DNA of 64,000 nucleotides from Squalus acanthias (taxonomy: Eukaryota): positions 129,706,001 through 129,770,000 of the forward strand of contig CM059431.1 in NCBI GenBank assembly GCA_030390025.1, given 5' to 3'. Shown here piece by piece: positions 1 through 64,000 of this stretch. Position 1 is the first letter of the stretch. Each line of letters begins with the position of its first letter. The translations under genes were made by a program, and so were the position numbers. The notes under the pieces are model-generated. The model did not search any database and was not told the origin of the DNA. It saw nothing but the letters and a program-made list of their open reading frames with translations.

Positions 1-1880
1 GCACACAGTACTCCAGGTGTGGTCTCACCAAGGCCCTGTATAACTGTAGTAAGACATTCTTGCTCCTGTACTTAAATCCTCTTGCAATGAAGGCGAACAT
101 ACCATTGGCCTTCCTAACTGCTTGCTGCACCTGCATGTTTGCTTTCAGTGACTGGTGTACAAGGACACCCAGGTCCCTTTGTACATCAACATTTCCCAAT
201 CTATCACCATTTAAGTAATACTTTGCCTTTCTGTTTTTCCTACCGAAGTGAATAACTTCACATTTATCCACGTTATTCTGCATCTGCCATGTATTTGCCC
301 ACTCACTCAACTTGTCTAAATCACCTTGAAGCCTCATTGCATCCTCCTCACAAATCACAATCCCACCTAGTTTTGTGTCATCAGAAAACTTGGAAATATT
401 ACATTTGGTTCCCTCATCCAAATCATTGATATATATTGTGAATAGCTGGGGCCCAAGCACTGATCCCTGCGGTACCCCACTAGTGACTGCCTGCCACCCC
501 GAAAAAAGACCCATTAATTCCTACTCTCTGTTTCCTGTCTGTTAACCAATTTTCAATCCATACCAGTATATTACCCCCAATCCCATGTGCTTTAATTTTG
601 CACACTAACCTCTTATGTGGGACTTTATCAAAGGCCTTCTGAAAATCCAAATACACCGCATCCACTAGGTTCTCCCTTATCTATTCTACCAGTTACATCC
701 TCAAAAAACTCCAGTCGGTTTGTCAAACACGATTTCCCTTTCATAAATCCATGTTGACTTTGTTTAATCCCATTGATATTTTCTAAGTGTCCTGTTATCA
801 CATCCTTTATAATAGACACTAGCATTTTCCCTACTACTGATGTTAGGCTAACCGGTCTATAGTTCCCTGTTTTCTCTTTCCCTCCTTTTTTAAATAGTGG
901 GGTTACATTTGCCACCCTCCAATCTGCAGGAACTGTTCCATAATCTATAGAATTTTGGAAGATGACAACCAATGCATCCACTATTTCCATGGCTACCTCT
1001 TTTAGTACTCTGGGATGCAGATTATCAGGCCCTGGGGATTTATCGGCTTTCAGTCCCATTAATTTCTCCAGCACTATTTTTTTACTAATACTAATTTCCT
1101 TTAATTCCTCCTTCTCACTGGACCCTTGGTTCCCTAGCATTTCTGGGAAGTTATTTGTGTCCTCTTCCATGAAGGCAGAACCAAAGTATTTGTTTAATTG
1201 CCAAGCCATTTCCTTGTTCCCCATTATAAATTTTCCCGTTTCTGACTGTAAGGGACTTACATTTGTCTTCACTACTCTTTTTCTTTTTACGTACTTGTAG
1301 AAGCTTTTACAGTCCACTTTTATGTTCCTTGCAAGTTTACTCTCATAATCTATTTTTCCCATCTTAATCAATTGCTTGGTCCTTTTTTGCTGAACTCTAA
1401 ACTGCTCCCAAACCTTAGGCTTGCTACTTTTTCTGGCAACTTTATATGACGCTTCTTTGGATCTAATACCATCCTTAATTTCTTTTGTTAGCCATGGTTG
1501 GGCCGCTTTTCCTTTTGTGTTTTTGCGCCAGAAAGGAATGTATAACTGTTGCAATTCATGCATTCGTTCCTTAAATGTTAGCCATTGCCTATCCACCATC
1601 ATGCCTTTTAATTAAGCTCCCCAATCTATCATAGCCAACTCACTCCTCATACCTTCGTAGTTTCCTTTGTTTAGATTTAGGACCCTAGTTTCGGATTGGA
1701 CTTCTTCGCTTTCCATCTTAATGAAGAATTCTATCATGTTATGGTCACTCTTCCCTAAAGGACCCTGCACAACAAGATTATTAATTAACCCCTTCTCATT
1801 GCATAATACCCAAACTAGGATAGCCTGTTCCCTAGTTGGCTCCTCAATGTACTGGTCTAAAAAACCATCTCATACACACA
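1..1880 (-). mobile_element. CR1 LINE fragment (ORF2 RT region, frameshifted), running off the window edge
   Basis: ORFs 628..1602 and 480..665 carry CR1 ORF2 motifs: KSPGPD, W..ANVTPLFKKG, NYRPVSLTSVVGK, QHGF.KGKSCLTN and [13 protein letters not shown]. Confidence 0.93.
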
Positions 1881-2370
1881 AAAAAACCATCTCATACACA
1901 CCTACGAGATGTTAATCCCCCTACCCCCAACAATCACAATGAAATAAGCTTTCTCAACTCAGACTTTAAGTTACTGCATAGCATTATGGTTTTGTAATGT
2001 TACCAGCACTGGGAAAAGCATTTATTAAAAGGGTCACCCAAAACATCAATTCATCTGTTCTCTCCAGATACTGCCTGACCTGAGAGCACTGCTAACAGTA
2101 CAGTTCTAGTTGCATCTCCGTTAGGGGCATTATAATGCCAAATAAGCATTGTAAAGCATAGCAATGAAAAGCAGCTAAGAAGTACTGGTTAATACTGTAC
2201 CCCTTGGATGTCTTAGGAACATTACAGTTCCAACCAACATGCATTTTCAATGGGTGGTGTGCAAAAGAGGGCAATACAAGTATGCACAATATCTATTTTG
2301 AGTACTGGTAAAACCCATGATGTTAAACTAGTGGCCCTGATCAAAATTCTAATGTCTGTATAGCTCAAGG

Positions 2371-2760
2371 AGTCAGCCTTGGTTCAGTGATAGCACTCCA
2401 TTGAGTTAGAAGGCCTTAAATAATCTCGTCTGACACTTCAGTGTACTATTGAGGGAGTGCTACATTGTTAGAAATGAGACATTAAACCATGGACACATCT
2501 GCCCTCTAAGGTGGATGTAAAAGATTCCATGACACTATTTGAAGAACAGCAGGGGAGTTCTCCATGCCATGACCAATATTTATACCTCAACCAATTACAT
2601 TAAAATTGATCATCTGGTGCTTACTCTCATTGCTGTTTGTGGGACCTTGCTGTGAGCAGATTGGCTACTACATTTCCCTACATTACAAGTACTTAATTGG
2701 CTGTAAAGCACTTTGGGATACCCTGAAGTTGTGAAAGGTGCTATGTAAATGTAAGTTATT
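2371..2760 (+). mobile_element. Deu-domain SINE (SacSINE1/AmnSINE-like)
   Basis: Degenerate tRNA-like head, Deu-domain core CATTGCTGTTTGTGGGACCTTGCTGTG...ATTGGCT and tail GAAAGGTGCTATGTAAATGTAAG. A similar copy lies at 26580-26885. Confidence 0.7.
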
Positions 2761-3284
2761 TGTTACAATGGAAATGCCCCTATATGGAGGATCAAAGTAC
2801 CCCAATTCTTAGCCCTGATTTGATTAGGCAGTTACGCTATTAAAATCCACAGCCAAATAGGTTAGTATGCTTTGACACCAGCAGTCGATGTTCAAAGATT
2901 CGTTAACTGCTTTAAAAATTCATTCCTGCCATTACCAATGCCACCACAATTAAAGTTAGTCTGACATGTACATCTTAAAACAGAATGGATAGATCAGAAG
3001 GCCACTTTCAAAGCTGTTCCACTGAAGTAACCAGCCCTGCTCAAATTTAGTTTCCATCCAGTGCGCATGCCATCCTGGCCAAAGCCAAACATATCGTGGG
3101 ACTGTGACCACATTATCCTCACACCCGTATTTCAGACATACTATCCTGTGGTTTACTTGTGGCAATGCACTCACGGTACCAGCCCCACTTCACCTAGCCA
3201 TGTTACATTGGGCCATCACCTGCACTGGGTTTTTTTCCCTCATGTTTGCATGGTCACCTTCACTGTGCCCCAAGGTTCCTTCCT

Positions 3285-3705
3285 CATTTTGATACCAGGG
3301 CTTAGAGGGCTAAATTATGAAGAGAAGGTTTCATGAACTTATCTTGTACTCTTCAGAGTAAAGGAGATTAGGGGTGATCTAGGTGTTTAAATGTTAAAAG
3401 GATTTGATTGGGATGGGTAGATATGGATAAACTACTTCCTCCGGTGGGAAAATTAAGAACAAGTGGTCATCATCTTATTAGAACTAGGCCGATCAAGAGC
3501 AAAATCAGAAAGCACATTTTCACACAAAGGTTGTAATAATTTGGAACTCATCCCTAACAGGCTCTGGGTGCTAGGACAATTAGAGCTTTCAAGACTGAGA
3601 TATAGGTTTTTGTTAGGTAAGGGTGTCAAAGGATAGGGAGCAAAAGCAATAAAATGGAGTTGATGTGCAATCTGCCATCATCTAACTGAATGGCAGAGCA
3701 GGCCC
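3285..3705 (+). mobile_element. Old CR1 3' fragment
   Basis: LIPGLRGLNYEE-type ORF2 C-terminus followed by a decayed CR1 3' UTR. Confidence 0.7.
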
Positions 3706-4475
3706 CCCTAATATTCCTCATTAAATTGTTCTCCCAACATTCACAAGCACGGGGCCGGCTTTCATATGAAAATACCTAGTTTTACATCTCTACGACCATA
3801 CTTGATCAACCAGCATTAACAGGCAGTCAGGACTGCCCATCTGACAAATTTGGGGATATGCCCAATCTTGCAACATTGGCAAGCCCTGCAAGAAAATCTG
3901 CAGCCTTGCTCCAATCCCAACCTAGCTGTTCAATTATAAGATTGAGTAAATAATGAACTAGATAGATAGTACAGAAACAGGCTATTCGGCCCAAGTGGTC
4001 CATGGAGGTGCTTATGCTCCAAACAAGCCTCCGCCCACCCCTCTTCATCCAACCCTATCAGCATACCCTTCCATTCCTTTCTCTGTCAGGTGATTATCTA
4101 GCTTCACTGTGAATGCATCTATGACATTCGCCTCAACTACTCTGTGTGGTCGCAAGTTTCTTATATTAGCCACTCTCTGAATTCCCTATTGGATTTATTA
4201 TATTTATGGCACCTAGTTTTGGATTCCCCACAAGTGGAAACATCTTCTCTGTGTCTACCCTATCAAACCCTTTTATGATCTTAAAGACCTCTATCAGGTC
4301 ACCCCTCAGCCTTCTCTTTTCTAGAGAAAAAAGTCACAGCCTGTTCAATCTTTCCTGATAGTTATAACGTCTCAGTTCTGGTATCATACTTTGCACCTTC
4401 TTCAGTGCCTATGTCCTTTTTATAATATGAAGACCAGAACTGTTCACAGTACACCAAGTGTGGTCTAACCAAGGT

Positions 4476-7400
4476 TAGAATCATAGAATCATTACAGCAC
4501 AGTAGAAGGCCATTCGACCCGACGAGTCCATGCCAGCTCTCAGCAAGAGCAATTCAGCTAGTTACAATCCCCCGTCCTTTCCCCGTAGCCCTGCAATTTT
4601 TTATCCATCAGGTACTTATCTAATTCCCTTTTGAAAGCCATGATTGAATCTGCCTCCACCACCCTTTCAGGCAGTGCATTCCAGATCATAACCACTTGTG
4701 TAAAAAAGTTTTCCCTCATGTCGCCTTTGGATTTTCTGCCAATCACCTTAAATTTGTGTCCACTGGTTCTCGACCTTTCCACCAATGGGAACAGTTTCTC
4801 TCTATCTACTCTATCTAGACCCCTCATGATTTTGAACATCTCTATTAAATCTCCACTCAATTGTCTCTGCTCTGAGGAGAACAACCCCAGCATCTCCAGT
4901 CTATCCACATAACTGAAGGCCCTCAGCTCTGGAACTATTCTTGTAAATCTTTTCTGCACCTTCTCTAAGGCCTTCACATCCTTCCTAAAGTGCGGTGCCC
5001 AGAATTGGACACAATACTCCAGTTGTGGCCGAATCAGTGTTTTATAAAGATTCATCATAACTTCCTTGCTTTTTTACTCTATTCCTCCATTTATAAACCC
5101 CAGGATCCCGTATGCTTTTTAAACCGCTTTCTCAACCTGCCCTGCCACCTTCAACGATTTGTGCATATATACCCCCAGAACTCTCTGTTCCTGCACCTCC
5201 TTTAGAATAGTACCCTTTAGTTTATATTGCCTCTCTTCATTCTTCCTACCAAAATGTAACACTTCGCACTTTACTGTGTTAAACTTCATCTGCCACGTGT
5301 CTGCCCATTCCACCAGCCTATGTCCTCTTGAAGTCTATTCCTATCCTCCTCACTGTTCACTATACTTCCAAGATTTGTGTCATCCACAAATTTTGAAATA
5401 GTACCCCGTACACCCAAGTTCAAATCATTAATTTATATCAAGAAAAGCAGTGGTCCTAGTACCGACCCCTGGGGAACATCATTGAATACCTTCCTCTAGT
5501 CCGAAAAACAACCGTTCACCACTACTCTCTGTTTCCTGTCACTTAGCCAATTTCGTATCCATGCTGCCACTGTCCCTTTTATTCCATGGGCTTCAACGTT
5601 GCTGGAAAGCCTATTATGTGCCACTTTATCAAACAACTTTTGGATGTCCATGTACACCACATCAACTGCATTGCCCTCATCAACCCTCTCTGTTACCTCA
5701 TCAAAAAATTCAATCAAGTTAGTTAAACACGATTTTCCTTTAACAAATCTGTGTTGGCTTCCCTTAATTAATCCACACTTGTCCAAGTGACTGTTAATTT
5801 TGTCCCGGATTATCGTTTCCAAAAGCTTCCCCACCACCGAGGTTAAGCTGACTGGCCTGTAGTTGCTGGGTTTATCCTTACACCCTTTTTTGAACAAGGG
5901 TGTAACATTTGCACTTTTCCACTCCTCTGGTACCACCCCGTATCCAAGGAGGATTGGAAGATTATGGCCAGCACCTCCGCAATTTCCACCTTTACTTCCC
6001 TCAGCATCCTAGGATGCATCCCATCTCGTGACTTATCTACTTTAAGTAAAGTCAGCCTTTATAGTACCTCATTATCAATTTTTATCCCATCCAGTATCTC
6101 AACTACCTCCTCTTTCACTATGACTTTGGCAGCATCTTCTTCTTTGTAAAGACAGATGCGATGTATTCATTTAGTACTTTAGCCATGCCCTCTGCCTCCA
6201 TGTGTAGGTCTCCTTTTTGGTCCCTAATCGGCCCCACCCCTGCTCTTACTACCCGTTTACGATTTATATGCCTATAGAAGACTTTTGGATTAACTTTTAT
6301 ATTATCTGCCAGTCTATTCTCATATTCCCTCTTTGCCCCTCTTATTTCCTTTTTCACTTCCCCTCTGAACTTCCTGTATTCAGCCTGGTTCTCACTTGTA
6401 TTCTCAACCTGACATCTGTCATATGTCCCTTTTTTCTGCTTTATCTTACTCTCTATCTCTTTCATCATCCAGGGAGCTCTGGCTTTAGTTGCCATACCTT
6501 TCCCCCTCATGGGAATGGATCTCGACTGTACCCGAACTATCTCCTCTTTAAAGGCAGACCATTGCTCAATTACAGTTTTGCCTGCCAATCTTTGATTCCA
6601 ATTTACCCGGGCCAGGTCCGTTCTCAACCCACTGAAATTGGCCCTCTTCCAATTAAGTATTTTGACTCTAAATTGCTCTTTGTCCTTTTCCATAGCTAAC
6701 CTAAATCTTATGCTACTATGATGACTGTTCTCTAAATGTTCCCCTACTGAAACTTGATCCACCTGACCCACCTCATTCCCCAGAACCAGATCCAGCAATG
6801 CCTCCTTCCTCGTTGGGATGGAAACGTACTGATCAAGAAAGTTCTCCTCAAACAACTAAGAAATTCTTCCCCCTCTCTGCCCTTTACACTATTACTATCC
6901 CAGTCTATATTAGGATAATTGAAGTCCCGCATTATCACTACTCTATAGTTCTTGCACCTCTCTGTAATTTCCCTGTAAATTTGCTCCTCTATATCCTTCC
7001 CACTAGTAGGTGGCCTATAGAATACACCTAGCAGTGTAATGGCACCTCTATTGTTTCTTAACTAACCAAATAGATTCTGTCCTTGACCCCTCCAGGACAT
7101 CCTCTCTCTCCAGCACTGTAATATTCTCCTTAATCAATACTGCCACCCCACCTCCTTTCTTTCCTGAACACCTCATATTCAGGAATATTTAGTACCCAAT
7201 CCTGCCCTTTTTTGAGCCAGGTCTCCGTTATCACCACAAAATTATATTCCCATGTGGCTATTTGCGCCTGCAGCTCACCAACCTTATTTACCATGCTTCG
7301 TGCGTTTACATACAGGCATTGTAAACCTATCTTAGATCTTCTTGTATTGTCTCTGAGTATGACCCCACTTAATGCCGTACTAGCTCTTACTCTAGTGCTA

Positions 7401-8413
7401 TCTGTATCTCCCACTCTTTTGTGCACCATGTTTCTCCTTTCTAATGCTACATCCTGGTGCCCAAACCCCTGCCAAATTAGTTTAATACCTCCCCAACAGC
7501 ACTAGCAACCCCCACCCCCACACACCCCCTCCTGCAAGGATATTGGTCCCGGCTCTGTTGAGGTGCAACCCATCTGGCCTGCACAGGTCCCATCTCCCCC
7601 AGAACTGGTCCCAATGTCCCAGGAATCTAAAGCCCTCCCTCCTGCACCATCTCTCTAGCCATGCATTCATCTGCTCTATCCTCCTATTTCTAAACTCACT
7701 TGCGCGTGGCACCAGGAGTAATCCGGAGATTACTGCCTTTGAGGTCCTGCTTTTTAATCTCTTTCCTAGCTCCCTAAAATCTGCCTGCAGAACCTCATCC
7801 CTCTTTCTACCTATGTCATTGATACCGATATGGACCAGAACCTCTGGCTGTTCACCCTCCCTTCTCAGAATGTTCTGCAGCTGCTCAGTGACATCCTTGA
7901 CCCTGGCACCAGGGAGGCAACTTACCATCCTGGAATCACGTCTGCGGCCACAGAAATGCCTGTCTGTTCCCCTAACTATTAAATCCCCTATCACTATTGC
8001 ATTCCCAATCTTCCTCCTACCCCCCCCCCCCCCCCACATACAGCTGAGCCACCCGTGGTGCCATGGACTTTGCTCTGGCTGTACTCCCCAGAGAAACCAT
8101 CGCCCTCACCAGTATTCAGTGCTGAATATCGGTTATGGAGCGAGATGCACTCAGGGGATTCCTGCACTATCTGTCTGGTCCTCATTTTCTCTCTGGCGGT
8201 CACCCATTTCTTCTCTGCCTGCACACTCTTACGCTACGGGGTAACCACCTTCTGAAACGTGCTATCCACGAAGCTCTCAGCCTCACGGATGCACCGCAGT
8301 GACACCAGCTGCTGCTCAAGCTCCGAAACCTGGAGTTCGAGCTCCTCCGGCTGACGACATTTCCTGCACATGTGGTTGTCCAGGACACGAGTAGCGTTCT
8401 GGAGTTCCCACAT
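4476..8413 (-). mobile_element. Near full-length CR1 LINE (ORF1 with SGNH esterase plus ORF2 APE/RT, frameshifted), nested in an older CR1 (about 3960-4475 and 8415-8598)
   Basis: ORF1 pieces HMCRKC, IVIGD.IVRG, VHIG.NDIG and DGLHLN (7482-8410). ORF2 pieces CLYVNARS, VITETWL, LDLVL, NYRPVSLTS and RPQLEYCVQFW. Confidence 0.93.
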
Positions 8414-9376
8414 AGTTCTACACAATTTTAACATAACTTCTCTGTTTGGACTTATTTTCCAAGGAGTATGTTGCCTCCTTATTCTTCGTACCAAAATGCA
8501 GTTAACACTTGTCTATATTGAAATTAAGTTGCCAAATTACATGCCCATTCTGCAAGTTTATTAATGTCTTCTTGAATTTTGTCACAGTCCTCCTCAGGAC
8601 ATAAGACATAAGAAATAGGAGCAGGAGTAGGCTATTCGGCCCTTCGAGCCTGCTCTGCAATTCAATAAGATCATGGCTGATCTTCTTCCTCAACTCCACC
8701 TTCCCGCCCTATCCCCATATTCCTTGATTCCCTTAGTATCCAAAAATCTTTCGATCTCGGTCTTGAATATACTTAACGACTGCGCAACCACAGCTCTCTG
8801 GGGTCGAAATTCCAAAGATTCACAACCCTTTGAGTGAAGAGGTTTCTCTTTATCTCAGTCCTAAATGGTCGACCCCTTATTCTGAGACTGTGGCCTCTAG
8901 TTCTAGACTCCCCAGCCAGGGGAACTATCCTCCCAGCATCTACCCTGTCAAGCCCTTAAGAATTTTATATGTTTCAATGAGATCACCTCTCATCTTCTAA
9001 ACACTATGGAATATAGGCCTAGGGGGAAAAATTTGTTATCGACCATTCTGGGGCGCTAACATCGGCCGGCCGCAAATTTTAGCGCCCAGCGCAAATTAGC
9101 GCCGGCATCCATGAAATTCCCCTCCACCACCCCTGGAGGTGATTGGAGCATTAAATCAAGCGCTACACACTTCTTTAGGGTGCTAACGTCAGGGAACGGG
9201 ACGCTACCTCAGAGCGCTACTCAAGCTCTGGCGCTGTCAATTACCTAGTACTCAGACAGACTGGCGCCTTCCAGTTCTTAAAGGGGAGGTTCAATTATGC
9301 TGCACAGCCTCACCCTGATCATTGCTGCTTGTGACCTGGGCCTGCAAGGAGGTGCAATTCTTTAACCAGGAATCTC

Positions 9377-11260
9377 ATGGCTGCTCAGAGGCCCAGAGAG
9401 AGAGCTCGCCGGTTCAGCAGCCAGGCATTGGAGGCTCTGGTTGCGGCTGTGGAACGCCGACGGGCAGTGCTGTTCCCAGACACTGGTAGGAGGCCATTGC
9501 CCCGGGTGTTCGCAAGGATGTGGAGGGAGGTGACCCAGTACGCCTCGTCCAGAAGCATGGTCCAAAGGACTCACACCCAGTGCTGCAAGAAGTTCAACAA
9601 TCTCACTCGGGTGGTCAGGGTGAGTACGTGCTTGAAATACCACTACATCCTACCATCTCAACCTCACTCTGTACACAGACGGTATAAACTGCCAAATCCC
9701 CAACACTCACCCATCAACTATGCCCATCTACTAAAAGTCACATCCACACCTTGCAGACAGTAATGGCTATTCAACTATGGTAGGCACATCTGCCAAACAC
9801 ATGGCTGCACACTCACTCACACGATGCCCTTTCTCTTGCAGGCCAAGCTTGCTCATAACAGGAGGGAGCAGCTATGCACAGGGTCAGGCGGAGCTGCACC
9901 TCCTCACACAGCTGGAGAAGCAAGTGCACAGAATCATCATGAGCAATGTCATGGGTGCTGTGGCAGTCGGAGAGGTCAACCCCCTTGGGGACAGCAACAG
10001 TATGTTCATCACCTCTGCTTCCTCTCATACCACTTCCCCCTCACAACACGAGCCCTTCCCGCTTTCCATCTAAGTATACGGTCTCCATTCATTGCTCCCT
10101 TCCTGACCCCCTCCCCTCACGTTAAACCCACTCTTGTGCCTTCCTGCTTTCAGATGGTGAGCCACCATCTGAACAGCCTGTCTCTCAGCCTCCCAGTGGC
10201 AACGATGCGGGAGAGGAGGAGGAACACCTCACTGCCTGCGTCTCCTGAGGGCAACACATTGGATACTGGGGCCACGCGGTCGCTAGAAGGGAGCAGAGGA
10301 ATTGGCTCTGATGTGGGTGAAGCTCCGGGACCCAGCTGGCTGCAGCAACGCCATGGGGAAAGGGAAGCTCAGGGGCCATCTCCTCGGAGGGTGAGTGCGC
10401 GCACGAGTTCTGCTGCACAGGACTCAGATGAGGACCTCAATGTCGAGGCGATGAACACACAGGCGATGAGCATGCATACTGAGCTCATGGGTGCAATGGC
10501 AAGGGTGCCCGAGAGCATGGATGCACTGGCTAGGAGTGTGGAGGAGTCCGCCACCAGCACTGCTGCCATCTGTGCGCAAACCCTCGAGCCCATCCTTGCC
10601 ACTTTGCAGAGGATGGTTGACTTGCAGGGAGACCGTGGGGACCCAGAGCCCATGCCGTGTGTAATGGGTGAGGTGGCAGCATCTATTGCAGCCCAGGCCG
10701 AGGCAAAACAACGGCTTATTGCTGTAATCAAGTGATTGGTTGGTGCCATCCAATCTCAGACTGCTCTGATGCAGTCTCAGATTGATGCCACGCAAGCGCT
10801 GACTGCTGCCATCATCGCTGGGTCACCCACTATCCACCGGGGATCCCACGGTACTGCAACAGGTCAGCAATCTGTGCCCAAGCAGATTGCTCCGGATGCT
10901 GAGGTTCTGCCCCGGGGGAGTGGCAGTGTGTTGGTTGAGCAGGAAGGTGCTGTCCTCTCTCAGGATGACAGCATTCCTGCTCCCACAATTGCCACTCCGC
11001 CATGGCACTTGCTGCAGCCTGTAACCCAGCCAGCCCAGACTGCTGCCACCCATGCAGAGTTGGTGCAGTCTGCAGCCAAGCTCACCAGGCGCAGAGCTGG
11101 TCGACAGCGTCCTGCAAGGCTATCTGCAGTCTCTGGCTCTCATACTCAGCAGCCTTCCACCAGCCTTGCTGCAGTCACTGGGGCCACATTATGGAGGAGC
11201 AGTAGGGTTGGGAGGGGGAAGTGCAAAGGGGAGATCATTGAGGAAGGCACAGTAAATAAT
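9377..11260 (+). pseudogene. Harbinger Myb/SANT-like (trihelix) DNA-binding protein gene, 3 exons, frameshifted
   Basis: Exon 1 at 9377-9619 (MAAQRPRERARRFS...W.EV...RT.TQC.KKFNNL) ends at donor GTGAGT. Exon 2 starts at 9842 after TTGCAG (AKLAHNRRE...TGSG). Exon 3 starts at 10154 after TTTCAG. The 3' end is approximate. Confidence 0.8.
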
Positions 11261-11556
11261 TTTTTTTTAGAGCAAATGGGGGGAGTGTGTGTACCAAAGT
11301 TCGATGTGTTTGTAAATATATTGTTCAGTTTGGTAAGAATTATTTCCATGTGCTAAGAACCAGTTCTGTTTGTTCATAAATTGTTGTGTTTGTTTGTCTT
11401 ATTAAACACAACCAATAACAGAGTTGTACAGAATAATAAATGTTTATTTCAACGTTACGAATTTGGTCATGTTTCTCATTGGAACTTTGGCCGGTCATCA
11501 GGGCTGCGAGCTGGCTGAAATGATGTGGTTGTTGATCCCAAATGACATCTGCTCTC

Positions 11557-12709
11557 TCATTCATTGGAAGCGGTGTGTAATGAAGCGTTCACGAACGGCC
11601 CTTGCAGAAGCAACATTGAGCGGCTCCCTCCTACATTGGTGCTGCTACTCCTCCTCTTCATCCTCCTCCTATGCCTTTTCCTCCTCTCCTCCTGAGGTGG
11701 TCCACCAATCCCTGGTGGCAATGGCAGGGTCCTCAGAATGGCAAGGTTGTGCAGCGTGCAGCATACAACTATGAAAACGGATACTCGATCAGGGTAGTAC
11801 TGCAGGGCTCCTTCAGAGTGGTCAAGACAGCGGAACCGTTGCTTTAGCACACCGATGGCTCCGAGTGGCACTATGGCTCTCATTATATGCGAGCTCAGCA
11901 GGAGTGTTGGGGTTACAGAGCGGTGTCATCAGCCAGGTGACGAGTGGATAACCCTTGCCCCCGAAGTGCCAGCCACGAGCTTGATGCGGTGGTTGGAACA
12001 GTGCTGGGACACCAATCTGGCGCAGGATAAATGCATCATGGCTGCTGCCAGGATAGCGGGCATTGATGGCGAAGATGCGCTGTCTGTGGTCGCACACCAA
12101 CTGCACAGAGAGTGGTAGCCTCTGCATTTGCGGAACACCTCTGCATTTTGTTGAGGTGCCCGCAATGCCACATGGGTGCAGTCAATGGCACACTGAACCA
12201 TAGGGAAGCCCGCTATCCTAGCAAAGCCACATGCACGTTCATGCCGTTTGTCTCAGGTCATAGGGAATGAGATGTATTCCCTGCTCCTTCTGTAGAGCAT
12301 CTATGAGCTCCCAGATGCAGCAATGGACAGCAAACTGGGAGATGTTGGCAATATCCCCTGTTGAAGCCTGGAAGGAGCCTCTGGCATAGAAATTGAGAGC
12401 GACTGTGACCTTCACTGCCACCGACAGAGACGTCCTGGTCCTAAGCTGAGGCTGGAGTTCTGGCTGCAGGAGGTGGCAGAGCTCTGTGACCACCTCCTTG
12501 CTGAAGCACAGCCTTCTAAGGTATGGCTCCTCTAACAGATGAATGTATGAGAACTGCTCCCAGAATACCCTGGGAGGGTAAGGTCTCCTGTGGAGAGCCC
12601 TGTTGGCCCTCCTCCCTCTGGCCACATTTTCTAATCTTTCTCTCCGCCTCCGCTGGCAAAGCTGAGGCCCCGTGCCAGTACAGCCCTCCTTAACTCTTGT
12701 ACATGTCAC
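11557..12709 (-). pseudogene. Harbinger (HARBI1-like, DDE_Tnp_4) transposase, frameshifted
   Basis: Motifs across frames: VTVALNFYARGSFQ, AIDCTHV, YPGSSHDAFIL, GGKGYP, IGVLKQRFRCL and IVVCCTLHNL. Confidence 0.88.
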
Positions 12710-13505
12710 AGTACCAAAGGCAAGAGAAATGCAACCTGTTAAGTTTTGCTGACGTGCAAAACTCCTTCAAGTAGGAAACCGGCAAATCTCTCCAAACGCC
12801 TCTCTGCCAGCTGAATTTTGCGGTCAGCACTAAAATCACCGCGCACGGGTGGTAAGTCGTTAGCGCCCCCTGGAGGCACCAACCAACCTAAATTTTCCCT
12901 CTTTAGTTTTCTCAATCTCTCCTCATAGGACAATCCCTTCATCCCAGGCATCAGTCCAGTGAACCTTCATTACACTCCCTCTAAGGCAAGTATATCGTTC
13001 CATAGGTAAGGAGACCAAAACAGTACACAGTATTCCAGGTGTCACTTCACCAAAGGCCCTATATAATAGTAAGACTTCTTTAATCTTCTAGACCCTTTGT
13101 AATAAAATCTAACAGACCATTTGCTTTCCTAATTGCTTGCTGTACCTGCATGTTAACTTTCTGTGATTCGTGTACAAGGGCTCCCAGGTCCCTCTGACTA
13201 CCAACGTTTTCCAGTCTATCACCATTTAAAAAATATTCTGCTTTTGTATATTTCCTACTAAAGTGGCTAACTTTACAATTCCCCACATTATACTCCATCC
13301 ACCTCATTCTTGTCCACTTACTTAATCTGTCTATATCACTTTGCAACCTCTTTGCATCCTCCTCACAGCTTACTATCCCACCTAACTATCAGCAAACTTG
13401 GATACATTACACTTGGTCCCCTCATTCAAGTCATTGATATAGATTGTAAATATCTGAGGCCCAAGCACTGATCCTTGCGGTAGCACACTATTTACAGCCT
13501 GCCAA

Positions 13506-16084
13506 CAATGTTCCCTGCAATTTTTTTGTCGCCGCACAAGAACTATACAATAGTGATAATGGGGGACTTCAAATATCCTAATAGACTGGGATAGTAATAG
13601 TGTAAAGGGCAGGGAGGGGGAAGAATTTAAGTGTATTCAGGAGAACTTTCTTGATCAATATGTTTCCAGCCCAACGAGCAAGGAGGCATTGCTGGATCTG
13701 GTTCTGGGGAATGAAGTAGGTCAAGTGGAGCAAGTGTAAGTAGGTGAACATTTAGGGACTGTGATCATAGTATCATAAGGTTTAGATTAGCTATGGAAAA
13801 GGATAGGGAGCAATCTAGAGATAAAATACTTAATTGGAGGAAGGCACATTTCAGTGGGATGAGAACGGATCTGGCCCAGGTAAATTGGAATCAAAGATTG
13901 GCAGGCAAAACTATAGTGGAACAATGGGCTGCCTTTAAGGAGGAAATAGTTTGGGTATAGCTGAGGTACATTCCCACGAGGAGGAAAGGTAGGGCAACTA
14001 AAGTCCGAACTTCTTGGATGACGAAACAGATAAGTAAGTAAGATGAAGCAGAAAAAGAGCATGTATGACAGAGGTCAGGTTAAGAATACATCTGGGAATC
14101 AGGCTAAATATAGAAAATTCAAAGGGGAAAGTAAAAAGGAATATAAGAGGGGCAAAAACAGAGTATGAGAATAGAATGGCAGCCAACATAAAAGTTCATC
14201 CAAAAGTCTTCTATCGACATATAAATAGTAAACGGGTAGTAAAAGGAGGGGTGGGGCCAATTAGGGACCAAAAAAAGAGACCTACGCATGGAGGCAGAGG
14301 GTATGGCTGAGGTACTAAATGAGTACTTTGTGCCCGTCTTCACCAAGGAAGAAGATGCTGCCATAGATATAGTAAAGGAGGAGGTAGAGGAGATACTGGA
14401 TGGAATAAGAATTGATAAAGATGAGGTACTAGTAAGGCTGGCTGTACTTAAAGCAGATAAGTCACCAGGACCAGATGGGATGCATCCGAGGATGCCGAGG
14501 GAAGAAATCGCGGAGGGACAGGCCATAATCTTCCAATCCTCCTTAGAAACGGGGGTGGTGCCAGAGGACTGGAGAATTGCAAATGTTACACCCTTGTTCA
14601 AAAAAGGTTGTAAAGATAAACCCAGCAACTATAGGCCTGTCAGTTTAACTTCAGTAGTGGGGAAGCTTTTCGAAACAATAATCAGGGACAAAATTAATGG
14701 ACAAAATTAAGTCACTTGGACAAGTGTGGATTAATTAAGGAAAGTCAGCACGGATTTGTTAAAGGCAAATCATGTTTAACCAACTGGATCGAGATGTTTT
14801 AATGAGGTAACAGAACGGGTTGATGAGGTCAATGCAGTTGACGTGGTGTACATGGATTTCCAAAAGACATTTGACAAAGTGCCACATAAAAGGCATGCCA
14901 GCAAAGTTGAAGCCCATGGAATAAAAGGGACAGCATGGATACAAAATTGGCTAAGTGACAGGAAACAGAGTAGTGGTGAACAGTTCTTTTTAGGACTGGA
15001 GGAAGGTATTCCGGTGTCCCCCCAGGGGTCGGTACTCGGACCACTGCTTTTCTTGATATATATTAATGACTTGAATGTGGGTGTACAGGGCACAATTTCA
15101 AAATTTGCAGAGGACACAAAATTTGGAAGTATAGTGAACAGTGAGGAGGATAGTGATAGACTTCAAGGAGGACATAGACAGGCTGGTGGAATGGGCAGAT
15201 GCGTGGCAGATGAAATTTTATGCCGAAAAGTGTGAAGTGATACATTTTAGTAGAAAGAATGAGAGGAAATATAAACTAGAGGGTACAATCCTAAAGGGGG
15301 GTGCAAGAACAGAGACCTGGGGTACATGTGCACAAATCATTGACGGTGGCAGGGCAGGTTGCAAAAGCAGTTCACTGGATCCTGGGCTTCATGAATAGAG
15401 GTATAGAGTACAAAAGCGAGCAAAATATGATGAACCTGTATAAAACACTGGTTCAGCCTCAACTGGAGTAGTATGTCCAATTCTGGGCACCGCTCTTTAG
15501 GAAGGATGTGAAGGCCTTAGAGAGGGTGCAGTAAAGATTTACCAAAATGATTCCAGGGATGAGACTTCAGTTACGTGGATAGACTGGAGGAGTTGGGGTA
15601 GTTCTCCTTAGAGCAGAGAAGATTGAGAGGAGATTTGATAGATGTGTTCAAACTCATGAGGGGTCTGGACAGAGTAGATAGAGAGAAAATGTTCCCATTG
15701 GCAGAAGGGTCAAGAACCAGGACACAGATTTAAGGTGATTGGCAAAAGAGCCAAAGACAACATAAGAAAAAACTTTACTCAGCAAGTGGTTAGGATCTGG
15801 AATGCACTGCCTGAAAGGGTGGTGGAGGCAGACTCAATCACAGCTTTCAAAAGTGAATTGGATAAGTACCTGAAAGAAAAACATTTGCAGGGCTACTGGG
15901 AAAGGGCGGGGGAGTGGGACGAGCAGAGGTGCTCTTGCAGGGAGTCAGCACGGGCTCGACAGACCAAATGGCCTTCTTCCATGCTGTAACTATTCTATGA
16001 TTCAAAATACTGCATATGCGCAGTTTATGCATTGAACAGAGTGCAGGATCTCTGGAGAGCTGCGGCAGCTTAAAGGGAACACTG
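13506..16084. mobile_element. hAT-type MITE (about 115 bp of its own sequence) containing a nested CR1
   Basis: 11-bp TIRs CAATGTTCCCT (13506-13516) and AGGGAACACTG (16074-16084). 8-bp TSD CCTGCCAA (13498-13505) / TCTGCCAA (16085-16092). Confidence 0.75.
13540..16003 (+). mobile_element. CR1 LINE, 5'-truncated (ORF2 plus 3' UTR)
   Basis: ORF2 motifs in ORFs 14288..14710, 14843..15235 and 15735..15989. ATTCTATGATTC tail. Confidence 0.92.
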
Positions 16085-16729
16085 TCTGCCAACCCAAAAA
16101 TGACCCGTTTATTCCTACTCTGTTTTCTGTCCGTTAACCATTCCTCAATCCATGCCAATATATTATCCCTAATCCCATGAGCCCTAATTTTTTTGCGAAA
16201 ACCTTTTGTCTGGCACCTTTTCAAATGCTTTTTGAATATCCAAATACACTACATCCACTGGTCCCCCCTTATCTACCCTGCTAGTTACAACCTCAAAACT
16301 CTTAACAGATTTATCAAACACGGCTTCCTTTTCATAAATCAGTGTTGACTCTGCCCAATCATATTATAATTTTCTAAGTGCCCCATTACCAAGTCCCTAA
16401 TAATAGGTTCTAGCATTTTCCCTACTACTGAGGTCAGGCTAACTGGCCTACAGTTCCATTTTCTCTCTCCCTCCTTTCTTGATCAGCGGGGTTACGTTTG
16501 CTACCTCCCAATCCATGGGTATTCTGGCAGATCAAAACCAACGCATCCACCATCACTGTAGCCACCTCTTTTAAAACCCTAGGATGTAGGCCATCAGGTC
16601 CAGGGGATTGGTTGGCTTTCAGTCCCATTAATTTCTCCAGTACAATTTCTTTACTAATACCAATTTATATAAGTTCCTCATTTTCGCTGGTCCCTTGGTT
16701 CCCCACTATTTCCAAAATGTTATTAGTTT

Positions 16730-17040
16730 AGGATTGTTACAGGACTATGGGGAGTGTGTGGGGCATTGGCATTAGTTGGGATTGATCCAGGAACATGGGG
16801 AGACAGTTGGATTACTTTGGGGTTGATACAGGGCTATGGGGTGAGAGTGGGGCTGTGGAAATAGTTTTGGGTTGATACAGGGAATTGCAGAGAGTAGGGC
16901 AGTGGGATTAGTTTGGGATTGATACAGGGCTATAGGGAGAGCGTGGGGCAGTGGAATTAGTGTGCGATTGATATAGGGCTATGGGGAGAGAGTGGTGCCG
17001 TGGGATTAGCTTGAGATTGATACAGGGCCACGGTTAGAGA
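16730..17040 (+). repeat. Approximately 49-bp minisatellite (GTGGGATTAGTTTGGGATTGATACAGGGCTATGGGGAGAGAGTGGGGCA), left part
   Basis: About six imperfect tandem copies are visible. The array continues at 19430-19770 after a CR1 insertion. Confidence 0.85.
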
Positions 17041-18240
17041 ACATAAGAACATAAGAAATAGGAGCAGGAGTAGGCCAATTGGCCCCTCGAGCCTGCTCCG
17101 CCATTCAATAAGATCATGGCTGATCTGATCCTAACCGCCAATCAACTATCACAGAACCATCTCCTGAACCTAACAGAATTGGACACACGAAATAGGAGCA
17201 GAATCAGGCTACACGGCCCCTGGGCCCGCTACACTACCCACAGGGCCATGACCGAGCCGAACCTAGACTCATGTCCAAATTCCTGCCCGCTCCCCGTAAC
17301 CCTCAATTCCCTTTACTTCTAGGAAACTGTCTATTTCTGTTTTAAATTTATGTAATGATGTAGCTTCTACAGCTTTTTGGGGCAGCATATTTCATGGACC
17401 TACCACCCTCTGAGTGAAGTAGTTCCTTCTCATCTCAGTTTTGAAAGAGCAGCCCCTTATTCTAAGACTATGCCCCCTAGTTCTAGTTTCACCCATCATC
17501 GGGAACATCCTCCCCGCATCCAACCCCTTCACAATCTTATATGTTTCAATAAGATCGCCTCTCATTCTTCTGAACTCCAATGAGTAGAGTCCCAATCTAC
17601 CCAACCTCTCCTCATATGTCCATCCCCGGGATTAACCGAGTGAACCTTCTCTGTACTGCCGCGAGAGCAAGTATGTCTTTTCTTAAGTATGGACACCAAA
17701 ACTGTATGCATTATTCCAGGTGCGGTCTCACCAATACCTTGTACAACTGAAGCAATACCTCCCTATTTTTACATTCTATCCCCTTAGCAATGAAAGCCAA
17801 CATTCCATTGGCCTTCTTAATCACTTGCTGCACCTGCATACTAACCTTTTGAGTTTCGTGCACCAGGACCCCCAGATCCCTTTGTACTTCAGTACTTTCC
17901 AGTTTCTTGCCATTAATAACTTGCTGTACTATTTTTCCTGCCAAAGTGCATAACCTCACACTTTCCAGTATTGTATTCCATCTGCCAAATTTCTGCCCAC
18001 TTACTTAGCCTGTCTATGTCCCCTTGCAGATTTTTTATGTCCTCCTCACTCACTACTTTCCCTCCCATCTTAGTATCATCTGCAAACTTTGATATGTTAC
18101 ACTCGGTCCCCTCCTCCAAATCGTTAATATAGATTGTAAAGAGTTGGGGACCCAGCACTGACCCCTGCGGAACACCACTTGTTACTGTTTGCCAGTCTGA
18201 GAATGAACCATTTATCCCAACTCTCTGCCTTCTGCTAGAT

Positions 18241-18390
18241 ATGATGTGGAGATGCCGGCGTTGGACTGGGGTGGACAAAAATGAGAAGTCGCACAAACTA
18301 ACTTACCTGACGAAGGAGCGAACTGTTCCGAAAGCTTGTAAAATTAAATAAATCTGTTGGACTATAACCTGGTGTTGTGCAACTTCTCAT
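18241..18390 (+). mobile_element. 150-bp Penelope-like pLTR-only insertion (inverted arm, hammerhead ribozyme, AATAAA)
   Basis: Homologous to the pLTR at 51070-51197. Degenerate TSD TTCTGCTAGAT (18230-18240) / TTCTGTTAGCT (18391-18401). Confidence 0.85.
18303..18341 (+). ncRNA. Minimal type I hammerhead ribozyme
   Basis: TTAC-CTGACGA-A-GGAGC(GAACT)GTTCC-GAA-AGCT-T-GTAA. Catalytic core CUGANGA/GAAA, stem I TTAC/GTAA and palindromic stem III AGCT. Confidence 0.8.
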
Positions 18391-19429
18391 TTCTGTTAGC
18401 TAGCCAATCCTCTATCCATGCCAGAATATTACCCCCAATCCCGTGATTTTTTTATCTTAAGCAATAATCTTGTGTGGCACCTTGTCAAATGCCTTTTGGA
18501 AGTCTAAATACACCACATCCACTGGTTCCCCTTTATCCACCCTGTCTGTTACGTCCTCAAAGAACTCCAGCAAATTTGTCAAACATGACTTCCCCTTCAT
18601 AAAACCATGCTGACTTTGTCCTATTAAATTATGATTATCCAAATGTCCTGTTACTGTCTCCTTAATAATGGACTCCAAAATTTTACCTACCACAGATGTT
18701 AGGCTAACCGGTCTATAGTTTCCAGCCTTCTGTCTACTGCCCTTTTTAAATAAAGGTGTTACATTAGCAGTTTTCCAGTCTGCCGGGATCTTTGCTGAGT
18801 CCAGGGAGTTTTGGAAAATTACCAATGCATCCACAATCCCTACCGCCACTTCCCTCAAGACCCTAGGATGTAAGCCATCAGGTCCAGGTGATTTATCCAC
18901 CTTGAGTCCCATTATTTTACCGAGTACCACTTCCTTAGTGATTTTGATCGTGTTTAGCTCCTTCCCCCCTATAGCCCCCGGTTTGTCCAGTGTTGGGATA
19001 TTCTTAGTGTCCTCTACTGTAAAGACTAATACAAAATATTCAGTGTTTTTGCCATCTCCATATTTCCCACCATTAATTTCCCAGTCTCATCCTCTAAGGG
19101 ACCAACATTTACTTTAGCCACCCTTTTTCTTTTTATATAACTATAAAAACTCACTATCTGTTTTCATATTTTTTGCTAATTTACTTTCATAATCTATCTT
19201 CCCTTTCTTAAAATCAATCTTTGTTATTTTTTGCTGTCTTTTAAAGTTTTCCCAATCCTCTATCTCCCACTAGATTTGGCTACCTTATAAGCCCTTGTTT
19301 TTAGTCGAATACTATCCTTAATTTCTTTACTTAGCCACGGATGACTGTCTTTTCTTTCACACCCTTTTCTTCTCAGTGGAATATATATTTTTTGGAAGTT
19401 ATAAAATAACTCCTTAAATGTACACCACT

Positions 19430-19770
19430 GAACAGGGCAGTGGAATTAGTTTGGGATTGATACAGGGCTGTGGGGAGAGAGTGGGGCAGCGGCATTAGTT
19501 TGAGATTGATACAGGGCTATGGGGTGAAAGTAGGGCAGTGGGATTAGTTTGGGATTAATACAGGGCTATGGGGAGCGAGTGGGGCAGTGGGATTAGTTTT
19601 GGATTGATACAGGACTATGAAGAGGGGGCATTGGATTGTTACATGGCTATGGGGCGAGAGCAGGGCAGGGGATTACTTTGGGATTGATAGAGGGCTATGG
19701 GGTGAACGGGGAGTGGGATTAGTACAGGGCAATGTGGAGAGGGGTAGTGGGATTAGTTTGGGATTGTACC
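19430..19770 (+). repeat. Approximately 49-bp minisatellite, right part
   Basis: Same unit as 16730-17040. Confidence 0.85.
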
Positions 19771-20710
19771 CCCCAATTTGTTGTCATCCACAATTTTAAA
19801 ATTGCATTCTCGATTCTAGAGTCCAAATCGTTTATGAAAATGTGAACTAGTGGTCCCAGCACCAATCCTTGTGGAACACCACTTCCCACCTTTTGCCAGT
19901 CTGAGTAACTACCCTTAATGAGTAACTACCCTTAACTCCTCCTGTTTTCTGTGTTGTTGCCAGCTTGTTCTCAATTCTGCTACTTGTCCAGACTCCACAT
20001 GCTCGGACTGCAGTCATGAAGCTACTATGCAGTACCTGATCAAAGACCTTTTGAAAATCCAAATAAATTACATCTACTACATTACCTTTGTCTACCCTTT
20101 CTGTTAATTCTTCAAAGAATTCAATGAGTTTGGTCAAGCATGACCTTCCCTTTTGAAATCCATGCTGACTACTCTTTATATATTTGGTTTCCAGATGCTT
20201 TTCTATTACATCTTTGAGTAAAGATTCAAGTACCTTTCCTACCACCGACCTAACTGCTCTATAGTTCCCTGGACTTGTTCCATCTCCCTTTTATATGAAT
20301 AAATAATATAGGAATTACATTAGCTGTCCACCAGTCCTCCGGCACTATTCCCTTTTCTAATTAATTTTTAATCAATATATAGTAATGCCTCTACTATCTC
20401 TTTTCTAGCTTCTTTTAACAGGCACGAATGTAATCCATCCGGACCAGGGGTTTTATCTTAAGTATAACTTTAACTAGTTTATCAATTGTCTCTCCCCTTT
20501 CTATCTTAAATGTCTTAGTATTTTTTTTAAATCTTTTCTAATGCCTTGTCCATCTTTTTTGCCTCATTATTTACCAGGGAGACCAAGTAATTATTCATTA
20601 TTTTTCTAATTGTCATCATCATTAGCTGTTAATGTATCTTATGCATCCCCTAGTGTCCCTATCCTGATTTTTCTTTTACTTGTGTGTCTATAGAATACTT
20701 TACTATTTAT
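19770..20710 (-). mobile_element. Old CR1 ORF2 fragment
   Basis: ORF 19847..20245 contains SQHGFQKGRSCLT and IYLDFQK. Confidence 0.85.
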
Positions 20711-20714
20711 TTTT

Positions 20715-22030
20715 AGATTCTCCTCTGCATCTCCCTCCATAATGTCCATTCACTTTTGAACAAGGTCCTTGCCATCACAAGCTTAATATGGATGATTGCA
20801 TCATCAGGGTTTTGACAGAAACTTGGCCGACGAGTGATGATATCTTCCCCTTTAATGAAGCGCCCCTGTCTGGCTATACCTTCCACCATTTGCCCTACCC
20901 AGACCACCGCAGTTGCAGTGTGGCCATTACCGCCAAATCACACCGTAGCCTGCCAACCTACTCCTCTGGCACCTTCTTGTCATTTAAGCAGTTCACCTTG
21001 ATCTACCACTCTCGCCTCTCCTTTTAAATCCTCGTTCTCTACATCCTACCCAAGTGCAATGCCAAGTTTCTCATCAGGGTATCTTCACTGCTCTCCTCCC
21101 TCAGCCCCTGCACCAAGGGACTTCTCATCCTTGGTGATTTCAACCTATATCTCAACTTATCTTGCTCTCTCCTCTTGAATTCACAGCCATCCTACCCACC
21201 CTTAATCTCACTCCAGATAAACTTGCCTACCCATATTCACAGGCACCCCCTCGACCTTGCCATCTCACATGGTCTCAACTTCCATTGTCAATTACTTACT
21301 TGCATCCCTCTCCACAAACACCCCCTTACCCCTCCCAAACCCACTTCCTGGTGTGCACCCCTGGGGAAAAAACTCTTCCCAAGTCACTTACAATGGCACT
21401 TTCAAACTACCAAGTGTCTAACCTTTGGCCATGCATCACACCCTCACCTTTGATGCCGTTGTGCCCATAAAAACCATTACTCCCTCACCCTGGTGGCTGC
21501 CCCTCCTATGTCCTCATCTACACTCCCTCAAGTCCAAGGGACCCAAACTTGATTATTTATGGCAGGTTCAGACATTCATCATCAGATTTGGCTGAACCAC
21601 AAAGTACTATCCGGACCTGGTTTCCTCTGCCGAAACTGCTCAGTATTCCAGGATCATCCCGGAATGCAAAGATACCCCCCAGCTTTTCTTCACTACGGTC
21701 TTAAACCCTTCCCCTACCCAGTGACCTACAAGTGCAAAGAGATCATAGACATCTTTATCACCAAGATTGAGACCATCTGTTCAGTTACCTCTGCCACTTT
21801 CTTCCCTTCACCTAGCCCAAGCCAAACTTCAGCTAAGGTTCCCCCTGCCCTAAACACATCTTTCTCTAGTTTCTCCCCTCTGAGATGCCCTGAGTTCATC
21901 TTGTCCATGAGACCCACCTCCTGCTCCTTCAACCCTATTCCCAACAAACTTTCCTTCCTGCCACCCATGTTAACAGATATTGAGTACTCCTTGGGTACTG
22001 TCCACCACCCCTTTAAATCTACCATTATAA
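20715..22030 (+). mobile_element. Decayed L2-type LINE (APE endonuclease region); probably continues at about 26120-26580 and 26890-27075
   Basis: LTETW, GYTFHHLP and ILGDFN-like motifs, plus PTSCS.NPIP typical of L2 ORF2. C-rich sense strand. Confidence 0.65.
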
Positions 22031-22034
22031 CAAC

Positions 22035-25000
22035 ATAGGAGCAGTAGATCATTTAGCTCCTTGAACCTGTTCCACCATTCAATGAGATCACGACTGATCT
22101 GTGACCCAATTTCATATACCCACCTTTGCCCTATATCCCTTCATACCTTTGGTTAACAAAAATCTATCAAGCTCAGATTTAAAATTAATTGACCTAGTAT
22201 CAATCGCTATTTTTTTTCCAAACTTCTACCACCCTTTGCATGTAGAAGGGTTTCCTAACTTCACTCCTGAAAGGCCTGGCTCTACTTTTTAGACAATGCC
22301 CTGTAGTCCTAGACTCCCCAGCCAGAATAGGGTCCAGTTCCCCTTAATATCCTGAAAATTTCAATCAAATCGTAATTTAACCCTTGGAGTCCAGGTATCA
22401 GTCTGGTAAATCTACACTGCACTGTCTCCAAGGCCAATATATCCTTCCTAAGGTGTAGTGTCCAGAACTGTTCACAGTACTCCAGGTGTGGTCTAACCAG
22501 GGTTTTGTACAGCTGTCTTCTATCCCCATATTCTCATTTAGATATAAAGGCCAGCATTCCATTGTCTTTTGATTATTTTCTGTACCTGTCCATGACATTT
22601 TAATAATATGTAAATGGACCACTAAGTCTTTTTGGACCTCCACGGTTTAGTTTTCCACCATTTAGAAAAGTTCTGCACTATCCATTTTAGGCTCAACGTG
22701 AATGACCTCATATTTGCTTACATTGGAATCCATTTGCCAGTTTGCCCATTCACTTAAATCCATTAATATCTTTGTAATTTTATGCTTCCATCTACACTGC
22801 TTACAATGCCACCTACCTTTGTCTCATCAGCAAACTTGTACATGCAGCTTTCTATCCCATCATCTGTCATTAATAAAGTAAATAGTTGATGCCCCAATAT
22901 AGAGCCCAGACACCACTAGTCACACCCTGCCAATTAGAATACCTGCCCATTATCTTTACCTTGCCCCCTGCCACTCAGCCAATTTCCTAACCATGCCAAT
23001 AATTTGCCTTCAATTCCATGAGCTTCAACTTTAGCAGTCTTTTTTTTAAATTCACTCACAGGATGTGGTCATCACTGGCAAAGCCAGCATTTATTGCCCT
23101 CGAGAAGGTTGTCGTAAGCCACCTAGTTGAACCGCTGCAGTCCTTGTAGTGAAGGTACTCCAACAGCACTGTTAGGTACGGAGTTCTAGGATTTTGTCCC
23201 AATGACAATGAAGGAATGGCAATATATTTCGAAGTCAGGACGGTGTGTGACTTGGAGGCGGTGGTATGCCCATGCGCCTGCTGCCCTTGCAGGTGGTAGA
23301 GGTCACAGGTTTGGAAAGTTGTCAAAGGAGCCTTGGCGAATTGCTGCAGTGCATCTTATAGATGGTACACATTGCAGCCACAGTGCGCCGGTGGTGGATG
23401 GGGTGCCAATCAAGGTTGCTTAATCCCAAATGGTGTCAAGCTTCGAGTGTTGTTGGCGCTACTCATCCAGGCAAGTGGAGAGTATTCCATCACTCCTGAC
23501 TTGTGCCTTGCAGATGGGGGAAAGGCTTTGGGGACTCATTAAACACTCACCACAGAATACCCAGCTTCTGACCTGCTCTTGTCGCCACAGTATTTGTGGC
23601 TAGTCCAGTTAAGTTTCTGGTTAATGGTGACCCCAGGATGTTGATGGGGTCCAGCCCAAGGTATAGAACATACCCTGGGATGATGGGAGACCTCTGGGAC
23701 ATTGGCTGACAGTCATATGCACAGAATAATACCTGTCAGTCTGTTGCTTGATGAGTCTGTGCGACAACTCTCCAATGTTGGCACAAGTCGCCAGATGTTA
23801 ACGAAGAGGACTTTGCCGGGTCAACTGGGCTGGACGTACCTTTGCCGTGTCTGAATCCAGTGCCTTGGTCACTGCCAGGTGATCGGTCCAGTTTTATTTT
23901 TTTGGTAGTGGTTAGTTACAACCAAGTGGCTTGCTAGGCCATTTCAGCAGACAGTCAAGTGTCAAACCATACTGCTGTGGGGTCTGGAGTCACACAGGAA
24001 AGACCAGCTAAGGCCAACAGATTTCCTTGCCTAAAAAGGATATTAGAGGACCAGATGAGTTTTCACAACTATTTGGTTGTTTCACGGTCACCATTGCTGA
24101 TACTAGTTTATTTAATTAACAACTTACATTTCACAGCTGCTGTGGCAGGATTTGAACTCTTCTCTGGATCATGAGTTCAGGCCTCAATTACTAGATAACC
24201 ATTACATCAATACTGTTTCTTGAGGGACTTTATCACATGCCTTCTGGAAGTCCATATAAACAATATACATAGACATTAACCTGTCCATGACTTTAGTCAC
24301 CGCTTCAAAATAATTCAATCAAGTTTGTCATGCATGACCTACCCTGCACAAAGCCACACTGGCTCTTGGATAAGCTGGAAATTTGTGTTCAGTCACTCTA
24401 TCCTTAATTATAGACTCTAGTAATTTCCCAACAGATGTTAGGCTAACTGGTCGATAATTCCCTGGTTAGCCCTACCCTCACCCCCACCTTTCTTAAATAG
24501 CAGAGTGACATGTGCAGTTTTCCAATCTAAAAAAGGTTACCGAATCAAGAACTTTGGAAGATTATAGTTAGGGCATCTGCAACGTTCTCACCTACTTCCT
24601 TGAAAATCCTGGGATGGAAACCATCTGGTTCTGGAGGATTTGTCACTTAGTGCCTTTTTTCCATTAGTTATTTTAGAAACATAGAATCTAGGAGCAGGAG
24701 TAGGCCATTCGGCCCGTCGAGCCTGCTCCACCATTCAATACGATCATGGCTGATCATTCAAATCCAGTCCCCTGTCCCTGCTTTAATCCCCACAGTACAC
24801 ATATCCCACCCTACCCCCGTAACCCCACGTATTTAATTCCCCCTAACATATCCCATCCTATCCCCATAACCCCACATATTTAATCCCCCCCTAACACTAA
24901 GGGTCAATTTATCATAGCCAAATCAACCTAACCCGCACATTTTTGGACTGTGGGAGGAAACCGGAGCAAACCCACGCAGACACGGGGAGAATGTGCAAAC

Positions 25001-26130
25001 TCCACACAGACAGTCACCCGAGGTCAGATTCGAACCCGGGTCCCTGGCGCTGTGAGGCACCAGTGCTAACCACTATGCCACCGTGTTGCTTACATTAATT
25101 CTGTTGAGTCTCCATCCCTGAATTAGTGTTCGTTTCTTGGGATGACCAGCCTACTATCCACTTCCTCTACTGTAAATACCAACAAGTAATTATTCAACAT
25201 GTCTGCCATTTCCTTTGCTTCTTTTACAATATCATGGCTATCAGTTCAAGGGGCCCACATTGCTCCTCACCTCCCCCCCCCCCCCCCACCCCCAATCCAA
25301 TATAAATTGTAGAATCTGTTGATTGATATCCCTTGCAAGTTTCATACTTTGTAGCTCAGTTTCATGATTTATTGTTCTTTGTATCTCCCATCCAGTTGCA
25401 AGGATCTGCACTAGTTTTTGCATGCTTTTAGTTTTAAGTTGTCTTTTACTTTTTTAGTAATCTTTGGCTTTTGGCAAATAGAGCTCTTGCCCCTTAAGGG
25501 TATAAACTGGTTCTGTATCACGTTAAATTCTTTTGAAAACCTCCCACTGATATTTTACTCATCAACAGATTTACCCAGTTTACTGTGGACAGTCTGTCTC
25601 ATACCATTGATGTCCACTCATCCAAATCTAGAATCTTAGTAGCTGTTTCGTGTTTCTCCCTTTCAAATACCAAGTTGAACTCGATCATGATTGCTATTAG
25701 ATAAATGTTGACGCAGTCAATCCAACATGGCCTGCCCTTGTTACAGAAAACTATCCTGAACACTCAAATTCACTACCTTTGACGTGAACTAGTCTGCTTA
25801 CCCCAATCTACAAGTTAAAATTACCTATTAAAACCACATTGCGTGTCAAATCTCTACTTCACAGCTGCTACCAGGGGCCTATACACAACCCCACTCGTCT
25901 TGCATCCTATTCCGTTTCTTAATTCTACCCAGTCACCACTGCCACTTACTTCACTATATCCTATCATTTCATCCTTAATCACCAAAACTATCCCTCCCCT
26001 TCCATTTTCCCTATAGACTTGATAACCTGGTATACTTAGTTCTCAGTCCTGACCATCTTGCAGTCATGTCTCAGTAATGGCTACCATGTCACACACCCAA
26101 AGTTGAATTTGTACCTGCAATTCATTCCCT
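22035..26130 (-). mobile_element. Old CR1 split by further LINE/SINE fragments (about 23040-24215) and an HE1 SINE
   Basis: CR1 3' UTR at 22035 and RT-region remnants at 22400-23040 and 24220-24660. The 5' part of ORF2 is at 25090-26130. Confidence 0.7.
24668..25085 (-). mobile_element. HE1-like V-SINE (tRNA-derived head, V-domain, CR1-like tail)
   Basis: The minus strand reads GGTGGCATAGTGGTTAGCAC (A box) ... GGGTTCGAATC (B box) ... TGTGTGGAGTTTGCACATTCTCCCCGTGTCTGCGTGGGTTT (V-domain). It includes an internal tandem duplication of about 50 bp and a CR1-type tail. Confidence 0.85.
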
Positions 26131-26579
26131 CCCCATTTAGTCATTGTGGCCGCCCCATTTATCCTTTCTGCTAGGACCCTGGTTCAGATGGAGACCATCA
26201 TCCTGCCCCATCCCCCTTCAAAAAACCCACCCTTGCAAACTACCACCCCATCTCCAACCTGCCATTCCTCTCCAAAGTGGTTGTTGCCACCTCCAAAACC
26301 AAACTTAGCTATACTGCAATTCCATGTTTGAACCCCTCCAATCAGGTTCCCACCCCTGCAACAGCCTCTAAATCAGTCACAAATTACATCCCAAGTGACT
26401 GCCAGTGGTAAATGACCCCTCATACTTTGCAATCTGAAGTGTTGGCGTGATCAACTGCAGACAGTCATCCAGCTGGGCAGGGCTGTCCCTCACCTAGTTC
26501 CAATCCATCCTGTCGTACCATTACCTCTGGCGTCCTCAAAGGACCTATTCTTGGCCCCCTCCCATTTCTCATCGATATA

Positions 26580-26885
26580 CTGTTCCTCAGTGACATTGCT
26601 GCACTGTCTGGTGTTGCCTTTCAGATGAGACATTAAACAGCCCTCCGGTGGTCGTAAAAGATCCCATGACACTTTTGAAGAGCAGGGGAGTTCTCCCTGG
26701 TGTCCTGGCCAATATTTTCCCCTCAATCATCAGACTATCTGATCATCACATTGCTGTTTGTGGGACCTTGCTGTGCCCAAATTGGCTGCCGCGTTTCCTA
26801 CATTACAACAGTAACCACACTTAAGTACTTCATTGGCTGTAAGGAAGGTCTTGAGGTTGTGAAAGGCACTATATAAATGTACTTT
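26580..26885 (+). mobile_element. Deu-domain SINE
   Basis: CATTGCTGTTTGTGGGACCTTGCTGTGCCCAAATTGGCTGCCGCGTTTCCTACATTACAACAGT core and GAAAGGCACTATATAAATGT tail. Confidence 0.75.
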
Positions 26886-27079
26886 ATTTTAAGCAGCCAT
26901 TCCCTCAGCTGCCTTGGGCCTGGAATTCCCTCCCTAAACTTCTTGGCCTCACTCTCCAAGATGCTCCTCAAAACCTACCTTCCAAGCTTTTGGACACCTG
27001 TCCTAATATCTCAAGGCTCAGTCTCAGCTTTTGTTTGATAATGCTCCTGTGAAATACCTTGGGATGTTTTACATTAAAA

Positions 27080-29005
27080 AGGCAGATCAGAAGATTGGAC
27101 AGAATATAAAAAACAGCAAAGAATGACTAAAAGATTAATGAGAAAAATTACAGTACAAGAGAAAGCTAGCTAGAAATATAAAAACAGATATTAAGAGTTT
27201 AGATATTTAAAAAAGACAAGTTAACAAAGTGAGCGTTGGTCCAAAAAAAAGTCTGGGGAATTAATAATGGAAAATAAGGAGATGGCAGTTGAATTGAACA
27301 GGTATTTTGTATCGGTCTTCACTATAGAGGATACAAGCAACATCCCAGAAATAGCTGTAAATCAGGAAATGGAAGGGAGGGAGGAACTCAAGAAAATTAT
27401 AATCACCAGGGAAGTGGTACTGAGCAAATTGTTGGAGCTGCGGGCTGTCAAGTCCTCAGGTCCTGATGGACTTCATCCTAGTGTCTTAAAAAAGACGTGG
27501 CTAGAGAGATAGTTGATGCGTTGGTTTTAATTTTCCAAAATTCTAGATTCGGGGAAGGTTCCATTAGATTGGAAAATAGCAAATGTAACTCCTTTATTCA
27601 AAAAGGGAGGGAGACAGAAAGCAGGAAACTACAGGCCAGTTAGCTTAACATCTGTCACAGGGAATATGTTAGAAGCTATTAAAGATGTTATAGCAGGGCA
27701 TTTAGAAAAGTTCAAAGTAATTGGGTAGAGTCAATGTGGTTTTGTGCAAGGGAAATCATGTTTAACCAATTTATTGGAGTTCTGAGGAAGTAACATGTGC
27801 TGTGGATAAAGGGGAACCAGTGGATGTACTGCATTTAGATTTCCAGAAGGCATTTGATAAGGTGCCACATCAAAGGCTATTGTGGAAAATAAAAGCTCAT
27901 GGTGTAGGGGGTAACGTATTGGCATGGATTGAAGATTGGCTAGCTAACAGGAAACACAGTAGGCATAAATGTCATTTTCTGATTGGCAAGATGTAACGAG
28001 TGGTGTGCCAGAGGCATCAGTGCTGGGGCCTCAACTTTTTACAATTTATATAAATGACTTGGATGAAGGGACCGAAGGTATGGTTGCTAAATTTGCTGAT
28101 GACAGATAGGTAGGAAAGTAAATTGTGAAGAGGACATAAGGAGGCTACAAAGGGATATAGATAAGTTAAGTGAGTGGGCAAAGATCTGGCAAATGGAGTA
28201 TAATGTGGGAAAATGTGAAGTTGTCCATTTTGGCAGGAAGAATAAAAAAAGCATTATCCAAATGGAGATTGCAGAGCTCAGATGCAGAGGATCTGGGTGT
28301 CCTAGTGCATGAATCACAAAAGGTTACTATGCAGGTACAGCAAGTAATTAGGAAAGCTAATAGAATGTTATTGTTTATTGCGAGGGGAATTGAATACAAA
28401 AGTAGAGAGGTTATGCTTCAGTTGTACAGGGCATTGTTGAGACCACATCTGGAGTACTGTGTACAGTATTGGTCTCTTATTTAAGGAAGGATGTAAATGC
28501 ATTGGAAGCAGTTCAGAGAAGGTTTAGCAGACTAATACCTGGAATGGGTGGGTTGTCTTATGAGGAAAGGTTGGACAGGCTAGGCTTGTATCTGTTGGGA
28601 GTTAAGAATAATAAGAGGTGACTTGATTGAAACATACAAGATCCTGAGGGGTCTGGACAAGGTGGATGTGGAGAGGATGTTTCCTCTTGTGGGAGAATCT
28701 AGAACTAGGGGGTCACTTTAAAAATAAGGGATCACCCATTTAAGACAGATGAGGAGAAATTTTCTTTGAGGGTCGTGAGTCTTTGGAACTCTTCCTCAGA
28801 GGTATGTTGAAGCAGAGTCTCTGAATATTTTTAAGGCAGAGATAGATAAGATTCTTGGTAAGCAAGGGGGTGAAAAGTTATCAGGGGTAGGTGGGAATGT
28901 GGAGTAATCAGATCAGCCATGATCTTACTGAATGGCAGAGCAGGCTTGAAGGGCTGAGTGGCCTACTCCTGCTCCTAATTCATATGTTCGTACGTTCATA
29001 TGTAT
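27080..29005 (+). mobile_element. CR1 LINE, 5'-truncated
   Basis: ORF2 motifs in 27267..27512, 27802..27996 and 28170..28484, followed by a CR1 3' UTR. Confidence 0.92.
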
Positions 29006-30631
29006 ATATTTCTAACTAAAACTTACTTCACCGATTACCTTCCCTAGTGCCATTCCCCCCCCCCCCCCCCAAATCTATTACTAGGCCTTAAGGGGTAAGA
29101 AAGATTGAGTAAGACAGTGTTGATAGCTATTGCCTACATGTTCCCTATGCCTACATCTCAATCTGCTCTGGATCATTTCCCATTACTACATTCAGCAAAG
29201 ATTCCTTCCTGATTTCACTTTAAATATTGGGCAAGAAAGGAGTTTGGAAAACAAAAAATCCATTCCCTTTCCCCTACCTCTTGCCAATTTTTGGGGGGGG
29301 TCGTTGAAGTCTCCATGATTATATGTATTTTAGTCATTACATAGATTTGCTTGTTACTATTGGAAAAGTAGTACCTGGATGGCATGAATTCAAAGCCAAC
29401 AAGCCAACTTACAATTACAGGGGGCCACTGGAACATTGAAAGCTCTACAAGAGCAGTGGAAGCAGAATCAATTTTGAGAAAGGGTAGTGGATAAATGAGG
29501 GAACTAACTTTGAGCTGTAATAGCTCATGCTGTAAAAATCTATGCTCTTGAATTCAATGAACATCTGCTCATCTTTGATCCAAGGCTCACATTCAACTAC
29601 ACATTGCCCCAACTTACCCTCCATATAGAATCACCTTCATATTCTAGAGCCTTCTCTAGTCCTAGGCAATGTTCCACCTAAGGTACACATGGCCACACAG
29701 TAAACTGAACGGTCTGGCAGGCTGCTCATTGGCTTTTACTGTAAATACCCTGCATGCCATTCTGTTCCATTCAAACTCCTCCCCAAACCCTTTGATTTGC
29801 AAAATGTTTCCCTTCCTTCAAAGAACTCCTTACCATCTATCCAATTTATTTTCCCATGGGACATTACTATATTAAAAAGGCACTATTTAAAGTAATGCAT
29901 CACTACTTATAAGCATTGAACATTTACTGAACTAAAAACCAAGTCAAAATGTGATGGAGCAATTCCAGTTAAACTGACCAGTTACTACATTCTTAAAACA
30001 TTCCATGGGCTAGATGATATTCAAACAAGTTGTGTAATCTCACCTGAAACAAGATTAATACTATTCTGTGGATTGGATTGGATTTTAACCCCAAGTGGCA
30101 ACTTTCAAATACACTTATTACAGTCCAGTGTCCTGCCTGAATATGGACTCCAATCTTAGGATACCAGACAGACTTGGAGTTTAATGCAAAAAAGAGGAAA
30201 GTTAAGGGACTTGACAATAACTTGAAATACCAGTCTGAGGTAACTCATCAAGCACACAAACTTGGGATCAATTACACAAGCAATTGAACAGTATATTTTA
30301 TTGCATTTACAGTCACAGAACATGTCAAATAGTTCTGGCATTAACAGGTTTAACAAGATAATTAAAGTTTGTTAAGTGGCCAACAGAACCACATACACTG
30401 ATCTGGGTAGGCATGCCCAGGCATTTTACAACTTCAAGTTAAACACTGGAAGTGTCCCAAAGTTTATTTAATAGAATTTGTTTGAAGAAATGCATTTCAG
30501 TGGCTGACATTAAGCCTTCCCAAAAAAATTATATTTCTTCACAATACTCAGGTCACAATTTGGTCAAATTAGAAATTAGTAGCTTCTCTGCAGGTACCAA
30601 TAAACTTCCTTATTCCATCATCCAGCCCTAT

Positions 30632-31842
30632 CTTGGTAGAATAGATAAAGGGAGAACTAGTGGATGTGGTCTATTTGGACTTTCAGAAGGCTTTTGACAA
30701 GGCCCCACATAAGAGATTAGCGTGCCAAGTTAAAGCACATTGGATTGGGGGTAAGGTACTGACTTGGATAGAGAACTGGTTGGGAGACAGGAAGCAAAGA
30801 GTTGGAATAAACGGGTCTTTTTCCAAGTGGCAGGCAGTGACTAGTGGGGTACCGCAGGGATCGGTGCTAGGACCCCAGTTATTCACAATGCATATTAATG
30901 ATCTAGACGAGGGAACTAGATGTACTATCTCCAAGTTTGCAGACGACACAAAGCTGGGTGGGCGTGTGCGCTGTGAGGAGGATGCAGAGAAACTCCAGTA
31001 TGATTTGGACAGGTTGGGTGATTGGGCAGATGCATTATAATGTGGATAAATGCGAGGTTATCCACTTTGGTGGCAAAACAGGACAACAGATTATTATCTG
31101 AACAGCAATAGATTGGGAAAAGGGGAAGTGCAACGAGACCTGGGTGTCCTTGTGCACCAGTCACTGAAGGTAAGCATGCAGGTGCAGCAGGCGGTTAAGA
31201 AGGCAAATGGTATGTTGGCCTTCATAGCGAGAGGATTCGAGTACAGGAGCAAGGATGTCTTGCTGCAGTTGTACAGGGCCTTGGTGAGACCACACCTTGA
31301 GTATTGTGTGCAGTTTTGGTCACCTTATCTGAGGAAGGATGTTCTTGCCATGGAGGGAGTGCAGCAAAGATTCACCAGACTGATCCCTGGGATGGCAGAA
31401 TGACATATGAAGAGATTGGGTCAATTAGGCTTATATTTGCTAGAGTTTAGAAGAATGAGGGGATCTCATTGAAACTTATAAAATTCTAACAGGACTAGAC
31501 AGACTAGATGCAGGAAGGATGTTCCCGATGGCAGGGGAGTCCAGAACCAGGGGTCACAGTCTAAGGATAAGGGGTAAACCATTTAGGACTGAGACGAGGA
31601 GGAATTTCTTCACCAGAGAGTGGTGAACCTGTGGAATTCTCTACCACAGAAGGCAGTAGAGGCCAATTCATTAAATATATTCAAGAGGGGTTAGATATAT
31701 TTACAGCTAATGGGATCAAGGGATATGGGGAGAAAGTAGGGACAGGGTACTGAATTTGGCTGATCAGCCATGATCTCATTAAATGGCAGAACAGGCTCAA
31801 GGGGCCGAATGGTCTACTCCTGCTCCTATCTTCTATGTTTGT
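30632..31842 (+). mobile_element. CR1 LINE, 5'-truncated (RT plus 3' UTR)
   Basis: [20 protein letters not shown] and RPHLEYCVQFW in ORFs 30660..31040 and 31050..31403. Confidence 0.93.
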
Positions 31843-33609
31843 TAAACACCTGAAGCAGCTCAGCAATTATAGATCAAAAGGGACTTGCATTTAAAAAACT
31901 CAATGGTAACAAATCAGGCAATCAACCATACCTAGTCAACTAAATAATTTGCACAATTGAGAAAATAGCAAATTTTTAACTATTTACTGCCTTTCTAGAT
32001 GTATACTGTTTCATTACTGCAAGTTATTTAATTTGTTAGTCTAGGTATTTTACAAGCCAGTATTTCATATATGGACTATTTGATTAGAAAAGCCAGCCAT
32101 CTAGTATTGGATTATTTTGATCCAATCCATCCTAAATTGCCTTGTTCATGGAAGTGAATTATGCACCAAATGGAGCAGAAAGGAGCAAGAGTACCAATTC
32201 AGCAGCTTTACAAATTCATTCTGAATGGACTATCTTACCTTTTTAGGATTCCATCCCAGCATGGGCAATTGACAGTGAAGAGGAGAGAATAAAAGCAAAA
32301 AGAGGGAAGGGGTGTGAAAGAAATTTATGCCAAAACTCACTAAAAAACCTGACACTCAGTCTATTCTCCTAGTTAACAAAACAAATGTCACTTCACTAGA
32401 ACTCACTGCGTTCATTCAGGATCAAAAGTAATTTCATGCCAATAAAAGACAGGAGACGCCAAAAAATTCATAGCAGAACTACCACTGTCAACTAACCTGC
32501 CCTTCAACAGTCCAGTATTGCAACAATTGGTCACAAATCTTGTGGAATGTGGACTGGGTAGTATTTTGGGTGGCATGTAGTTCACCTCTGGAATCTAGTT
32601 TCAAAAATCAAACCAACAGGTCTACCAAGATATTTAGTTGACAGGGGCCATAAAGCCCACAAATACCAAACTTGGCGAAATATCTGTGGCAGATAAAACA
32701 TGCATTCCCCAAAGATACCCTTCACTTTAATGCAACTCCATTTCAAAAGCCAGTACATCTCTACAATATAAAAAGAAACCAAACAATTAAGACAGAAGAT
32801 CATCAACATGCATGTTTGCCACAGGGCAACTTCACAGCATGATTACCACCTCAACATTTGTATTGAAATTCTACACTGAAAACCACAACATTCACAATTG
32901 AATTGTTAGATCCATGTTGCCCATTTAAGTGTGAACTTCTCAAATGAACTCAGAACTGAATACATTATACAGTTCCATCAAATTAGCAACAATGAACATG
33001 GGCTCATTGCCTCAAAACCCTCTATCTACAAGTTTCAAGTCAAGAGATGGATGGGTGCAGCTACAAGTAGCTTGACAGCATCCAGGACAGTAGTCTGCTT
33101 GCTTGCACCAACACTGGAATCAATATGCACCTCCCTACCAGGAAATCATGACAGTATGTACTATCTAGATGATGCACTGCTACAACTCCCCAATCTTACT
33201 TTAACAGTGCCGCCCAGCCCCATGACCGATCAAGAGGAGCAGGAAGGCAACAGGACCACCACCTCCAAGTCACAACCTTGTGTAGGATCAAAATCCTTGA
33301 ATTGTGTACCACCAGCACAAGAACTCCCAATTCAAGAAGCCTCCCCTCCAAGGACAACATGCCATCCATATCCCAGTATCAACTTTACCTAAACAAGTAC
33401 AAGCAGCCTTTAAATATCCTTCAAACAAAGTGCTGCTGCACTAGCTTAATCTAAAATTAAACACTGCCAAGAGATTTAAGAAAGGTGTGCCATCCCACTA
33501 AACATGGTCAATTAATTTAGATTCAAGCTACCAGACACACAGCCTCAACTTTATTTGGTTCTGTCTTCTTGGATCCAAGTTCTTCGTGTTATTTCCCAAC
33601 TGTGCCCGC

Positions 33610-33687
33610 CATCCTTAACAGGCCGGGACAAGTGCAATACCACATACATCTGCCAGCATTGCAACAAATCCCAACCGGTGCAAGACA
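33610..33687 (-). ncRNA. MIR92A: pre-miR-92a hairpin; mature 3p UAUUGCACUUGUCCCGGCCUGU at 33618-33639
   Basis: Exact reverse complement of canonical miR-92a-3p. The 5p arm GGUUGGGAUUUGUUGCAAUGCU is miR-92a-1-like and pairs with it. Confidence 0.97.
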
Positions 33688-33731
33688 GGGTTGCATGTAC
33701 AAAAGGGATACTTTAACACTGGTTGTATTTT

Positions 33732-33815
33732 ACTACTATAGTCAGTTTTGCATGGATTTGCACAGCAATAATTATTAACAGCTGGATGCAAACCTGCAAA
33801 ACTAACTAGAGAAGC
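33732..33815 (-). ncRNA. MIR19B: pre-miR-19b hairpin; mature 3p UGUGCAAAUCCAUGCAAAACUGA at 33742-33764
   Basis: Exact canonical mature sequence. 5p arm AGUUUUGCAGGUUUGCAUCCAGC (33781-33803), as in miR-19b-1. Confidence 0.97.
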
Positions 33816-33856
33816 TTTTCATAGTTAAAGTTTATGCAGCTGCAGTCCGTTAGCTA

Positions 33857-33927
33857 GTAGTACTCAAGTGCTCATATTGCAGTAGATTACTACAACACTA
33901 CCTGCACTATAAGCACTTTAATACTGC
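33857..33927 (-). ncRNA. MIR20A: pre-miR-20a hairpin; mature 5p UAAAGUGCUUAUAGUGCAGGUAG at 33898-33920
   Basis: Exact canonical mature sequence with complementary 3p arm ACUGCAAUAUGAGCACUUGAG. Confidence 0.97.
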
Positions 33928-33980
33928 TTGAGCTATTAACCGCCAACAGCATTTTTTCACACCACCACTTAGCAGTCAAC

Positions 33981-34062
33981 CCAGTCCACCATCAGTTTTG
34001 CATAGATTTGCACAACTAATTTCTTCTTGTGGTGCAACCATGCAAAACTGGTAGAGAACTGC
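33981..34062 (-). ncRNA. MIR19A: pre-miR-19a hairpin; mature 3p UGUGCAAAUCUAUGCAAAACUGA at 33992-34014
   Basis: Exact canonical mature sequence. Loop CAAGAAGAA as in vertebrate mir-19a. Confidence 0.97.
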
Positions 34063-34138
34063 AATAACTAGTTTGGGGTTCACAGAGCTATTCTACCAAT
34101 CTGGAGACTGGTACACCCAAGCTGATCAGAGTTACTTA

Positions 34139-34209
34139 TGCCAGAAGGAGCACTTAGGGCAGTAGATTCTACTCTACTTCACTATCTGCACTAGATGCAC
34201 CTTAACACA
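34139..34209 (-). ncRNA. MIR18A: pre-miR-18a hairpin; mature 5p UAAGGUGCAUCUAGUGCAGAUAG at 34182-34204
   Basis: Exact canonical 5p arm and exact canonical 3p arm (ACUGCCCUAAGUGCUCCUUCUGG, 34141-34163). Confidence 0.97.
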
Positions 34210-34282
34210 AGAGACTTTACCAATGATTCAGAGCAAGCTGCAAGCAAGATTCTGAAAATGCCAGCTTCAATGAGGGGTTACT

Positions 34283-34365
34283 GTCAATATAATGCTTGAA
34301 GTGCCTCCACTGCAGTAGATTTTAGACACTACCTGCACTGTAAGCACTTTGACATTACTTCTGAC
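34283..34365 (-). ncRNA. MIR17: pre-miR-17 hairpin; mature 5p CAAAGUGCUUACAGUGCAGGUAG at 34329-34351
   Basis: Exact canonical mature sequence. Basal stem GUCAGAAGUAAUGU...GCAUUAUAUUGAC resembles vertebrate mir-17. Confidence 0.97.
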
Positions 34366-34417
34366 CTAGACTTCAGGCACCGATAAATTCCAGGTTCTTT
34401 CATCAGCCATTTCAGAC

Positions 34418-34444
34418 CTGCAGAAAAACAAATTTCAGTTAGTC
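34418..34444 (-). promoter_or_regulatory. Branch point plus 3' splice site just upstream of pre-miR-17
   Basis: Minus strand GACTAACTGAAATTTGTTTTTCTGCAG|G. The branch A (34439) is about 21 nt from the AG. Confidence 0.65.
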
Positions 34445-34924
34445 ACTTATAACAGTTACAAACATAATAGTCAGTGTACTCGTTCAGCTGGGGAAACCAT
34501 GCTTAGTGAGTGCTGGGTCAATTTATACTGCATCTTGGTATTCAGGCGAAGTGGGTGCTGATATTGCAGGATAAAAATCAAGTTTCAGCTATTGTGAGTG
34601 AAGCATTCTTTCACCATTTCAGAATGCAACTCATGGTGTGGTATTAAAGCAGTTTGCAGGGGGGTGGAGTGATTATGCAGTCTGACTTCTCATTAAGCCT
34701 AGCCACCTTTGCCATTAAATTAAAGACAGCACAGCCATTAAGCTGCTGGAGTGGATGCCCACATCTTGTCAGGGTTCTGAATGGTTTGAACTAGGGATCA
34801 GAGACCAGCACAGTAGCCTGATCATGCCAAATTGTTTCCAACACCTCCACCTCCTAAGAGGTCCAAAAAAGTCACAATAAGTCCTTGCACATTACCAAAC
34901 TTCAGTCTGCAACTTAAGAGGCCA

Positions 34925-35100
34925 CCACCTGCCCTCAGATGGGCATTAAAAAATCCCACTGCACAACTCAAAGGTGGCTTGGCCAATATTTATCCCACTA
35001 GCTAAAACTCATTACTGTTTGTGGGACCTACCTATGTAAATTGGTTGCCTACATTAGAGTAACTACACTTAATTTGCTGTAAAGCACTGCAACATGCAAG
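34925..35100 (+). mobile_element. Highly decayed Deu-domain SINE
   Basis: TGGCCAATATTTATCCC, CTCATTACTGTTTGTGGGACCT and CTGTAAAGCACT blocks, shared with the SINEs at 2371 and 26580. Confidence 0.6.
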
Positions 35101-36287
35101 TTTTTTTAACCCCCACCCCCTTTCAAGATACCAAATCTCTCTGCAGATGGCCCAAGTTGGTAGGACACAATCTAACTACATTGTTCAAGCAGAAGATACA
35201 AAAATGCTCACATCTAGTATGCTTTATTGAAATACTGGCAGCAAACCCAACTACAGGCAATGCAGTATTTTAAATACTCCATGTGCCCTGGTGTTTAAAA
35301 ATGGTAAACTTGATAGGCATGGGGAAAATATTGACTAGTATCTTTATATAGAGGCTATAGTCCTACATGGTATAGTGTATCAAGTTTCATTGCACAGCAA
35401 GGTGGATAGAAGCACAAGGAAACCACTCATGGCAGTGCTCAGACTATTCTGCCTTTACCTTCCAATAAGAAAACTTGGAGAAACAGTCATTGTAAATGAC
35501 AATCATAATATTTTACATACAAATACTATTCAAACTAACAGAAGTTGGTCAGCTCATTGTAAAACTGGAAACAGGGTTTTAATGTAATTGTAGTTTAAAC
35601 TGCAATTATTTTACTATTCTTCAAGTAACCATTGCACCCATATGTAAAGATGAATACACCAAGATTCTCAAAAGGGCAAGAGGACATAACAAATAAGGCA
35701 AGCATATCTGGATGTGAAAAAGTATTCAATTTGTAATAAACCCAGAAGGTTTTTCAGCACTGCTCCACAATGGTTGAGGCAAATAACAGATGCCTTTAAA
35801 AGCAGAAGCAGAATGTAATCTAGCAATAAGCAGTACAAGGGGAAAGCACTGGAAACCAGTGTACTTTACACTGCATTGGTGCAACATATGCAAGTGAAAG
35901 CAAGACATTAAACTGCAAATATCTCAGCCAGTTAAACCACCCATGTACAACACAAATCCCCAAAACAAGTTTCAAAGAGCTTAACTTTGTTTTTTTTGGG
36001 GGGGGTGGGGAGAAAAAGAGAAAAAAATAGGAAAAAACAAAAATTAGAAATCCGTGAGATAAAATTAGAAATCCATGAGATTCTCACATGTGCCCTTCAA
36101 TATGAAGAGCGCTGTAAAAGAACAATTCCATGCTGGGCAGACCTACTTCCCCCACCACGCGTGGCTGCAGCCTGGGGTCGCTTCCTCCCCTCTTTCCACC
36201 CCCACACCCCAAACAAAAAAGGCGGGTCTGCAGGTTGTTCGTTCGCTGCATGCCCGCAGCCCACGCGGTGAATGGGTCAGTGCCGCC

Positions 36288-36437
36288 GGGGCTGTGGATT
36301 TGCCGCCGCCGCTGGGGCTGTGCATTTGTAGCCCACGCGCTCTGCCCCATGCACCCGGGGCCGTGGATTTGCAGCCCGCGCGCGCTGCCCTATGCACCCG
36401 GGGCAGTGCATTTGCAGCCCACGCGCTCTGTCCCATG
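36288..36437 (+). repeat. 43-bp GC-rich minisatellite, about three copies plus one partial
   Basis: Unit GGGGC.GTG.ATTTGCAGCCC.CGCGC.CTGCCC.ATGCACCC starts at 36314, 36357 and 36400, with a partial copy at 36288. Confidence 0.85.
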
Positions 36438-37933
36438 TCGCCGCCGCCACATTTTGCACGAGCCGCCACTCGACGTCGCGGGTCAACGGTCGGTCAGAAA
36501 TGACGCATTCGCCAAACCTCGAGCACACTTCACAACGGGCGGGGGGGCCGGGGGGGAAGAGAAATCGAACCGGCCGACAGTATCGGGAGAAAACGTATCG
36601 CCTTTCGACATCGATATGCAAAAAGGGATTCCAGTTCTTTTAAGTTTTTAATGGTTCGTTCCCCGAAAAAACTACTTCAACAGAAAGGCCCGAGGCCTAC
36701 ACGCGTGCTGCACGGCGCATGCGTATATGCCCCTCCCCCCCGCACAACATGGCGCCGCCGAGGCGAGAACCCCAAAAAAATATGAAACCCCTGAAAGAGG
36801 CGGCGGGGGACCCCGAGACTCCCCAGCCCGCGCTCGCCCCGCCGACCTCAGCCCCCATTACAAAAACACAGGGACCCAGCCCGCCAGTGGAGCGCGCGCC
36901 ACACACACACACACACACACGCGCGCGCGCCGTCCACGCGGCTGCCGCGCCAACGGTCTATTTTCAAATTGTAGAAGTCCAATAGCACGCGGCCACGGAC
37001 TCAGGCGGATTTAACGGGGGGGGGCGGGGGTGCCGAGGGCAGAATCAATCCGCCGCACCGGGGACACGGGCGCCACCCACCGCCGCTCCTCCTCCGGGCC
37101 GTGCGGCCTGGGCCCGCTCAAACATGTGGCTTTGTTCTGAGCAACTTTTATGAGGCGTACGGGGGGTGGGTAGGGAGAAGGGAAAAAAAGGATTTTTTTT
37201 TTTAAATAAAGACGAATGCCGCCGCCCGACCCCGGGGGGCAGCCTAAAAATAAAACACCGAGCGGGCTAATAGAAAGAAATACAAACCGAGCCGCCCCGA
37301 GACCACCCCTCCAGGCCCCGCTTTGTGACCCAGTTGTATGGATGGAGGCGGCGCGGCCCGGCCCGGCCCCACCACGCGGACTCGCCGCCACCCCGAGCAG
37401 CAACCGGCAATAACAAAGATACACACACACACACACAACCCACGGAAATGGCCGCAACTCCACGGAGTAGCCGACAGAGAAAGAGCTGGGGGGAAAGCGA
37501 GAGAGAGCGCGCGAGTACCAGGCCGGGGCTACAACGAAAACCCGGAGAGCAGAAAGCAGGAGAGGGAGAGAGGCCGGGAGCCGAAGAGAAAGCAAAAAAA
37601 AGAGAGCGAGGGTGGGTGGCGGGGGAGGAAAGCGAACCCCGCACCGGCCGGCCCACCGTACACCCGGGCCACCTTCACTCACACACTCGGGGCGGAGCGG
37701 AGCGGCCCCAGGCTTGGCCCCGACCCGCATCCAGCGCCGTGCTGCTGCTCTCGGTCGGGGGGGGAAGCTGCCACACGGTCTGTCCACGGAGGAGGATAGC
37801 GGTGAGTCTCCCCCTCCCCCGGCTCCCGGAGCCGCTGCTCACACCGAGCTGGTGTGCGCTTCCTTTCCTCTCTCTCTCTCCTGGAGGGAGCCAGGGCGCG
37901 GAGACGGTTTAAGTGCTGCGATTTCTCGAAAGT

Positions 37934-38052
37934 GGCGCGAATGCAGCACCATGTGGGTGAATGAAGGGCGGTTCCCGGCTCAACGTAAATATACTACACA
38001 CGGGCTCATTAGCATGTGGCCGAGTGTCAATCAGAGCCGCTGCCATAGCAAC
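37934..38052 (-). promoter_or_regulatory. Putative Pol II core promoter of the miR-17~92 host gene (TSS about 37962)
   Basis: On the minus strand, TATATTTA (37993-37986) begins 31 nt upstream of Inr-like TCATTC (A at 37962). Also present: E2F-like TTCGCGCC (37941-37934), CATGTG (37950-37955), octamer-like ATGCTAAT (38015-38008), TGATTGAC (38033-38026) and RFX X-box-like GCTGCCATAGCAAC (38039-38052). Confidence 0.7.
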
Positions 38053-39084
38053 CCTGCAAAAAAAACTATCTGCGTGCGTGCGCCCAGCGCCCACTCTGCT
38101 CAGCCAACTCCAAATTAAGTTTAATTGCACTGGCTTCAACCAATTTGTAATTCTGTTTTATTTTCTTTGAAACCGCAGCGATGAGGGCAATCAATAATTA
38201 ATTAATATGGATTACCCATTTACAGTTATCAAAAAAATCGCAAGTGAACTGGACTGGATTTACTCGGAACAAAACATTTTAAAGTTTTTGTGTTTTGGAT
38301 ACATTTTCAATTAAATCAAATAAAGGTTGAACAAACCACGTGTAAGAGCGTAAGCATAACTACTATTTTGCTGAAAATGAAAAACACTGGTTGCCTCCCC
38401 CCCCCCCAAAAAAAACCACATTTACACGTGCCTGCTTTTTTAAGGGGCACAACTACAGTAATGGAAACATAAAACGAATGGAAACGTAAACCTAAATCAT
38501 AACAATGAATCTTAACGTACTGAAAAAATAATAGTTGCATTCATGGAGCAGAATTGGTATTCCTCTAATTTAATATCGTCAATGTACAAATAGAGATTTT
38601 GTAAAATCCCTAGAAATTAAAAGAATTTACACATTTCTGAAGAAAAGGCACTGCATATATTTTAGATATACTGTTCCAGCATTTACTGAAAATGAAGGTT
38701 AAAGATGTGCCTTTTAATACTGAGGGAATCATTGAAAGTGTATGGTCATTTCTGTCAATCACATGCCCCAAACTATTATCAATATGCTTATTTATTTGTG
38801 ATTATATGTTGAGCTGAAGTTATGTTTAAATTGGGAAACAATTCACCTGTTTCAGGCAGCATTAAATCTGTCGCATTCTGATGTCACTGATTAATCGTCT
38901 GGTATCATTTATTGAACACTATCACCTTTTGATGTCAGTTAACAGGCAATACTGAAAGCTGTTTTTCATATTTGACATCAGTTGAGCAAAGTGCATTTAC
39001 CATTTTGGTCCCAAGGTATAATAACTATATAAAATAAACAAATAGCATAACAAAAAGGATGAAGTTCTGTTAAAAAGGAGCAGT

Positions 39085-40710
39085 ATGACATCTTTTAATA
39101 TTAAAACACAGTGTCAGGAAAGATAATGGAATATTTATTCAAAGATGAAATAGAAAAATTTCTAGAAAATGAAAATATGATAAAGAGTAGTCAACACAGA
39201 TTTCAAAAGGGAAGGTTATGCTTGACCAACCTTATTTAATTCTTTGAAGAAGTATCAAAGAGTAGGTAAGAGTAATGTAGCAGATGTAATATATTTGGAT
39301 TTTCAAAATTCCTTCGATGGTCAGGGCATTTGGAGTCAGGGGACAAGTAGCAGAATGGCGAGCAAGCTGGCTACAATACAGTAAACAAGAGTTGGAGTTA
39401 AGGATAGTTACTCAGATTGGCAAAAGGTGGGAAGTGGTGTTCCACAAGGATTGGTGTGGGGACCACTATTGTTCACCATTTACATAAACAATTTGGACTC
39501 AAGAATCGGGAGTACACTTTCAAAACTTGAGGGCGACACCAAACTGGGGGTATAATTAATACTGAGGAAGGCTGTGTCAAAATACACAAAGAGATTAATA
39601 AATTTGCAAAATGAGCGTGTAATTGGCAATTGAATTTCAATTTAGATAATTTCAATTTAGATAAGTGTGAAGTGGTGCATTTTGGTAGGAAGAACAAGGA
39701 GATCACACACTGCTTGTAAAATAAGAGTCTAAATGGGGTTTGGGGAGCAAAGAGATCTAGGGGTACAGATACACAAATCACTAGAAGTAATGACACAGGT
39801 CAATAAGGCCATTAAAAAAAGCAAACAGAGCACTGGGGTTCATTTCTAGAGGGATAGAATCCAAAAGCAGAGACTTTTTTTTTCTTTTTGATTGGACAGA
39901 AACCAAATTAACTGTAAATCAATTAAAACTTTAAATGAAACTTAATAAATCAAATTAAAATTTGGTTGCCCGGGGTGACGATGCACTCCAGTCCCCGCGG
40001 CGCCCACCGGTCGCGGAAAAACTCAAGCGTGCCGGCGGACACCGCGTGCTCCATCTCCAGGGCCACCCGGGCGCGAACATGGCCACGGAAGAAAGGCAGG
40101 CAATCGGGCCAAACGACCCCCTAAAGCAGAGATGTTATGTTAAACTTGTATAGAAGCCTGGTTAGATCACATTTGGAGTACTGTGCACCTTTCTGGTCTC
40201 CACATTATAAAAGGGATATCGAGGCACTGGAGAAGATGCAAAAAAGATTCACAAGGATGATATCAGAACTGAGAGGTTATACCGATCAGGAAAGATTGAA
40301 CAGGCTGGGGTTTTTTCTTTAGACCTGATAAAGGTCTTTAAGGTTATGAAGGGATTTGATAGGTTAGATGTAGAGATGTTTCCACTTGTGGGGGAGAACA
40401 AAACTAGGGACCATAAATAAAAGATAGTCACTAATAAATCCAATAAGGAATTGAGGAGAAACATCTTCACACACAGAGTGGTTAGAATGTGGAACTCATT
40501 ACCTCAAGGAGTAGTTGAAGTGAATAGCATAGATGCATTTAAGGTGAAGCTAGATAAACACATGAGGGAGAAAGGAATAGAAGGATATATTGCTAGGGTT
40601 AGATGAAGTAAGGTGGGAGGAGGCTCGTGTGGAGCATAAACACTGGCATGGACCTGTTGGGCCGAATAGCCTGTTCCTGTGCTGCACATTCTATGTAATT
40701 CTATGTAAAT
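39085..40710 (+). mobile_element. Old CR1 LINE 3' part, interrupted by a Tx1-like fragment
   Basis: Decayed RT motifs, LVRSHLEYC..FWSP and an ATTCTATGT tail. Confidence 0.85.
39874..40122 (-). mobile_element. Tx1/L1-like LINE 3' end with poly(A) tail
   Basis: Homologous to 43554-43740. T-run at 39875-39889. 10-bp TSD AAAGCAGAGA (39864-39873 / 40123-40132). Confidence 0.8.
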
Positions 40711-43700
40711 AATAAAAGCAAATTACTTACCCCAGTCATACTGAGGTCAGGTACTGTGAGAACTAATACTAAGCCCATGATGATTGCCTGTATAATCTTT
40801 CTTGGAAATGTGGTCTGGGTTAGGGAGAAATGGAACATGCCACTATATGCATATTTTCAGCAAATAATCAGTAATTATACTTGGCATTACCAATGTTTTT
40901 GCCCATAAATGCACACCTAAATATTTCTAATTTGTGACATGATCTTTTATCTTTCTATTTTAAGTATTTCACAATAATGTCACTACTTTGCTGAAATAAC
41001 AAGCGGAAACCGTGATTTCCAGCAGTAATATGAAACAGATAAGTTAACACAAGGCTGCCATATGACAATGTATGAAGACAGTTGAAAAGCTTTATTATTT
41101 CAATGCTGATCATGGTACGAATGACATTTGCGCCCAGCTGTTAATGAAAAACAAATTAAGCAATAATGGATTCACAGGATTCACAGGAGTACAGTCAATT
41201 GAAATTAAAAGACCAGAGTTCAAATCCTCCAATCAAGCTGTCCATTCTCAATTTACAACCTACTCTACAACCACAAATTTACCGTTCTTATTCAACTATA
41301 TGCATGGATAATTAAATAAATAATCTGCTCTATCAGGTCTGTGCGCTTTGATGCAGTTTGTTGAAACCAGATGTTACAAGTCAGAGTCTTGCCTTAGATG
41401 TTCTCTTGGGTACACTGGTAGTTGTCACTCCTGTAAGTGGTCTGAGCGTCTTATGTTTAGGGGTGTGCTCGTACTACCCACTATCTAGACGATAGCATAA
41501 CCCAGGGGTGTAACAATAATATCCCTTGTTATCTGAACTGGATATTCATGTTTTTCACACACGCCCCCAAATCTCTTGACGACAGACTGAGAAAATATTT
41601 GGTAGGATGAGGCCAGATATAAATCATTACTTTGTTTTATTTCACAGTAAGTGAATGGAGAGAGCAACAGTTCTAATTGGAATTAGTTCAATCAGTACAA
41701 CTTGTCTTCACGTTAATTAATACACATTAATGAACATGCTACACTTTCCTACAGCAGTGGGTCATCTTGTTTGACTTTAATAAAATAGCTCTGTTTACGA
41801 TCCTACATTCTAGCCTTCTGAGTTGCAGCTTTTTGTTTAGAAACCTGACTGTGTGTCCCTATCTCTGTTTTTTTTAATCTCCCTGTTTTCACAACCAGAG
41901 TCGAGGGCCAATGCCAGACAACCCCCGCAAATTACCCACATCCAGGGACCTCCCAACACAATGGGTGTGTGGTGTTTATCAACTGCCAGGATATGCCAAT
42001 GGATGGCTTATTGTTTGTAGTCCATGCGGTCACAACTTCAGAATACAATTCACTTTGAAACACAACTCTTAAATGTGACTCTTTTTCCAAATCCTATCTC
42101 TGGAAAAAGGTTCAAGGAATCCCAAAAGATATATTTTCCTTTTCTTACAATACTTCAGTAGAATAGAAGTGATATGATTTAAGTGAAAGGATAATGATGT
42201 GGGGTGAGTCCTGTATTAGAATTTTTTGTCGCTATGTTATCAATGTGTATTATTTAATTATTTTACCTTGTTTGAAAATTCCCCATAACTATCATTTTTA
42301 AGACAAGTTAATGACCCAATCCTACAATTATCTATCTGCTGAAATATTGCATTTTGCTTTTCATGTCATTAAAGCTACACTTTCTACATTTTCTTATTAA
42401 GAACTGTTATATTTAAACATTATTTGTTTGAAGTTAAGAGTAACTTCCATTCAGTACAAAACTGATTGTCTGCATTATTAGCTCAACATTGCCCAAGGAA
42501 CATCCAGATTTCACCCACTGTTCTAATGCCCTGTGCATTGAATAAAACCTCGAAGCTGCTGGTGAAGGTCAGATAGTTGCCATGAAGCAGGATCTTCTAA
42601 TGGGACATTTCAACACTGATATAATAATTTTTTTTGAGTCAATAATGCTGTTAACCACTTGGAAGCAGAACAATATGTGTCAGCTGAAATATCCTGCCAC
42701 CCAATCACTGCCATACTTTTTTATTTTTTAGTGAATTCATTTTCAACAATTCAGGCAGGGGAAGGCTGCGCACCCCAGAGGAGCGAGAGCCTAATTTAAA
42801 TGGCAGTGTCGCATCCTGATGACCGCATTGGGATACGTATGCCATTTTAACCACGAGCCTGACTCTGGACCACACAGTCTTCAACCCATTGGCAAAAGCT
42901 AGCGGCAGCAAGGATCTTGGACACAGGGGGCCAAGGTCTGTAATTAAAAAAATGTTTTGCAGTTGCCTTGTGGATACCGTGGGCCTCCCCTGTTCTGGGC
43001 TTCCACCCCTGCCCCAATCACAGACATGCTAATTCCTCCCCCCCCAAATTCATACCTACCTTGCTAGTGACCATTTCTGTGAATTCTCAGTGGTGGCCTG
43101 AACCCCCACCAATTTTGACTCCCACCCTGTGGTGACATCATTCCCTTCATGTGGGTGTCAGTGCCAGGGCATGTAAATGAGTTTCATGAGTTCAAACCTC
43201 CTGGGCGTCACACTCCGGGGCGGGCGGGTGCAGACGGTTCAACCCTGCTTCGACCCCCCCCACCCCCGATTCCCACTCAAGATAAAATTAGTTCTTGGGT
43301 TTCTAAAAAACTCAAATGAAACAGTTTACATTGTAGGATTGTAATATTTTTCCAAAGCATGACATTTTTAATTTTTAAAAGCATGAAAGTATTTCCCAAA
43401 ATGAAGTAGTAGGAATGCATTTGAAGCTATTCCAAATAATTCATGTGATGTTGACAATCATGTGATTAATCTATGTTTGCTATTCTGAACTTTGTGTACT
43501 CTTTTGGTGATGCTGTAAACAAATAAACTGTAACTTAAAACATTAAAGGAAACTTAATAAATTAAATTAAAATTCCATTGCCGGTGGTGATAATGCACTC
43601 CAGTCCCTGCGGTGCCCATCGGTCGCGGAAGGCCTCGAGCGTGCCGACGGAAACCGCGTGCTCCATCTCCAGGGCCACCCGGGCACGAACGTGGCCGCGG

Positions 43701-43886
43701 AAGACAGGCAGGCAGTCGGACCGAACGACCCCCTCGACCGCCCACTGCCTGGACCAGTTGATGACCACTTTGGCCAGGCCCAGGAGCAGTCCTATGAGGA
43801 GGTCCCCTCCGCACCGGGTGACCAAAGATCAGGAGCGTAGGACTGAAGTGCAGCCAGAAATTGAGGAGCAGCCCCTTCAAATAGTG

Positions 43887-45213
43887 AGAAGTCGCACAAC
43901 ACCAGGTTATAGTCCAACAGTTTTATTTGAAATCACGAGCTTTCGGAGCGCTGCTCCTTCGTCAGGTAAAGTGAGGGAATACAAATCAGCAAAGCATATA
44001 TAGACAGAGAACAATGTGTCTCTGACTGCCCTCCATCACACCTCGGCAGAGATACAATCAGTCAGGAAGGCATTACATCAAAGACACAACAAAATACAGC
44101 TAAGACAATGAGGTGGGGTCACAGGGGGTCCAACGTGTCAAATGCTGCAGTCTGCAGTTAAGCTTTTTACTTTTTTTTAAAACTGGAAATCACATCTGTG
44201 AACAAGACAATGATGACTCGCGTCTGGATGACTCTACGTCATGTAGCGTGACATGAAACCAAGATCCCGGTTGAGGCCGTCCTCATGGGTGCGGAACTTG
44301 GCTATCAGTTTCTGCTCGATGATTTTGCGTTGTCGTGTGTCTCGAAGGCCACCTTGGAGAACGCTTACCCGCAGATCCGAGGCTGAATGTCCTTGACTGC
44401 TGAAGTGTTCCCCGACTGGGAGGTAACAATCCTGCCTGGCGATTGTTGCACGGTGTCCGTTCATACGTTGTCTCAGTGTCTGCATGGTCTCGCCGATGTA
44501 CCATGCTGCGGTGCATCCTTTCCTGCAACGTATGAGGTAGACAACGTTGGCCGAGTCACATGAGTATGTACCATGTACCTGGTGGGTAGTGTCCTCACGT
44601 GTGATGATGTTATCTGTGTTGATGATCTGGTATGTCTTGCAGAGGTTGCCGTGGCAGGGTTGTGTGGTGTCGTGGTCGCTGTTCTCCTGACAGCTGGGTA
44701 GTTTGCTGCGAACGATGGTACTTTTGAGGTTAGGCAGCTGCTTGAAGGCGAGTAGTGGAGGCGTGGGGATGGCCTTAGCAAGGTGTTCGTCGTCATCGTT
44801 CCAAATGCAAACCGGTTGCATCCTGTCTTTATCAGTGTTTACCGAGTATGATCCAATCTTATACTGAAATGTATATTCGACGCCATCTTGTCTGCCCACT
44901 GTATTTCTGGAAGCTTCTGCCACGATGCGCGGCGGCCATTTTACAGGCTTCTGTGTCCTTTATATCAGGACAGCATTTTGTTTAATAAAACTGATCAAAC
45001 GAATCTGCTTCTCTTATGTTATTTCGAATCGCGATAATTGCGAAACTTTACAGAGGTGTGATGGAGGGCAGTCAGAAACACATTGTTCTCTGTCGAAGGA
45101 GCAGCGCTCCGAAAGCTCGTGATTTCAAATAAAACTGTTGGACTATAACCTGGTCTTGTGCGACTTCTCATTTTTGTCCACCCCAGTCCAACACCGGCAT
45201 CTCCGCATCATGA
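43887..45213 (-). mobile_element. 5'-truncated Penelope-like element (GIY-YIG end, pLTR, unrelated filler, inverted pLTR arm)
   Basis: Segment 44234-44798 closely matches the 3' end of ORF 51197-53875. 13-bp TSD CCTTCAAATAGTG (43874-43886 / 45214-45226). Confidence 0.92.
43933..43969 (-). ncRNA. Minimal type I hammerhead ribozyme
   Basis: Minus strand TTAC-CTGACGA-A-GGAGC(AGC)GCTCC-GAA-AGCT-C-GTGA. Predicted cleavage after CUC. Confidence 0.8.
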
Positions 45214-45717
45214 CCTTCAAATAGTGGAAGAGGGGCTGCAACCTCTCACACTCCATGTATACATGGAACACGGACTCCTCCAGGCCACAGAAAAGGCAGG
45301 CAGCCTGGGAGTCCGTGAACCTACTTAAAACTTTATTGCACGGGACTGCTCCGTCCAGGCCAAGTCCCCAATAGATAAAGGGAGGACTCCTGCGTAGAGA
45401 GCCCTCCATTGGGGGCCTCCGCCGGACGGCAAGATGGTGTGCCAAGGCATGTCCGGACTGCAGACGAGGATGGCAAAATGGAGGGTGTGCAAGAGTAGCC
45501 CGTACAGGAAACCCCACCGTGCAGAATGAAAAGGCACAGAGGGCATTTCCCGGAGACAGCTCTGAACTTTGTGTAAAACACTCCTTATCAGTAATTGTTT
45601 GCCTATATTAAATCAATGCAAAACTAATTTTACACCAGAGTATAAACAACATATAGAATGCCTTTTTGTTTGTATTTCAGCCCAAAAAAAATACATAAAA
45701 AATAACAATGCATTGTT

Positions 45718-46296
45718 GGCCCAAATTTTGCTGTCAAAATAACTGCGGGGTTAATTGTGCTCAGCGTTATTATTTTGCAAATGCCTCAGCAACTTCAGGC
45801 AAGGGCAGATGCACAATTAAATGCGGAAATAGAAAAGTTGATGTCGGAGATGCGCCGCTCCACCATTAGCTTCGCGAAATCGGCATCTCGCTGTCTGGGT
45901 TCCCATTCAAATGCATTGCGTGGCGTGAAGTTCGTGTAATTACATGGTAGATACGAAGTAAACTCGCCACGGAAAGTTAAGTCATTTCAAATCTAAGTAC
46001 CTTTTCAATGACGTGATATGTTAATTACTGCCTGTCAACCTCTCTGGCACTGAAAATTAACTATTAAAAGTGTGAAGTCTCATTCCTTCAGTTTTCAGAA
46101 TCCTTCAATCTCATTGGTTAAGGGAATACACAGTTGCTTGCCCTGTTTAATCAGATCCCAGATGCCCTGTAGAGGGCTCCATGCAGTTTCCAGCTCGCAA
46201 CTTACAGGAAAAAATATTGTCGACATTAACCGGGCAAGGGCAAGTTTAACGAACAGCAGGCGCCATTCGTTGACCTGCCACAGAAATTTTTGGGTC
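45718..46296. mobile_element. Probable non-autonomous DNA element (Harbinger-like MITE)
   Basis: Imperfect inverted ends GGCCCAAATTTT and AATTTTTGGGTC around a CpG-enriched non-coding interior. Confidence 0.45.
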
Positions 46297-46849
46297 AATG
46301 TTTTATAATTTTTTTTTAAAGCTTAGTGCAGTGACTTTACCTAACTTTGTAAAGGTTTCTTTCTTTAAGGGATAATTTGCCATACACCGTTGGAATGACC
46401 AATTTTTCTTGGGAAAAATTTAATGTGGAAGAGAATGACCGACCTTTAACAATTTGCATAATGTCATGTCATTATATAGGAACGATTTAATCTGTGTCCT
46501 CAAACACCTATTCCTTATGTAAGACCAGACTTTGCCACCTGAGCTCTAGTTCAGAGCCAAAGAGTAAATATGGGCCTTCTGTAAGTTCTGGGTTGATGAA
46601 AGGGATGTTGCACCGTTTTTAGGAAATCAACCTAAATATTTATCTCTTACATTTCCAAGATTCTGGCAAACTGTCTTACTGATTGGTTTGTAGAGCATAA
46701 CATTTTTTGTATGTGGAGAATGTTCCCTAAAAGAAACGAAAGATTCTACAAGGCAGATGATCTCATTTTCTTCTGTTATTCACATTCCTTTATGCATCAC
46801 TGAAGACTGACCAAGCAGCCAGTTTCTAATTTACAAAAAAGACCTAGAT

Positions 46850-47715
46850 TGAGGAACACAAATTTCCAGCAGATGCCAAATTAGATGGAGCAGTAGAATT
46901 GGAGGAGGTGGATCAAAAATTGCAGAAAAGTTGGGCAAAATATGTAAGTGGCCAGAACAATGGCAAATTAAATTTCATGCAGGTTAGTGCAGAATACAGC
47001 ATGTAAGAAGGAAAAATAGGCAATGCACATACTCCTTGAATAGTGTTTAAATAGCACTGATGAAGCTGTAACAGACCTAGGAGTGTTAGTCGACTCAACA
47101 CTAAACATGTCCAACAAATGCAGAGGAGCATTCAACAAAGCCAATAGAATGTTGAACTACATAGTTAAACCATTCCACTTCAGTCCCATGTTCCTGATCT
47201 TTGGCCACCCGGTGCAGAGCGGGGCGGGCATGTCGGAGGACCTCCTCGTGGGTCTGCTCCAAGGCCAGGCCAAGGTGGCCATCCACAGGTCCAGGTTGAA
47301 TGCAGCCCGTGAGGGGTGGTTGCTCTGGCTGCCTGCCTCTCTTCAGCATCTTTGTCCGCACTTGGATGGTCCTGGAGAAGGAGCACCTGGTGTCCGCCGG
47401 TATGCTTGAGGCTTTCCGTGACCGTTGGGCACTGCAGGAACTGTATAGTAGACACGGGTAATAGTATTATTACTTAATTTGATAAGTTTCCGTTGTATTT
47501 TAATGTCGTTGTTTTCTATTAGCTGTACCCCTTTAAAAGGGGGCTCTTTTCTTTGTTTTTGTTTGATGATATTGGGGCAACTCAGTTTTTCCTTATCATT
47601 AATTAAAGAAAAGGCATAGTCAAAACATCAGCGTATAAGTCAGAGGACGTCGTGACCAAACTATATTGCACTGGTCAGACCACACCTTGAATACTGTGTC
47701 CAGTCCAGGTCACCC
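46850..47715 (+). mobile_element. Old CR1 fragment with a nested Tx1-like 3' fragment (about 47171-47614)
   Basis: CR1 RT remnants on both sides. The insert is homologous to 43554-43860 and flanked by the near-repeats CATAGTTAAA / CATAGTCAAA. Confidence 0.7.
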
Positions 47716-50281
47716 TATTAAACCAGGCATGCGCGTTTCCCGGCCCTATTAAAGGGTGCGGGTCTGATGATGTCATTGATAACTCATTTCCAGCGCCCAT
47801 ATTTAAAGCAGCCTTGCACACAACTCATTTGAAGGTGAGTAAAGGAGTGTGGAAGGAGCATTGATAAGGTTGGATTTATTGTGCAAAGTGATAAATATGA
47901 ATACCCAAAGGCAGAGGGCTGCACCCCACTTTACAGATGCCTCACTGCATATTCTGGTCAAGGCAGTAAGAGCACGCAGGGAGGTCCTCTTCCCAGCAGA
48001 TGGGCGCAAGAGACCTCCCCAAGAGACCAAAAGGGCCTGGCTGGAAATAGCAGAGGAGGTCAGCAGCAGGGAGGTCATGAGGAGGACCTGGATACAGTGC
48101 AGGGAGAGTTTCAATGGTCTGCTGAGGTCAGGAAAGGTGAGTGCAATGCCACACTCACCTTCATCCTGATGTGCCTGTCACCACATCCCCATCACTCTGC
48201 CTTCCCAAGCCTACTCCTGCACATCATTACTCACACCAACATACCGTCCCGGTCCATCCATCGCTCTCTCTCTATGTACATACAGTACTCACATTCCCAT
48301 CTGACTAATCACCCCTCACACTCATCCTCATCCTAATGCAATCATAGCAAGTAACACCACAGAAGGAGGCCATTTGGCATTGCCACCCCACTCCCTCATA
48401 GTCACCCTCTACAGATGTAACCCATCCATTCCTTACGCTCATTCCATCACTCTCACTCAAACTTCCCTTCTTTCCCTCCTTGCAGGAGCAAAGAGCCTAG
48501 AACAACAGAGAGAGGGAGAGAACTGGAGGTGGCCCTTCAGTCTTCGCACACCTAACAGCAGCAGAGGAGGGGGCTCTGGAGATCTCGGGAGCTCGAGATG
48601 CTGGCGGTGGGAGATGGACATCCCAGCAACCTGGTGACAGAATCACGTCTCATAAAGCCACATGGCATACAACAGTCACTCATATGGTGACTGATGTCAG
48701 CAGCCAGTGAAATGTCACAGAGTCATAGTCAGAGAGTTATACAGCACAGAAAGAGGCCCTTCGGCCCATCGTGTCCACGCCGGCCATCAAGCCCTGTCTA
48801 TTCTAATCCCATTTTCCAGCACTTGGTCCGTAGCCTTGTATGCTATGGCGTTTCAAGTGCTCATCTAAATGCTTCTTGAATGTTGTGAGGGTTCCTGCCT
48901 CTACCACTCTTTCAGGCAGTGAGTTCCAGATTCCAACCACCCTCTGGGTGAAAAAGTTTTTCCTCAAATCCCCTCTAAACCTCCTGCCCCTTACCTTGAA
49001 ACTATGCCCCCTTGTTAGTGACCCCTCTACTAAGGGGAAAAGGTCCTTTCCATCTACCCTATCTATGCCCCTCATAATTATGTACACCTCAATCAGGTCC
49101 CCCCTCAGCCTTCTCTGCTCTAAGGAAAACAACCCCAGCCTGTCCAGTCTCTCTTCATAGCTGAAACGCTCCAGCCCAGCTAACATCCTGGTGAATCTCC
49201 TCTACACCCTCTCTAATGCAATCACCTCCTTCCTATACTGTGGCGACCAGAACTGCACACAGTATTCCAGCTGTGGCCTAAGTAGCGTTTTGTACAGCTC
49301 CATCATAACCTCCCTGCTCTTATATTCTATGCCTCGGCTAATGAAGGTAAGTATCCCATATGCCTTTTTAACCACCATATCTACCTGTCCTGCTGCCTTC
49401 AGGGATCTATGTACATGCACACCAAGGTCCCTCTGATCCTCTGTCCTTCCTAGGGTCCTACTATTCATTGTGTATTCCCTTGCCTTGTTAGTCCTCCCAA
49501 AATGCATCACCTCACACTTTTCAGGGTTAAATTCTATTTGCCACTGTTCTGCCCATCGGATCAACCGGTCTATATCGTCCTGTACCCTGAGGCTTCCCTC
49601 CTCGCTGTTTACCACCCCACCAATTTTCGTGTCATCTGCGAACTTACTGATCATACCTCCTACATTCATATCTAAATCATTAATGTACACTACAAACAGC
49701 AAAGGACCCAGCACCGATCCCTGCGGTACACCACTGGACACAGGCTTCCAGTCACAAAAACAACCTTCGACCATCACCCTCTGCCTCCTGCCACTAAGCC
49801 AATTTTGGATCCAATGTGCCAAGTTGCCCTGGATCCCATGGGATCTTACCTTCTTGACCAGTCTCCCATGTGGGACTTTGTCAAAAGCCTTACTGAAGTC
49901 CATGTAGACCACATCAACTTCACTACCCTCATCCACACACCTAGTCACCCCCTCGAAAAATTCAATCAAATTGGTCAGACATGATCTCCCCCTGACAAAG
50001 CCATGCTGACTATCCTTGATTAATCCTTGCCTCTCCAAGTGGAGACTAATTCTGTCCCTCAGAATTTTTTCCAGTAATTTCCCTACCACTGATGTTAGGC
50101 TCACTGGCCTATAATTCCCTGGTTTATCCCTACTACCCTTCTTGAATAATGGTACTACGTTAGCTGTTCTCCAGTCCTCTGGCACCTCCCCTGTGATGCG
50201 GAGATGCCGGTGTTGGACTGGGGTGGACAAAATTGAGAGGTCGCACAACACCAGGTTATAGTCCAACAGTTTTATTTGAAA

Positions 50282-50319
50282 TCACAAGCTTTCGGAACTA
50301 TCGCTCCTTCCTCAGGTGA
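50282..50319 (-). ncRNA. Minimal hammerhead ribozyme (copy in the inverted pLTR)
   Basis: Reverse complement of 51072-51109. Confidence 0.8.
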
Positions 50320-51071
50320 AGTAAATTGGATACAGAATCGTCAGAGCATATATAGATGGAAAAAAAAGCATGTGTACTTTACAATTGCAGACCAATAAAT
50401 TAAATCATCCTGACTATCTGCCGAGGTGTGATAAAGTTAATTAAGTCAGCCAGGAAGGTACCACATCAAAAGACATAGCAAGATACAACTGAGACAATGA
50501 GGTGAAGTCGCAGGGGTTCTAACGTGTCAAAAGCTGCCGTCTGTATGTAAAACGAAAAGCTTTAAAAAGCAGTCAAGGACATTCAGCCTCGGATCTGCGG
50601 GTAAGCGTTCTCCAAGGCAACCTTAGAAACACACGACAACGCAAAATCATCGAGCAGAAACTGATAGCCAAGTTCTGCACTCATGAAGACGGTCTCAATC
50701 GGGATCTTGGGTTTATGTCACGATACATGACGTGATCCGGACTCGAGTCGTCGTTAGCTTGTTCACAGATGTGATTCCCAGTAAAAAAGTAAAAATTTTC
50801 CCAGTAAAAAAGTAAAAATTTTTTTTTAAAGCTTTTCGTTTTACATACAGACGGCAGCTTTTGACACGTTAGAACCCCTGCGACTTCACCTCATTGTCTC
50901 AGTTGTATCTTGCTATGTCTTTTGATGTGGTACCTTCCTGGCTGACTTAATTAACTTTATCACACCTCGGCAGATAGTCAGGATGATTTAATTTATTGGT
51001 CTGCAATTGTAAAGTACACATGCTTTTTTTTCCATCTATATATGCTCTGACGATTCTGTATCCAATTTACT

Positions 51072-51109
51072 TCACCTGAGGAAGGAGCGATAGTTCCGAA
51101 AGCTTGTGA
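51072..51109 (+). ncRNA. Minimal type I hammerhead ribozyme (5' pLTR)
   Basis: TCAC-CTGAGGA-A-GGAGC(GATA)GTTCC-GAA-AGCT-T-GTGA. Preceded by TATATA (about 51037) and followed by AATAAA (51115-51120). Confidence 0.82.
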
Positions 51110-51196
51110 TTTCAAATAAAACTGTTGGACTATAACCTGGTGTTGTGCGACCTCTCAATTTTGTCCACCCCAGTCCAACACCGGCATCTCCGCATC

Positions 51197-53875
51197 ATGA
51201 CCACTATCGACACCACAAACTGCCGGCTCAAAGTGGAGAGAATCGCCAAGAAGATCGCGCATATCGACACCGACATCAAGTATCTACAGAGATGCAAGAA
51301 AGCAGACAAGATCCCGAAAGGACTACAGATCACGAACCCACTCAAGTCGACATACAACACAGACTACGCTGAGAGACTCTGCCGTCGTACCTCTCGCACA
51401 CTCCTCAACCATCTCGTACACCAGCTCTACAGCAAACGCCACAACCTCGAAACCAAGATAGAGTCCATGCTCTCAGCCTGTGCTCAGGACACAGCAGACC
51501 AGTTACGAGACACCACCAAACAGACGAGGCAACGGAACTACGCTGCCTACATGCGCATCAAGAACAGGAAGCTTGAGAAACTCGGCATCACCACCAGCAG
51601 CAACCAAGCCTCCCCCGGTACCACGGCTGCAACCACAGGGAAGTCCATCGTCAACTTGTCCGACCATACCCTTCAACCAGACGAAATCGAAGTTCTCGCC
51701 CTAGGGCTCAAGTTCTGCCCAACCACCAAAATGGACCCCATCGGTCTCGCGGCAGACACGGAGGAATTCATCAGGAGAATGAGGCTCCGGGAATACTTCC
51801 ACAAATCCCAAGATGTCAGCAACAAACCCAATGAGACAATCAATGATCCAGAACAGCAGACAGAGGGACTCGCAGTGCAGCAACCGAAGAAAAAAGAGTC
51901 AAACTGGACCCCTCCGGAGGGTCGCTGCCCCAAGCTTGACATGTATGCTCAAGCTGTCAGGAAATGCATCAACGCCAGATTCATCAGCCGCACTCACAAG
52001 ACAGTCCAGAATGTCACCCGAGCACAACGCAACGCCATCCACGCTCTCAAGACCAACCGCAACATTGTCATCAAACCAGCGGACAAAGGAGGAGCCATCG
52101 TCATACAGAACAGAACGGACTATTGTAAAGAAGCATACCGACAACTGGACAACCAGGAACACTACAGACAGCTACCCGCAGATCCGACCAAAGAACACAC
52201 CCGCCAACTCAATAGACTGATCAAGACCTTCGATCCAGACCTTCAAAACATCCTACGCGCTCTCATCCCACGTACTCCCCGCGTGGGAGACTTCTACTGC
52301 CTCCCAAAGATACACAAAGCCAACACACCCGGACGTCCTATCGTATCAGGCAATGGAACCCTGTGTGAGAACCTCTCTGGATACGTCGAGGGCATTCTGA
52401 AACCCATCGTACAGGGAACCCCCAGCTTCTGTCGCGACACTACAGACTTCTTACAGAAACTCAGCACCCACGGACCAGTTGAACCAGGAACACTCCTTGC
52501 CACGATGGACGTATCGGCACTCTACACCAGTATCCCCCACGATGACGGCATCGCTGCAACAGCCTCAGTACTCAACATCAACAACAGCCAATCTCCAGAC
52601 GCCATCCTACAACTCATCCGCTTCATCCTTGACCACAATGTCTTCACCTTCGACAACCATTTTTTTACCCAAACACACGGAACAGCCATGGGGACCAAAT
52701 TCGCACCCCAATACGCCAACATCTTCATGCACAAGTTCGAGCAAGACTTCTTCGCTGCACAGGACCTCCAGCCAACGCTGTACACCAGATACATCGACGA
52801 CATTTTCTTCCTTTGGACCCATGGCGAAGGATCACTGAAAAGACTACACGATAACATAAACAAGTTCCATCCCACCATCAAACTCACCATGGACTACTCC
52901 TCAGAATCGGTCTCATTCCTGGACACACGAATCTCCATCAAAGACGGACACCTCAGCACTTCACTCTACCGCAAGCCCACGGACAACCTCACGATGCTCC
53001 ACTTCTCCAGCTTCCACCCTAACCATGTTAAAGAAGCCATCCCCTATGGACAAGCCCTGCGAATACACAGGATCTGCTCAGACGAGGAGGAACGCGATGG
53101 ACACCTACGGACGCTGAAAAACGCCCTCGTAAGAACGGGATATGACGCTCGACTCATCGATCGACAGTTCCGACGGGCCACAGCGAAAAATCGCATAGAC
53201 CTCCTCAGAAGGCAAACACGGGACACAACCAACAGGGTACCCTACGTCGTCCAGTACTTCCCCGGAGCGGAGAAACTACGACATGTTCTTCGCAGCCTTC
53301 AACATGTCATCGATGACGACAAACACCTCGCTAAGGCCATCCCCACGCCTCCACTACTTGCCTTCAAACAGCCGCCTAACCTCAGAAGTACCATCGTTCG
53401 CAGCAAATTACCCAGCTTTCAGGATAACAGCGACCACGACACCACACAACCCTGCCATGGCAAACTCTGCAAGACATGCCAGATCATCAACACAGATACC
53501 ACCATCACACGTGAGGACACTACCCACCAGGTACATGGTACATACTCATGTGACTCGGCCAACGTTGTCTACCTCATACGTTGCAGGAAAGAATGCACCG
53601 CGGCATGGTACATCGGCGAGACCATGCAGACACTGAGACAACGTATGAACGAGCACCGCGCAACAATCGCCAGGCAGGATTGTTACCTCCCAGTCGGGGA
53701 ACACTTCAGCAGTCAAGGACATTCAGCCTCGGATCTGCGGGTAAGCGTTCTCCAAGGCAACCTTAGAAACACACGACAACGCAAAATCATCGAGCAGAAA
53801 CTGATAGCCAAGTTCTGCACTCATGAAGACGGTCTCAATCGGGATCTTGGGTTTATGTCACGATACATGACGTGA
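51197..53875 (+). CDS. Penelope-like reverse transcriptase plus GIY-YIG endonuclease (892 aa from the first ATG)
   Basis: Uninterrupted ORF. RT motifs IKPADKGG, FYCLPKIHK, GRPIVS, MDVSALYTSIP, GTAMG and RYIDD. Cys linker PCHGKLCKTC. Endonuclease motifs VVYLIRC...WYIGET...RMNEH...E...GLN. Confidence 0.96.
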   Translation: MTTIDTTNCRLKVERIAKKIAHIDTDIKYLQRCKKADKIPKGLQITNPLKSTYNTDYAERLCRRTSRTLLNHLVHQLYSKRHNLETKIESMLSACAQDTADQLRDTTKQTRQRNYAAYMRIKNRKLEKLGITTSSNQASPGTTAATTGKSIVNLSDHTLQPDEIEVLALGLKFCPTTKMDPIGLAADTEEFIRRMRLREYFHKSQDVSNKPNETINDPEQQTEGLAVQQPKKKESNWTPPEGRCPKLDMYAQAVRKCINARFISRTHKTVQNVTRAQRNAIHALKTNRNIVIKPADKGGAIVIQNRTDYCKEAYRQLDNQEHYRQLPADPTKEHTRQLNRLIKTFDPDLQNILRALIPRTPRVGDFYCLPKIHKANTPGRPIVSGNGTLCENLSGYVEGILKPIVQGTPSFCRDTTDFLQKLSTHGPVEPGTLLATMDVSALYTSIPHDDGIAATASVLNINNSQSPDAILQLIRFILDHNVFTFDNHFFTQTHGTAMGTKFAPQYANIFMHKFEQDFFAAQDLQPTLYTRYIDDIFFLWTHGEGSLKRLHDNINKFHPTIKLTMDYSSESVSFLDTRISIKDGHLSTSLYRKPTDNLTMLHFSSFHPNHVKEAIPYGQALRIHRICSDEEERDGHLRTLKNALVRTGYDARLIDRQFRRATAKNRIDLLRRQTRDTTNRVPYVVQYFPGAEKLRHVLRSLQHVIDDDKHLAKAIPTPPLLAFKQPPNLRSTIVRSKLPSFQDNSDHDTTQPCHGKLCKTCQIINTDTTITREDTTHQVHGTYSCDSANVVYLIRCRKECTAAWYIGETMQTLRQRMNEHRATIARQDCYLPVGEHFSSQGHSASDLRVSVLQGNLRNTRQRKIIEQKLIAKFCTHEDGLNRDLGFMSRYMT

Positions 53876-54211
53876 TCCGGACTCGAGTCGTCGTTAGCTT
53901 GTTCACAGATGTGATTCCCAGTAAAAAAGTAAAAATTTTCCCAGTAAAAAAGTAAAATTTTTTTTTTAAAGCTTTTCGTTTTACATACAGACGGCAGCTT
54001 TTGACACGTTAGAACCCCTGCGACTTCACCTCATTGTCTCAGTTGTATCTTGCTATGTCTTTTGATGTGGTACCTTCCTGGCTGACTTAATTAACTTTAT
54101 CACACCTCGGCAGATAGTCAGGATGATTTAATTTATTGGTCTGCAATTGTAAAGTACACATGCTTTTTTTTCCATCTATATATGCTCTGACGATTCTGTA
54201 TCCAATTTACT

Positions 54212-54249
54212 TCACCTGAGGAAGGAGCGATAGTTCCGAAAGCTTGTGA
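54212..54249 (+). ncRNA. Minimal type I hammerhead ribozyme (3' pLTR)
   Basis: Identical to 51072-51109, offset by 3140 bp. Confidence 0.82.
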
Positions 54250-57023
54250 TTTCAAATAAAACTGTTGGACTATAACCTGGTGTTGTGCGACCTCTCAATT
54301 TTGACCTCCCCTGTGGCCAGAGATGTTCTGAAAATTTGTGTCAGAGCCTCTGTAATCTCCTCCCTTGCCTCACACAGCAGCCTGGGATACATCTCGTCTG
54401 GGCCTGGGGATTTATCCACTTTTAAGCCCGCTAAAACCGCTAGTACCTCCTCCCTCTCAATACTAATTTGTTCAAGTATATCACAATCCCCCTGTCTGAT
54501 TTCTATGCCTACATCGTCCTTCTCCATCGTGAACACAGATGCAAAATATTCATTTAAAACCCCATCTACATCTTCTGGCTCTACACACAGATTGCCACTT
54601 TGGTCCCTAATGGGTCCTACTCTTTCCCTGGTTACCCTCTTGCCCTTAATATACTTATAAAACACCTTGGGATTTTCCTTTATTTTGCCCGCCAGTGTTA
54701 TTTCATGCCCCCTCTTCGCTCTCCTAATTTCTTTTTTAAGTACCCCCCTGCACTTTCTATACTCCTCTAGGGCTTCCACTGTTTTTAGTCCTTTGTATCT
54801 GCCAAAAGCCTCCCTTTTTTTCCTAATCCATTCTCATATATCCCTTGACATCCAGGGTTCCCTGGGCTTGTTGGTCCCACCCTTCACCTTTACGGGAACA
54901 TGTTGCCGTTGTACTATCTCTATTTCCTTTCTGAAAGACTCCCACTGCTCTGATGTGGATTTTCCTACAAGTAGCTGATCCCAGTCCACTTTGGCCAGAT
55001 CCTGCCTTATCATATTAAAATCGGCCTTCCCCCAATTTAGAACCTTTATTTCCGGTCCATCTTTGTCCTTTTCCATGACTACCTTAAATCTCACCGAATT
55101 ATGGTCACTGTCACCAAAATGCTCCCCTACTAACACTTCTACCACTTGCCCGGCTACATTCCCTAGAATTAGGTCCAGTACCACCCCCTCTCTTGTAGGA
55201 CTTTCTACATGCTGGCTCAAAAAGCTCTCCTGGATGCACTTTAAGAATTCCGCACCCTCTAAGCCTTTCACACTCTGACTATCCCAGTTAATATTGGGGA
55301 AGTTGAAATCCCCTACTATTATTACCCTATTATTTCTACACTTCTGAGATTTGCCTACATATCTGTTCCTCTATCTCCCCCTGACTGTTTGGGGGCCTAT
55401 AGTACACTCCCAGCAAAGTGCTTGCCCTCTTTTTGTTTTGAAGTTCTACACATATGGCCTCATTAGAGGAACCTGCTAAGATATCATCCCTCCTTACAGC
55501 AGCAATTGACTCCTTGATTAATATTGCGACACCCCCTCCTCTTTTACACCCACCTCTGTCTCGCCTGAAGATTCTATACCCCGGAATATTGAGCTGCCAG
55601 TCCTGCCCCTCCCTCAACCATGTCTCTGTGACAGCAACAATATCATACTCCCATGTGTTCATCAACACCTTCAATTCATCTGCCTTACTCGCAAGACTCT
55701 TTGCATTAAAATAAATGTCATCCAGCCTTGCCATACTCCCTTGTGCCGTTACATATTTGCTCTGCCTTCCAGGCTGACTTGTTTATTCCTCTATATTTGG
55801 CTGTGCATCACCCCCTACTATAGCTCCACTCCGTATCCCATCCCCCTGCCAAGTTAGTTTAAACCCCCCCCAACAGTACTAGCAAACCTCCCCGCAAGGA
55901 TGTTGGTCCCATTCCGGTTCAGGTGCAACCCATCCGACTTGTACAGGTCCCACCTTCCCCAGAAGCAGACCCAGTGATCCAGGAAACTAAAGCCCTCCCT
56001 CCTGCACCAACTCTTTAGCCACGCATTCATCTGCTCTATCCTCCTATTCCTATACTCACTAGCACGTGGCACCGGGAGTAATCCAGAGATTACAACCTTT
56101 GAGGTCTTGCTTTTTAATCTGCTACCTAGCTCCCTAAATTCTTGTTCAGGACCTCATCCCTCTTTCTACCCATGTCGTTGGTACCAATGTGAACCACGAC
56201 CTCTGACTGTTCGCCCTCCCCCTTCAGAATGCCCTGCAGCCATTCGGTGACATCCTTGACCCTGGCATCGGGGAGGCAACATACCATCCTGGCGTCACGT
56301 CTGCGGCCACAGAAACGTCTATCTGTTCCCCTTACGATAGAATCCCCTATCACTATTGCTCTCCCATTCTTTTCCTCCCCTCCTGTGCAGCTGAGCCACT
56401 CGTAGTGCCATGGACTTGGCTTTTGCTGCATTCCCCTGAGAAACCATCTCCCCCATCAGTATCCAAAACGGAAAATCTGTCGGAGAGGGAGATGGACCCA
56501 GGGGACTCCTGCACTACCTTCCTAGTTCTTTTACTCTGTCTGGTGGTCACCCATTCCCTGTCTGCCTGTGCACTCTTTACCTGCGGTGTGACCACCTTGT
56601 TAAATGTGCTATCCACGAAGATCTCAGCTTCGCGGATTCTCCACAGTGACTCCAGCCGCAGCTCCAGCTCCGAAACGCGGATTTCGAGTAGCTGCAGCTG
56701 GAGACACTTCCTGCACATGTGTTCGCCCTGGACATCTAAAGTGTCCCTGACTTCCAACATAGCACAGGAGGAGCACTCCATGCTGCCGAGCTGCCCTGCC
56801 ATGTCCTACCCTGAATTTACTCCTTTTAAATTAAAGAATATTAAATACACTAGGGACCTTACTTCCCTTTAAACACTACTTCCTCTAAACTGGAGACCTT
56901 ACTTTTACTTTAATGACTGGAATGTAGAAAGACTGTAGAAATACTCACCGCTGGTTCTCTGTCCCCTCTTGTGCAGCTTTTTAGCTCCTGCTCTCCTGGA
57001 AGCTGACAAAGATGGAAAAAGGA

Positions 57024-57147
57024 ACTCACTCACTCACTCACTCACTCACTCACTCACTCACTCACTCACTCACTCACTCACTCACTCACTCACTCACTCA
57101 CTCACTCACTCACTCACTCACTCACTCACTCACTCACTCACTCACTC
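57024..57147 (+). repeat. (ACTC)31 microsatellite in the CR1 5' UTR
   Basis: Perfect tetranucleotide run. Confidence 0.97.
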
Positions 57148-59011
57148 ACCAAACTCGCAGTTTAACACTCTGTTCCGATCTGCACTCTAGCCTCCCTTAT
57201 TTATACTGCTGAGATTTAAATAAGTGAGCTCTCTGGCAGTTACAGAACCAGATTAGACCACTTAATTAATTAATTACTCTCACCTGCTCTCCAGCACAGT
57301 GCTTGATTAGCCCTGCCCAAGCCTGGAAGAAACTTAAAACTTGAAACAGTAAATTTAAATGCTAATTGCAAGCACACAAGACTAGAATTTATAAAAATAA
57401 GAGATTAACGTTTAAGATTTACTCCCTCACTCACCAAACTCACAGTTTAACACTCTGATCCGATCTGCACTCCGTCATCATGTGCATAATGGTAACGTTA
57501 CCCAGTCTTATTATAACACTTCTAATTCATCTCTTTGCTCTCCCACAGGTCCAACAACTGCCCCCTCCCCCACTGTCCAGCCAGAGGAGGAAGACAACTC
57601 CTCTGAGGACCCTCCAGCCTCTGAGGGTGCAGCATCAGCATCCCCAAGCACAGCCAGCACCAGCGCAGATATGCATACCTCGGTAGGTCCTTTGCACCAT
57701 TGAGTAGAATTGTCACCTGGTGTCTCAGAATTAACAAGTGAGCAACAGCAGGTGGTGTTGACAGGGGCAGCAGTGGAGACTCCTCGCAGGATGCTCCAAG
57801 CTCTGCTGAGCTGCATGCAGACGCTAAGCCTCGGGGGCCATTGAGAAAGAGGGTGATCTTGGAGGGGCAGCAACAAATGCATGAGGCTCTGGCACCTTTT
57901 GCAGCCGCGATGTCTGCAAATGTGCAGAGAATGGAGGAGTCCATCTCCAACATGAGCACCACCATGTCGCAGGTAATGGCGATGATGTGCTCTTCCATGG
58001 AAAGATGGCGACCTGCATGGAGCAGCAAATGCGCCACTCACATTAGCACATGCTTGCTGTGGACAACAGATGGCAGGCACTCATAGACCTCCTCTCAAGG
58101 AGGGATGTGAACGCAGACTTGGCTCTTCATTGTCCTACTGCTGTGCAGCATAGTGCTCGCCAGCTCCTTGCTAGCAGGGAAGTGCGGGTGGCCCATGAGA
58201 GGGATGATGGTGAGAGGGGACATGGGGCTCTTCTCAAAGTGCTGCCACTTCTCCCCTGTTGCCTCCCGCTCAGTCAGAGCCCCACATGCCTCCTCGGATC
58301 CCGATGGCCGAGTCTGCCCCTGCACAGTCGCAGGAGGGACAGACTTTTGCAGGGCCACCACAGGCTCCAAAACCCAGCCAAAAGTGTCTGACGAGTCGCA
58401 GCAGGGAAATTAGCAGCCTGCAACTTCCTCTGCTGAAGCCACAGGGATTGCACCTCGTAGAAGCAATTGGAAAAGAAAAATGACACAAAAGTAGATGCAC
58501 AAGGGTATGCACATGGGTGTATCAAAAAATGCTAGTGGTAAGTTTCAGTTATTTTGATGACACACATAAATGTTTTTGTTTGCACCACTTTCTGGTCTTG
58601 TCCATTTTTGCCTCAAACCTTGGAAGTGGCTTTGTCACTTGGAGTGAATGGTGAGACATTACTTAACCTTGAGCACTGGGGCTTTGGTTGAGAGCAATGG
58701 CTTGGTCATTGTAAGGATGCTTTATGGTGTTGTTAATGGGGGGGATCTTAGTACAGCATGTGGCACCGATGTGGCTGCATTGGAGCACGTTAAGTAAATC
58801 TGGCCATGATGAGGCCATCCCGGGCCTCCTGGGCAGCAGTATGCGCTGCTGCTGGTGCCATCTGCACCTCAGGTTCCTCCTCCACCTCATCTTCCTCCTC
58901 CTCCACCCCCTCTAAAGAGGCTGTGTGCTGTGTGCCATGCTCCTCCTGCAGCTCTAATCCTCGCTGCTGCGCGGTGTTGTGCAGCGCGCAGCAGACGATG
59001 ATTCTGGAGAA

Positions 59012-59667
59012 ATAACAACAGAAAATGCTGGAAACACTCAGCAGTTCAGGCAGCATCCGTGGAGAGAGAAACAGAGTTAACGTTTCAGGTCTGTGACCCT
59101 TTGTCTCTGGAAAAAGTTAGAGATATAACAGATTTTAAGCAGGTGCAGAGGCAGAAAGGGAGGAGGGGAGGAAAGAACAAAAGGAACGGTCTGTGATTGG
59201 GTGGAAGGCAGGAGTGGTTAAATGTTGCAAATGGGGATGGCAAAATCATCAACTACTGCCACCTGAAAAAATAGGGGCAGAAGTTGTGGTCTGAAATTGT
59301 TGAACTCAATGTTGAGTCCAGACGGCTGTAAAGTGCCTATTCGAAAGATGAGGTGCTGTTCCTCGAGCTTACGTTGAGCTTCATTGGAACAGTGTAAGAG
59401 GCTGAGGACAGAGAGGTCAGAGTGGGAGTGGAGCGGAGAATTAAAGTGACAAGCGACCGGAAGCTCGGGGTCACCCTTACGTACTGAACGGAGGTGTTCC
59501 GCAAAGCGGTCACCCAATCTGCGTTTGGGTCTCCCCAATGTAGAGGAGACCGCATCGTGAGCAGCGAATACAGTATACTAAATTGCAAAATATACAAGTA
59601 AATCACTGTTTCACCTGGAAGGAGTGTTGAGGAAAAAGGAAGACATATCGGAAGCACGAGTATGGAA
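59012..59667 (-). mobile_element. 3' fragment of a second Penelope-like family (GIY-YIG C-terminus plus pLTR)
   Basis: RRLGDRFAEHLRS...PVACHFNS...RKLEEQHLIFRIGTLQPSGLN. 15-bp TSD GATGATTCTGGAGAA (58997-59011 / 59668-59682). Confidence 0.88.
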
Positions 59668-59774
59668 GATGATTCTGGAGAACCTGGCTGGTGCATACTG
59701 AAGGGCTCCTCCAGTTCTATCCAGGCATCTGAAGCGCACCTTCAACATACCTGTTGCTTGCTCTATGACACATA

Positions 59775-61380
59775 GGGGGAAAAGATCAGTTGATTGGTGA
59801 GACCGCACCTGGAATACTGCATACAGTTTTGGTGTCCTTACTTAAGGAAAGACATCCTTGCTCTCGAGGCAGTGCAAAAAAGGTTCACTCGGTTAATCCC
59901 GGGGATGAAGGGGTGGTCATATGAGGAGAGGTTGGGTAGATTGGGACTCTACTCATTGGAGTTCAGAAGAATGAGAGGCGATCTTATTGAAACATATAAG
60001 ATTGTGAAGGGGTTGGATCGGGTGGATGCGGGGAGGATGTTCCCGATGACGGGTGAGACGAGAACTAGGGGACATAGTCTTAGAATAAGGGGCTGCTCTT
60101 TCAAAACTGAGATGAGGAGGAACTACTTCACTCAGAGGGTGGTAGGTCCATGGAATATGCTGCCACAAAAAGCTGTAGAAGCTACAACATTAATTAAATT
60201 TAAAACAGAAATAGACAGTTTCCTAGAAGTAAAGGGCATTAAGGGTTACGGGGAGCGGGCAGGAATTTGGACATGAGTCTAGGTTCGGATCGGTCATGGC
60301 CCTGTGGGTAGTGGAGCGGGCCCAGGGACTGTGTAGCCTGATTCTGCTCCTATTTCGTGTGTGCAATTCTGTTAGATGCAGGAGATGGTTCTGTGATAGA
60401 TAGTAGATTGGCGGTTAGGATCAGATCAGCCATGATCTTATTGAATGGCGGAGCAGGCTCGAGGGGCCGATTGGCCTACTCCTGCTCCTATTTCTTATGT
60501 TCTTATGTTCTTATATTAGCGCCTCCCGTTAGCGCCCTAAGAGGGCGCTAACGGGGAGCAAAGCAACTAGCGCCCGGGCGCAGCAATGTTTGCGCCGCTG
60601 GCGAAATTGACCAGACATTTTGCGGCGGCGCTAAACACTACCGCCACAATCTCCTGCGCCCGCAGATCATGACGTCAGTCGAGCGTGGAACGCCCCGGTA
60701 GCGCCCCAGACCGGATATTCAGTGGTGCCCCCTGCCTTTCCGCCTGCCGCTAGCAACGACAGGTAGAGTGGAACGTTTTGCAGTCAGGAAGGGACTGGGG
60801 GAGCACTATTTAAAGGCGGCCGCTTCCTGCCTTTTTTTGTCGGCGACATTTTTGCACCACGCATTCTGAGAGAGAGAGAGACTTCTGGAGAGATTAAACG
60901 CTGTGTAAAGGAGTTTTGCATACTGAGCAGCACTTTGCAGGTTCATTTTGATTTGACCTTGCATCAATTTAGAATAGACTATGGGGGCTGCACTCTGAGC
61001 TCTTTCCCTGGGCCTCTCCATTGTTCTTTCCAGCAGAATTGATGTACAGGTATCTTCAGGCCGAGATTCAAGGCTGCAATGAGCAGGGTGTGGCTGGAGA
61101 GCAAGATCGGCCGTCCCCTTTAAGAACTGGCCGGCGCCAGTGTGTCTGTGTTGCATTGCTAACTGACATCACATGAGCTTCGCCAGCGCTCTGAGGTAGC
61201 GTCTTGCTCCTCGGCGTTAGCGCCTTAAGAGAGGTGTGTAGCATCTGATTTAGCGCTCCAATCACCTCCGGGGCGATAGAAGCTAAGTTTGCAGTCGGAG
61301 GTGATAATTAGCGCAGGCGTTAAACTTTGCGCCAGTTCGATATTTGCGCCCCAAATGGGGCGATACCGAATTTCTCCCCC
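59775..61380. mobile_element. Harbinger MITE copy 1, with a CR1 3' fragment (about 59795-60513, plus strand) inserted next to its left TIR
   Basis: Termini GGGGGAAAAGATCAGT and GAATTTCTCCCCC, TSD ATA/ATA. Body 60517-61380 aligns with 61560-62433. Confidence 0.85.
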
Positions 61381-61540
61381 ATAGAGACATAACGGCACAG
61401 AAGGAGGCCATTCAACCCATCGAGTCCGCGCCAGCTCTCTGTAGAGCAATCCAGTCAGTCCCATTCCCCCGCTCTATCTCCGTAGCCCTGCAAGTTTATT
61501 TCCCTCAAGTGCCTATCCAGTCTCCCCTTGAAAACATTGA

Positions 61541-62433
61541 GGGGGAAAAATTCAGTTGGTTGCGCCTCCCGTTAGCGCCTTAAGAGGGCGCTAATGGGGC
61601 GCAAAGCAGCTAGCGCCCGGGCGCGGCGAAGTTTGCGCCGCTCGCGAAATTAACTAGACATTTTGCGGCGGCGCTAAACACTACCGCCACGATCTCCTGA
61701 GCCGGCAGATCATGACGTCACTCGAGTGTGCAACGCCCCGGTATCGCCCCGGAGCGGATATTGAGTGGCGCCCCCTGCCTTACCGCCTGACGCTAGCAAC
61801 GACAGGTTGAGGGGAGCGTTCTGCAGTTATGAAGGGAAAGGGGGAGCGCTATTTAAAGGTGACCGCTTCCTGCCTTTTATTGTTGGTGCCATTTTTGAAC
61901 TACGCATTCTGAGAGAGAGAGGGAGAGACTTCTGGAGAGATTCAACGTTGTGTGAAGGAGTTTAGGGTACTGAGCAGCACTTTGCAGGTTCATTTTGATT
62001 TTCCATTCCTTGTATTGATTTAGCAGAGACTGTGGGGGCTGCACTCTGAGCTCTTTGCCTGGTACTCTCCATTGTTCTTTCCAGCACATTTGATGTGCAA
62101 GTCTCTCCAGGCCGAGATTCAAGGCTGCAATGAGTAGGATGTGGATGGAAAGCAAGATTAACCATCCCTTTTAAGAACTGGCCCGTGCCATTGTGTGTGT
62201 GTTCCATTGCTGACTGACAGTACATGAGCTTCGCCAGCGCTCTGAGTTAGCGCCTCACTCCTCGGCCTTTGCGCCTTAAGACAGGTGTGCAGCGCCTGAT
62301 TTAGCGCTCCAATCACCTCCAGGGGCGTTAAAAGTGAAGTTTCCAGTCAGTGGCGATAATTAGCGCCAGGCGCTAATTTTTGCGCCCGGACGATATTTGC
62401 GCCCCAAACGGGGCGCGACTGAATTTTTCCCCC
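61541..62433. mobile_element. Harbinger MITE copy 2 (893 bp)
   Basis: Perfect 16-bp TIR GGGGGAAAAATTCAGT and 3-bp TSD TGA/TGA. Same terminus as the element at 9022. Confidence 0.92.
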
Positions 62434-64000
62434 TGAGTGTCTCCGCTTCCATCACTTCCATCAGCAGCGAGTTCCAGGTCCTCACCACTCGCTGCGTAAA
62501 AAGTTTTTCCTCACATCCCCCCTGTATCTCTTGCCCACAACCTTAAATCTGTGTCCCCTAGTCCTTGTACCATTAATTAGTGGGAACAGCCTTTCCCCGT
62601 CTATCCTATCCAAACCCGTCATAATCTTGTACACCTCGATCAAATTACCCCTCAACCTCCTTTGCTCTAATGAAAACAAATCCAGCTTCTCCAACCTGTC
62701 CTTGTAGCTAAGATCCCCCATCCCTGGAACCATTCTGGTAAATCTCCTCTGCACCCTCTCAAGGGCCTTCACATCCTTCCTAAAGTGTGGTGACCAGAAC
62801 TGGATGCAATACTCCAGTTGTGGCCTAACCAGTGCTTTATAAAGGTTCAGCATAACTTCTCTACTTTTGTACTCAATACTTCTATTTATGAAGCCTAAGA
62901 TCCCATATGATTTGCTAACCACTCTCTCAATATGTCCTGCCACCTTCAGGGACCTATGCGCATTAACTCCCAGGTCCCTCTGTCCCTGCACATTCTTTAA
63001 AACTGTGCCATTAAATGTATGTTGCTTCTCCCTGTTCCTTCTGCCAAAATGCATCATCTCACACTTCTCTGTATTAAATTCCATCTGCCACTTGTCTGCC
63101 CATTCTACTAGCCTTTCTATGTCCTGTTGCAGTCGATTGGTATCATCATCACTGTTTGCCACACCCCCAAGTGTGGTGTCATCGACAAATTTAGAAATTC
63201 TACTCTGTATTCCAATATCCAGGTCATTTATATATATCAAAAAAAGCAGTGGCCCCAGCACTGACACTTGGGGAACACCACTGTCTACCATCCTCCAGTC
63301 TGAAAAACAGATATTTACCACAACTTGCTGTTTTCTGTCCTTAAGCCAATTCCTTATCCAAGCTGCCACTGACCCACCTATTACATGAGCCTCAATTTTG
63401 TTAACCAGCCTTCTATGTGATACTTTGTCAAACGCCTTCCTAAAATCCATGTAGACAACATCCATTGCATTCCCTTCATCAATCCTCCCTGTTACTTCAT
63501 CAAAAAATTCAATTAGTTTAGTCAAACAGGATCTGACTTTTACAAATCCGTGTTGGCTCTCCTTAATTAGCTTAAACCTATCCAAGTGCCTGTTAACTTT
63601 TTCCTTGATTATTGTTTCTAAAACTTTACCCACCACTGATGTTAAACTGACCGGCCTATAGTTACTAGGATTGTCCGTACACCCTTTCTTGAACAATGAT
63701 GTCACATTTGCCACTTTCCAATCCTCAGGCACTCCCCCACATCTCGGGAAAAATGGAGTGAGCAAGAGCCTTTCCACGAGGCAAGTAATGAGGTGTAATG
63801 TTACTGTATTTTTGTGCTTTTCCCAGCTGTAAATGAATGAACTCGCCAATAGCCACTGAGCTTCCGCTTCCCCTTCACAGGCGAGGTACCCGACCTCCGT
63901 CAATCCCATGCTCCTGCAGTAAAACTCAAAAACTGGCATTTAATTCAATATTAAGGATCTCTCAACAAGAAGTTAATGATTTCAATGAAGTCGACCACCT

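Follow-up and report, generated by a model that had tools for sequence, protein, structure and literature searches.

Penelope-like elements (PLEs) are the closest mobile relatives of telomerase. In the canonical endonuclease-bearing (EN+) unit, as passages of PMC3846280 and PMC8557442 describe it, pLTRs are inverted relative to each other and a tail is present at one end. Minimal hammerheads are known from metazoan PLE pLTRs (in parts of PMC4209133), and a passage of PMC8557442 gives the linker motif CX2-5CxxC as common to Neptune and Nematis. The protein of PAc, a Poseidon element of Anolis carolinensis, cuts and extends both strands in vitro, and its reverse transcription begins at two internal start sites with the tail as the sequence between them (PMC11167929). 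Within the ORF, the main start occupies +111-118 and the ribozyme cuts at +26, which places them 85-92 nt apart; the protein is a predicted dimer, no difference in start site was seen between strands, and initiation takes place at sites non-homologous to the target (PMC11167929). For L1, dual priming on two RNAs is only postulated in the section of PMC2837659 that deals with it. We found no paper on Neptune Penelope-like elements in sharks and none stating a twin-priming model for PLE pLTRs, older subscription papers lying outside the search. To our knowledge, the building of inverted and tailed PLE insertions has seen no full reconstitution so far.

Three insertions of a Neptune-type element

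The window analyzed here is a 64,000-nt stretch of Squalus acanthias DNA and consists of LINE-rich animal sequence. Insertions, named A, B and C, were located by BLAST of element C against the window, and insertion C provides the reference coordinates, with the ATG at 51197. The following features were delimited.

18230-18238 (left) and 18391-18399 (right), forward strand: TSD of insertion A, 9 bp with 1 mismatch, inside a CR1-type LINE
18241-18296, reverse strand: A short arm with tail, 56 nt, outer end at reference 51198
18297-18390, forward strand: A long arm without tail, about 92 nt, outer end at reference 51158-51160
43874-43886 (left) and 45214-45226 (right), forward strand: TSD of insertion B, 13 bp, exact
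43887-44798, reverse strand: B long arm without tail, 912 nt, holding the GIY-YIG end of the ORF (94% to C) and 3′ UTR
44799-45052, no strand assigned: B inner-junction filler, 254 bp of non-PLE DNA
45053-45213, forward strand: B short arm with tail, 161 nt, outer end at reference 51200-51202
50196-54303: whole unit of insertion C, with an exact 12-bp TSD (50184-50195 and 54304-54315), inside a CR1-type LINE
50196-50568, reverse strand: C short arm with tail, 373 nt, 100% reverse complement of 50823-51195
50568-51196, forward strand: C upstream partial tandem copy, with the last 55 ORF codons, 3′ UTR/pLTR, hammerhead and tail
51068-51110, forward strand: minimal hammerhead motif, core 51076-51101, cut inferred after 51105 from the consensus
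51156-51202, forward strand: PLE tail, bounded by the untailed ends (51155-51163) on one side and by the tailed ends (51195-51202) on the other
51197-53875, forward strand: open ORF of 892 aa, with DKG at 296, YIDD at 532 (RT), a CX4CxxC linker at 753 and a GIY-YIG-type endonuclease with YIG at 805
53876-54303, forward strand: C downstream pLTR, ending untailed at reference 51163

A homologue search with the 892-aa ORF returned shark proteins as the nearest named homologues, with 81-94% identity over parts of the query. Pfam RVT_1 scored above cut-off in this ORF; for GIY-YIG the query itself gave no Pfam match, while many of its homologues carry PF01541, and motif reading found the C-terminal VVY...YIG endonuclease motif together with C/H residues. 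The attributes of EN+ PLEs were all encountered: a single ORF combining RT with a C-terminal GIY-YIG endonuclease, pLTRs arising from a partial tandem, direct or inverted, in insertion C, short TSDs, a minimal hammerhead motif in the pLTR in our own motif scan, and, as the optional 30-40 bp tail, an extension of 32-45 nt at one end of all three insertions. The CX2-5CxxC signature of Neptune is present in the RT-EN linker as C-X4-C-X2-C at residue 753. Judged by these motifs, the element with the ORF at 51197-53875 is an endonuclease-bearing PLE, of Neptune type by the linker motif only. Elsewhere in the window, another and distant PLE family is represented at 59308-59623 (reverse strand) by a degraded GIY-YIG piece with about 40-46% identity to homologues.

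Insertion C is a very young Neptune-type element with an open frame and joints resolved to the base. Its two tandem segments, 50568-51163 and 53708-54303, are 99.8% identical; the long arm measures 3,736 nt and has its outer end at reference 51163, the tailed end lies at 51195 and reaches 51197 with 2 ambiguous nt, and the arms share 1 nt at the inner junction. In insertion A, the TSD is backed by alignment with sister CR1 copies, and the unit occupies 18239/18241-18390, with two extra nucleotides (18239-18240) outside the tailed end. On either side of the region with insertion A lies an array of repeats with a unit length of 47-49 bp (16720-17089 and 19385-19705), the two being 2.4 kb apart. 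Other repeats in the window include LINE 3′ ends at 17038-17735 and 59793-60511, which are 93% identical in opposite orientation and belong to a fairly young family, and two GC-rich 870-bp elements (60519-61380 and 61562-62433), 86% identical, with a short LINE piece between them, part of which pair matches 9021-9344 in inverted orientation.

The long arm of insertion B carries a hammerhead at 43965-43941 and has its outer end at reference 51155-51157, while the short arm has lost the 5′ half of its hammerhead to a 42-nt deletion. Between B and C the ORF sequences diverge by 6% and the 3′ UTRs by far more; the B arms are identical to each other at 75/76 positions and to C at 70-71/76. The filler at the inner junction of B has a CpG o/e of 1.27 vs 0.42 for the window and no second copy within the window, and contains two motifs that we take to be YY1-like; a captured promoter or 5′ UTR is one possible origin. 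Read on the minus strand, the filler contributes an in-frame ATG to the endonuclease domain, giving an ORF of 195 aa (44234-44821). Since the targets differ and the sequences of B and C diverge, the three insertions are independent events.

Outer ends, tail and hammerhead

Each of the three insertions consists of a head-to-head pair of arms within one TSD, and both outer junctions are of the 3′ type. The short arms have their outer ends at reference 51195-51202, the start codon, and the long arms at 51155-51163, a spread of 9 nt, in 3/3 insertions each; the gap from tailed to untailed end is 32-45 nt across A, B and C. For ends placed uniformly over a 600-nt pLTR, the chance of such clustering is about 3e-4 for the tailed and about 7e-4 for the untailed position. 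The tail is on the short arm in all three insertions (chance P 0.016), and every unit has one tailed and one untailed end (3/3, chance P 0.125). Two ambiguous nt are present at four of the six outer junctions (P about 0.007 under a simple null). The segment between the two end positions is the published 30-40 bp PLE tail, and A, B and C conform to the usual head-to-head insertion unit of a PLE, here of Neptune type.

The original prediction had described three insertions with different targets, TSDs and lengths, each with the outer end of an inverted arm at the ORF start codon and with varying inner breakpoints, and all of this is borne out, with TSDs of 9, 13 and 12 bp, divergence between B and C, outer ends at the start codon in 3/3, and inner junctions ranging from the 1 shared nt of C to the deletion and 254 bp filler of B. 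The opposite end does lie earlier in the pLTR, but the distance of 35-40 nt given for it has to be widened to the measured gap. The claim that each insertion begins with an inverted arm fits A and C but not B, in which the main body is on the minus strand and the tailed arm is at the right. The two positions were said to be fixed, which describes the sharp tailed end but not the looser untailed one. As for novelty, inverted tailed pLTRs and two start sites had already been published (PMC3846280, PMC8557442, PMC11167929); our finding is a clean example, with end positions already explained by published work.

The ATG was also considered as a general landmark and rejected, because the position of the start site relative to the ORF differs in anole and rotifer PLEs. 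The match between the ATG and the tailed end is specific to this family, and the landmark in common with the anole element is the ribozyme region, since the spacing from start site to cut is 85-92 nt in the anole and the tailed end lies a similar 90-97 nt past the predicted cut here.

Our scan found five copies of the hammerhead motif in the window, every one inside PLE arms of insertions A, B and C; those of insertion C include the copies at 54216 (+) and 50315 (-). Stems I and II form in RNA folding, and Rfam returned no match to the hammerhead region. The pLTR motif at 51068-51110 is a predicted minimal hammerhead. Arms that start at the ribozyme cut were considered and are unsupported: 0/6 arms begin at the inferred cut site, and in the long arm of A the hammerhead core (18307) follows about 10 nt after the start. 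A search for a structural landmark in the RNA fold of the tail region found none, with a stability about that of shuffled sequences (z 0.0 to -1.4); a 9-bp pairing of 51123-51131 with 51172-51180 appears in folds, not above shuffles.

The ends were further compared in four public runs (X1, X3, X17 and X21, of 23) on the 598-nt reference 50823-51420. These runs cover organisms A and D, X17 having another organism label, and X1 or X3 may be the source of the window. From bin 51163-51182 to bin 51203-51222 the summed contig depth, which is not equivalent to copy number, drops 39x in X1, 8x in X3 and about 6,700x in X17. Among the 20 of 470 rows listed, loose ends with long and mutually unlike flanks were found at 51198 in 68 contigs (X3), at 51199 in 63 contigs (X1) and 54 contigs (X3), at 51203 in 19 contigs (X3), and within 51198-51203 in 3/9 reads of X21. 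Because of this depth drop and the pile of loose ends at 51198-51203, we conclude that the tailed end is fixed across many copies. The depth ratio across the untailed end is 0.88 (X1), 0.30 (X3) and 0.46 (X17), and the same 20 of 470 rows hold a single untailed loose end, at 51155 in X21 (3/9 reads), and none for X1 or X3. The expectation that junctions outside the window would fall at the same two positions thus stands for the tailed end, sharp at 51198-51203, but less so for the untailed end, which is looser. The joints table of the runs has 2 joints, and the two ends of one insertion cannot be linked in such data.

A rise in depth at about 51095-51122 in the public runs coincides with subfamily divergence, and loose ends are present at 51088 and 51095. 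In every run the last 110 nt, from hammerhead to tail (51083-51202), are covered far more deeply than the remaining pLTR, with a difference of about 65-fold in X17. This cis-acting pLTR end is conserved across subfamilies, and many genomic copies may be very short.

The exact tail pattern had 0 matches in metagenome and viral contigs. Inverted arms were also sought at 126 loci of related PLEs, taken from metagenomes and from animal-like contigs filed in bacterial bins; neither these loci nor the 3 matches from each of two follow-up searches yielded a readable combination of one tailed and one untailed end within a TSD. Loci L081-L126 are PLE-like RT genes, many with hammerhead motifs, on contigs in bacterial genome bins (for example L082-L087, L094-L095 and L115-L121); these contigs are most likely misbinned animal host DNA. 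In one PLE-like copy (L094:3755-6986) the endonuclease part is inverted relative to the RT part, and the breaks carry short inverted repeats.

Probable dual priming and its alternatives

We consider it probable (roughly 65%) that each side of the cut contributes a 3′ overhang as primer for reverse transcription on pLTR-end RNA and that the resulting cDNAs are joined. This dual priming is suggested by the geometry of the units, their TSDs, the shared subfamily of the arms and the sharp tailed end, together with the biochemistry of the anole element. The GIY-YIG endonuclease would make a staggered cut, 9-13 nt apart to judge from the TSDs, that leaves a 3′ overhang on each side. Each 3′-OH would then prime reverse transcription on sense pLTR-end RNA at internal sites downstream of the hammerhead: a sharp one 90-97 nt past the predicted ribozyme cut, with the tail included, and a looser one about 50-58 nt past it. 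The two cDNAs would grow toward each other, halt at variable points and be joined, sometimes with template jumps, which could account for the deletion and filler of B. As the two arms are copies of one sequence, the pLTR end would have to be available twice as template, on separate RNAs or as a pair of pLTRs within a single tandem transcript.

Paired ambiguous nucleotides at four of six outer junctions are what would be expected if primer ends pair with the RNA. Random inversion, against which the original prediction had argued, does not describe these insertions: there are two preferred positions, one on each side of a staggered break, and both ends are of the RNA-3′ type. The arms within one unit share their subfamily, as seen in the near-identity of the B arms to each other and the 100% match of the C short arm.

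An alternative is a single priming, after which the tailed cDNA would fold back and serve as its own template to form an inverted dimer, and the endonuclease would cut this intermediate at preferred places in the pLTR end and so trim the tail off one side. Passages of PMC8557442 do ascribe the tail to endonuclease resolution of an intermediate, parts of PMC3846280 take junction palindromes as self-priming, and the D. virilis endonuclease requires the tail for recognition (cited in PMC11167929); the C short arm is also 100% identical to a long-arm stretch beginning 254 nt away from the junction. Neither A nor B has a tail on its long arm, which excludes simple copying of the short arm from a finished long arm and would call for the extra trimming step. 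Inner junctions, moreover, are not hairpin palindromes (1 shared nt and a 254-nt offset in C, 254 bp of filler in B), and the start sites of anole reverse transcription in vitro already yield both ends (PMC11167929). We regard fold-back with trimming as rather unlikely.

The lengths of the short arms bear on a narrower possibility, classical twin priming on one tandem RNA, where the downstream pLTR would give the long arm and the upstream pLTR, near the 5′ end of the RNA, the short tailed arm. This would account for the tail on the short arm and for an arm length that stays within one pLTR (56, 161 and 373 nt); the upstream pLTR always runs into the ATG, and the tandem layout exists in C. The C long arm, however, already holds the upstream pLTR, so that more than two units would be required, and the internal sites of L1 are variable in the part of PMC2837659 concerned while the tailed site here is sharp. 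We find this account improbable; it is a sub-case of dual priming that sequence cannot separate from priming on two RNAs.

That both arms lie within a single TSD in 3/3 insertions, with no inner TSD seen, and that the arms of one unit share subfamily variants, speaks against two independent insertions per unit, one landing in the end of the other, and against a later rearrangement. A PLE endonuclease is able to cleave its own pLTR, as with the anole target (PMC11167929), and B carries foreign filler, but we consider such an origin very improbable.

Returning to dual priming, the two junctions of a unit differ in how far the target resembles the RNA. At untailed junctions the TSD, read in the sense of the element, matches the RNA beyond the junction at 14/27 positions (permutation P 0.003), in a score that drops ambiguous bases and the first mismatch and that was noticed post hoc. 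Tailed junctions match at 6/28 target positions (untailed vs tailed, Fisher P 0.019). The untailed match is driven by C (8/11), A and B alone giving 6/16 (P 0.19). Such a match would be in keeping with an overhang annealed to the tail's near part, or with an endonuclease that prefers tail-like DNA, and the latter could also be accommodated by fold-back with trimming. One tentative and rather doubtful extension is that the two primings are obligatorily unequal: a far-tail site set by the protein and independent of the target would give the short arm, while an overhang of 9-13 nt pairing imperfectly with near-tail RNA would give the long arm. If so, the tail would be a landing pad for the second primer, and the presence of a tail on one end only, the wobble of the untailed end and the homing of PLEs into their own pLTR to form tandems would be explained. 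Proof of such unequal site use genome-wide would provide a model of the second-strand step in PLE integration that is open to direct testing.

Comparison with known systems

The motif in the pLTR is of the same type as the metazoan PLE hammerheads described in parts of PMC4209133; arms in the window never begin at its inferred cut. The likeness to PAc lies in two start sites bounding the tail, use of both strands and an upstream hammerhead, here read from genomic ends. PAc is a Poseidon element with start sites inside the ORF, whereas the element described here has a Neptune-type linker and a start at the ATG. Targets of PAc are AT-rich with no target homology, whereas the three targets here are not AT-rich and there is a hint of pairing at the untailed end. 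A rule of one site per side would rest on the 3/3 insertions of this window, the PAc study having seen no strand difference. In Adineta vaga Pen2a the pLTR plus tail spans 22 codons according to the passage in PMC3846280, whereas here the tail stops at the ATG. The passages on Pen2a and the PLE unit in PMC3846280 and PMC8557442 contain no statement on a tail in the shorter arm or on one end of each kind, both of which were found here in 3/3 insertions.

With L1 twin or dual priming, as treated in part of PMC2837659, the insertions share inverted fragments within one TSD (3/3), a variable inner joint and, in our reading, priming from both overhangs. In L1 twin priming, cDNA synthesis starts at the poly(A) tail and at an internal site that varies, and copies different parts of one RNA (same part of PMC2837659), whereas the arms here overlap in sequence, both copying the same pLTR end, and have both ends at preferred sites with no poly(A). 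The twin-priming-like mechanism that was originally proposed may thus be retained insofar as both sides would prime, but because both arms copy the same sequence, the geometry of A, B and C resembles L1 dual priming more than it does classical twin priming.

Follow-up and report, generated by a model that had tools for sequence, protein, structure and literature searches.

Three insertions of a Neptune-type Penelope-like retrotransposon family in Squalus acanthias lie between inverted half-sites

In a 64,000-nt window of Squalus acanthias DNA (GCA_030390025.1, CM059431.1, 129,706,001-129,770,000, forward strand; the window is this whole stretch), all three insertions of one Penelope-like element (PLE) family have a 12-13-bp TSD between inverted half-sites, approximately CTCTGSC-N12-GSCAGAG, a motif defined after inspecting these n=3 insertions. 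Inverted half-sites around the 12-13-bp TSDs of these PLE insertions are what is new here, and the symmetric target is the useful part of the finding. The favoured explanation, given a probability of about 0.65, is that the protein would act as a dimer, nicking the two strands at a 12-base offset and using both ends as primers for reverse transcription.

The focal element (50196-54303) is a Neptune-type Penelope-like retrotransposon, intact, copied recently and of standard build. Its features, and the host repeat that it splits, are these:

48850..56760 (approximate), - strand: host CR1-type LINE, split by the element, its ORF2 with stops and a frame change
50184..50195, + strand: left copy of the 12-bp TSD, ACCTCCCCTGTG; its final 2 bases could equally belong to the element
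50196..50568, - strand: inverted pLTR arm, 5'-truncated and tail-bearing, in which hammerhead (50319-50282) and TATA (about 50348) are reversed
50568..51163, + strand: 5' pLTR, equal to the 3' 596 nt of the upstream tandem unit (last 55 codons and 3' UTR)
51037..51042, + strand: TATATA, candidate promoter, the motif being kept in the older subfamily copy in a young/old alignment
51072..51109, + strand: minimal type I hammerhead, found with our own descriptor; predicted cleavage after 51105
51115..51120, + strand: AATAAA, candidate poly(A) signal directly 3' of the hammerhead; also at 54255-54260
51164..51196, + strand: 33-nt tail between the pLTR end and the ATG, present in the inverted arm and missing at the 3' end
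51197..53875, + strand: 892-aa ORF with an N-terminal helical region, RT, Cys linker and C-terminal GIY-YIG
53708..54303, + strand: 3' pLTR, tail-less, containing the hammerhead at 54212-54249
54304..54315, + strand: right copy of the 12-bp TSD, ACCTCCCCTGTG

The preliminary description had reported two 596-bp direct repeats with one difference in an A/T run, and computed comparison agrees, placing the sole pLTR mismatch at 50818/53958, at the boundary of such a run. Its perfect 12-bp TSD was recovered, as was its 373-bp inverted arm with a separation of about 254 bp: 254 nt lie between the arms, and over 375 positions 50194-50568 matches the reverse complement of 50823-51197 without a difference, the arm measuring 373 bp when the 2 bases common to arm and TSD are assigned to the TSD. 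The layout likewise bears out a partial tandem that gives TATATA, a ribozyme and a leader before the ATG. With its pLTR partial tandem, optional inverted arm, tail of 30-40 bp, short TSD and single ORF with a telomerase-like RT, the element has all the features of an EN+ PLE; such a tail is described in the available text of PMC3846280 and PMC11167929. This architecture is the published standard PLE layout, and an intact young shark PLE is as such ordinary.

The 892-codon ORF is free of stops, as first reported, and the full RT (YIDD) and GIY-YIG motifs described there have their catalytic residues intact. The RT landmarks are DKG 296, D438, GTAMG and YIDD 532-535 (Pfam RVT_1, E=1.4e-8). Between RT and C-terminal EN lies a CX4CXXC linker (C753-X4-C758-X2-C761), the Cys-rich linker that had been called typical of the Neptune group. 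The GIY-YIG residues are Y792/Y805, CCHH (C796/C800/H836/H842), R816, H820, E866 and N881, and Y792, C796, C800, Y805, G807, R816, H820, H836 and H842 are nearly invariant across 50 aligned rows. The search of the ORF against a local Pfam copy gave no GIY-YIG match; many homologues of the protein carry PF01541. Only 5 of 169 well-conserved columns depart from consensus, each with a residue found in 3-8 other rows. In a fold search with the predicted structure (model pLDDT 89) the top match was telomerase TERT (E=5e-9), TERT entries taking ranks 1-11; no sequence relative was found in the PDB. The focal copy is probably capable of producing protein.

A CX2-5CxxC linker between RT and C-terminal EN characterizes the Neptune clade in the available text of PMC8557442, whereas Penelope/Poseidon elements are without it. 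Naiad and Chlamys elements have an N-terminal EN, and Naiads have no canonical hammerheads, in contrast to the C-terminal EN and hammerhead motif seen here. Neptune and Poseidon are the clades reported in vertebrates. The Neptune clade (Arkhipova 2006, as described in the same part of PMC8557442) has the same RT followed by a C-terminal GIY-YIG with CCHH and the linker, and pLTRs, tail, inverted 5' arm and hammerhead are likewise common to both. That account ties the linker to a microsatellite bias and gives TSD length as variable; the focal family differs in its three non-repetitive targets with inverted half-sites at 12-13 bp spacing.

Among the matches listed, the closest are RefSeq models of Heptranchias perlo (P0001 and P0003, 92% protein identity each); models of Scyliorhinus torazame (P0004) and Mustelus asterias (P0006) reach 86% and 82%. 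The six shark models compared are partial (510-728 aa, against 892 aa for the focal ORF) and annotated as uncharacterized, and the exact 892-aa protein was absent from the protein collection searched. In a quick tree built from 50 of the 120 listed matches (database matches only, without named Neptune or Nematis references), the shark models and the focal protein form one clade with support 100. Horizontal transfer, which had been suggested for checking, gains no support, because in this tree the protein nests among shark proteins.

The hammerhead at 51072-51109 is made up of a 4-bp stem I, CUGAGGA with an extra A, a 5-bp stem II, GAAA and a palindromic AGCU. Our descriptor matched five times in 64 kb, all within the focal element's family (51072-51109, 54212-54249 and the reversed 50319-50282 in the focal element itself), and stem substitutions in older copies preserve the pairing. 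Fold z-scores were weak (-0.25 to -1.8), and an Rfam search left the hammerhead unmatched, with a single chance sRNA match. Minimal hammerheads of metazoan PLEs, as presented in the available text of PMC4209133, have the same short helix I, extra base 9/10.1, G10.1-C11.1 pair and palindromic 15.2-16.2; there is no difference, and this is an ordinary member. The candidate 5' UTR intron (51106-51173) was not seen among the 15 read joints listed.

One difference in 1,565 bp corresponds, at the shark mutation rate of 7e-10 per generation, to an age of at most ~4.3 million generations. Of the 18 differences listed between this element and other copies, 11 are synonymous and 7 non-synonymous: the focal lineage was recently under selection for function. 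The preliminary description had called this a candidate active element, of which the intact ORF, the youth and a recently selected lineage stand; present activity does not follow, as near-identical pLTRs allow up to ~4 million generations. Uninterrupted CR1 contigs in the three non-RNA runs carry the TSD a single time, attached to the left flank. As proof of insertion polymorphism, the empty-site loose ends at 54304 (X1, X3, X10) were rejected, the host CR1 being multicopy; since it belongs to a large family, empty-site contigs are not assignable to the focal locus, and the X10 contig differs from the host CR1 by 24 letters and 2 gaps in ~1,300. No run listed as containing the element is recorded as RNA; run X8, whose RNA status is only guessed, covers 30/30 bins, CR1 flank included, and gives no firm word on expression.

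The half-sites of the focal insertion and the two older copies in the window are as follows:

50177..50183, - strand: left half-site, GCCAGAG reading outward, a perfect 7-bp inverted repeat with 54316-54322
54316..54322, + strand: right half-site, GCCAGAG
43874..45226, - strand: copy 2, older, same family, with a 13-bp maximal TSD
18230..18402, + strand: copy 3, older and minimal, same family, with a 12-bp TSD with 2 mismatches

Neither these half-sites and copies nor the 33-nt tail were named in the preliminary description. Copy 2 consists of an inverted tail-bearing arm, ~250 bp of unrelated filler and a 3' ORF part with pLTR; copy 3 has a 56-bp inverted tail-bearing arm and a 96-bp direct tail-less end, its TSD being read by eye (an exact-match TSD search found none). 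All three copies have the tail-bearing inverted arm on the left and the tail-less direct end on the right. A fifth end-like match, at 27463, was a chance match inside a CR1.

At the focal site the inverted arms match at 7/7 positions around a 12-nt spacer, equalled by only 9 of 57,875 control positions, and the copy 3 target matches the focal half-sites at 10/14 bases (0.04% of positions). A profile built on copy 3 only, the focal site being excluded, ranks that site 1st of 3,644 host-CR1 positions at 5/5 half-site lengths; in leave-one-out comparisons it ranks 1-4 of 3,644 host positions, with no more than 0.035% of window positions, in 15/15 settings. The scores of both half-sites peak exactly at the nick positions. 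These figures, and same-base joints in reads, argue against an ordinary young Neptune-type copy with a loose target preference, made by a monomeric nickase acting on one strand at a time, in which TSD symmetry would be due to chance or composition. Such a copy is an unlikely explanation, although the focal layout follows the published norm, a moderate preference and TSDs of variable length have been described for PLE endonucleases (available text of PMC8557442), and of the n=3 insertions copy 2 fits in one register only: its target gives 8/14 matches if the 13-bp TSD loses one microhomology base on one side, 5/14 unshortened and 3/14 if shortened on the other.

Target choice through resemblance to the tail of the element, whether by RNA-DNA pairing or by homing to similar DNA, or else through a palindrome extruding as a hairpin, is highly improbable. 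In its likeness to the tail the focal target falls within the top 1%, but two other host sites score above it, and neither target 2 nor target 3 resembles the tail (53% and 15% of controls do equally well); tail mimicry as a general rule was rejected, holding for 1/3 targets. The anole enzyme, in the available text of PMC11167929, begins copying at RNA sites that lack homology to the DNA it cuts. Inverted repeats of 7 bp and 8 bp lie in targets 1 and 2, as extrusion would favour, whereas the arms of target 3 pair at 3/7 positions only and the motif is still common to it. The literature searched, with Arkhipova 2006, Pyatkov 2004 and Repbase lying outside it, held no palindromic or fixed-stagger PLE targets and no PLE twin priming; extra family junctions numbered 0 and 0 in metagenome scans and 0 in a viral scan.

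In the reads, two further element ends meet CR1 at the same base as the focal insertion, with differing junction forms (X1 and X3 contigs). For the independent joint 54297-to-54921 (X3), the half-site score is best at offset 0 among 9 offsets, in the top 1.4%. Because these same-site joints are tail-bearing direct ends, strand polarity is not strict; alternatively, they might be deletion alleles of one locus. Two single flanks behind the pLTR end, among the 24 loose ends listed, show by eye 5/7 and 4/7 half-site matches, reached only after a 1-base shift, and were left out of the half-site count. Also by eye, the 5' flank at 54027 (X8) does not fit the half-site. The loose end at 51205 is a mixture, and for the flank that follows the pLTR end in X3 the 64-kb window contains no copy.

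In the favoured explanation, each subunit would read one half-site and nick immediately 5' of GSCAGAG; the resulting 3' overhangs of 12 nt would become the TSD. One overhang would prime at the pLTR end and yield the long tail-less direct copy; the other would prime 33-39 nt further 3', where the tail ends close to the ATG, and yield the short inverted arm, the two cDNAs being joined by microhomology or filler. A copy of more than unit length would need tandem read-through, circular or template-jumped RNA, possibly hammerhead-made. For residues 1-330, a fragment supplied without its alignment, homodimer prediction scored 0.50 (best of three controls 0.00), with runs agreeing in at least 31% of contacts, pLDDT of at least 63 and a predicted interface at residues 42-80. 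This mark is reached by 17/29 eukaryote homodimers (animals 7/16) and 0/30 single chains; memorised structures may explain the pass (of 7 eukaryote pairs lacking an earlier solved relative, only 1 passed).

Junction symmetry is blind to simultaneous versus sequential cuts, and a real preference could also reflect one monomer reading the motif twice in turn (nick, cDNA synthesis, second nick), the arm then coming from template switching or self-priming. In the published reading of inverted arms by Arkhipova et al. (available part of PMC3846280), self-priming takes place on an antisense template. A single monomer is nevertheless considered quite unlikely: the predicted homodimer would speak against it, in 3/3 copies the inverted arm begins with the tail end right at the edge of the TSD, as expected for target priming, and the focal internal junction shares 1 base, against 18-38-bp palindromes in the Adineta copies of that source.

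The proposed dimer has a counterpart in PAc, the Poseidon of Anolis carolinensis, which in the available text of PMC11167929 cuts and extends both strands, starts reverse transcription at two sites on either side of the tail, and is predicted to form a head-to-tail dimer via an N-terminal helix; its hammerhead is minimal, as here. PAc is without the Cys linker and favours AT-rich ATT sites; in it the hammerhead overlaps the start of the ORF and the tail lies 111-118 nt within the ORF, whereas both precede the ATG in the focal element, and a bipartite palindromic target is not reported in that text. Since PAc showed no difference in start site between the strands, the proposed strand polarity is without in vitro support. 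Pen2a_Av of Adineta vaga likewise has a pair of direct pLTRs and a shorter one in inverted orientation, TATA in the pLTR, a 31-bp tail and a 9-10-bp TSD, and partial tandems are called potentially active (available part of PMC3846280); it differs in a stop codon and in host and clade, and its target motif is not given there.

A restriction-enzyme-like vertebrate PLE, whose dimer reads CTCTGSC-N12-GSCAGAG, cuts with a constant 3' stagger of 12 nt and primes both ends, is a tentative proposal with slightly less than an even chance. The origin of PLE inverted arms and one-sided tails is a named open question (available text of PMC8557442), and, if true, twin priming would account for the inverted-pLTR-plus-tail structure of PLEs, with the intact focal copy a ready reagent for testing it. 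The one full-length PLE protein tested in vitro is Poseidon-clade (available text of PMC11167929); a Neptune-type element with a symmetric site, fixed stagger and intact ORF would give precise predictions of nick positions, primer use and dimer dependence, and a site-preferring 892-aa RT-nuclease would be of interest to builders of retroelement insertion tools.

In all three insertions of the focal Penelope-like element (PLE) family in the window, an inverted tail-bearing arm lies at one edge of the target-site duplication (TSD) and a tail-less direct end lies opposite. The features are as follows.

50196-54303: focal copy
51197-53875, plus strand: ORF of the focal copy, 892 aa
43874-45226, minus strand: copy 2, an older copy of the focal family
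18230-18402, plus strand: copy 3, an older copy of the focal family

The TSDs are 12 bp (focal), 13 bp (copy 2, maximal), and 12 bp (copy 3). Going away from the TSD on each side, the flanks begin with GCCAGAG/GCCAGAG (focal), GGCTGCT/GGAAGAG (copy 2, after assigning one microhomology base to the element), and GCCAATC/GGCAGAG (copy 3). Of 57,875 control positions, 9 have perfect 7-bp arms on the two sides of a 12-nt spacer. Together, copies 2 and 3 match the focal half-site at 18 out of 28 bases (p=1e-5), or at 15 (p=1e-3) or 13 (p=0.01) out of 28 if copy 2 is read in its alternative registers. Leave-one-out scores place the focal site in the top 0.002 % of the window, copy 2 in the top 0.3 %, and copy 3 in the top 0.04 %. 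With a profile from copy 3 alone, the focal site ranks first of 3,644 host positions at all five half-site lengths, and over 15 profile settings it ranks 1-4 of 3,644. Among the reads, an element end that meets the CR1 at 54921 gives its highest score at offset 0 out of nine offsets (top 1.4 %). Two tail-bearing element ends also meet the host at the very base of the focal insertion, each in its own form (51202 in read-contig set X1, 51196 in read-contig set X3); they may instead be deletion alleles. This motif search was done after the idea of tail mimicry as a target rule had failed on testing. Inside the element, the half-site profile scores highest at 53457 (12.5), on the Cys-linker codons, a possible self-insertion site.

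As an element, the focal copy is an ordinary representative of a known type, with a layout equal to the typical Penelope structure in PMC3846280. Every structural feature in the preliminary description is present; the two 596-bp direct repeats (pLTRs) have the single-base difference seen by eye, and the inverted arm, put there at 373 bp, matches its partner without a difference for 375 bp, a length that includes 2 bp shared with the 12-bp TSD. The 33-nt segment between the 5′ pLTR and the ATG is the PLE tail, which is found in the inverted arm and is absent at the 3′ end. The insertion interrupts the minus-strand ORF2, carrying stops and a frame change, of a CR1-type LINE. In contigs of uninterrupted CR1 copies the 12-mer occurs once, adjoining the left flank, therefore the TSD reading holds. 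By eye, the host of copy 2 (43600-43873 and 45227-45500) resembles the 3′ part of a LINE that we take to be L1/Tx1-type, so that two of the three insertions would have CR1-type hosts and the third an L1/Tx1-type host.

Among the matches listed (best 120 of 666 at E<=1e-20), the top ones to the protein are shark gene models from Heptranchias (92 %; protein cluster of 54 members), Scyliorhinus (86 %), and Mustelus (82 %). Horizontal transfer, a check suggested earlier, leaves no sign in a quick 50-row tree built from the window and 49 of the 120 listed matches, since the window protein pairs with Heptranchias (95) and the pair falls within a shark clade (100). The RT and GIY-YIG residues, CCHH motif, and CX4CXXC linker are intact in the ORF, which departs from consensus at 5 out of 169 well-conserved columns; in every case the residue recurs in 3-8 other rows. 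The structure model has a pLDDT of 89 and its best fold match is telomerase. The linker had been called typical of Neptune; by the definitions in PMC8557442, a CX2-5CxxC-type linker is a mark of Neptune or Nematis and rules out Poseidon. Of the two, vertebrates are reported to carry Neptune (bioRxiv 10.64898/2026.07.22.740005). By linker definition and vertebrate host, the element would be Neptune-type. A study reportedly treats Neptune in killifish hybrids. At 59311-59617 (minus) lies a 3′ fragment with 40 % aa identity to the endonuclease, from another Penelope-like family that is more distantly related.

The description of the copy as very young has to be qualified: for 1 difference in 1,565 bp the 95 % upper bound is 0.3 %, equal to ~4.3 million generations at the epaulette-shark mutation rate of 7e-10 (PMC10587355). 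That rate was measured in a different species, and mutation may be faster in methylated repeats. Collapsed contigs from another organism (X10) differ from the focal copy at 18 out of 2,279 bases. Were this post-insertion decay, ~12 differences would be expected among three pLTR copies and 1 is observed (P ~ 5e-5), therefore the differences were inherited from the source lineage. The table rows listed give 18 ORF differences, 11 synonymous and 7 non-synonymous, a balance that points to selection for function. At each of these 18 sites read-contig set X1, where depth is not a copy number, also includes contigs lacking the other letter, which hints that the letters of the window are not unique to it. 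Runs labelled with four other organisms contain 56-70 % of the sampled words.

A minimal-hammerhead descriptor matches five times in 64 kb, all within the focal family, and stem changes among family copies preserve pairing; fold z-scores are weak, and an Rfam search of the window found no hammerhead. The predicted type is the minimal one described in PMC4209133. The direct part of copy 3 starts at the equivalent of 51069, ~30 nt past the TATA, which in this one case fits transcription start there. A 16-bp pLTR segment is inverted between the young (50960-50975, 54100-54115) and older (44035-44050) subfamilies, and the TATATA and hammerhead downstream of it are kept in both. A candidate 68-nt 5′ UTR intron (51106-51173), whose excision would remove AATAAA, begins with GTGATT at the very position where the hammerhead is predicted to cut, and ends with a pyrimidine tract and CAG inside the tail; it is not seen among the read joints listed. 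In Drosophila Penelope, an intron adjoins the hammerhead (PMC4209133).

In the proposed insertion mechanism, which rests on three insertions, two subunits would each read one half-site and nick 5′ of GSCAG, giving 12-nt 3′ overhangs. Both overhangs would prime cDNA, at two start sites bracketing the tail, and the products would be joined through 1 shared base in the focal copy, with ~4 extra bases at the junction in copy 3 and with ~250 bp of filler in copy 2. Outside support comes from an anole PLE, for which PMC11167929 reports that both strands are cut and extended and that synthesis is initiated at a pair of positions flanking the tail, and predicts dimerisation via an N-terminal helix. 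Residues 1-330 of the focal protein pass a homodimer prediction test (0.50 versus 0.00 for the best control; interface 42-80), with contacts agreeing at least 31 % between runs and pLDDT at least 63; this mark was reached by 17 out of 29 eukaryote homodimers (animals 7/16), 0 out of 30 single chains, and only one of seven eukaryote pairs without an older solved relative. Against the mechanism, the anole enzyme prefers ATT, without strand difference (PMC11167929), the two read ends that share the focal insertion base (X1 and X3) are tail-bearing direct ends, and PMC3846280 explains inverted arms by self-priming.

In a TATA-started transcript the tail would be present just once, close to the 5′ end, and full progeny would therefore require a template that is circular, in tandem, or jumped. 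Hammerhead-made circles are proposed in PMC4209133, but hammerhead cleavage was dispensable in vitro (PMC11167929). Many X1 and X3 contigs link the pLTR end (54301-54303) back to the tail (51164-51169), therefore tandem junctions are common; a further read joint, 51197 to 54267, gives the tail followed by a 37-bp new end. The filler in copy 2 (44800-45045), ~250 bp of unrelated sequence between the inverted arm and ORF remnant, has no second match within the window and was possibly captured via template switching. It contains two AAGATGGCG/AAAATGGCC motifs, presumably YY1-like.

A CpG island at 36100-38100 (GC 0.59-0.63) has splice-donor-like GTGAGT on both strands (~37802 plus, ~37680 minus) and is perhaps a bidirectional promoter. 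The focal element may lie in a first intron; no coding exon was identified.

PLE targets are described in PMC8557442 as having moderate preference, variable TSD length, and a microsatellite or rDNA bias. In the literature listings searched, no paper on bipartite palindromic PLE targets came up, a result to which older Penelope papers, Repbase, and junction supplements may be relevant. The novelty would lie in the targeting system, not in the element itself.

Follow-up and report, generated by a model that had tools for sequence, protein, structure and literature searches.

Hammerhead ribozyme motifs and copy footprints of a Neptune-type Penelope-like retrotransposon family in the shark Squalus acanthias

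Minimal hammerhead ribozymes were defined in the repeats of Penelope-like elements (PLEs), including Neptune of fishes, where dimers cleaved weakly; excision, ligation and more-than-unit copying from circles were proposed in the same work (Cervera and De la Pena 2014, PMC4209133). The metazoan motif of that study combines a CUGANGA/GAAA core with an extra base between positions 9 and 10.1, a G10.1-C11.1 pair, a short stem I and a palindrome at 15.2-16.2 without a stem III, and it occurs in both pseudo-LTRs as well as in thousands of stray copies. The shark family described here shares all of these features. Its stem II has 5 bp, compared with 7-8 in the Schistosoma families. The genome contains at least 45,707 cores whose stem II is of this form; the largest number given for a vertebrate in PMC4209133 is about 9,000, in Xenopus tropicalis, and cartilaginous fishes are not named in the part of that paper available to us. 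The kind of motif, the dimer idea and the circle idea are thus already known, and an earlier note on this DNA, which offered excision and circularisation as its own proposal, overstated their novelty.

In PAc, a Poseidon element of Anolis carolinensis and the one PLE that has been reconstituted, two internal start sites make the tail, both DNA strands are cut and extended, and ribozyme cleavage needs the protein (Frangieh et al. 2024, PMC11167929). Ribozyme mutants of PAc insert normally in vitro, and the accessible text of that study reports no RNA-seq reads ending at the cut. The shark element shares the two tail-defining start sites, a predicted dimer and apparent two-strand cutting, whereas its linker is of the Neptune type. 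The PAc ribozyme overlaps the start codon, with the start sites 111-118 nt into the ORF, whereas in the shark element the predicted cut precedes the ATG by 92 nt and the tail runs up to the ATG. The Neptune clade (Craig et al. 2021, PMC8557442) has in common with the shark element the reverse transcriptase (RT), a CX2-5CxxC linker, a C-terminal GIY-YIG domain, a partial tandem, an inverted 5' copy and a 30-40-bp tail that is often at one end only. A one-ended tail, palindromic joints and an internal promoter have been described (PMC3846280, PMC2377424), the tail in qualitative terms (PMC8557442, PMC3846280), and, according to PMC2377424, how the pseudo-LTR is regenerated has no evident mechanism. 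A literature search confined to open articles without their supplements returned no published counts of such copy-end and repeat footprints.

Non-LTR retrozymes are tandem non-coding units of 227-543 nt that derive from PLEs and carry a type I hammerhead in each unit (PMC7229834, bioRxiv 10.64898/2026.07.22.740005). Axolotl retrozyme circles are dimer-dependent and ligated by RtcB (PMC7229834). One of nine dimers cleaved, and the mean retrozyme unit was 363 bp in one cartilaginous fish (bioRxiv 10.64898/2026.07.22.740005).

The element, its protein and its surroundings

Within the window, that is, the whole 64-kb stretch of DNA analysed, a single insertion occupies 50196-54303 between target duplications of 12 bp (Table 1). 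Contigs of three other sequencing runs carry the empty site, in which 50183 is joined to 54304 with 12 letters in common. The host of the insertion is an older LINE-type RT element (RVT_1 match at 49202-50278, minus strand), which may be CR1 or L2. The stretch is contained in 23 of 24 sequencing runs, nearly all as contigs of guessed type, and four were aligned; contigs of RNA runs, again of guessed type, cover the element, one raw-read RNA run aligned no reads on the stretch, and no sites at which many molecules start or stop were called. The 5' pseudo-LTR (596 bp) is a partial second round of the unit, comprising the ORF end, the 3' UTR and the ribozyme, and differs from its 3' counterpart by one substitution in 580 columns. 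Measured from the cut site, the inverted arm has its outer end 90-92 nt downstream. In the following, positions marked + are counted past the predicted cut; the untailed copy-start site (+52 to +59) lies in the loop of the predicted hairpin.

The uninterrupted 892-aa ORF encodes an RT with YIDD at residue 532 (RVT_1, E 1.4e-8), a CX4CxxC linker at residues 753-761 as well as, C-terminally, a GIY-YIG endonuclease with a C-C-H-H pattern. The GIY-YIG match (E 2e-4, 22.0 bits) falls just below the Pfam cut-off of 22.6, and the protein aligns at 39% over 771 aa with a relative that does pass it. Among the best 120 of 647 matches (7999 candidates scored), the nearest named relatives were shark proteins with 81-94% identity, and no clade-labelled PLE reference was present. 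The single ORF with RT and C-terminal GIY-YIG, the pseudo-LTRs, the inverted 5' copy, the 30-40-bp tail and the target duplication are all features of endonuclease-positive PLEs. Because a CX2-5CxxC linker lies between RT and endonuclease, the element is assigned by this motif to the Neptune-type PLEs. The same linker also occurs in Nematis and Naiad (PMC8557442), and only Neptune and Poseidon were found in vertebrates in the survey, as far as its available text reports (bioRxiv 10.64898/2026.07.22.740005).

The word AATAAA occurs only twice on the plus strand of the element, at 51115-51120 and 54255-54260, each time 10 nt after a cut, and is followed by a GU-rich stretch (51115-51150, 54255-54290) upstream of both copy-start sites. 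It is possibly a poly(A) signal and, if used, would end transcripts ahead of both copy-start sites.

Two older Penelope insertions carry the remaining cores of the window. One is a miniature fold-back. In the other, at 43877..45215, an untailed arm (minus) with the core 43933-43969 (minus) and the ORF end is followed by filler and then by a tailed arm (plus), and the target word is duplicated at both ends; the approximately 240 bases at 44779-45020 between its arms have no match to the element. Elsewhere in the window, six microRNA hairpins at 33609-34361 (minus) exceeded the Rfam cut-offs in the order mir-17, mir-17, mir-19, mir-17, mir-19 and mir-92, an arrangement like that of a miR-17~92-type cluster. 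Its promoter may be a GC-rich island at 36000-38000, and both the 43.9-kb and the 50.2-kb Penelope copy are situated upstream of the cluster. The window also contains a direct duplication of approximately 870 bases (60519-61380 and 61562-62433, 86%) and two related imperfect tandem repeat regions (16722-17028 and 19430-19766).

Table 1. Coordinates of the Penelope-like insertions in the window and of their parts
Feature	Position	Strand	Evidence or remark
Left target-site duplication, 12 bp	50184..50195	+	in older minus-strand LINE-type RT element
Right target-site duplication	54304..54315	+	repeat comparison, empty site
Inverted, tailed arm (reverse complement of 50824-51195)	50196..50567	-	100% identity, 375 nt
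5' pseudo-LTR	50568..51163	+	99.3% to 53708-54303
3' pseudo-LTR	53708..54303	+	untailed end at +58
Tail between the two copy-start sites, 34 nt	51164..51197	+	reaches the ATG
Predicted hairpin, 51123-31 paired with 51172-80	51123..51180	+	z -0.15, no better than shuffles
Uninterrupted 892-aa ORF	51197..53875	+	ATG 51197, stop 53875
Minimal type I hammerhead motif	51072..51109	+	sequence, genome-wide pairing, folding
Stem I of this core	51072-75/51106-09	+	
CUGAGGA of this core	51076-82	+	
Extra A of this core	51083	+	
Stem II of this core	51084-88/51093-97	+	
GAAA of this core	51098-101	+	
Palindrome AGCU of this core	51101-104	+	predicted cut 51105/51106
Hammerhead core of 3' repeat	54212..54249	+	predicted cut 54245/54246
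Hammerhead core in inverted arm	50282..50319	-	identical to 51072-51109
A of initiator-like word, 7 nt before core C3	51069	+	modal short-copy 5' end, related subfamilies
Older miniature fold-back insertion	18236..18396		short tailed arm (-) joined to untailed arm (+)
Core in untailed arm of the fold-back	18303-18341	+	
Older inverted insertion, another subfamily	43877..45215		

Hammerhead motifs in the window and the genome

The earlier note listed five intact cores in three sequence variants. All five read as described, with exact coordinates and strands, and the cores starting at 50282, 51072 and 54212 have the same sequence and lie within a single insertion; the window thus holds three independent core variants. 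A sixth core at about 45095-45122 (plus), truncated in front of stem II by the inversion joint in the tailed arm, had been missed. Each of the five consists of CUGANGA, an extra A, a 5-bp stem II, GAAA and GC, followed by U+U or U+C. Stem II is GGAGC/GUUCC or GGAGC/GCUCC with the loops GAUA, GAACU and AGC, and stem I is UCAC/GUGA, UUAC/GUAA or UUAC/GUGA. The covariation claimed within the window is present but thin, amounting to one two-sided change and two wobbles among the three variants, and it holds genome-wide. Two same-strand cores 3140 nt apart with the ORF between them were likewise found as stated. A loose core pattern matched the window 14 times, compared with 6.3 +/- 2.6 in shuffles, and none of 100 shuffles reached 14; eight of the 14 matches were outside any family context and were taken as chance. 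An Rfam scan of the window with E up to 1 matched no hammerhead family. This is expected because this form of the motif has no stem III, and it is not evidence against the motif. When folded in isolation, the motifs form stems I and II, although shuffled sequences fold equally well (z -1.1, -1.4 and 0.0). The view that stem III is a palindrome unable to close alone is supported.

In the 3.7-Gb genome, a 27-base word just past the cut has 76,701 exact matches and an ORF-start word has 593. The core was sampled in 97 of the first 100 end matches, taken by position and anchored outside the ribozyme, giving 103 anchored copies together with those of the window; 88 of these had a readable core, and most of the others were truncated. 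The extra base between 9 and 10.1 and the G10.1-C11.1 pair, both of which were built into the core pattern, fit 88 of the 103 copies. The GC of stem III was left free in the pattern and is invariant (88/88), while N7 (G 37, C 36, A 12, U 3) and loop II (19 forms) vary. H17 is U in 75 and C in 13 copies and never G, so that the triplet is CUU in 75/88. The third pair of stem I is CG in 55, UA in 25, UG in four and other in four copies, and the fifth pair of stem II is CG in 81 and UA in four. The outer pair of stem I is broken in 19 of the 88 copies and in 9 of 37 distinct variants. These 37 variants remained from 45 after exclusion of eight that were truncated or gapped; 96.7% of their cells pair, a value reached by none of 500 shuffles, and slid controls gave 23-49%. 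Covariation in stems I and II comprises two pairs changed on both sides among related sequences, that is, few independent events. Free variation of N7 and loop II, the fixed GC of stem III and 96.7% pairing together indicate, at the sequence level, that the motif is kept under selection. The identification of minimal type I hammerheads in PLE pseudo-LTRs was upheld, and the five motifs are almost certainly ribozymes of this PLE kind. The 40 nt past the cut are conserved as strongly as the core. In one subfamily (loci L081:328-371, L082, L100, L060 and L093), CUGANGA is replaced by CCGACGA; it makes up 6/88 copies, four of which also show a compensated U-A pair closing stem II.

Copy ends, insertion geometry and tandem repeats

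The 3' ends of copies form two groups, one at +46 to +68 (mode 52) and one at +86 to +108 (mode 93), which puts the two copy-start sites some 55 and 93 nt past the cut. From one fixed anchor, 74,508 copies reach +1, 72,743 reach -3 and 71,388 reach -6, a loss of 2.4% across the cut compared with 1.9% over the next three bases, mutation included. The cut site is thus passed over by 97.6% of the 74,508 copies and at most about 1% end there; among 35 long copies, one (L161) and perhaps two (L163) begin at the cut. A linear template would stop copying at +1, and the lack of a pile-up there argues that cut linear RNA is not copied. Judged from these ends, the template is uncut or re-joined RNA. The excised linear unit-length RNA envisaged in the earlier note is not the copied form, since the copy-start sites lie downstream of the cut and no copies pile up at it.

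Among arms of position-ordered inverted pairs, 31/64 end at -10 to -49 and 1/64 at +8 to -9. In a mixed sample of 253 arms with a core, 85 joints lie at most 55 nt in front of the core and 57 of these at most 10 nt, with a mode 7 nt before the core at the A of an initiator-like word. The mode is common to fold-back and other copies and to arms with and without the tail; it was found in 0/9 of the stubs of the window's own subfamily. It is likely a transcript start, in which case the stubs would likely derive from uncut linear RNA. A cap-derived G before the modal start, at first seen in 10/10, arose partly from choosing whichever subfamily matched best; a fair count puts it at 10/14 compared with 30/60 elsewhere (10/15 of all joints at -7, p 0.39) and is a hint only. 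The peak before the ribozyme is present in first-round ends (26/85) and absent from second-round ends (0/19 distinct arms, p 0.003); with matched loops only, the values are 8/40, one of the eight being a library gap, and 0/19 (p 0.045). The GAUA and GACA subfamilies, the commonest among long copies, show no first-round peak (0/9 each), and the contrast is therefore weak because it is confounded by subfamily. Short-arm 5' ends at -13 were library gaps and were discarded, and two pairs at -215 and two at -236 were self-matches with true ends at -81/-125.

Insertion geometry was recorded in 79 inverted insertions, namely that of the window and those among loci L031-L200 with a shared flank word of at least 9 bases. 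One tailed and one untailed end were found in 76/79; none had two tails, and in the remaining three no tail was scored. In PAc in vitro, both strands use both sites alike (PMC11167929), whereas the 76 shark insertions use each of the two sites once. The flank word was 12 bases long in 33, 13 in 22 and 14 in 10 of the 79. Arm lengths correlate (Spearman 0.69; 32 pairs, two of them mis-resolved), and no rule for the longer arm was apparent in these 32 pairs (untailed further in 15, tailed in 11, tie in six). Subfamily markers, for example the length of loop II, differ between the arms in 8/72 pairs compared, which suggests that two RNAs were used at least sometimes; most pairs are alike, and the arm differences of L106 were excluded as an alignment artefact. 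The one-tail geometry would fit a two-headed complex that supplies a partner in trans for the palindromic stem III. The targets are AT-rich 12-mers, several of which recur inside host repeats. The 12-mer of the window element (50184-50195) recurs at least four more times and another word five times (L083, L116, L117, L146 and others), possibly reflecting hot spots in abundant host repeats. No microsatellite targeting was seen among the insertions examined, in contrast to the Neptune clade (PMC8557442).

Across 54,721 columns, the repeats of 60 tandem pairs differ by 57 substitutions. With the 3048-nt pair of L049 (a neighbouring insertion) excluded, 59 pairs at 49 loci remain, in which minor alleles agree in 1279 and disagree in 15 cases at a mean between-locus distance of 10.6%; many of the concordant cells are deep subfamily differences and hence non-independent. 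Alleles held by 2-5 loci agree 266 times and disagree nine times, and private alleles agree 25 and disagree 20 times. The nearest sequence is the own repeat in 33 pairs, a tie in 17 and another locus in nine. Only two repeat differences recur, both of them CpG changes with opposite polarity. The 5' joints of 51 long copies are all distinct, share nothing with the flank and spread from 0 to -2454; for 16 loci the 5' extent is biased, since the search that yielded them required 105 nt upstream. The longest arrays have about 4.7 units in a single orientation, and two or more full units occur at 4/~93 loci (first 100 of the 593 ORF-start matches). One arm of the C7 array contains two units that differ at two shared markers. 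In the C2 array, one change is present in 2/3 units and a 1.6-kb deletion only in the first-copied unit. Such unit differences argue against a single clean circle as the source; variants at unit positions 2851-2863 were ignored because of a T run.

In four mini-units (L040, L159, L181 and L182; 342, 342, 339 and 286 nt), a deletion joint peculiar to the locus is tandemly repeated, and each retains the ribozyme and at least +1 to +178. Two further loci show one deletion joint, and all six keep the ribozyme and the first 67-133 nt of the ORF, which matches the first ORF part needed by PAc (PMC11167929). As short non-coding tandem units with a type I hammerhead in each, the mini-units agree with the definition of retrozymes. 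They differ from those described (PMC7229834, bioRxiv 10.64898/2026.07.22.740005) in being fresh internal deletions, in three cases 99-100% identical to the autonomous element, in occurring at one locus each, in carrying minimal rather than canonical ribozymes and in being known here from genomic DNA. Three other loci (L146, L151 and L156) are tiny insertions of an ORF-start piece (about +76 to +227) and a short tail piece, without the ribozyme.

Templates of long copies and the role of cleavage

The reading of the long copies that we favour over any other single one is that a ribozyme-cut and re-joined RNA circle was their template; we put it at slightly below an even chance, with template jumping on uncut RNA next. 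Near-identical repeats, arrays and repeated private mini-unit joints fit rolling copying of a circle. The absence of run-off at the cut, the all-distinct 5' joints and second-round ends without a peak before the ribozyme point the same way. The circle part of the earlier proposal of excision and circularisation thus finds indirect support in tandem homogeneity, arrays and mini-units, while its linear excised template does not stand. Another locus is closer than the own repeat in 9/59 pairs, which counts against a circle, as does the prevalence of CUU, a slow cleavage triplet. The circle joint at the cut would be identical in letters to the genomic tandem sequence. Pairing through AGCU alone, as formerly suggested for the two same-strand copies, is not favoured, since a nearest-neighbour model gives -20.1 kcal/mol for the imposed dimer compared with 2 x -10.5 (-21.0) for the monomers, and the folding model gives stem I a probability of 0.02 in context. 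These modelled values are in line with a need for protein. The pairing partner may be the copy 3140 nt away or a second RNA. Axolotl retrozyme circles provide a precedent (PMC7229834); the in vitro dispensability of the PAc ribozyme, the lack of cut-end reads in that study (PMC11167929) and the spread of Naiad elements without a hammerhead motif (PMC8557442) count against the circle.

In a mechanism built on such circles, transcription would begin about 7 nt before the core, and the ribozymes would cut, probably only as protein-assisted pairs, to release unit-length RNA. A two-headed protein-RNA complex would cut both DNA strands about 12 bp apart and prime the two DNA ends at different sites, +55 for one and +93 for the other, with a separate RNA for each in some cases. 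Copying on uncut linear RNA would run off the RNA start and produce tens of thousands of stubs. In a minority of RNAs both ribozymes would cut and the ends would be joined, a host ligase being the likely agent; copying around the circle would regenerate the pseudo-LTR and yield partial tandems, arrays and retrozyme-like mini-units. The complete scheme, in which a two-headed complex makes a 12-bp staggered break primed at +55/+93, often on two RNAs whose palindromic ribozymes could pair in trans, with stubs from capped uncut RNA, every long copy and the regenerated pseudo-LTR from 3.1-kb circles, and retrozymes arising from these by internal deletion, is doubtful as a whole.

Alternatively, the ribozyme might cut only as a side function (RNA turnover, loss of a capped leader, or detachment of the possible poly(A) signal 10 nt downstream from the message), all copies being made from uncut linear RNA, and long copies and tandems arising by a jump of the cDNA from the RNA's 5' end onto the 3' repeat, akin to retroviral strand transfer. 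We regard this as possible, a little more so than the complete scheme above and less so than a circular template for the long copies. The anole element uses mainly uncut RNA with internal initiation (PMC11167929), short copies cluster 0-10 nt before the core (57/85 resolved joints), AATAAA follows each cut site, and one-off jumps are visible, as in the deleted first unit of the C2 array. A jump would also homogenise repeats, and most footprints of a circle are predicted equally. However, template jumping predicts a second-round pile-up at the RNA start, which 0/19 distinct arms show, a comparison confounded by subfamily; by hand, 0/33 long-copy arms reaching that far end there. Arrays of 4-5 units and thrice-repeated private joints would, moreover, need repeated exact jumps. 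Less probable still is an origin of long copies as read-through transcripts of rare multi-unit masters, with the likeness of repeats owed to the youth of the masters and to gene conversion or unequal crossing-over after insertion. An mRNA of several copies has been proposed (PMC11167929), and the mixed units of the C7 and C2 arrays and the loci with two or more full units would suit such masters; against them, no inherited 5'/3' repeat difference recurs, private alleles occur in both repeats 25 times, and no 5' joint is common to two of the 51 long copies. We consider this improbable, and very improbable the idea that the motif has lost its cutting activity and persists as a binding site, by its fold or its sequence, for the protein of the element or for the transcription machinery. 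Metazoan minimal hammerheads cleave weakly in vitro (PMC4209133), 8/9 Xenopus dimer elements gave no cleavage (bioRxiv 10.64898/2026.07.22.740005), and both the conserved 40 nt past the cut and the CCGACGA subfamily could be accommodated by loss of cutting. The variation nevertheless sits where hammerhead chemistry allows it (N7, loop II and H17 as U or C, never G), and the anole motif cleaves with protein, an activity lost and rescued by C3/G8 changes (PMC11167929).

What appears to be new here, as read from genomic copies, is the set of footprints, namely passage over the cut, homogenised repeats and one priming site per DNA end. The role of PLE hammerheads and the regeneration of pseudo-LTRs are still open in the available literature (PMC8557442, PMC2377424, PMC11167929). 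With its young and huge family, the shark element offers counts that limit models of PLE copying and is usable as a test system for them.
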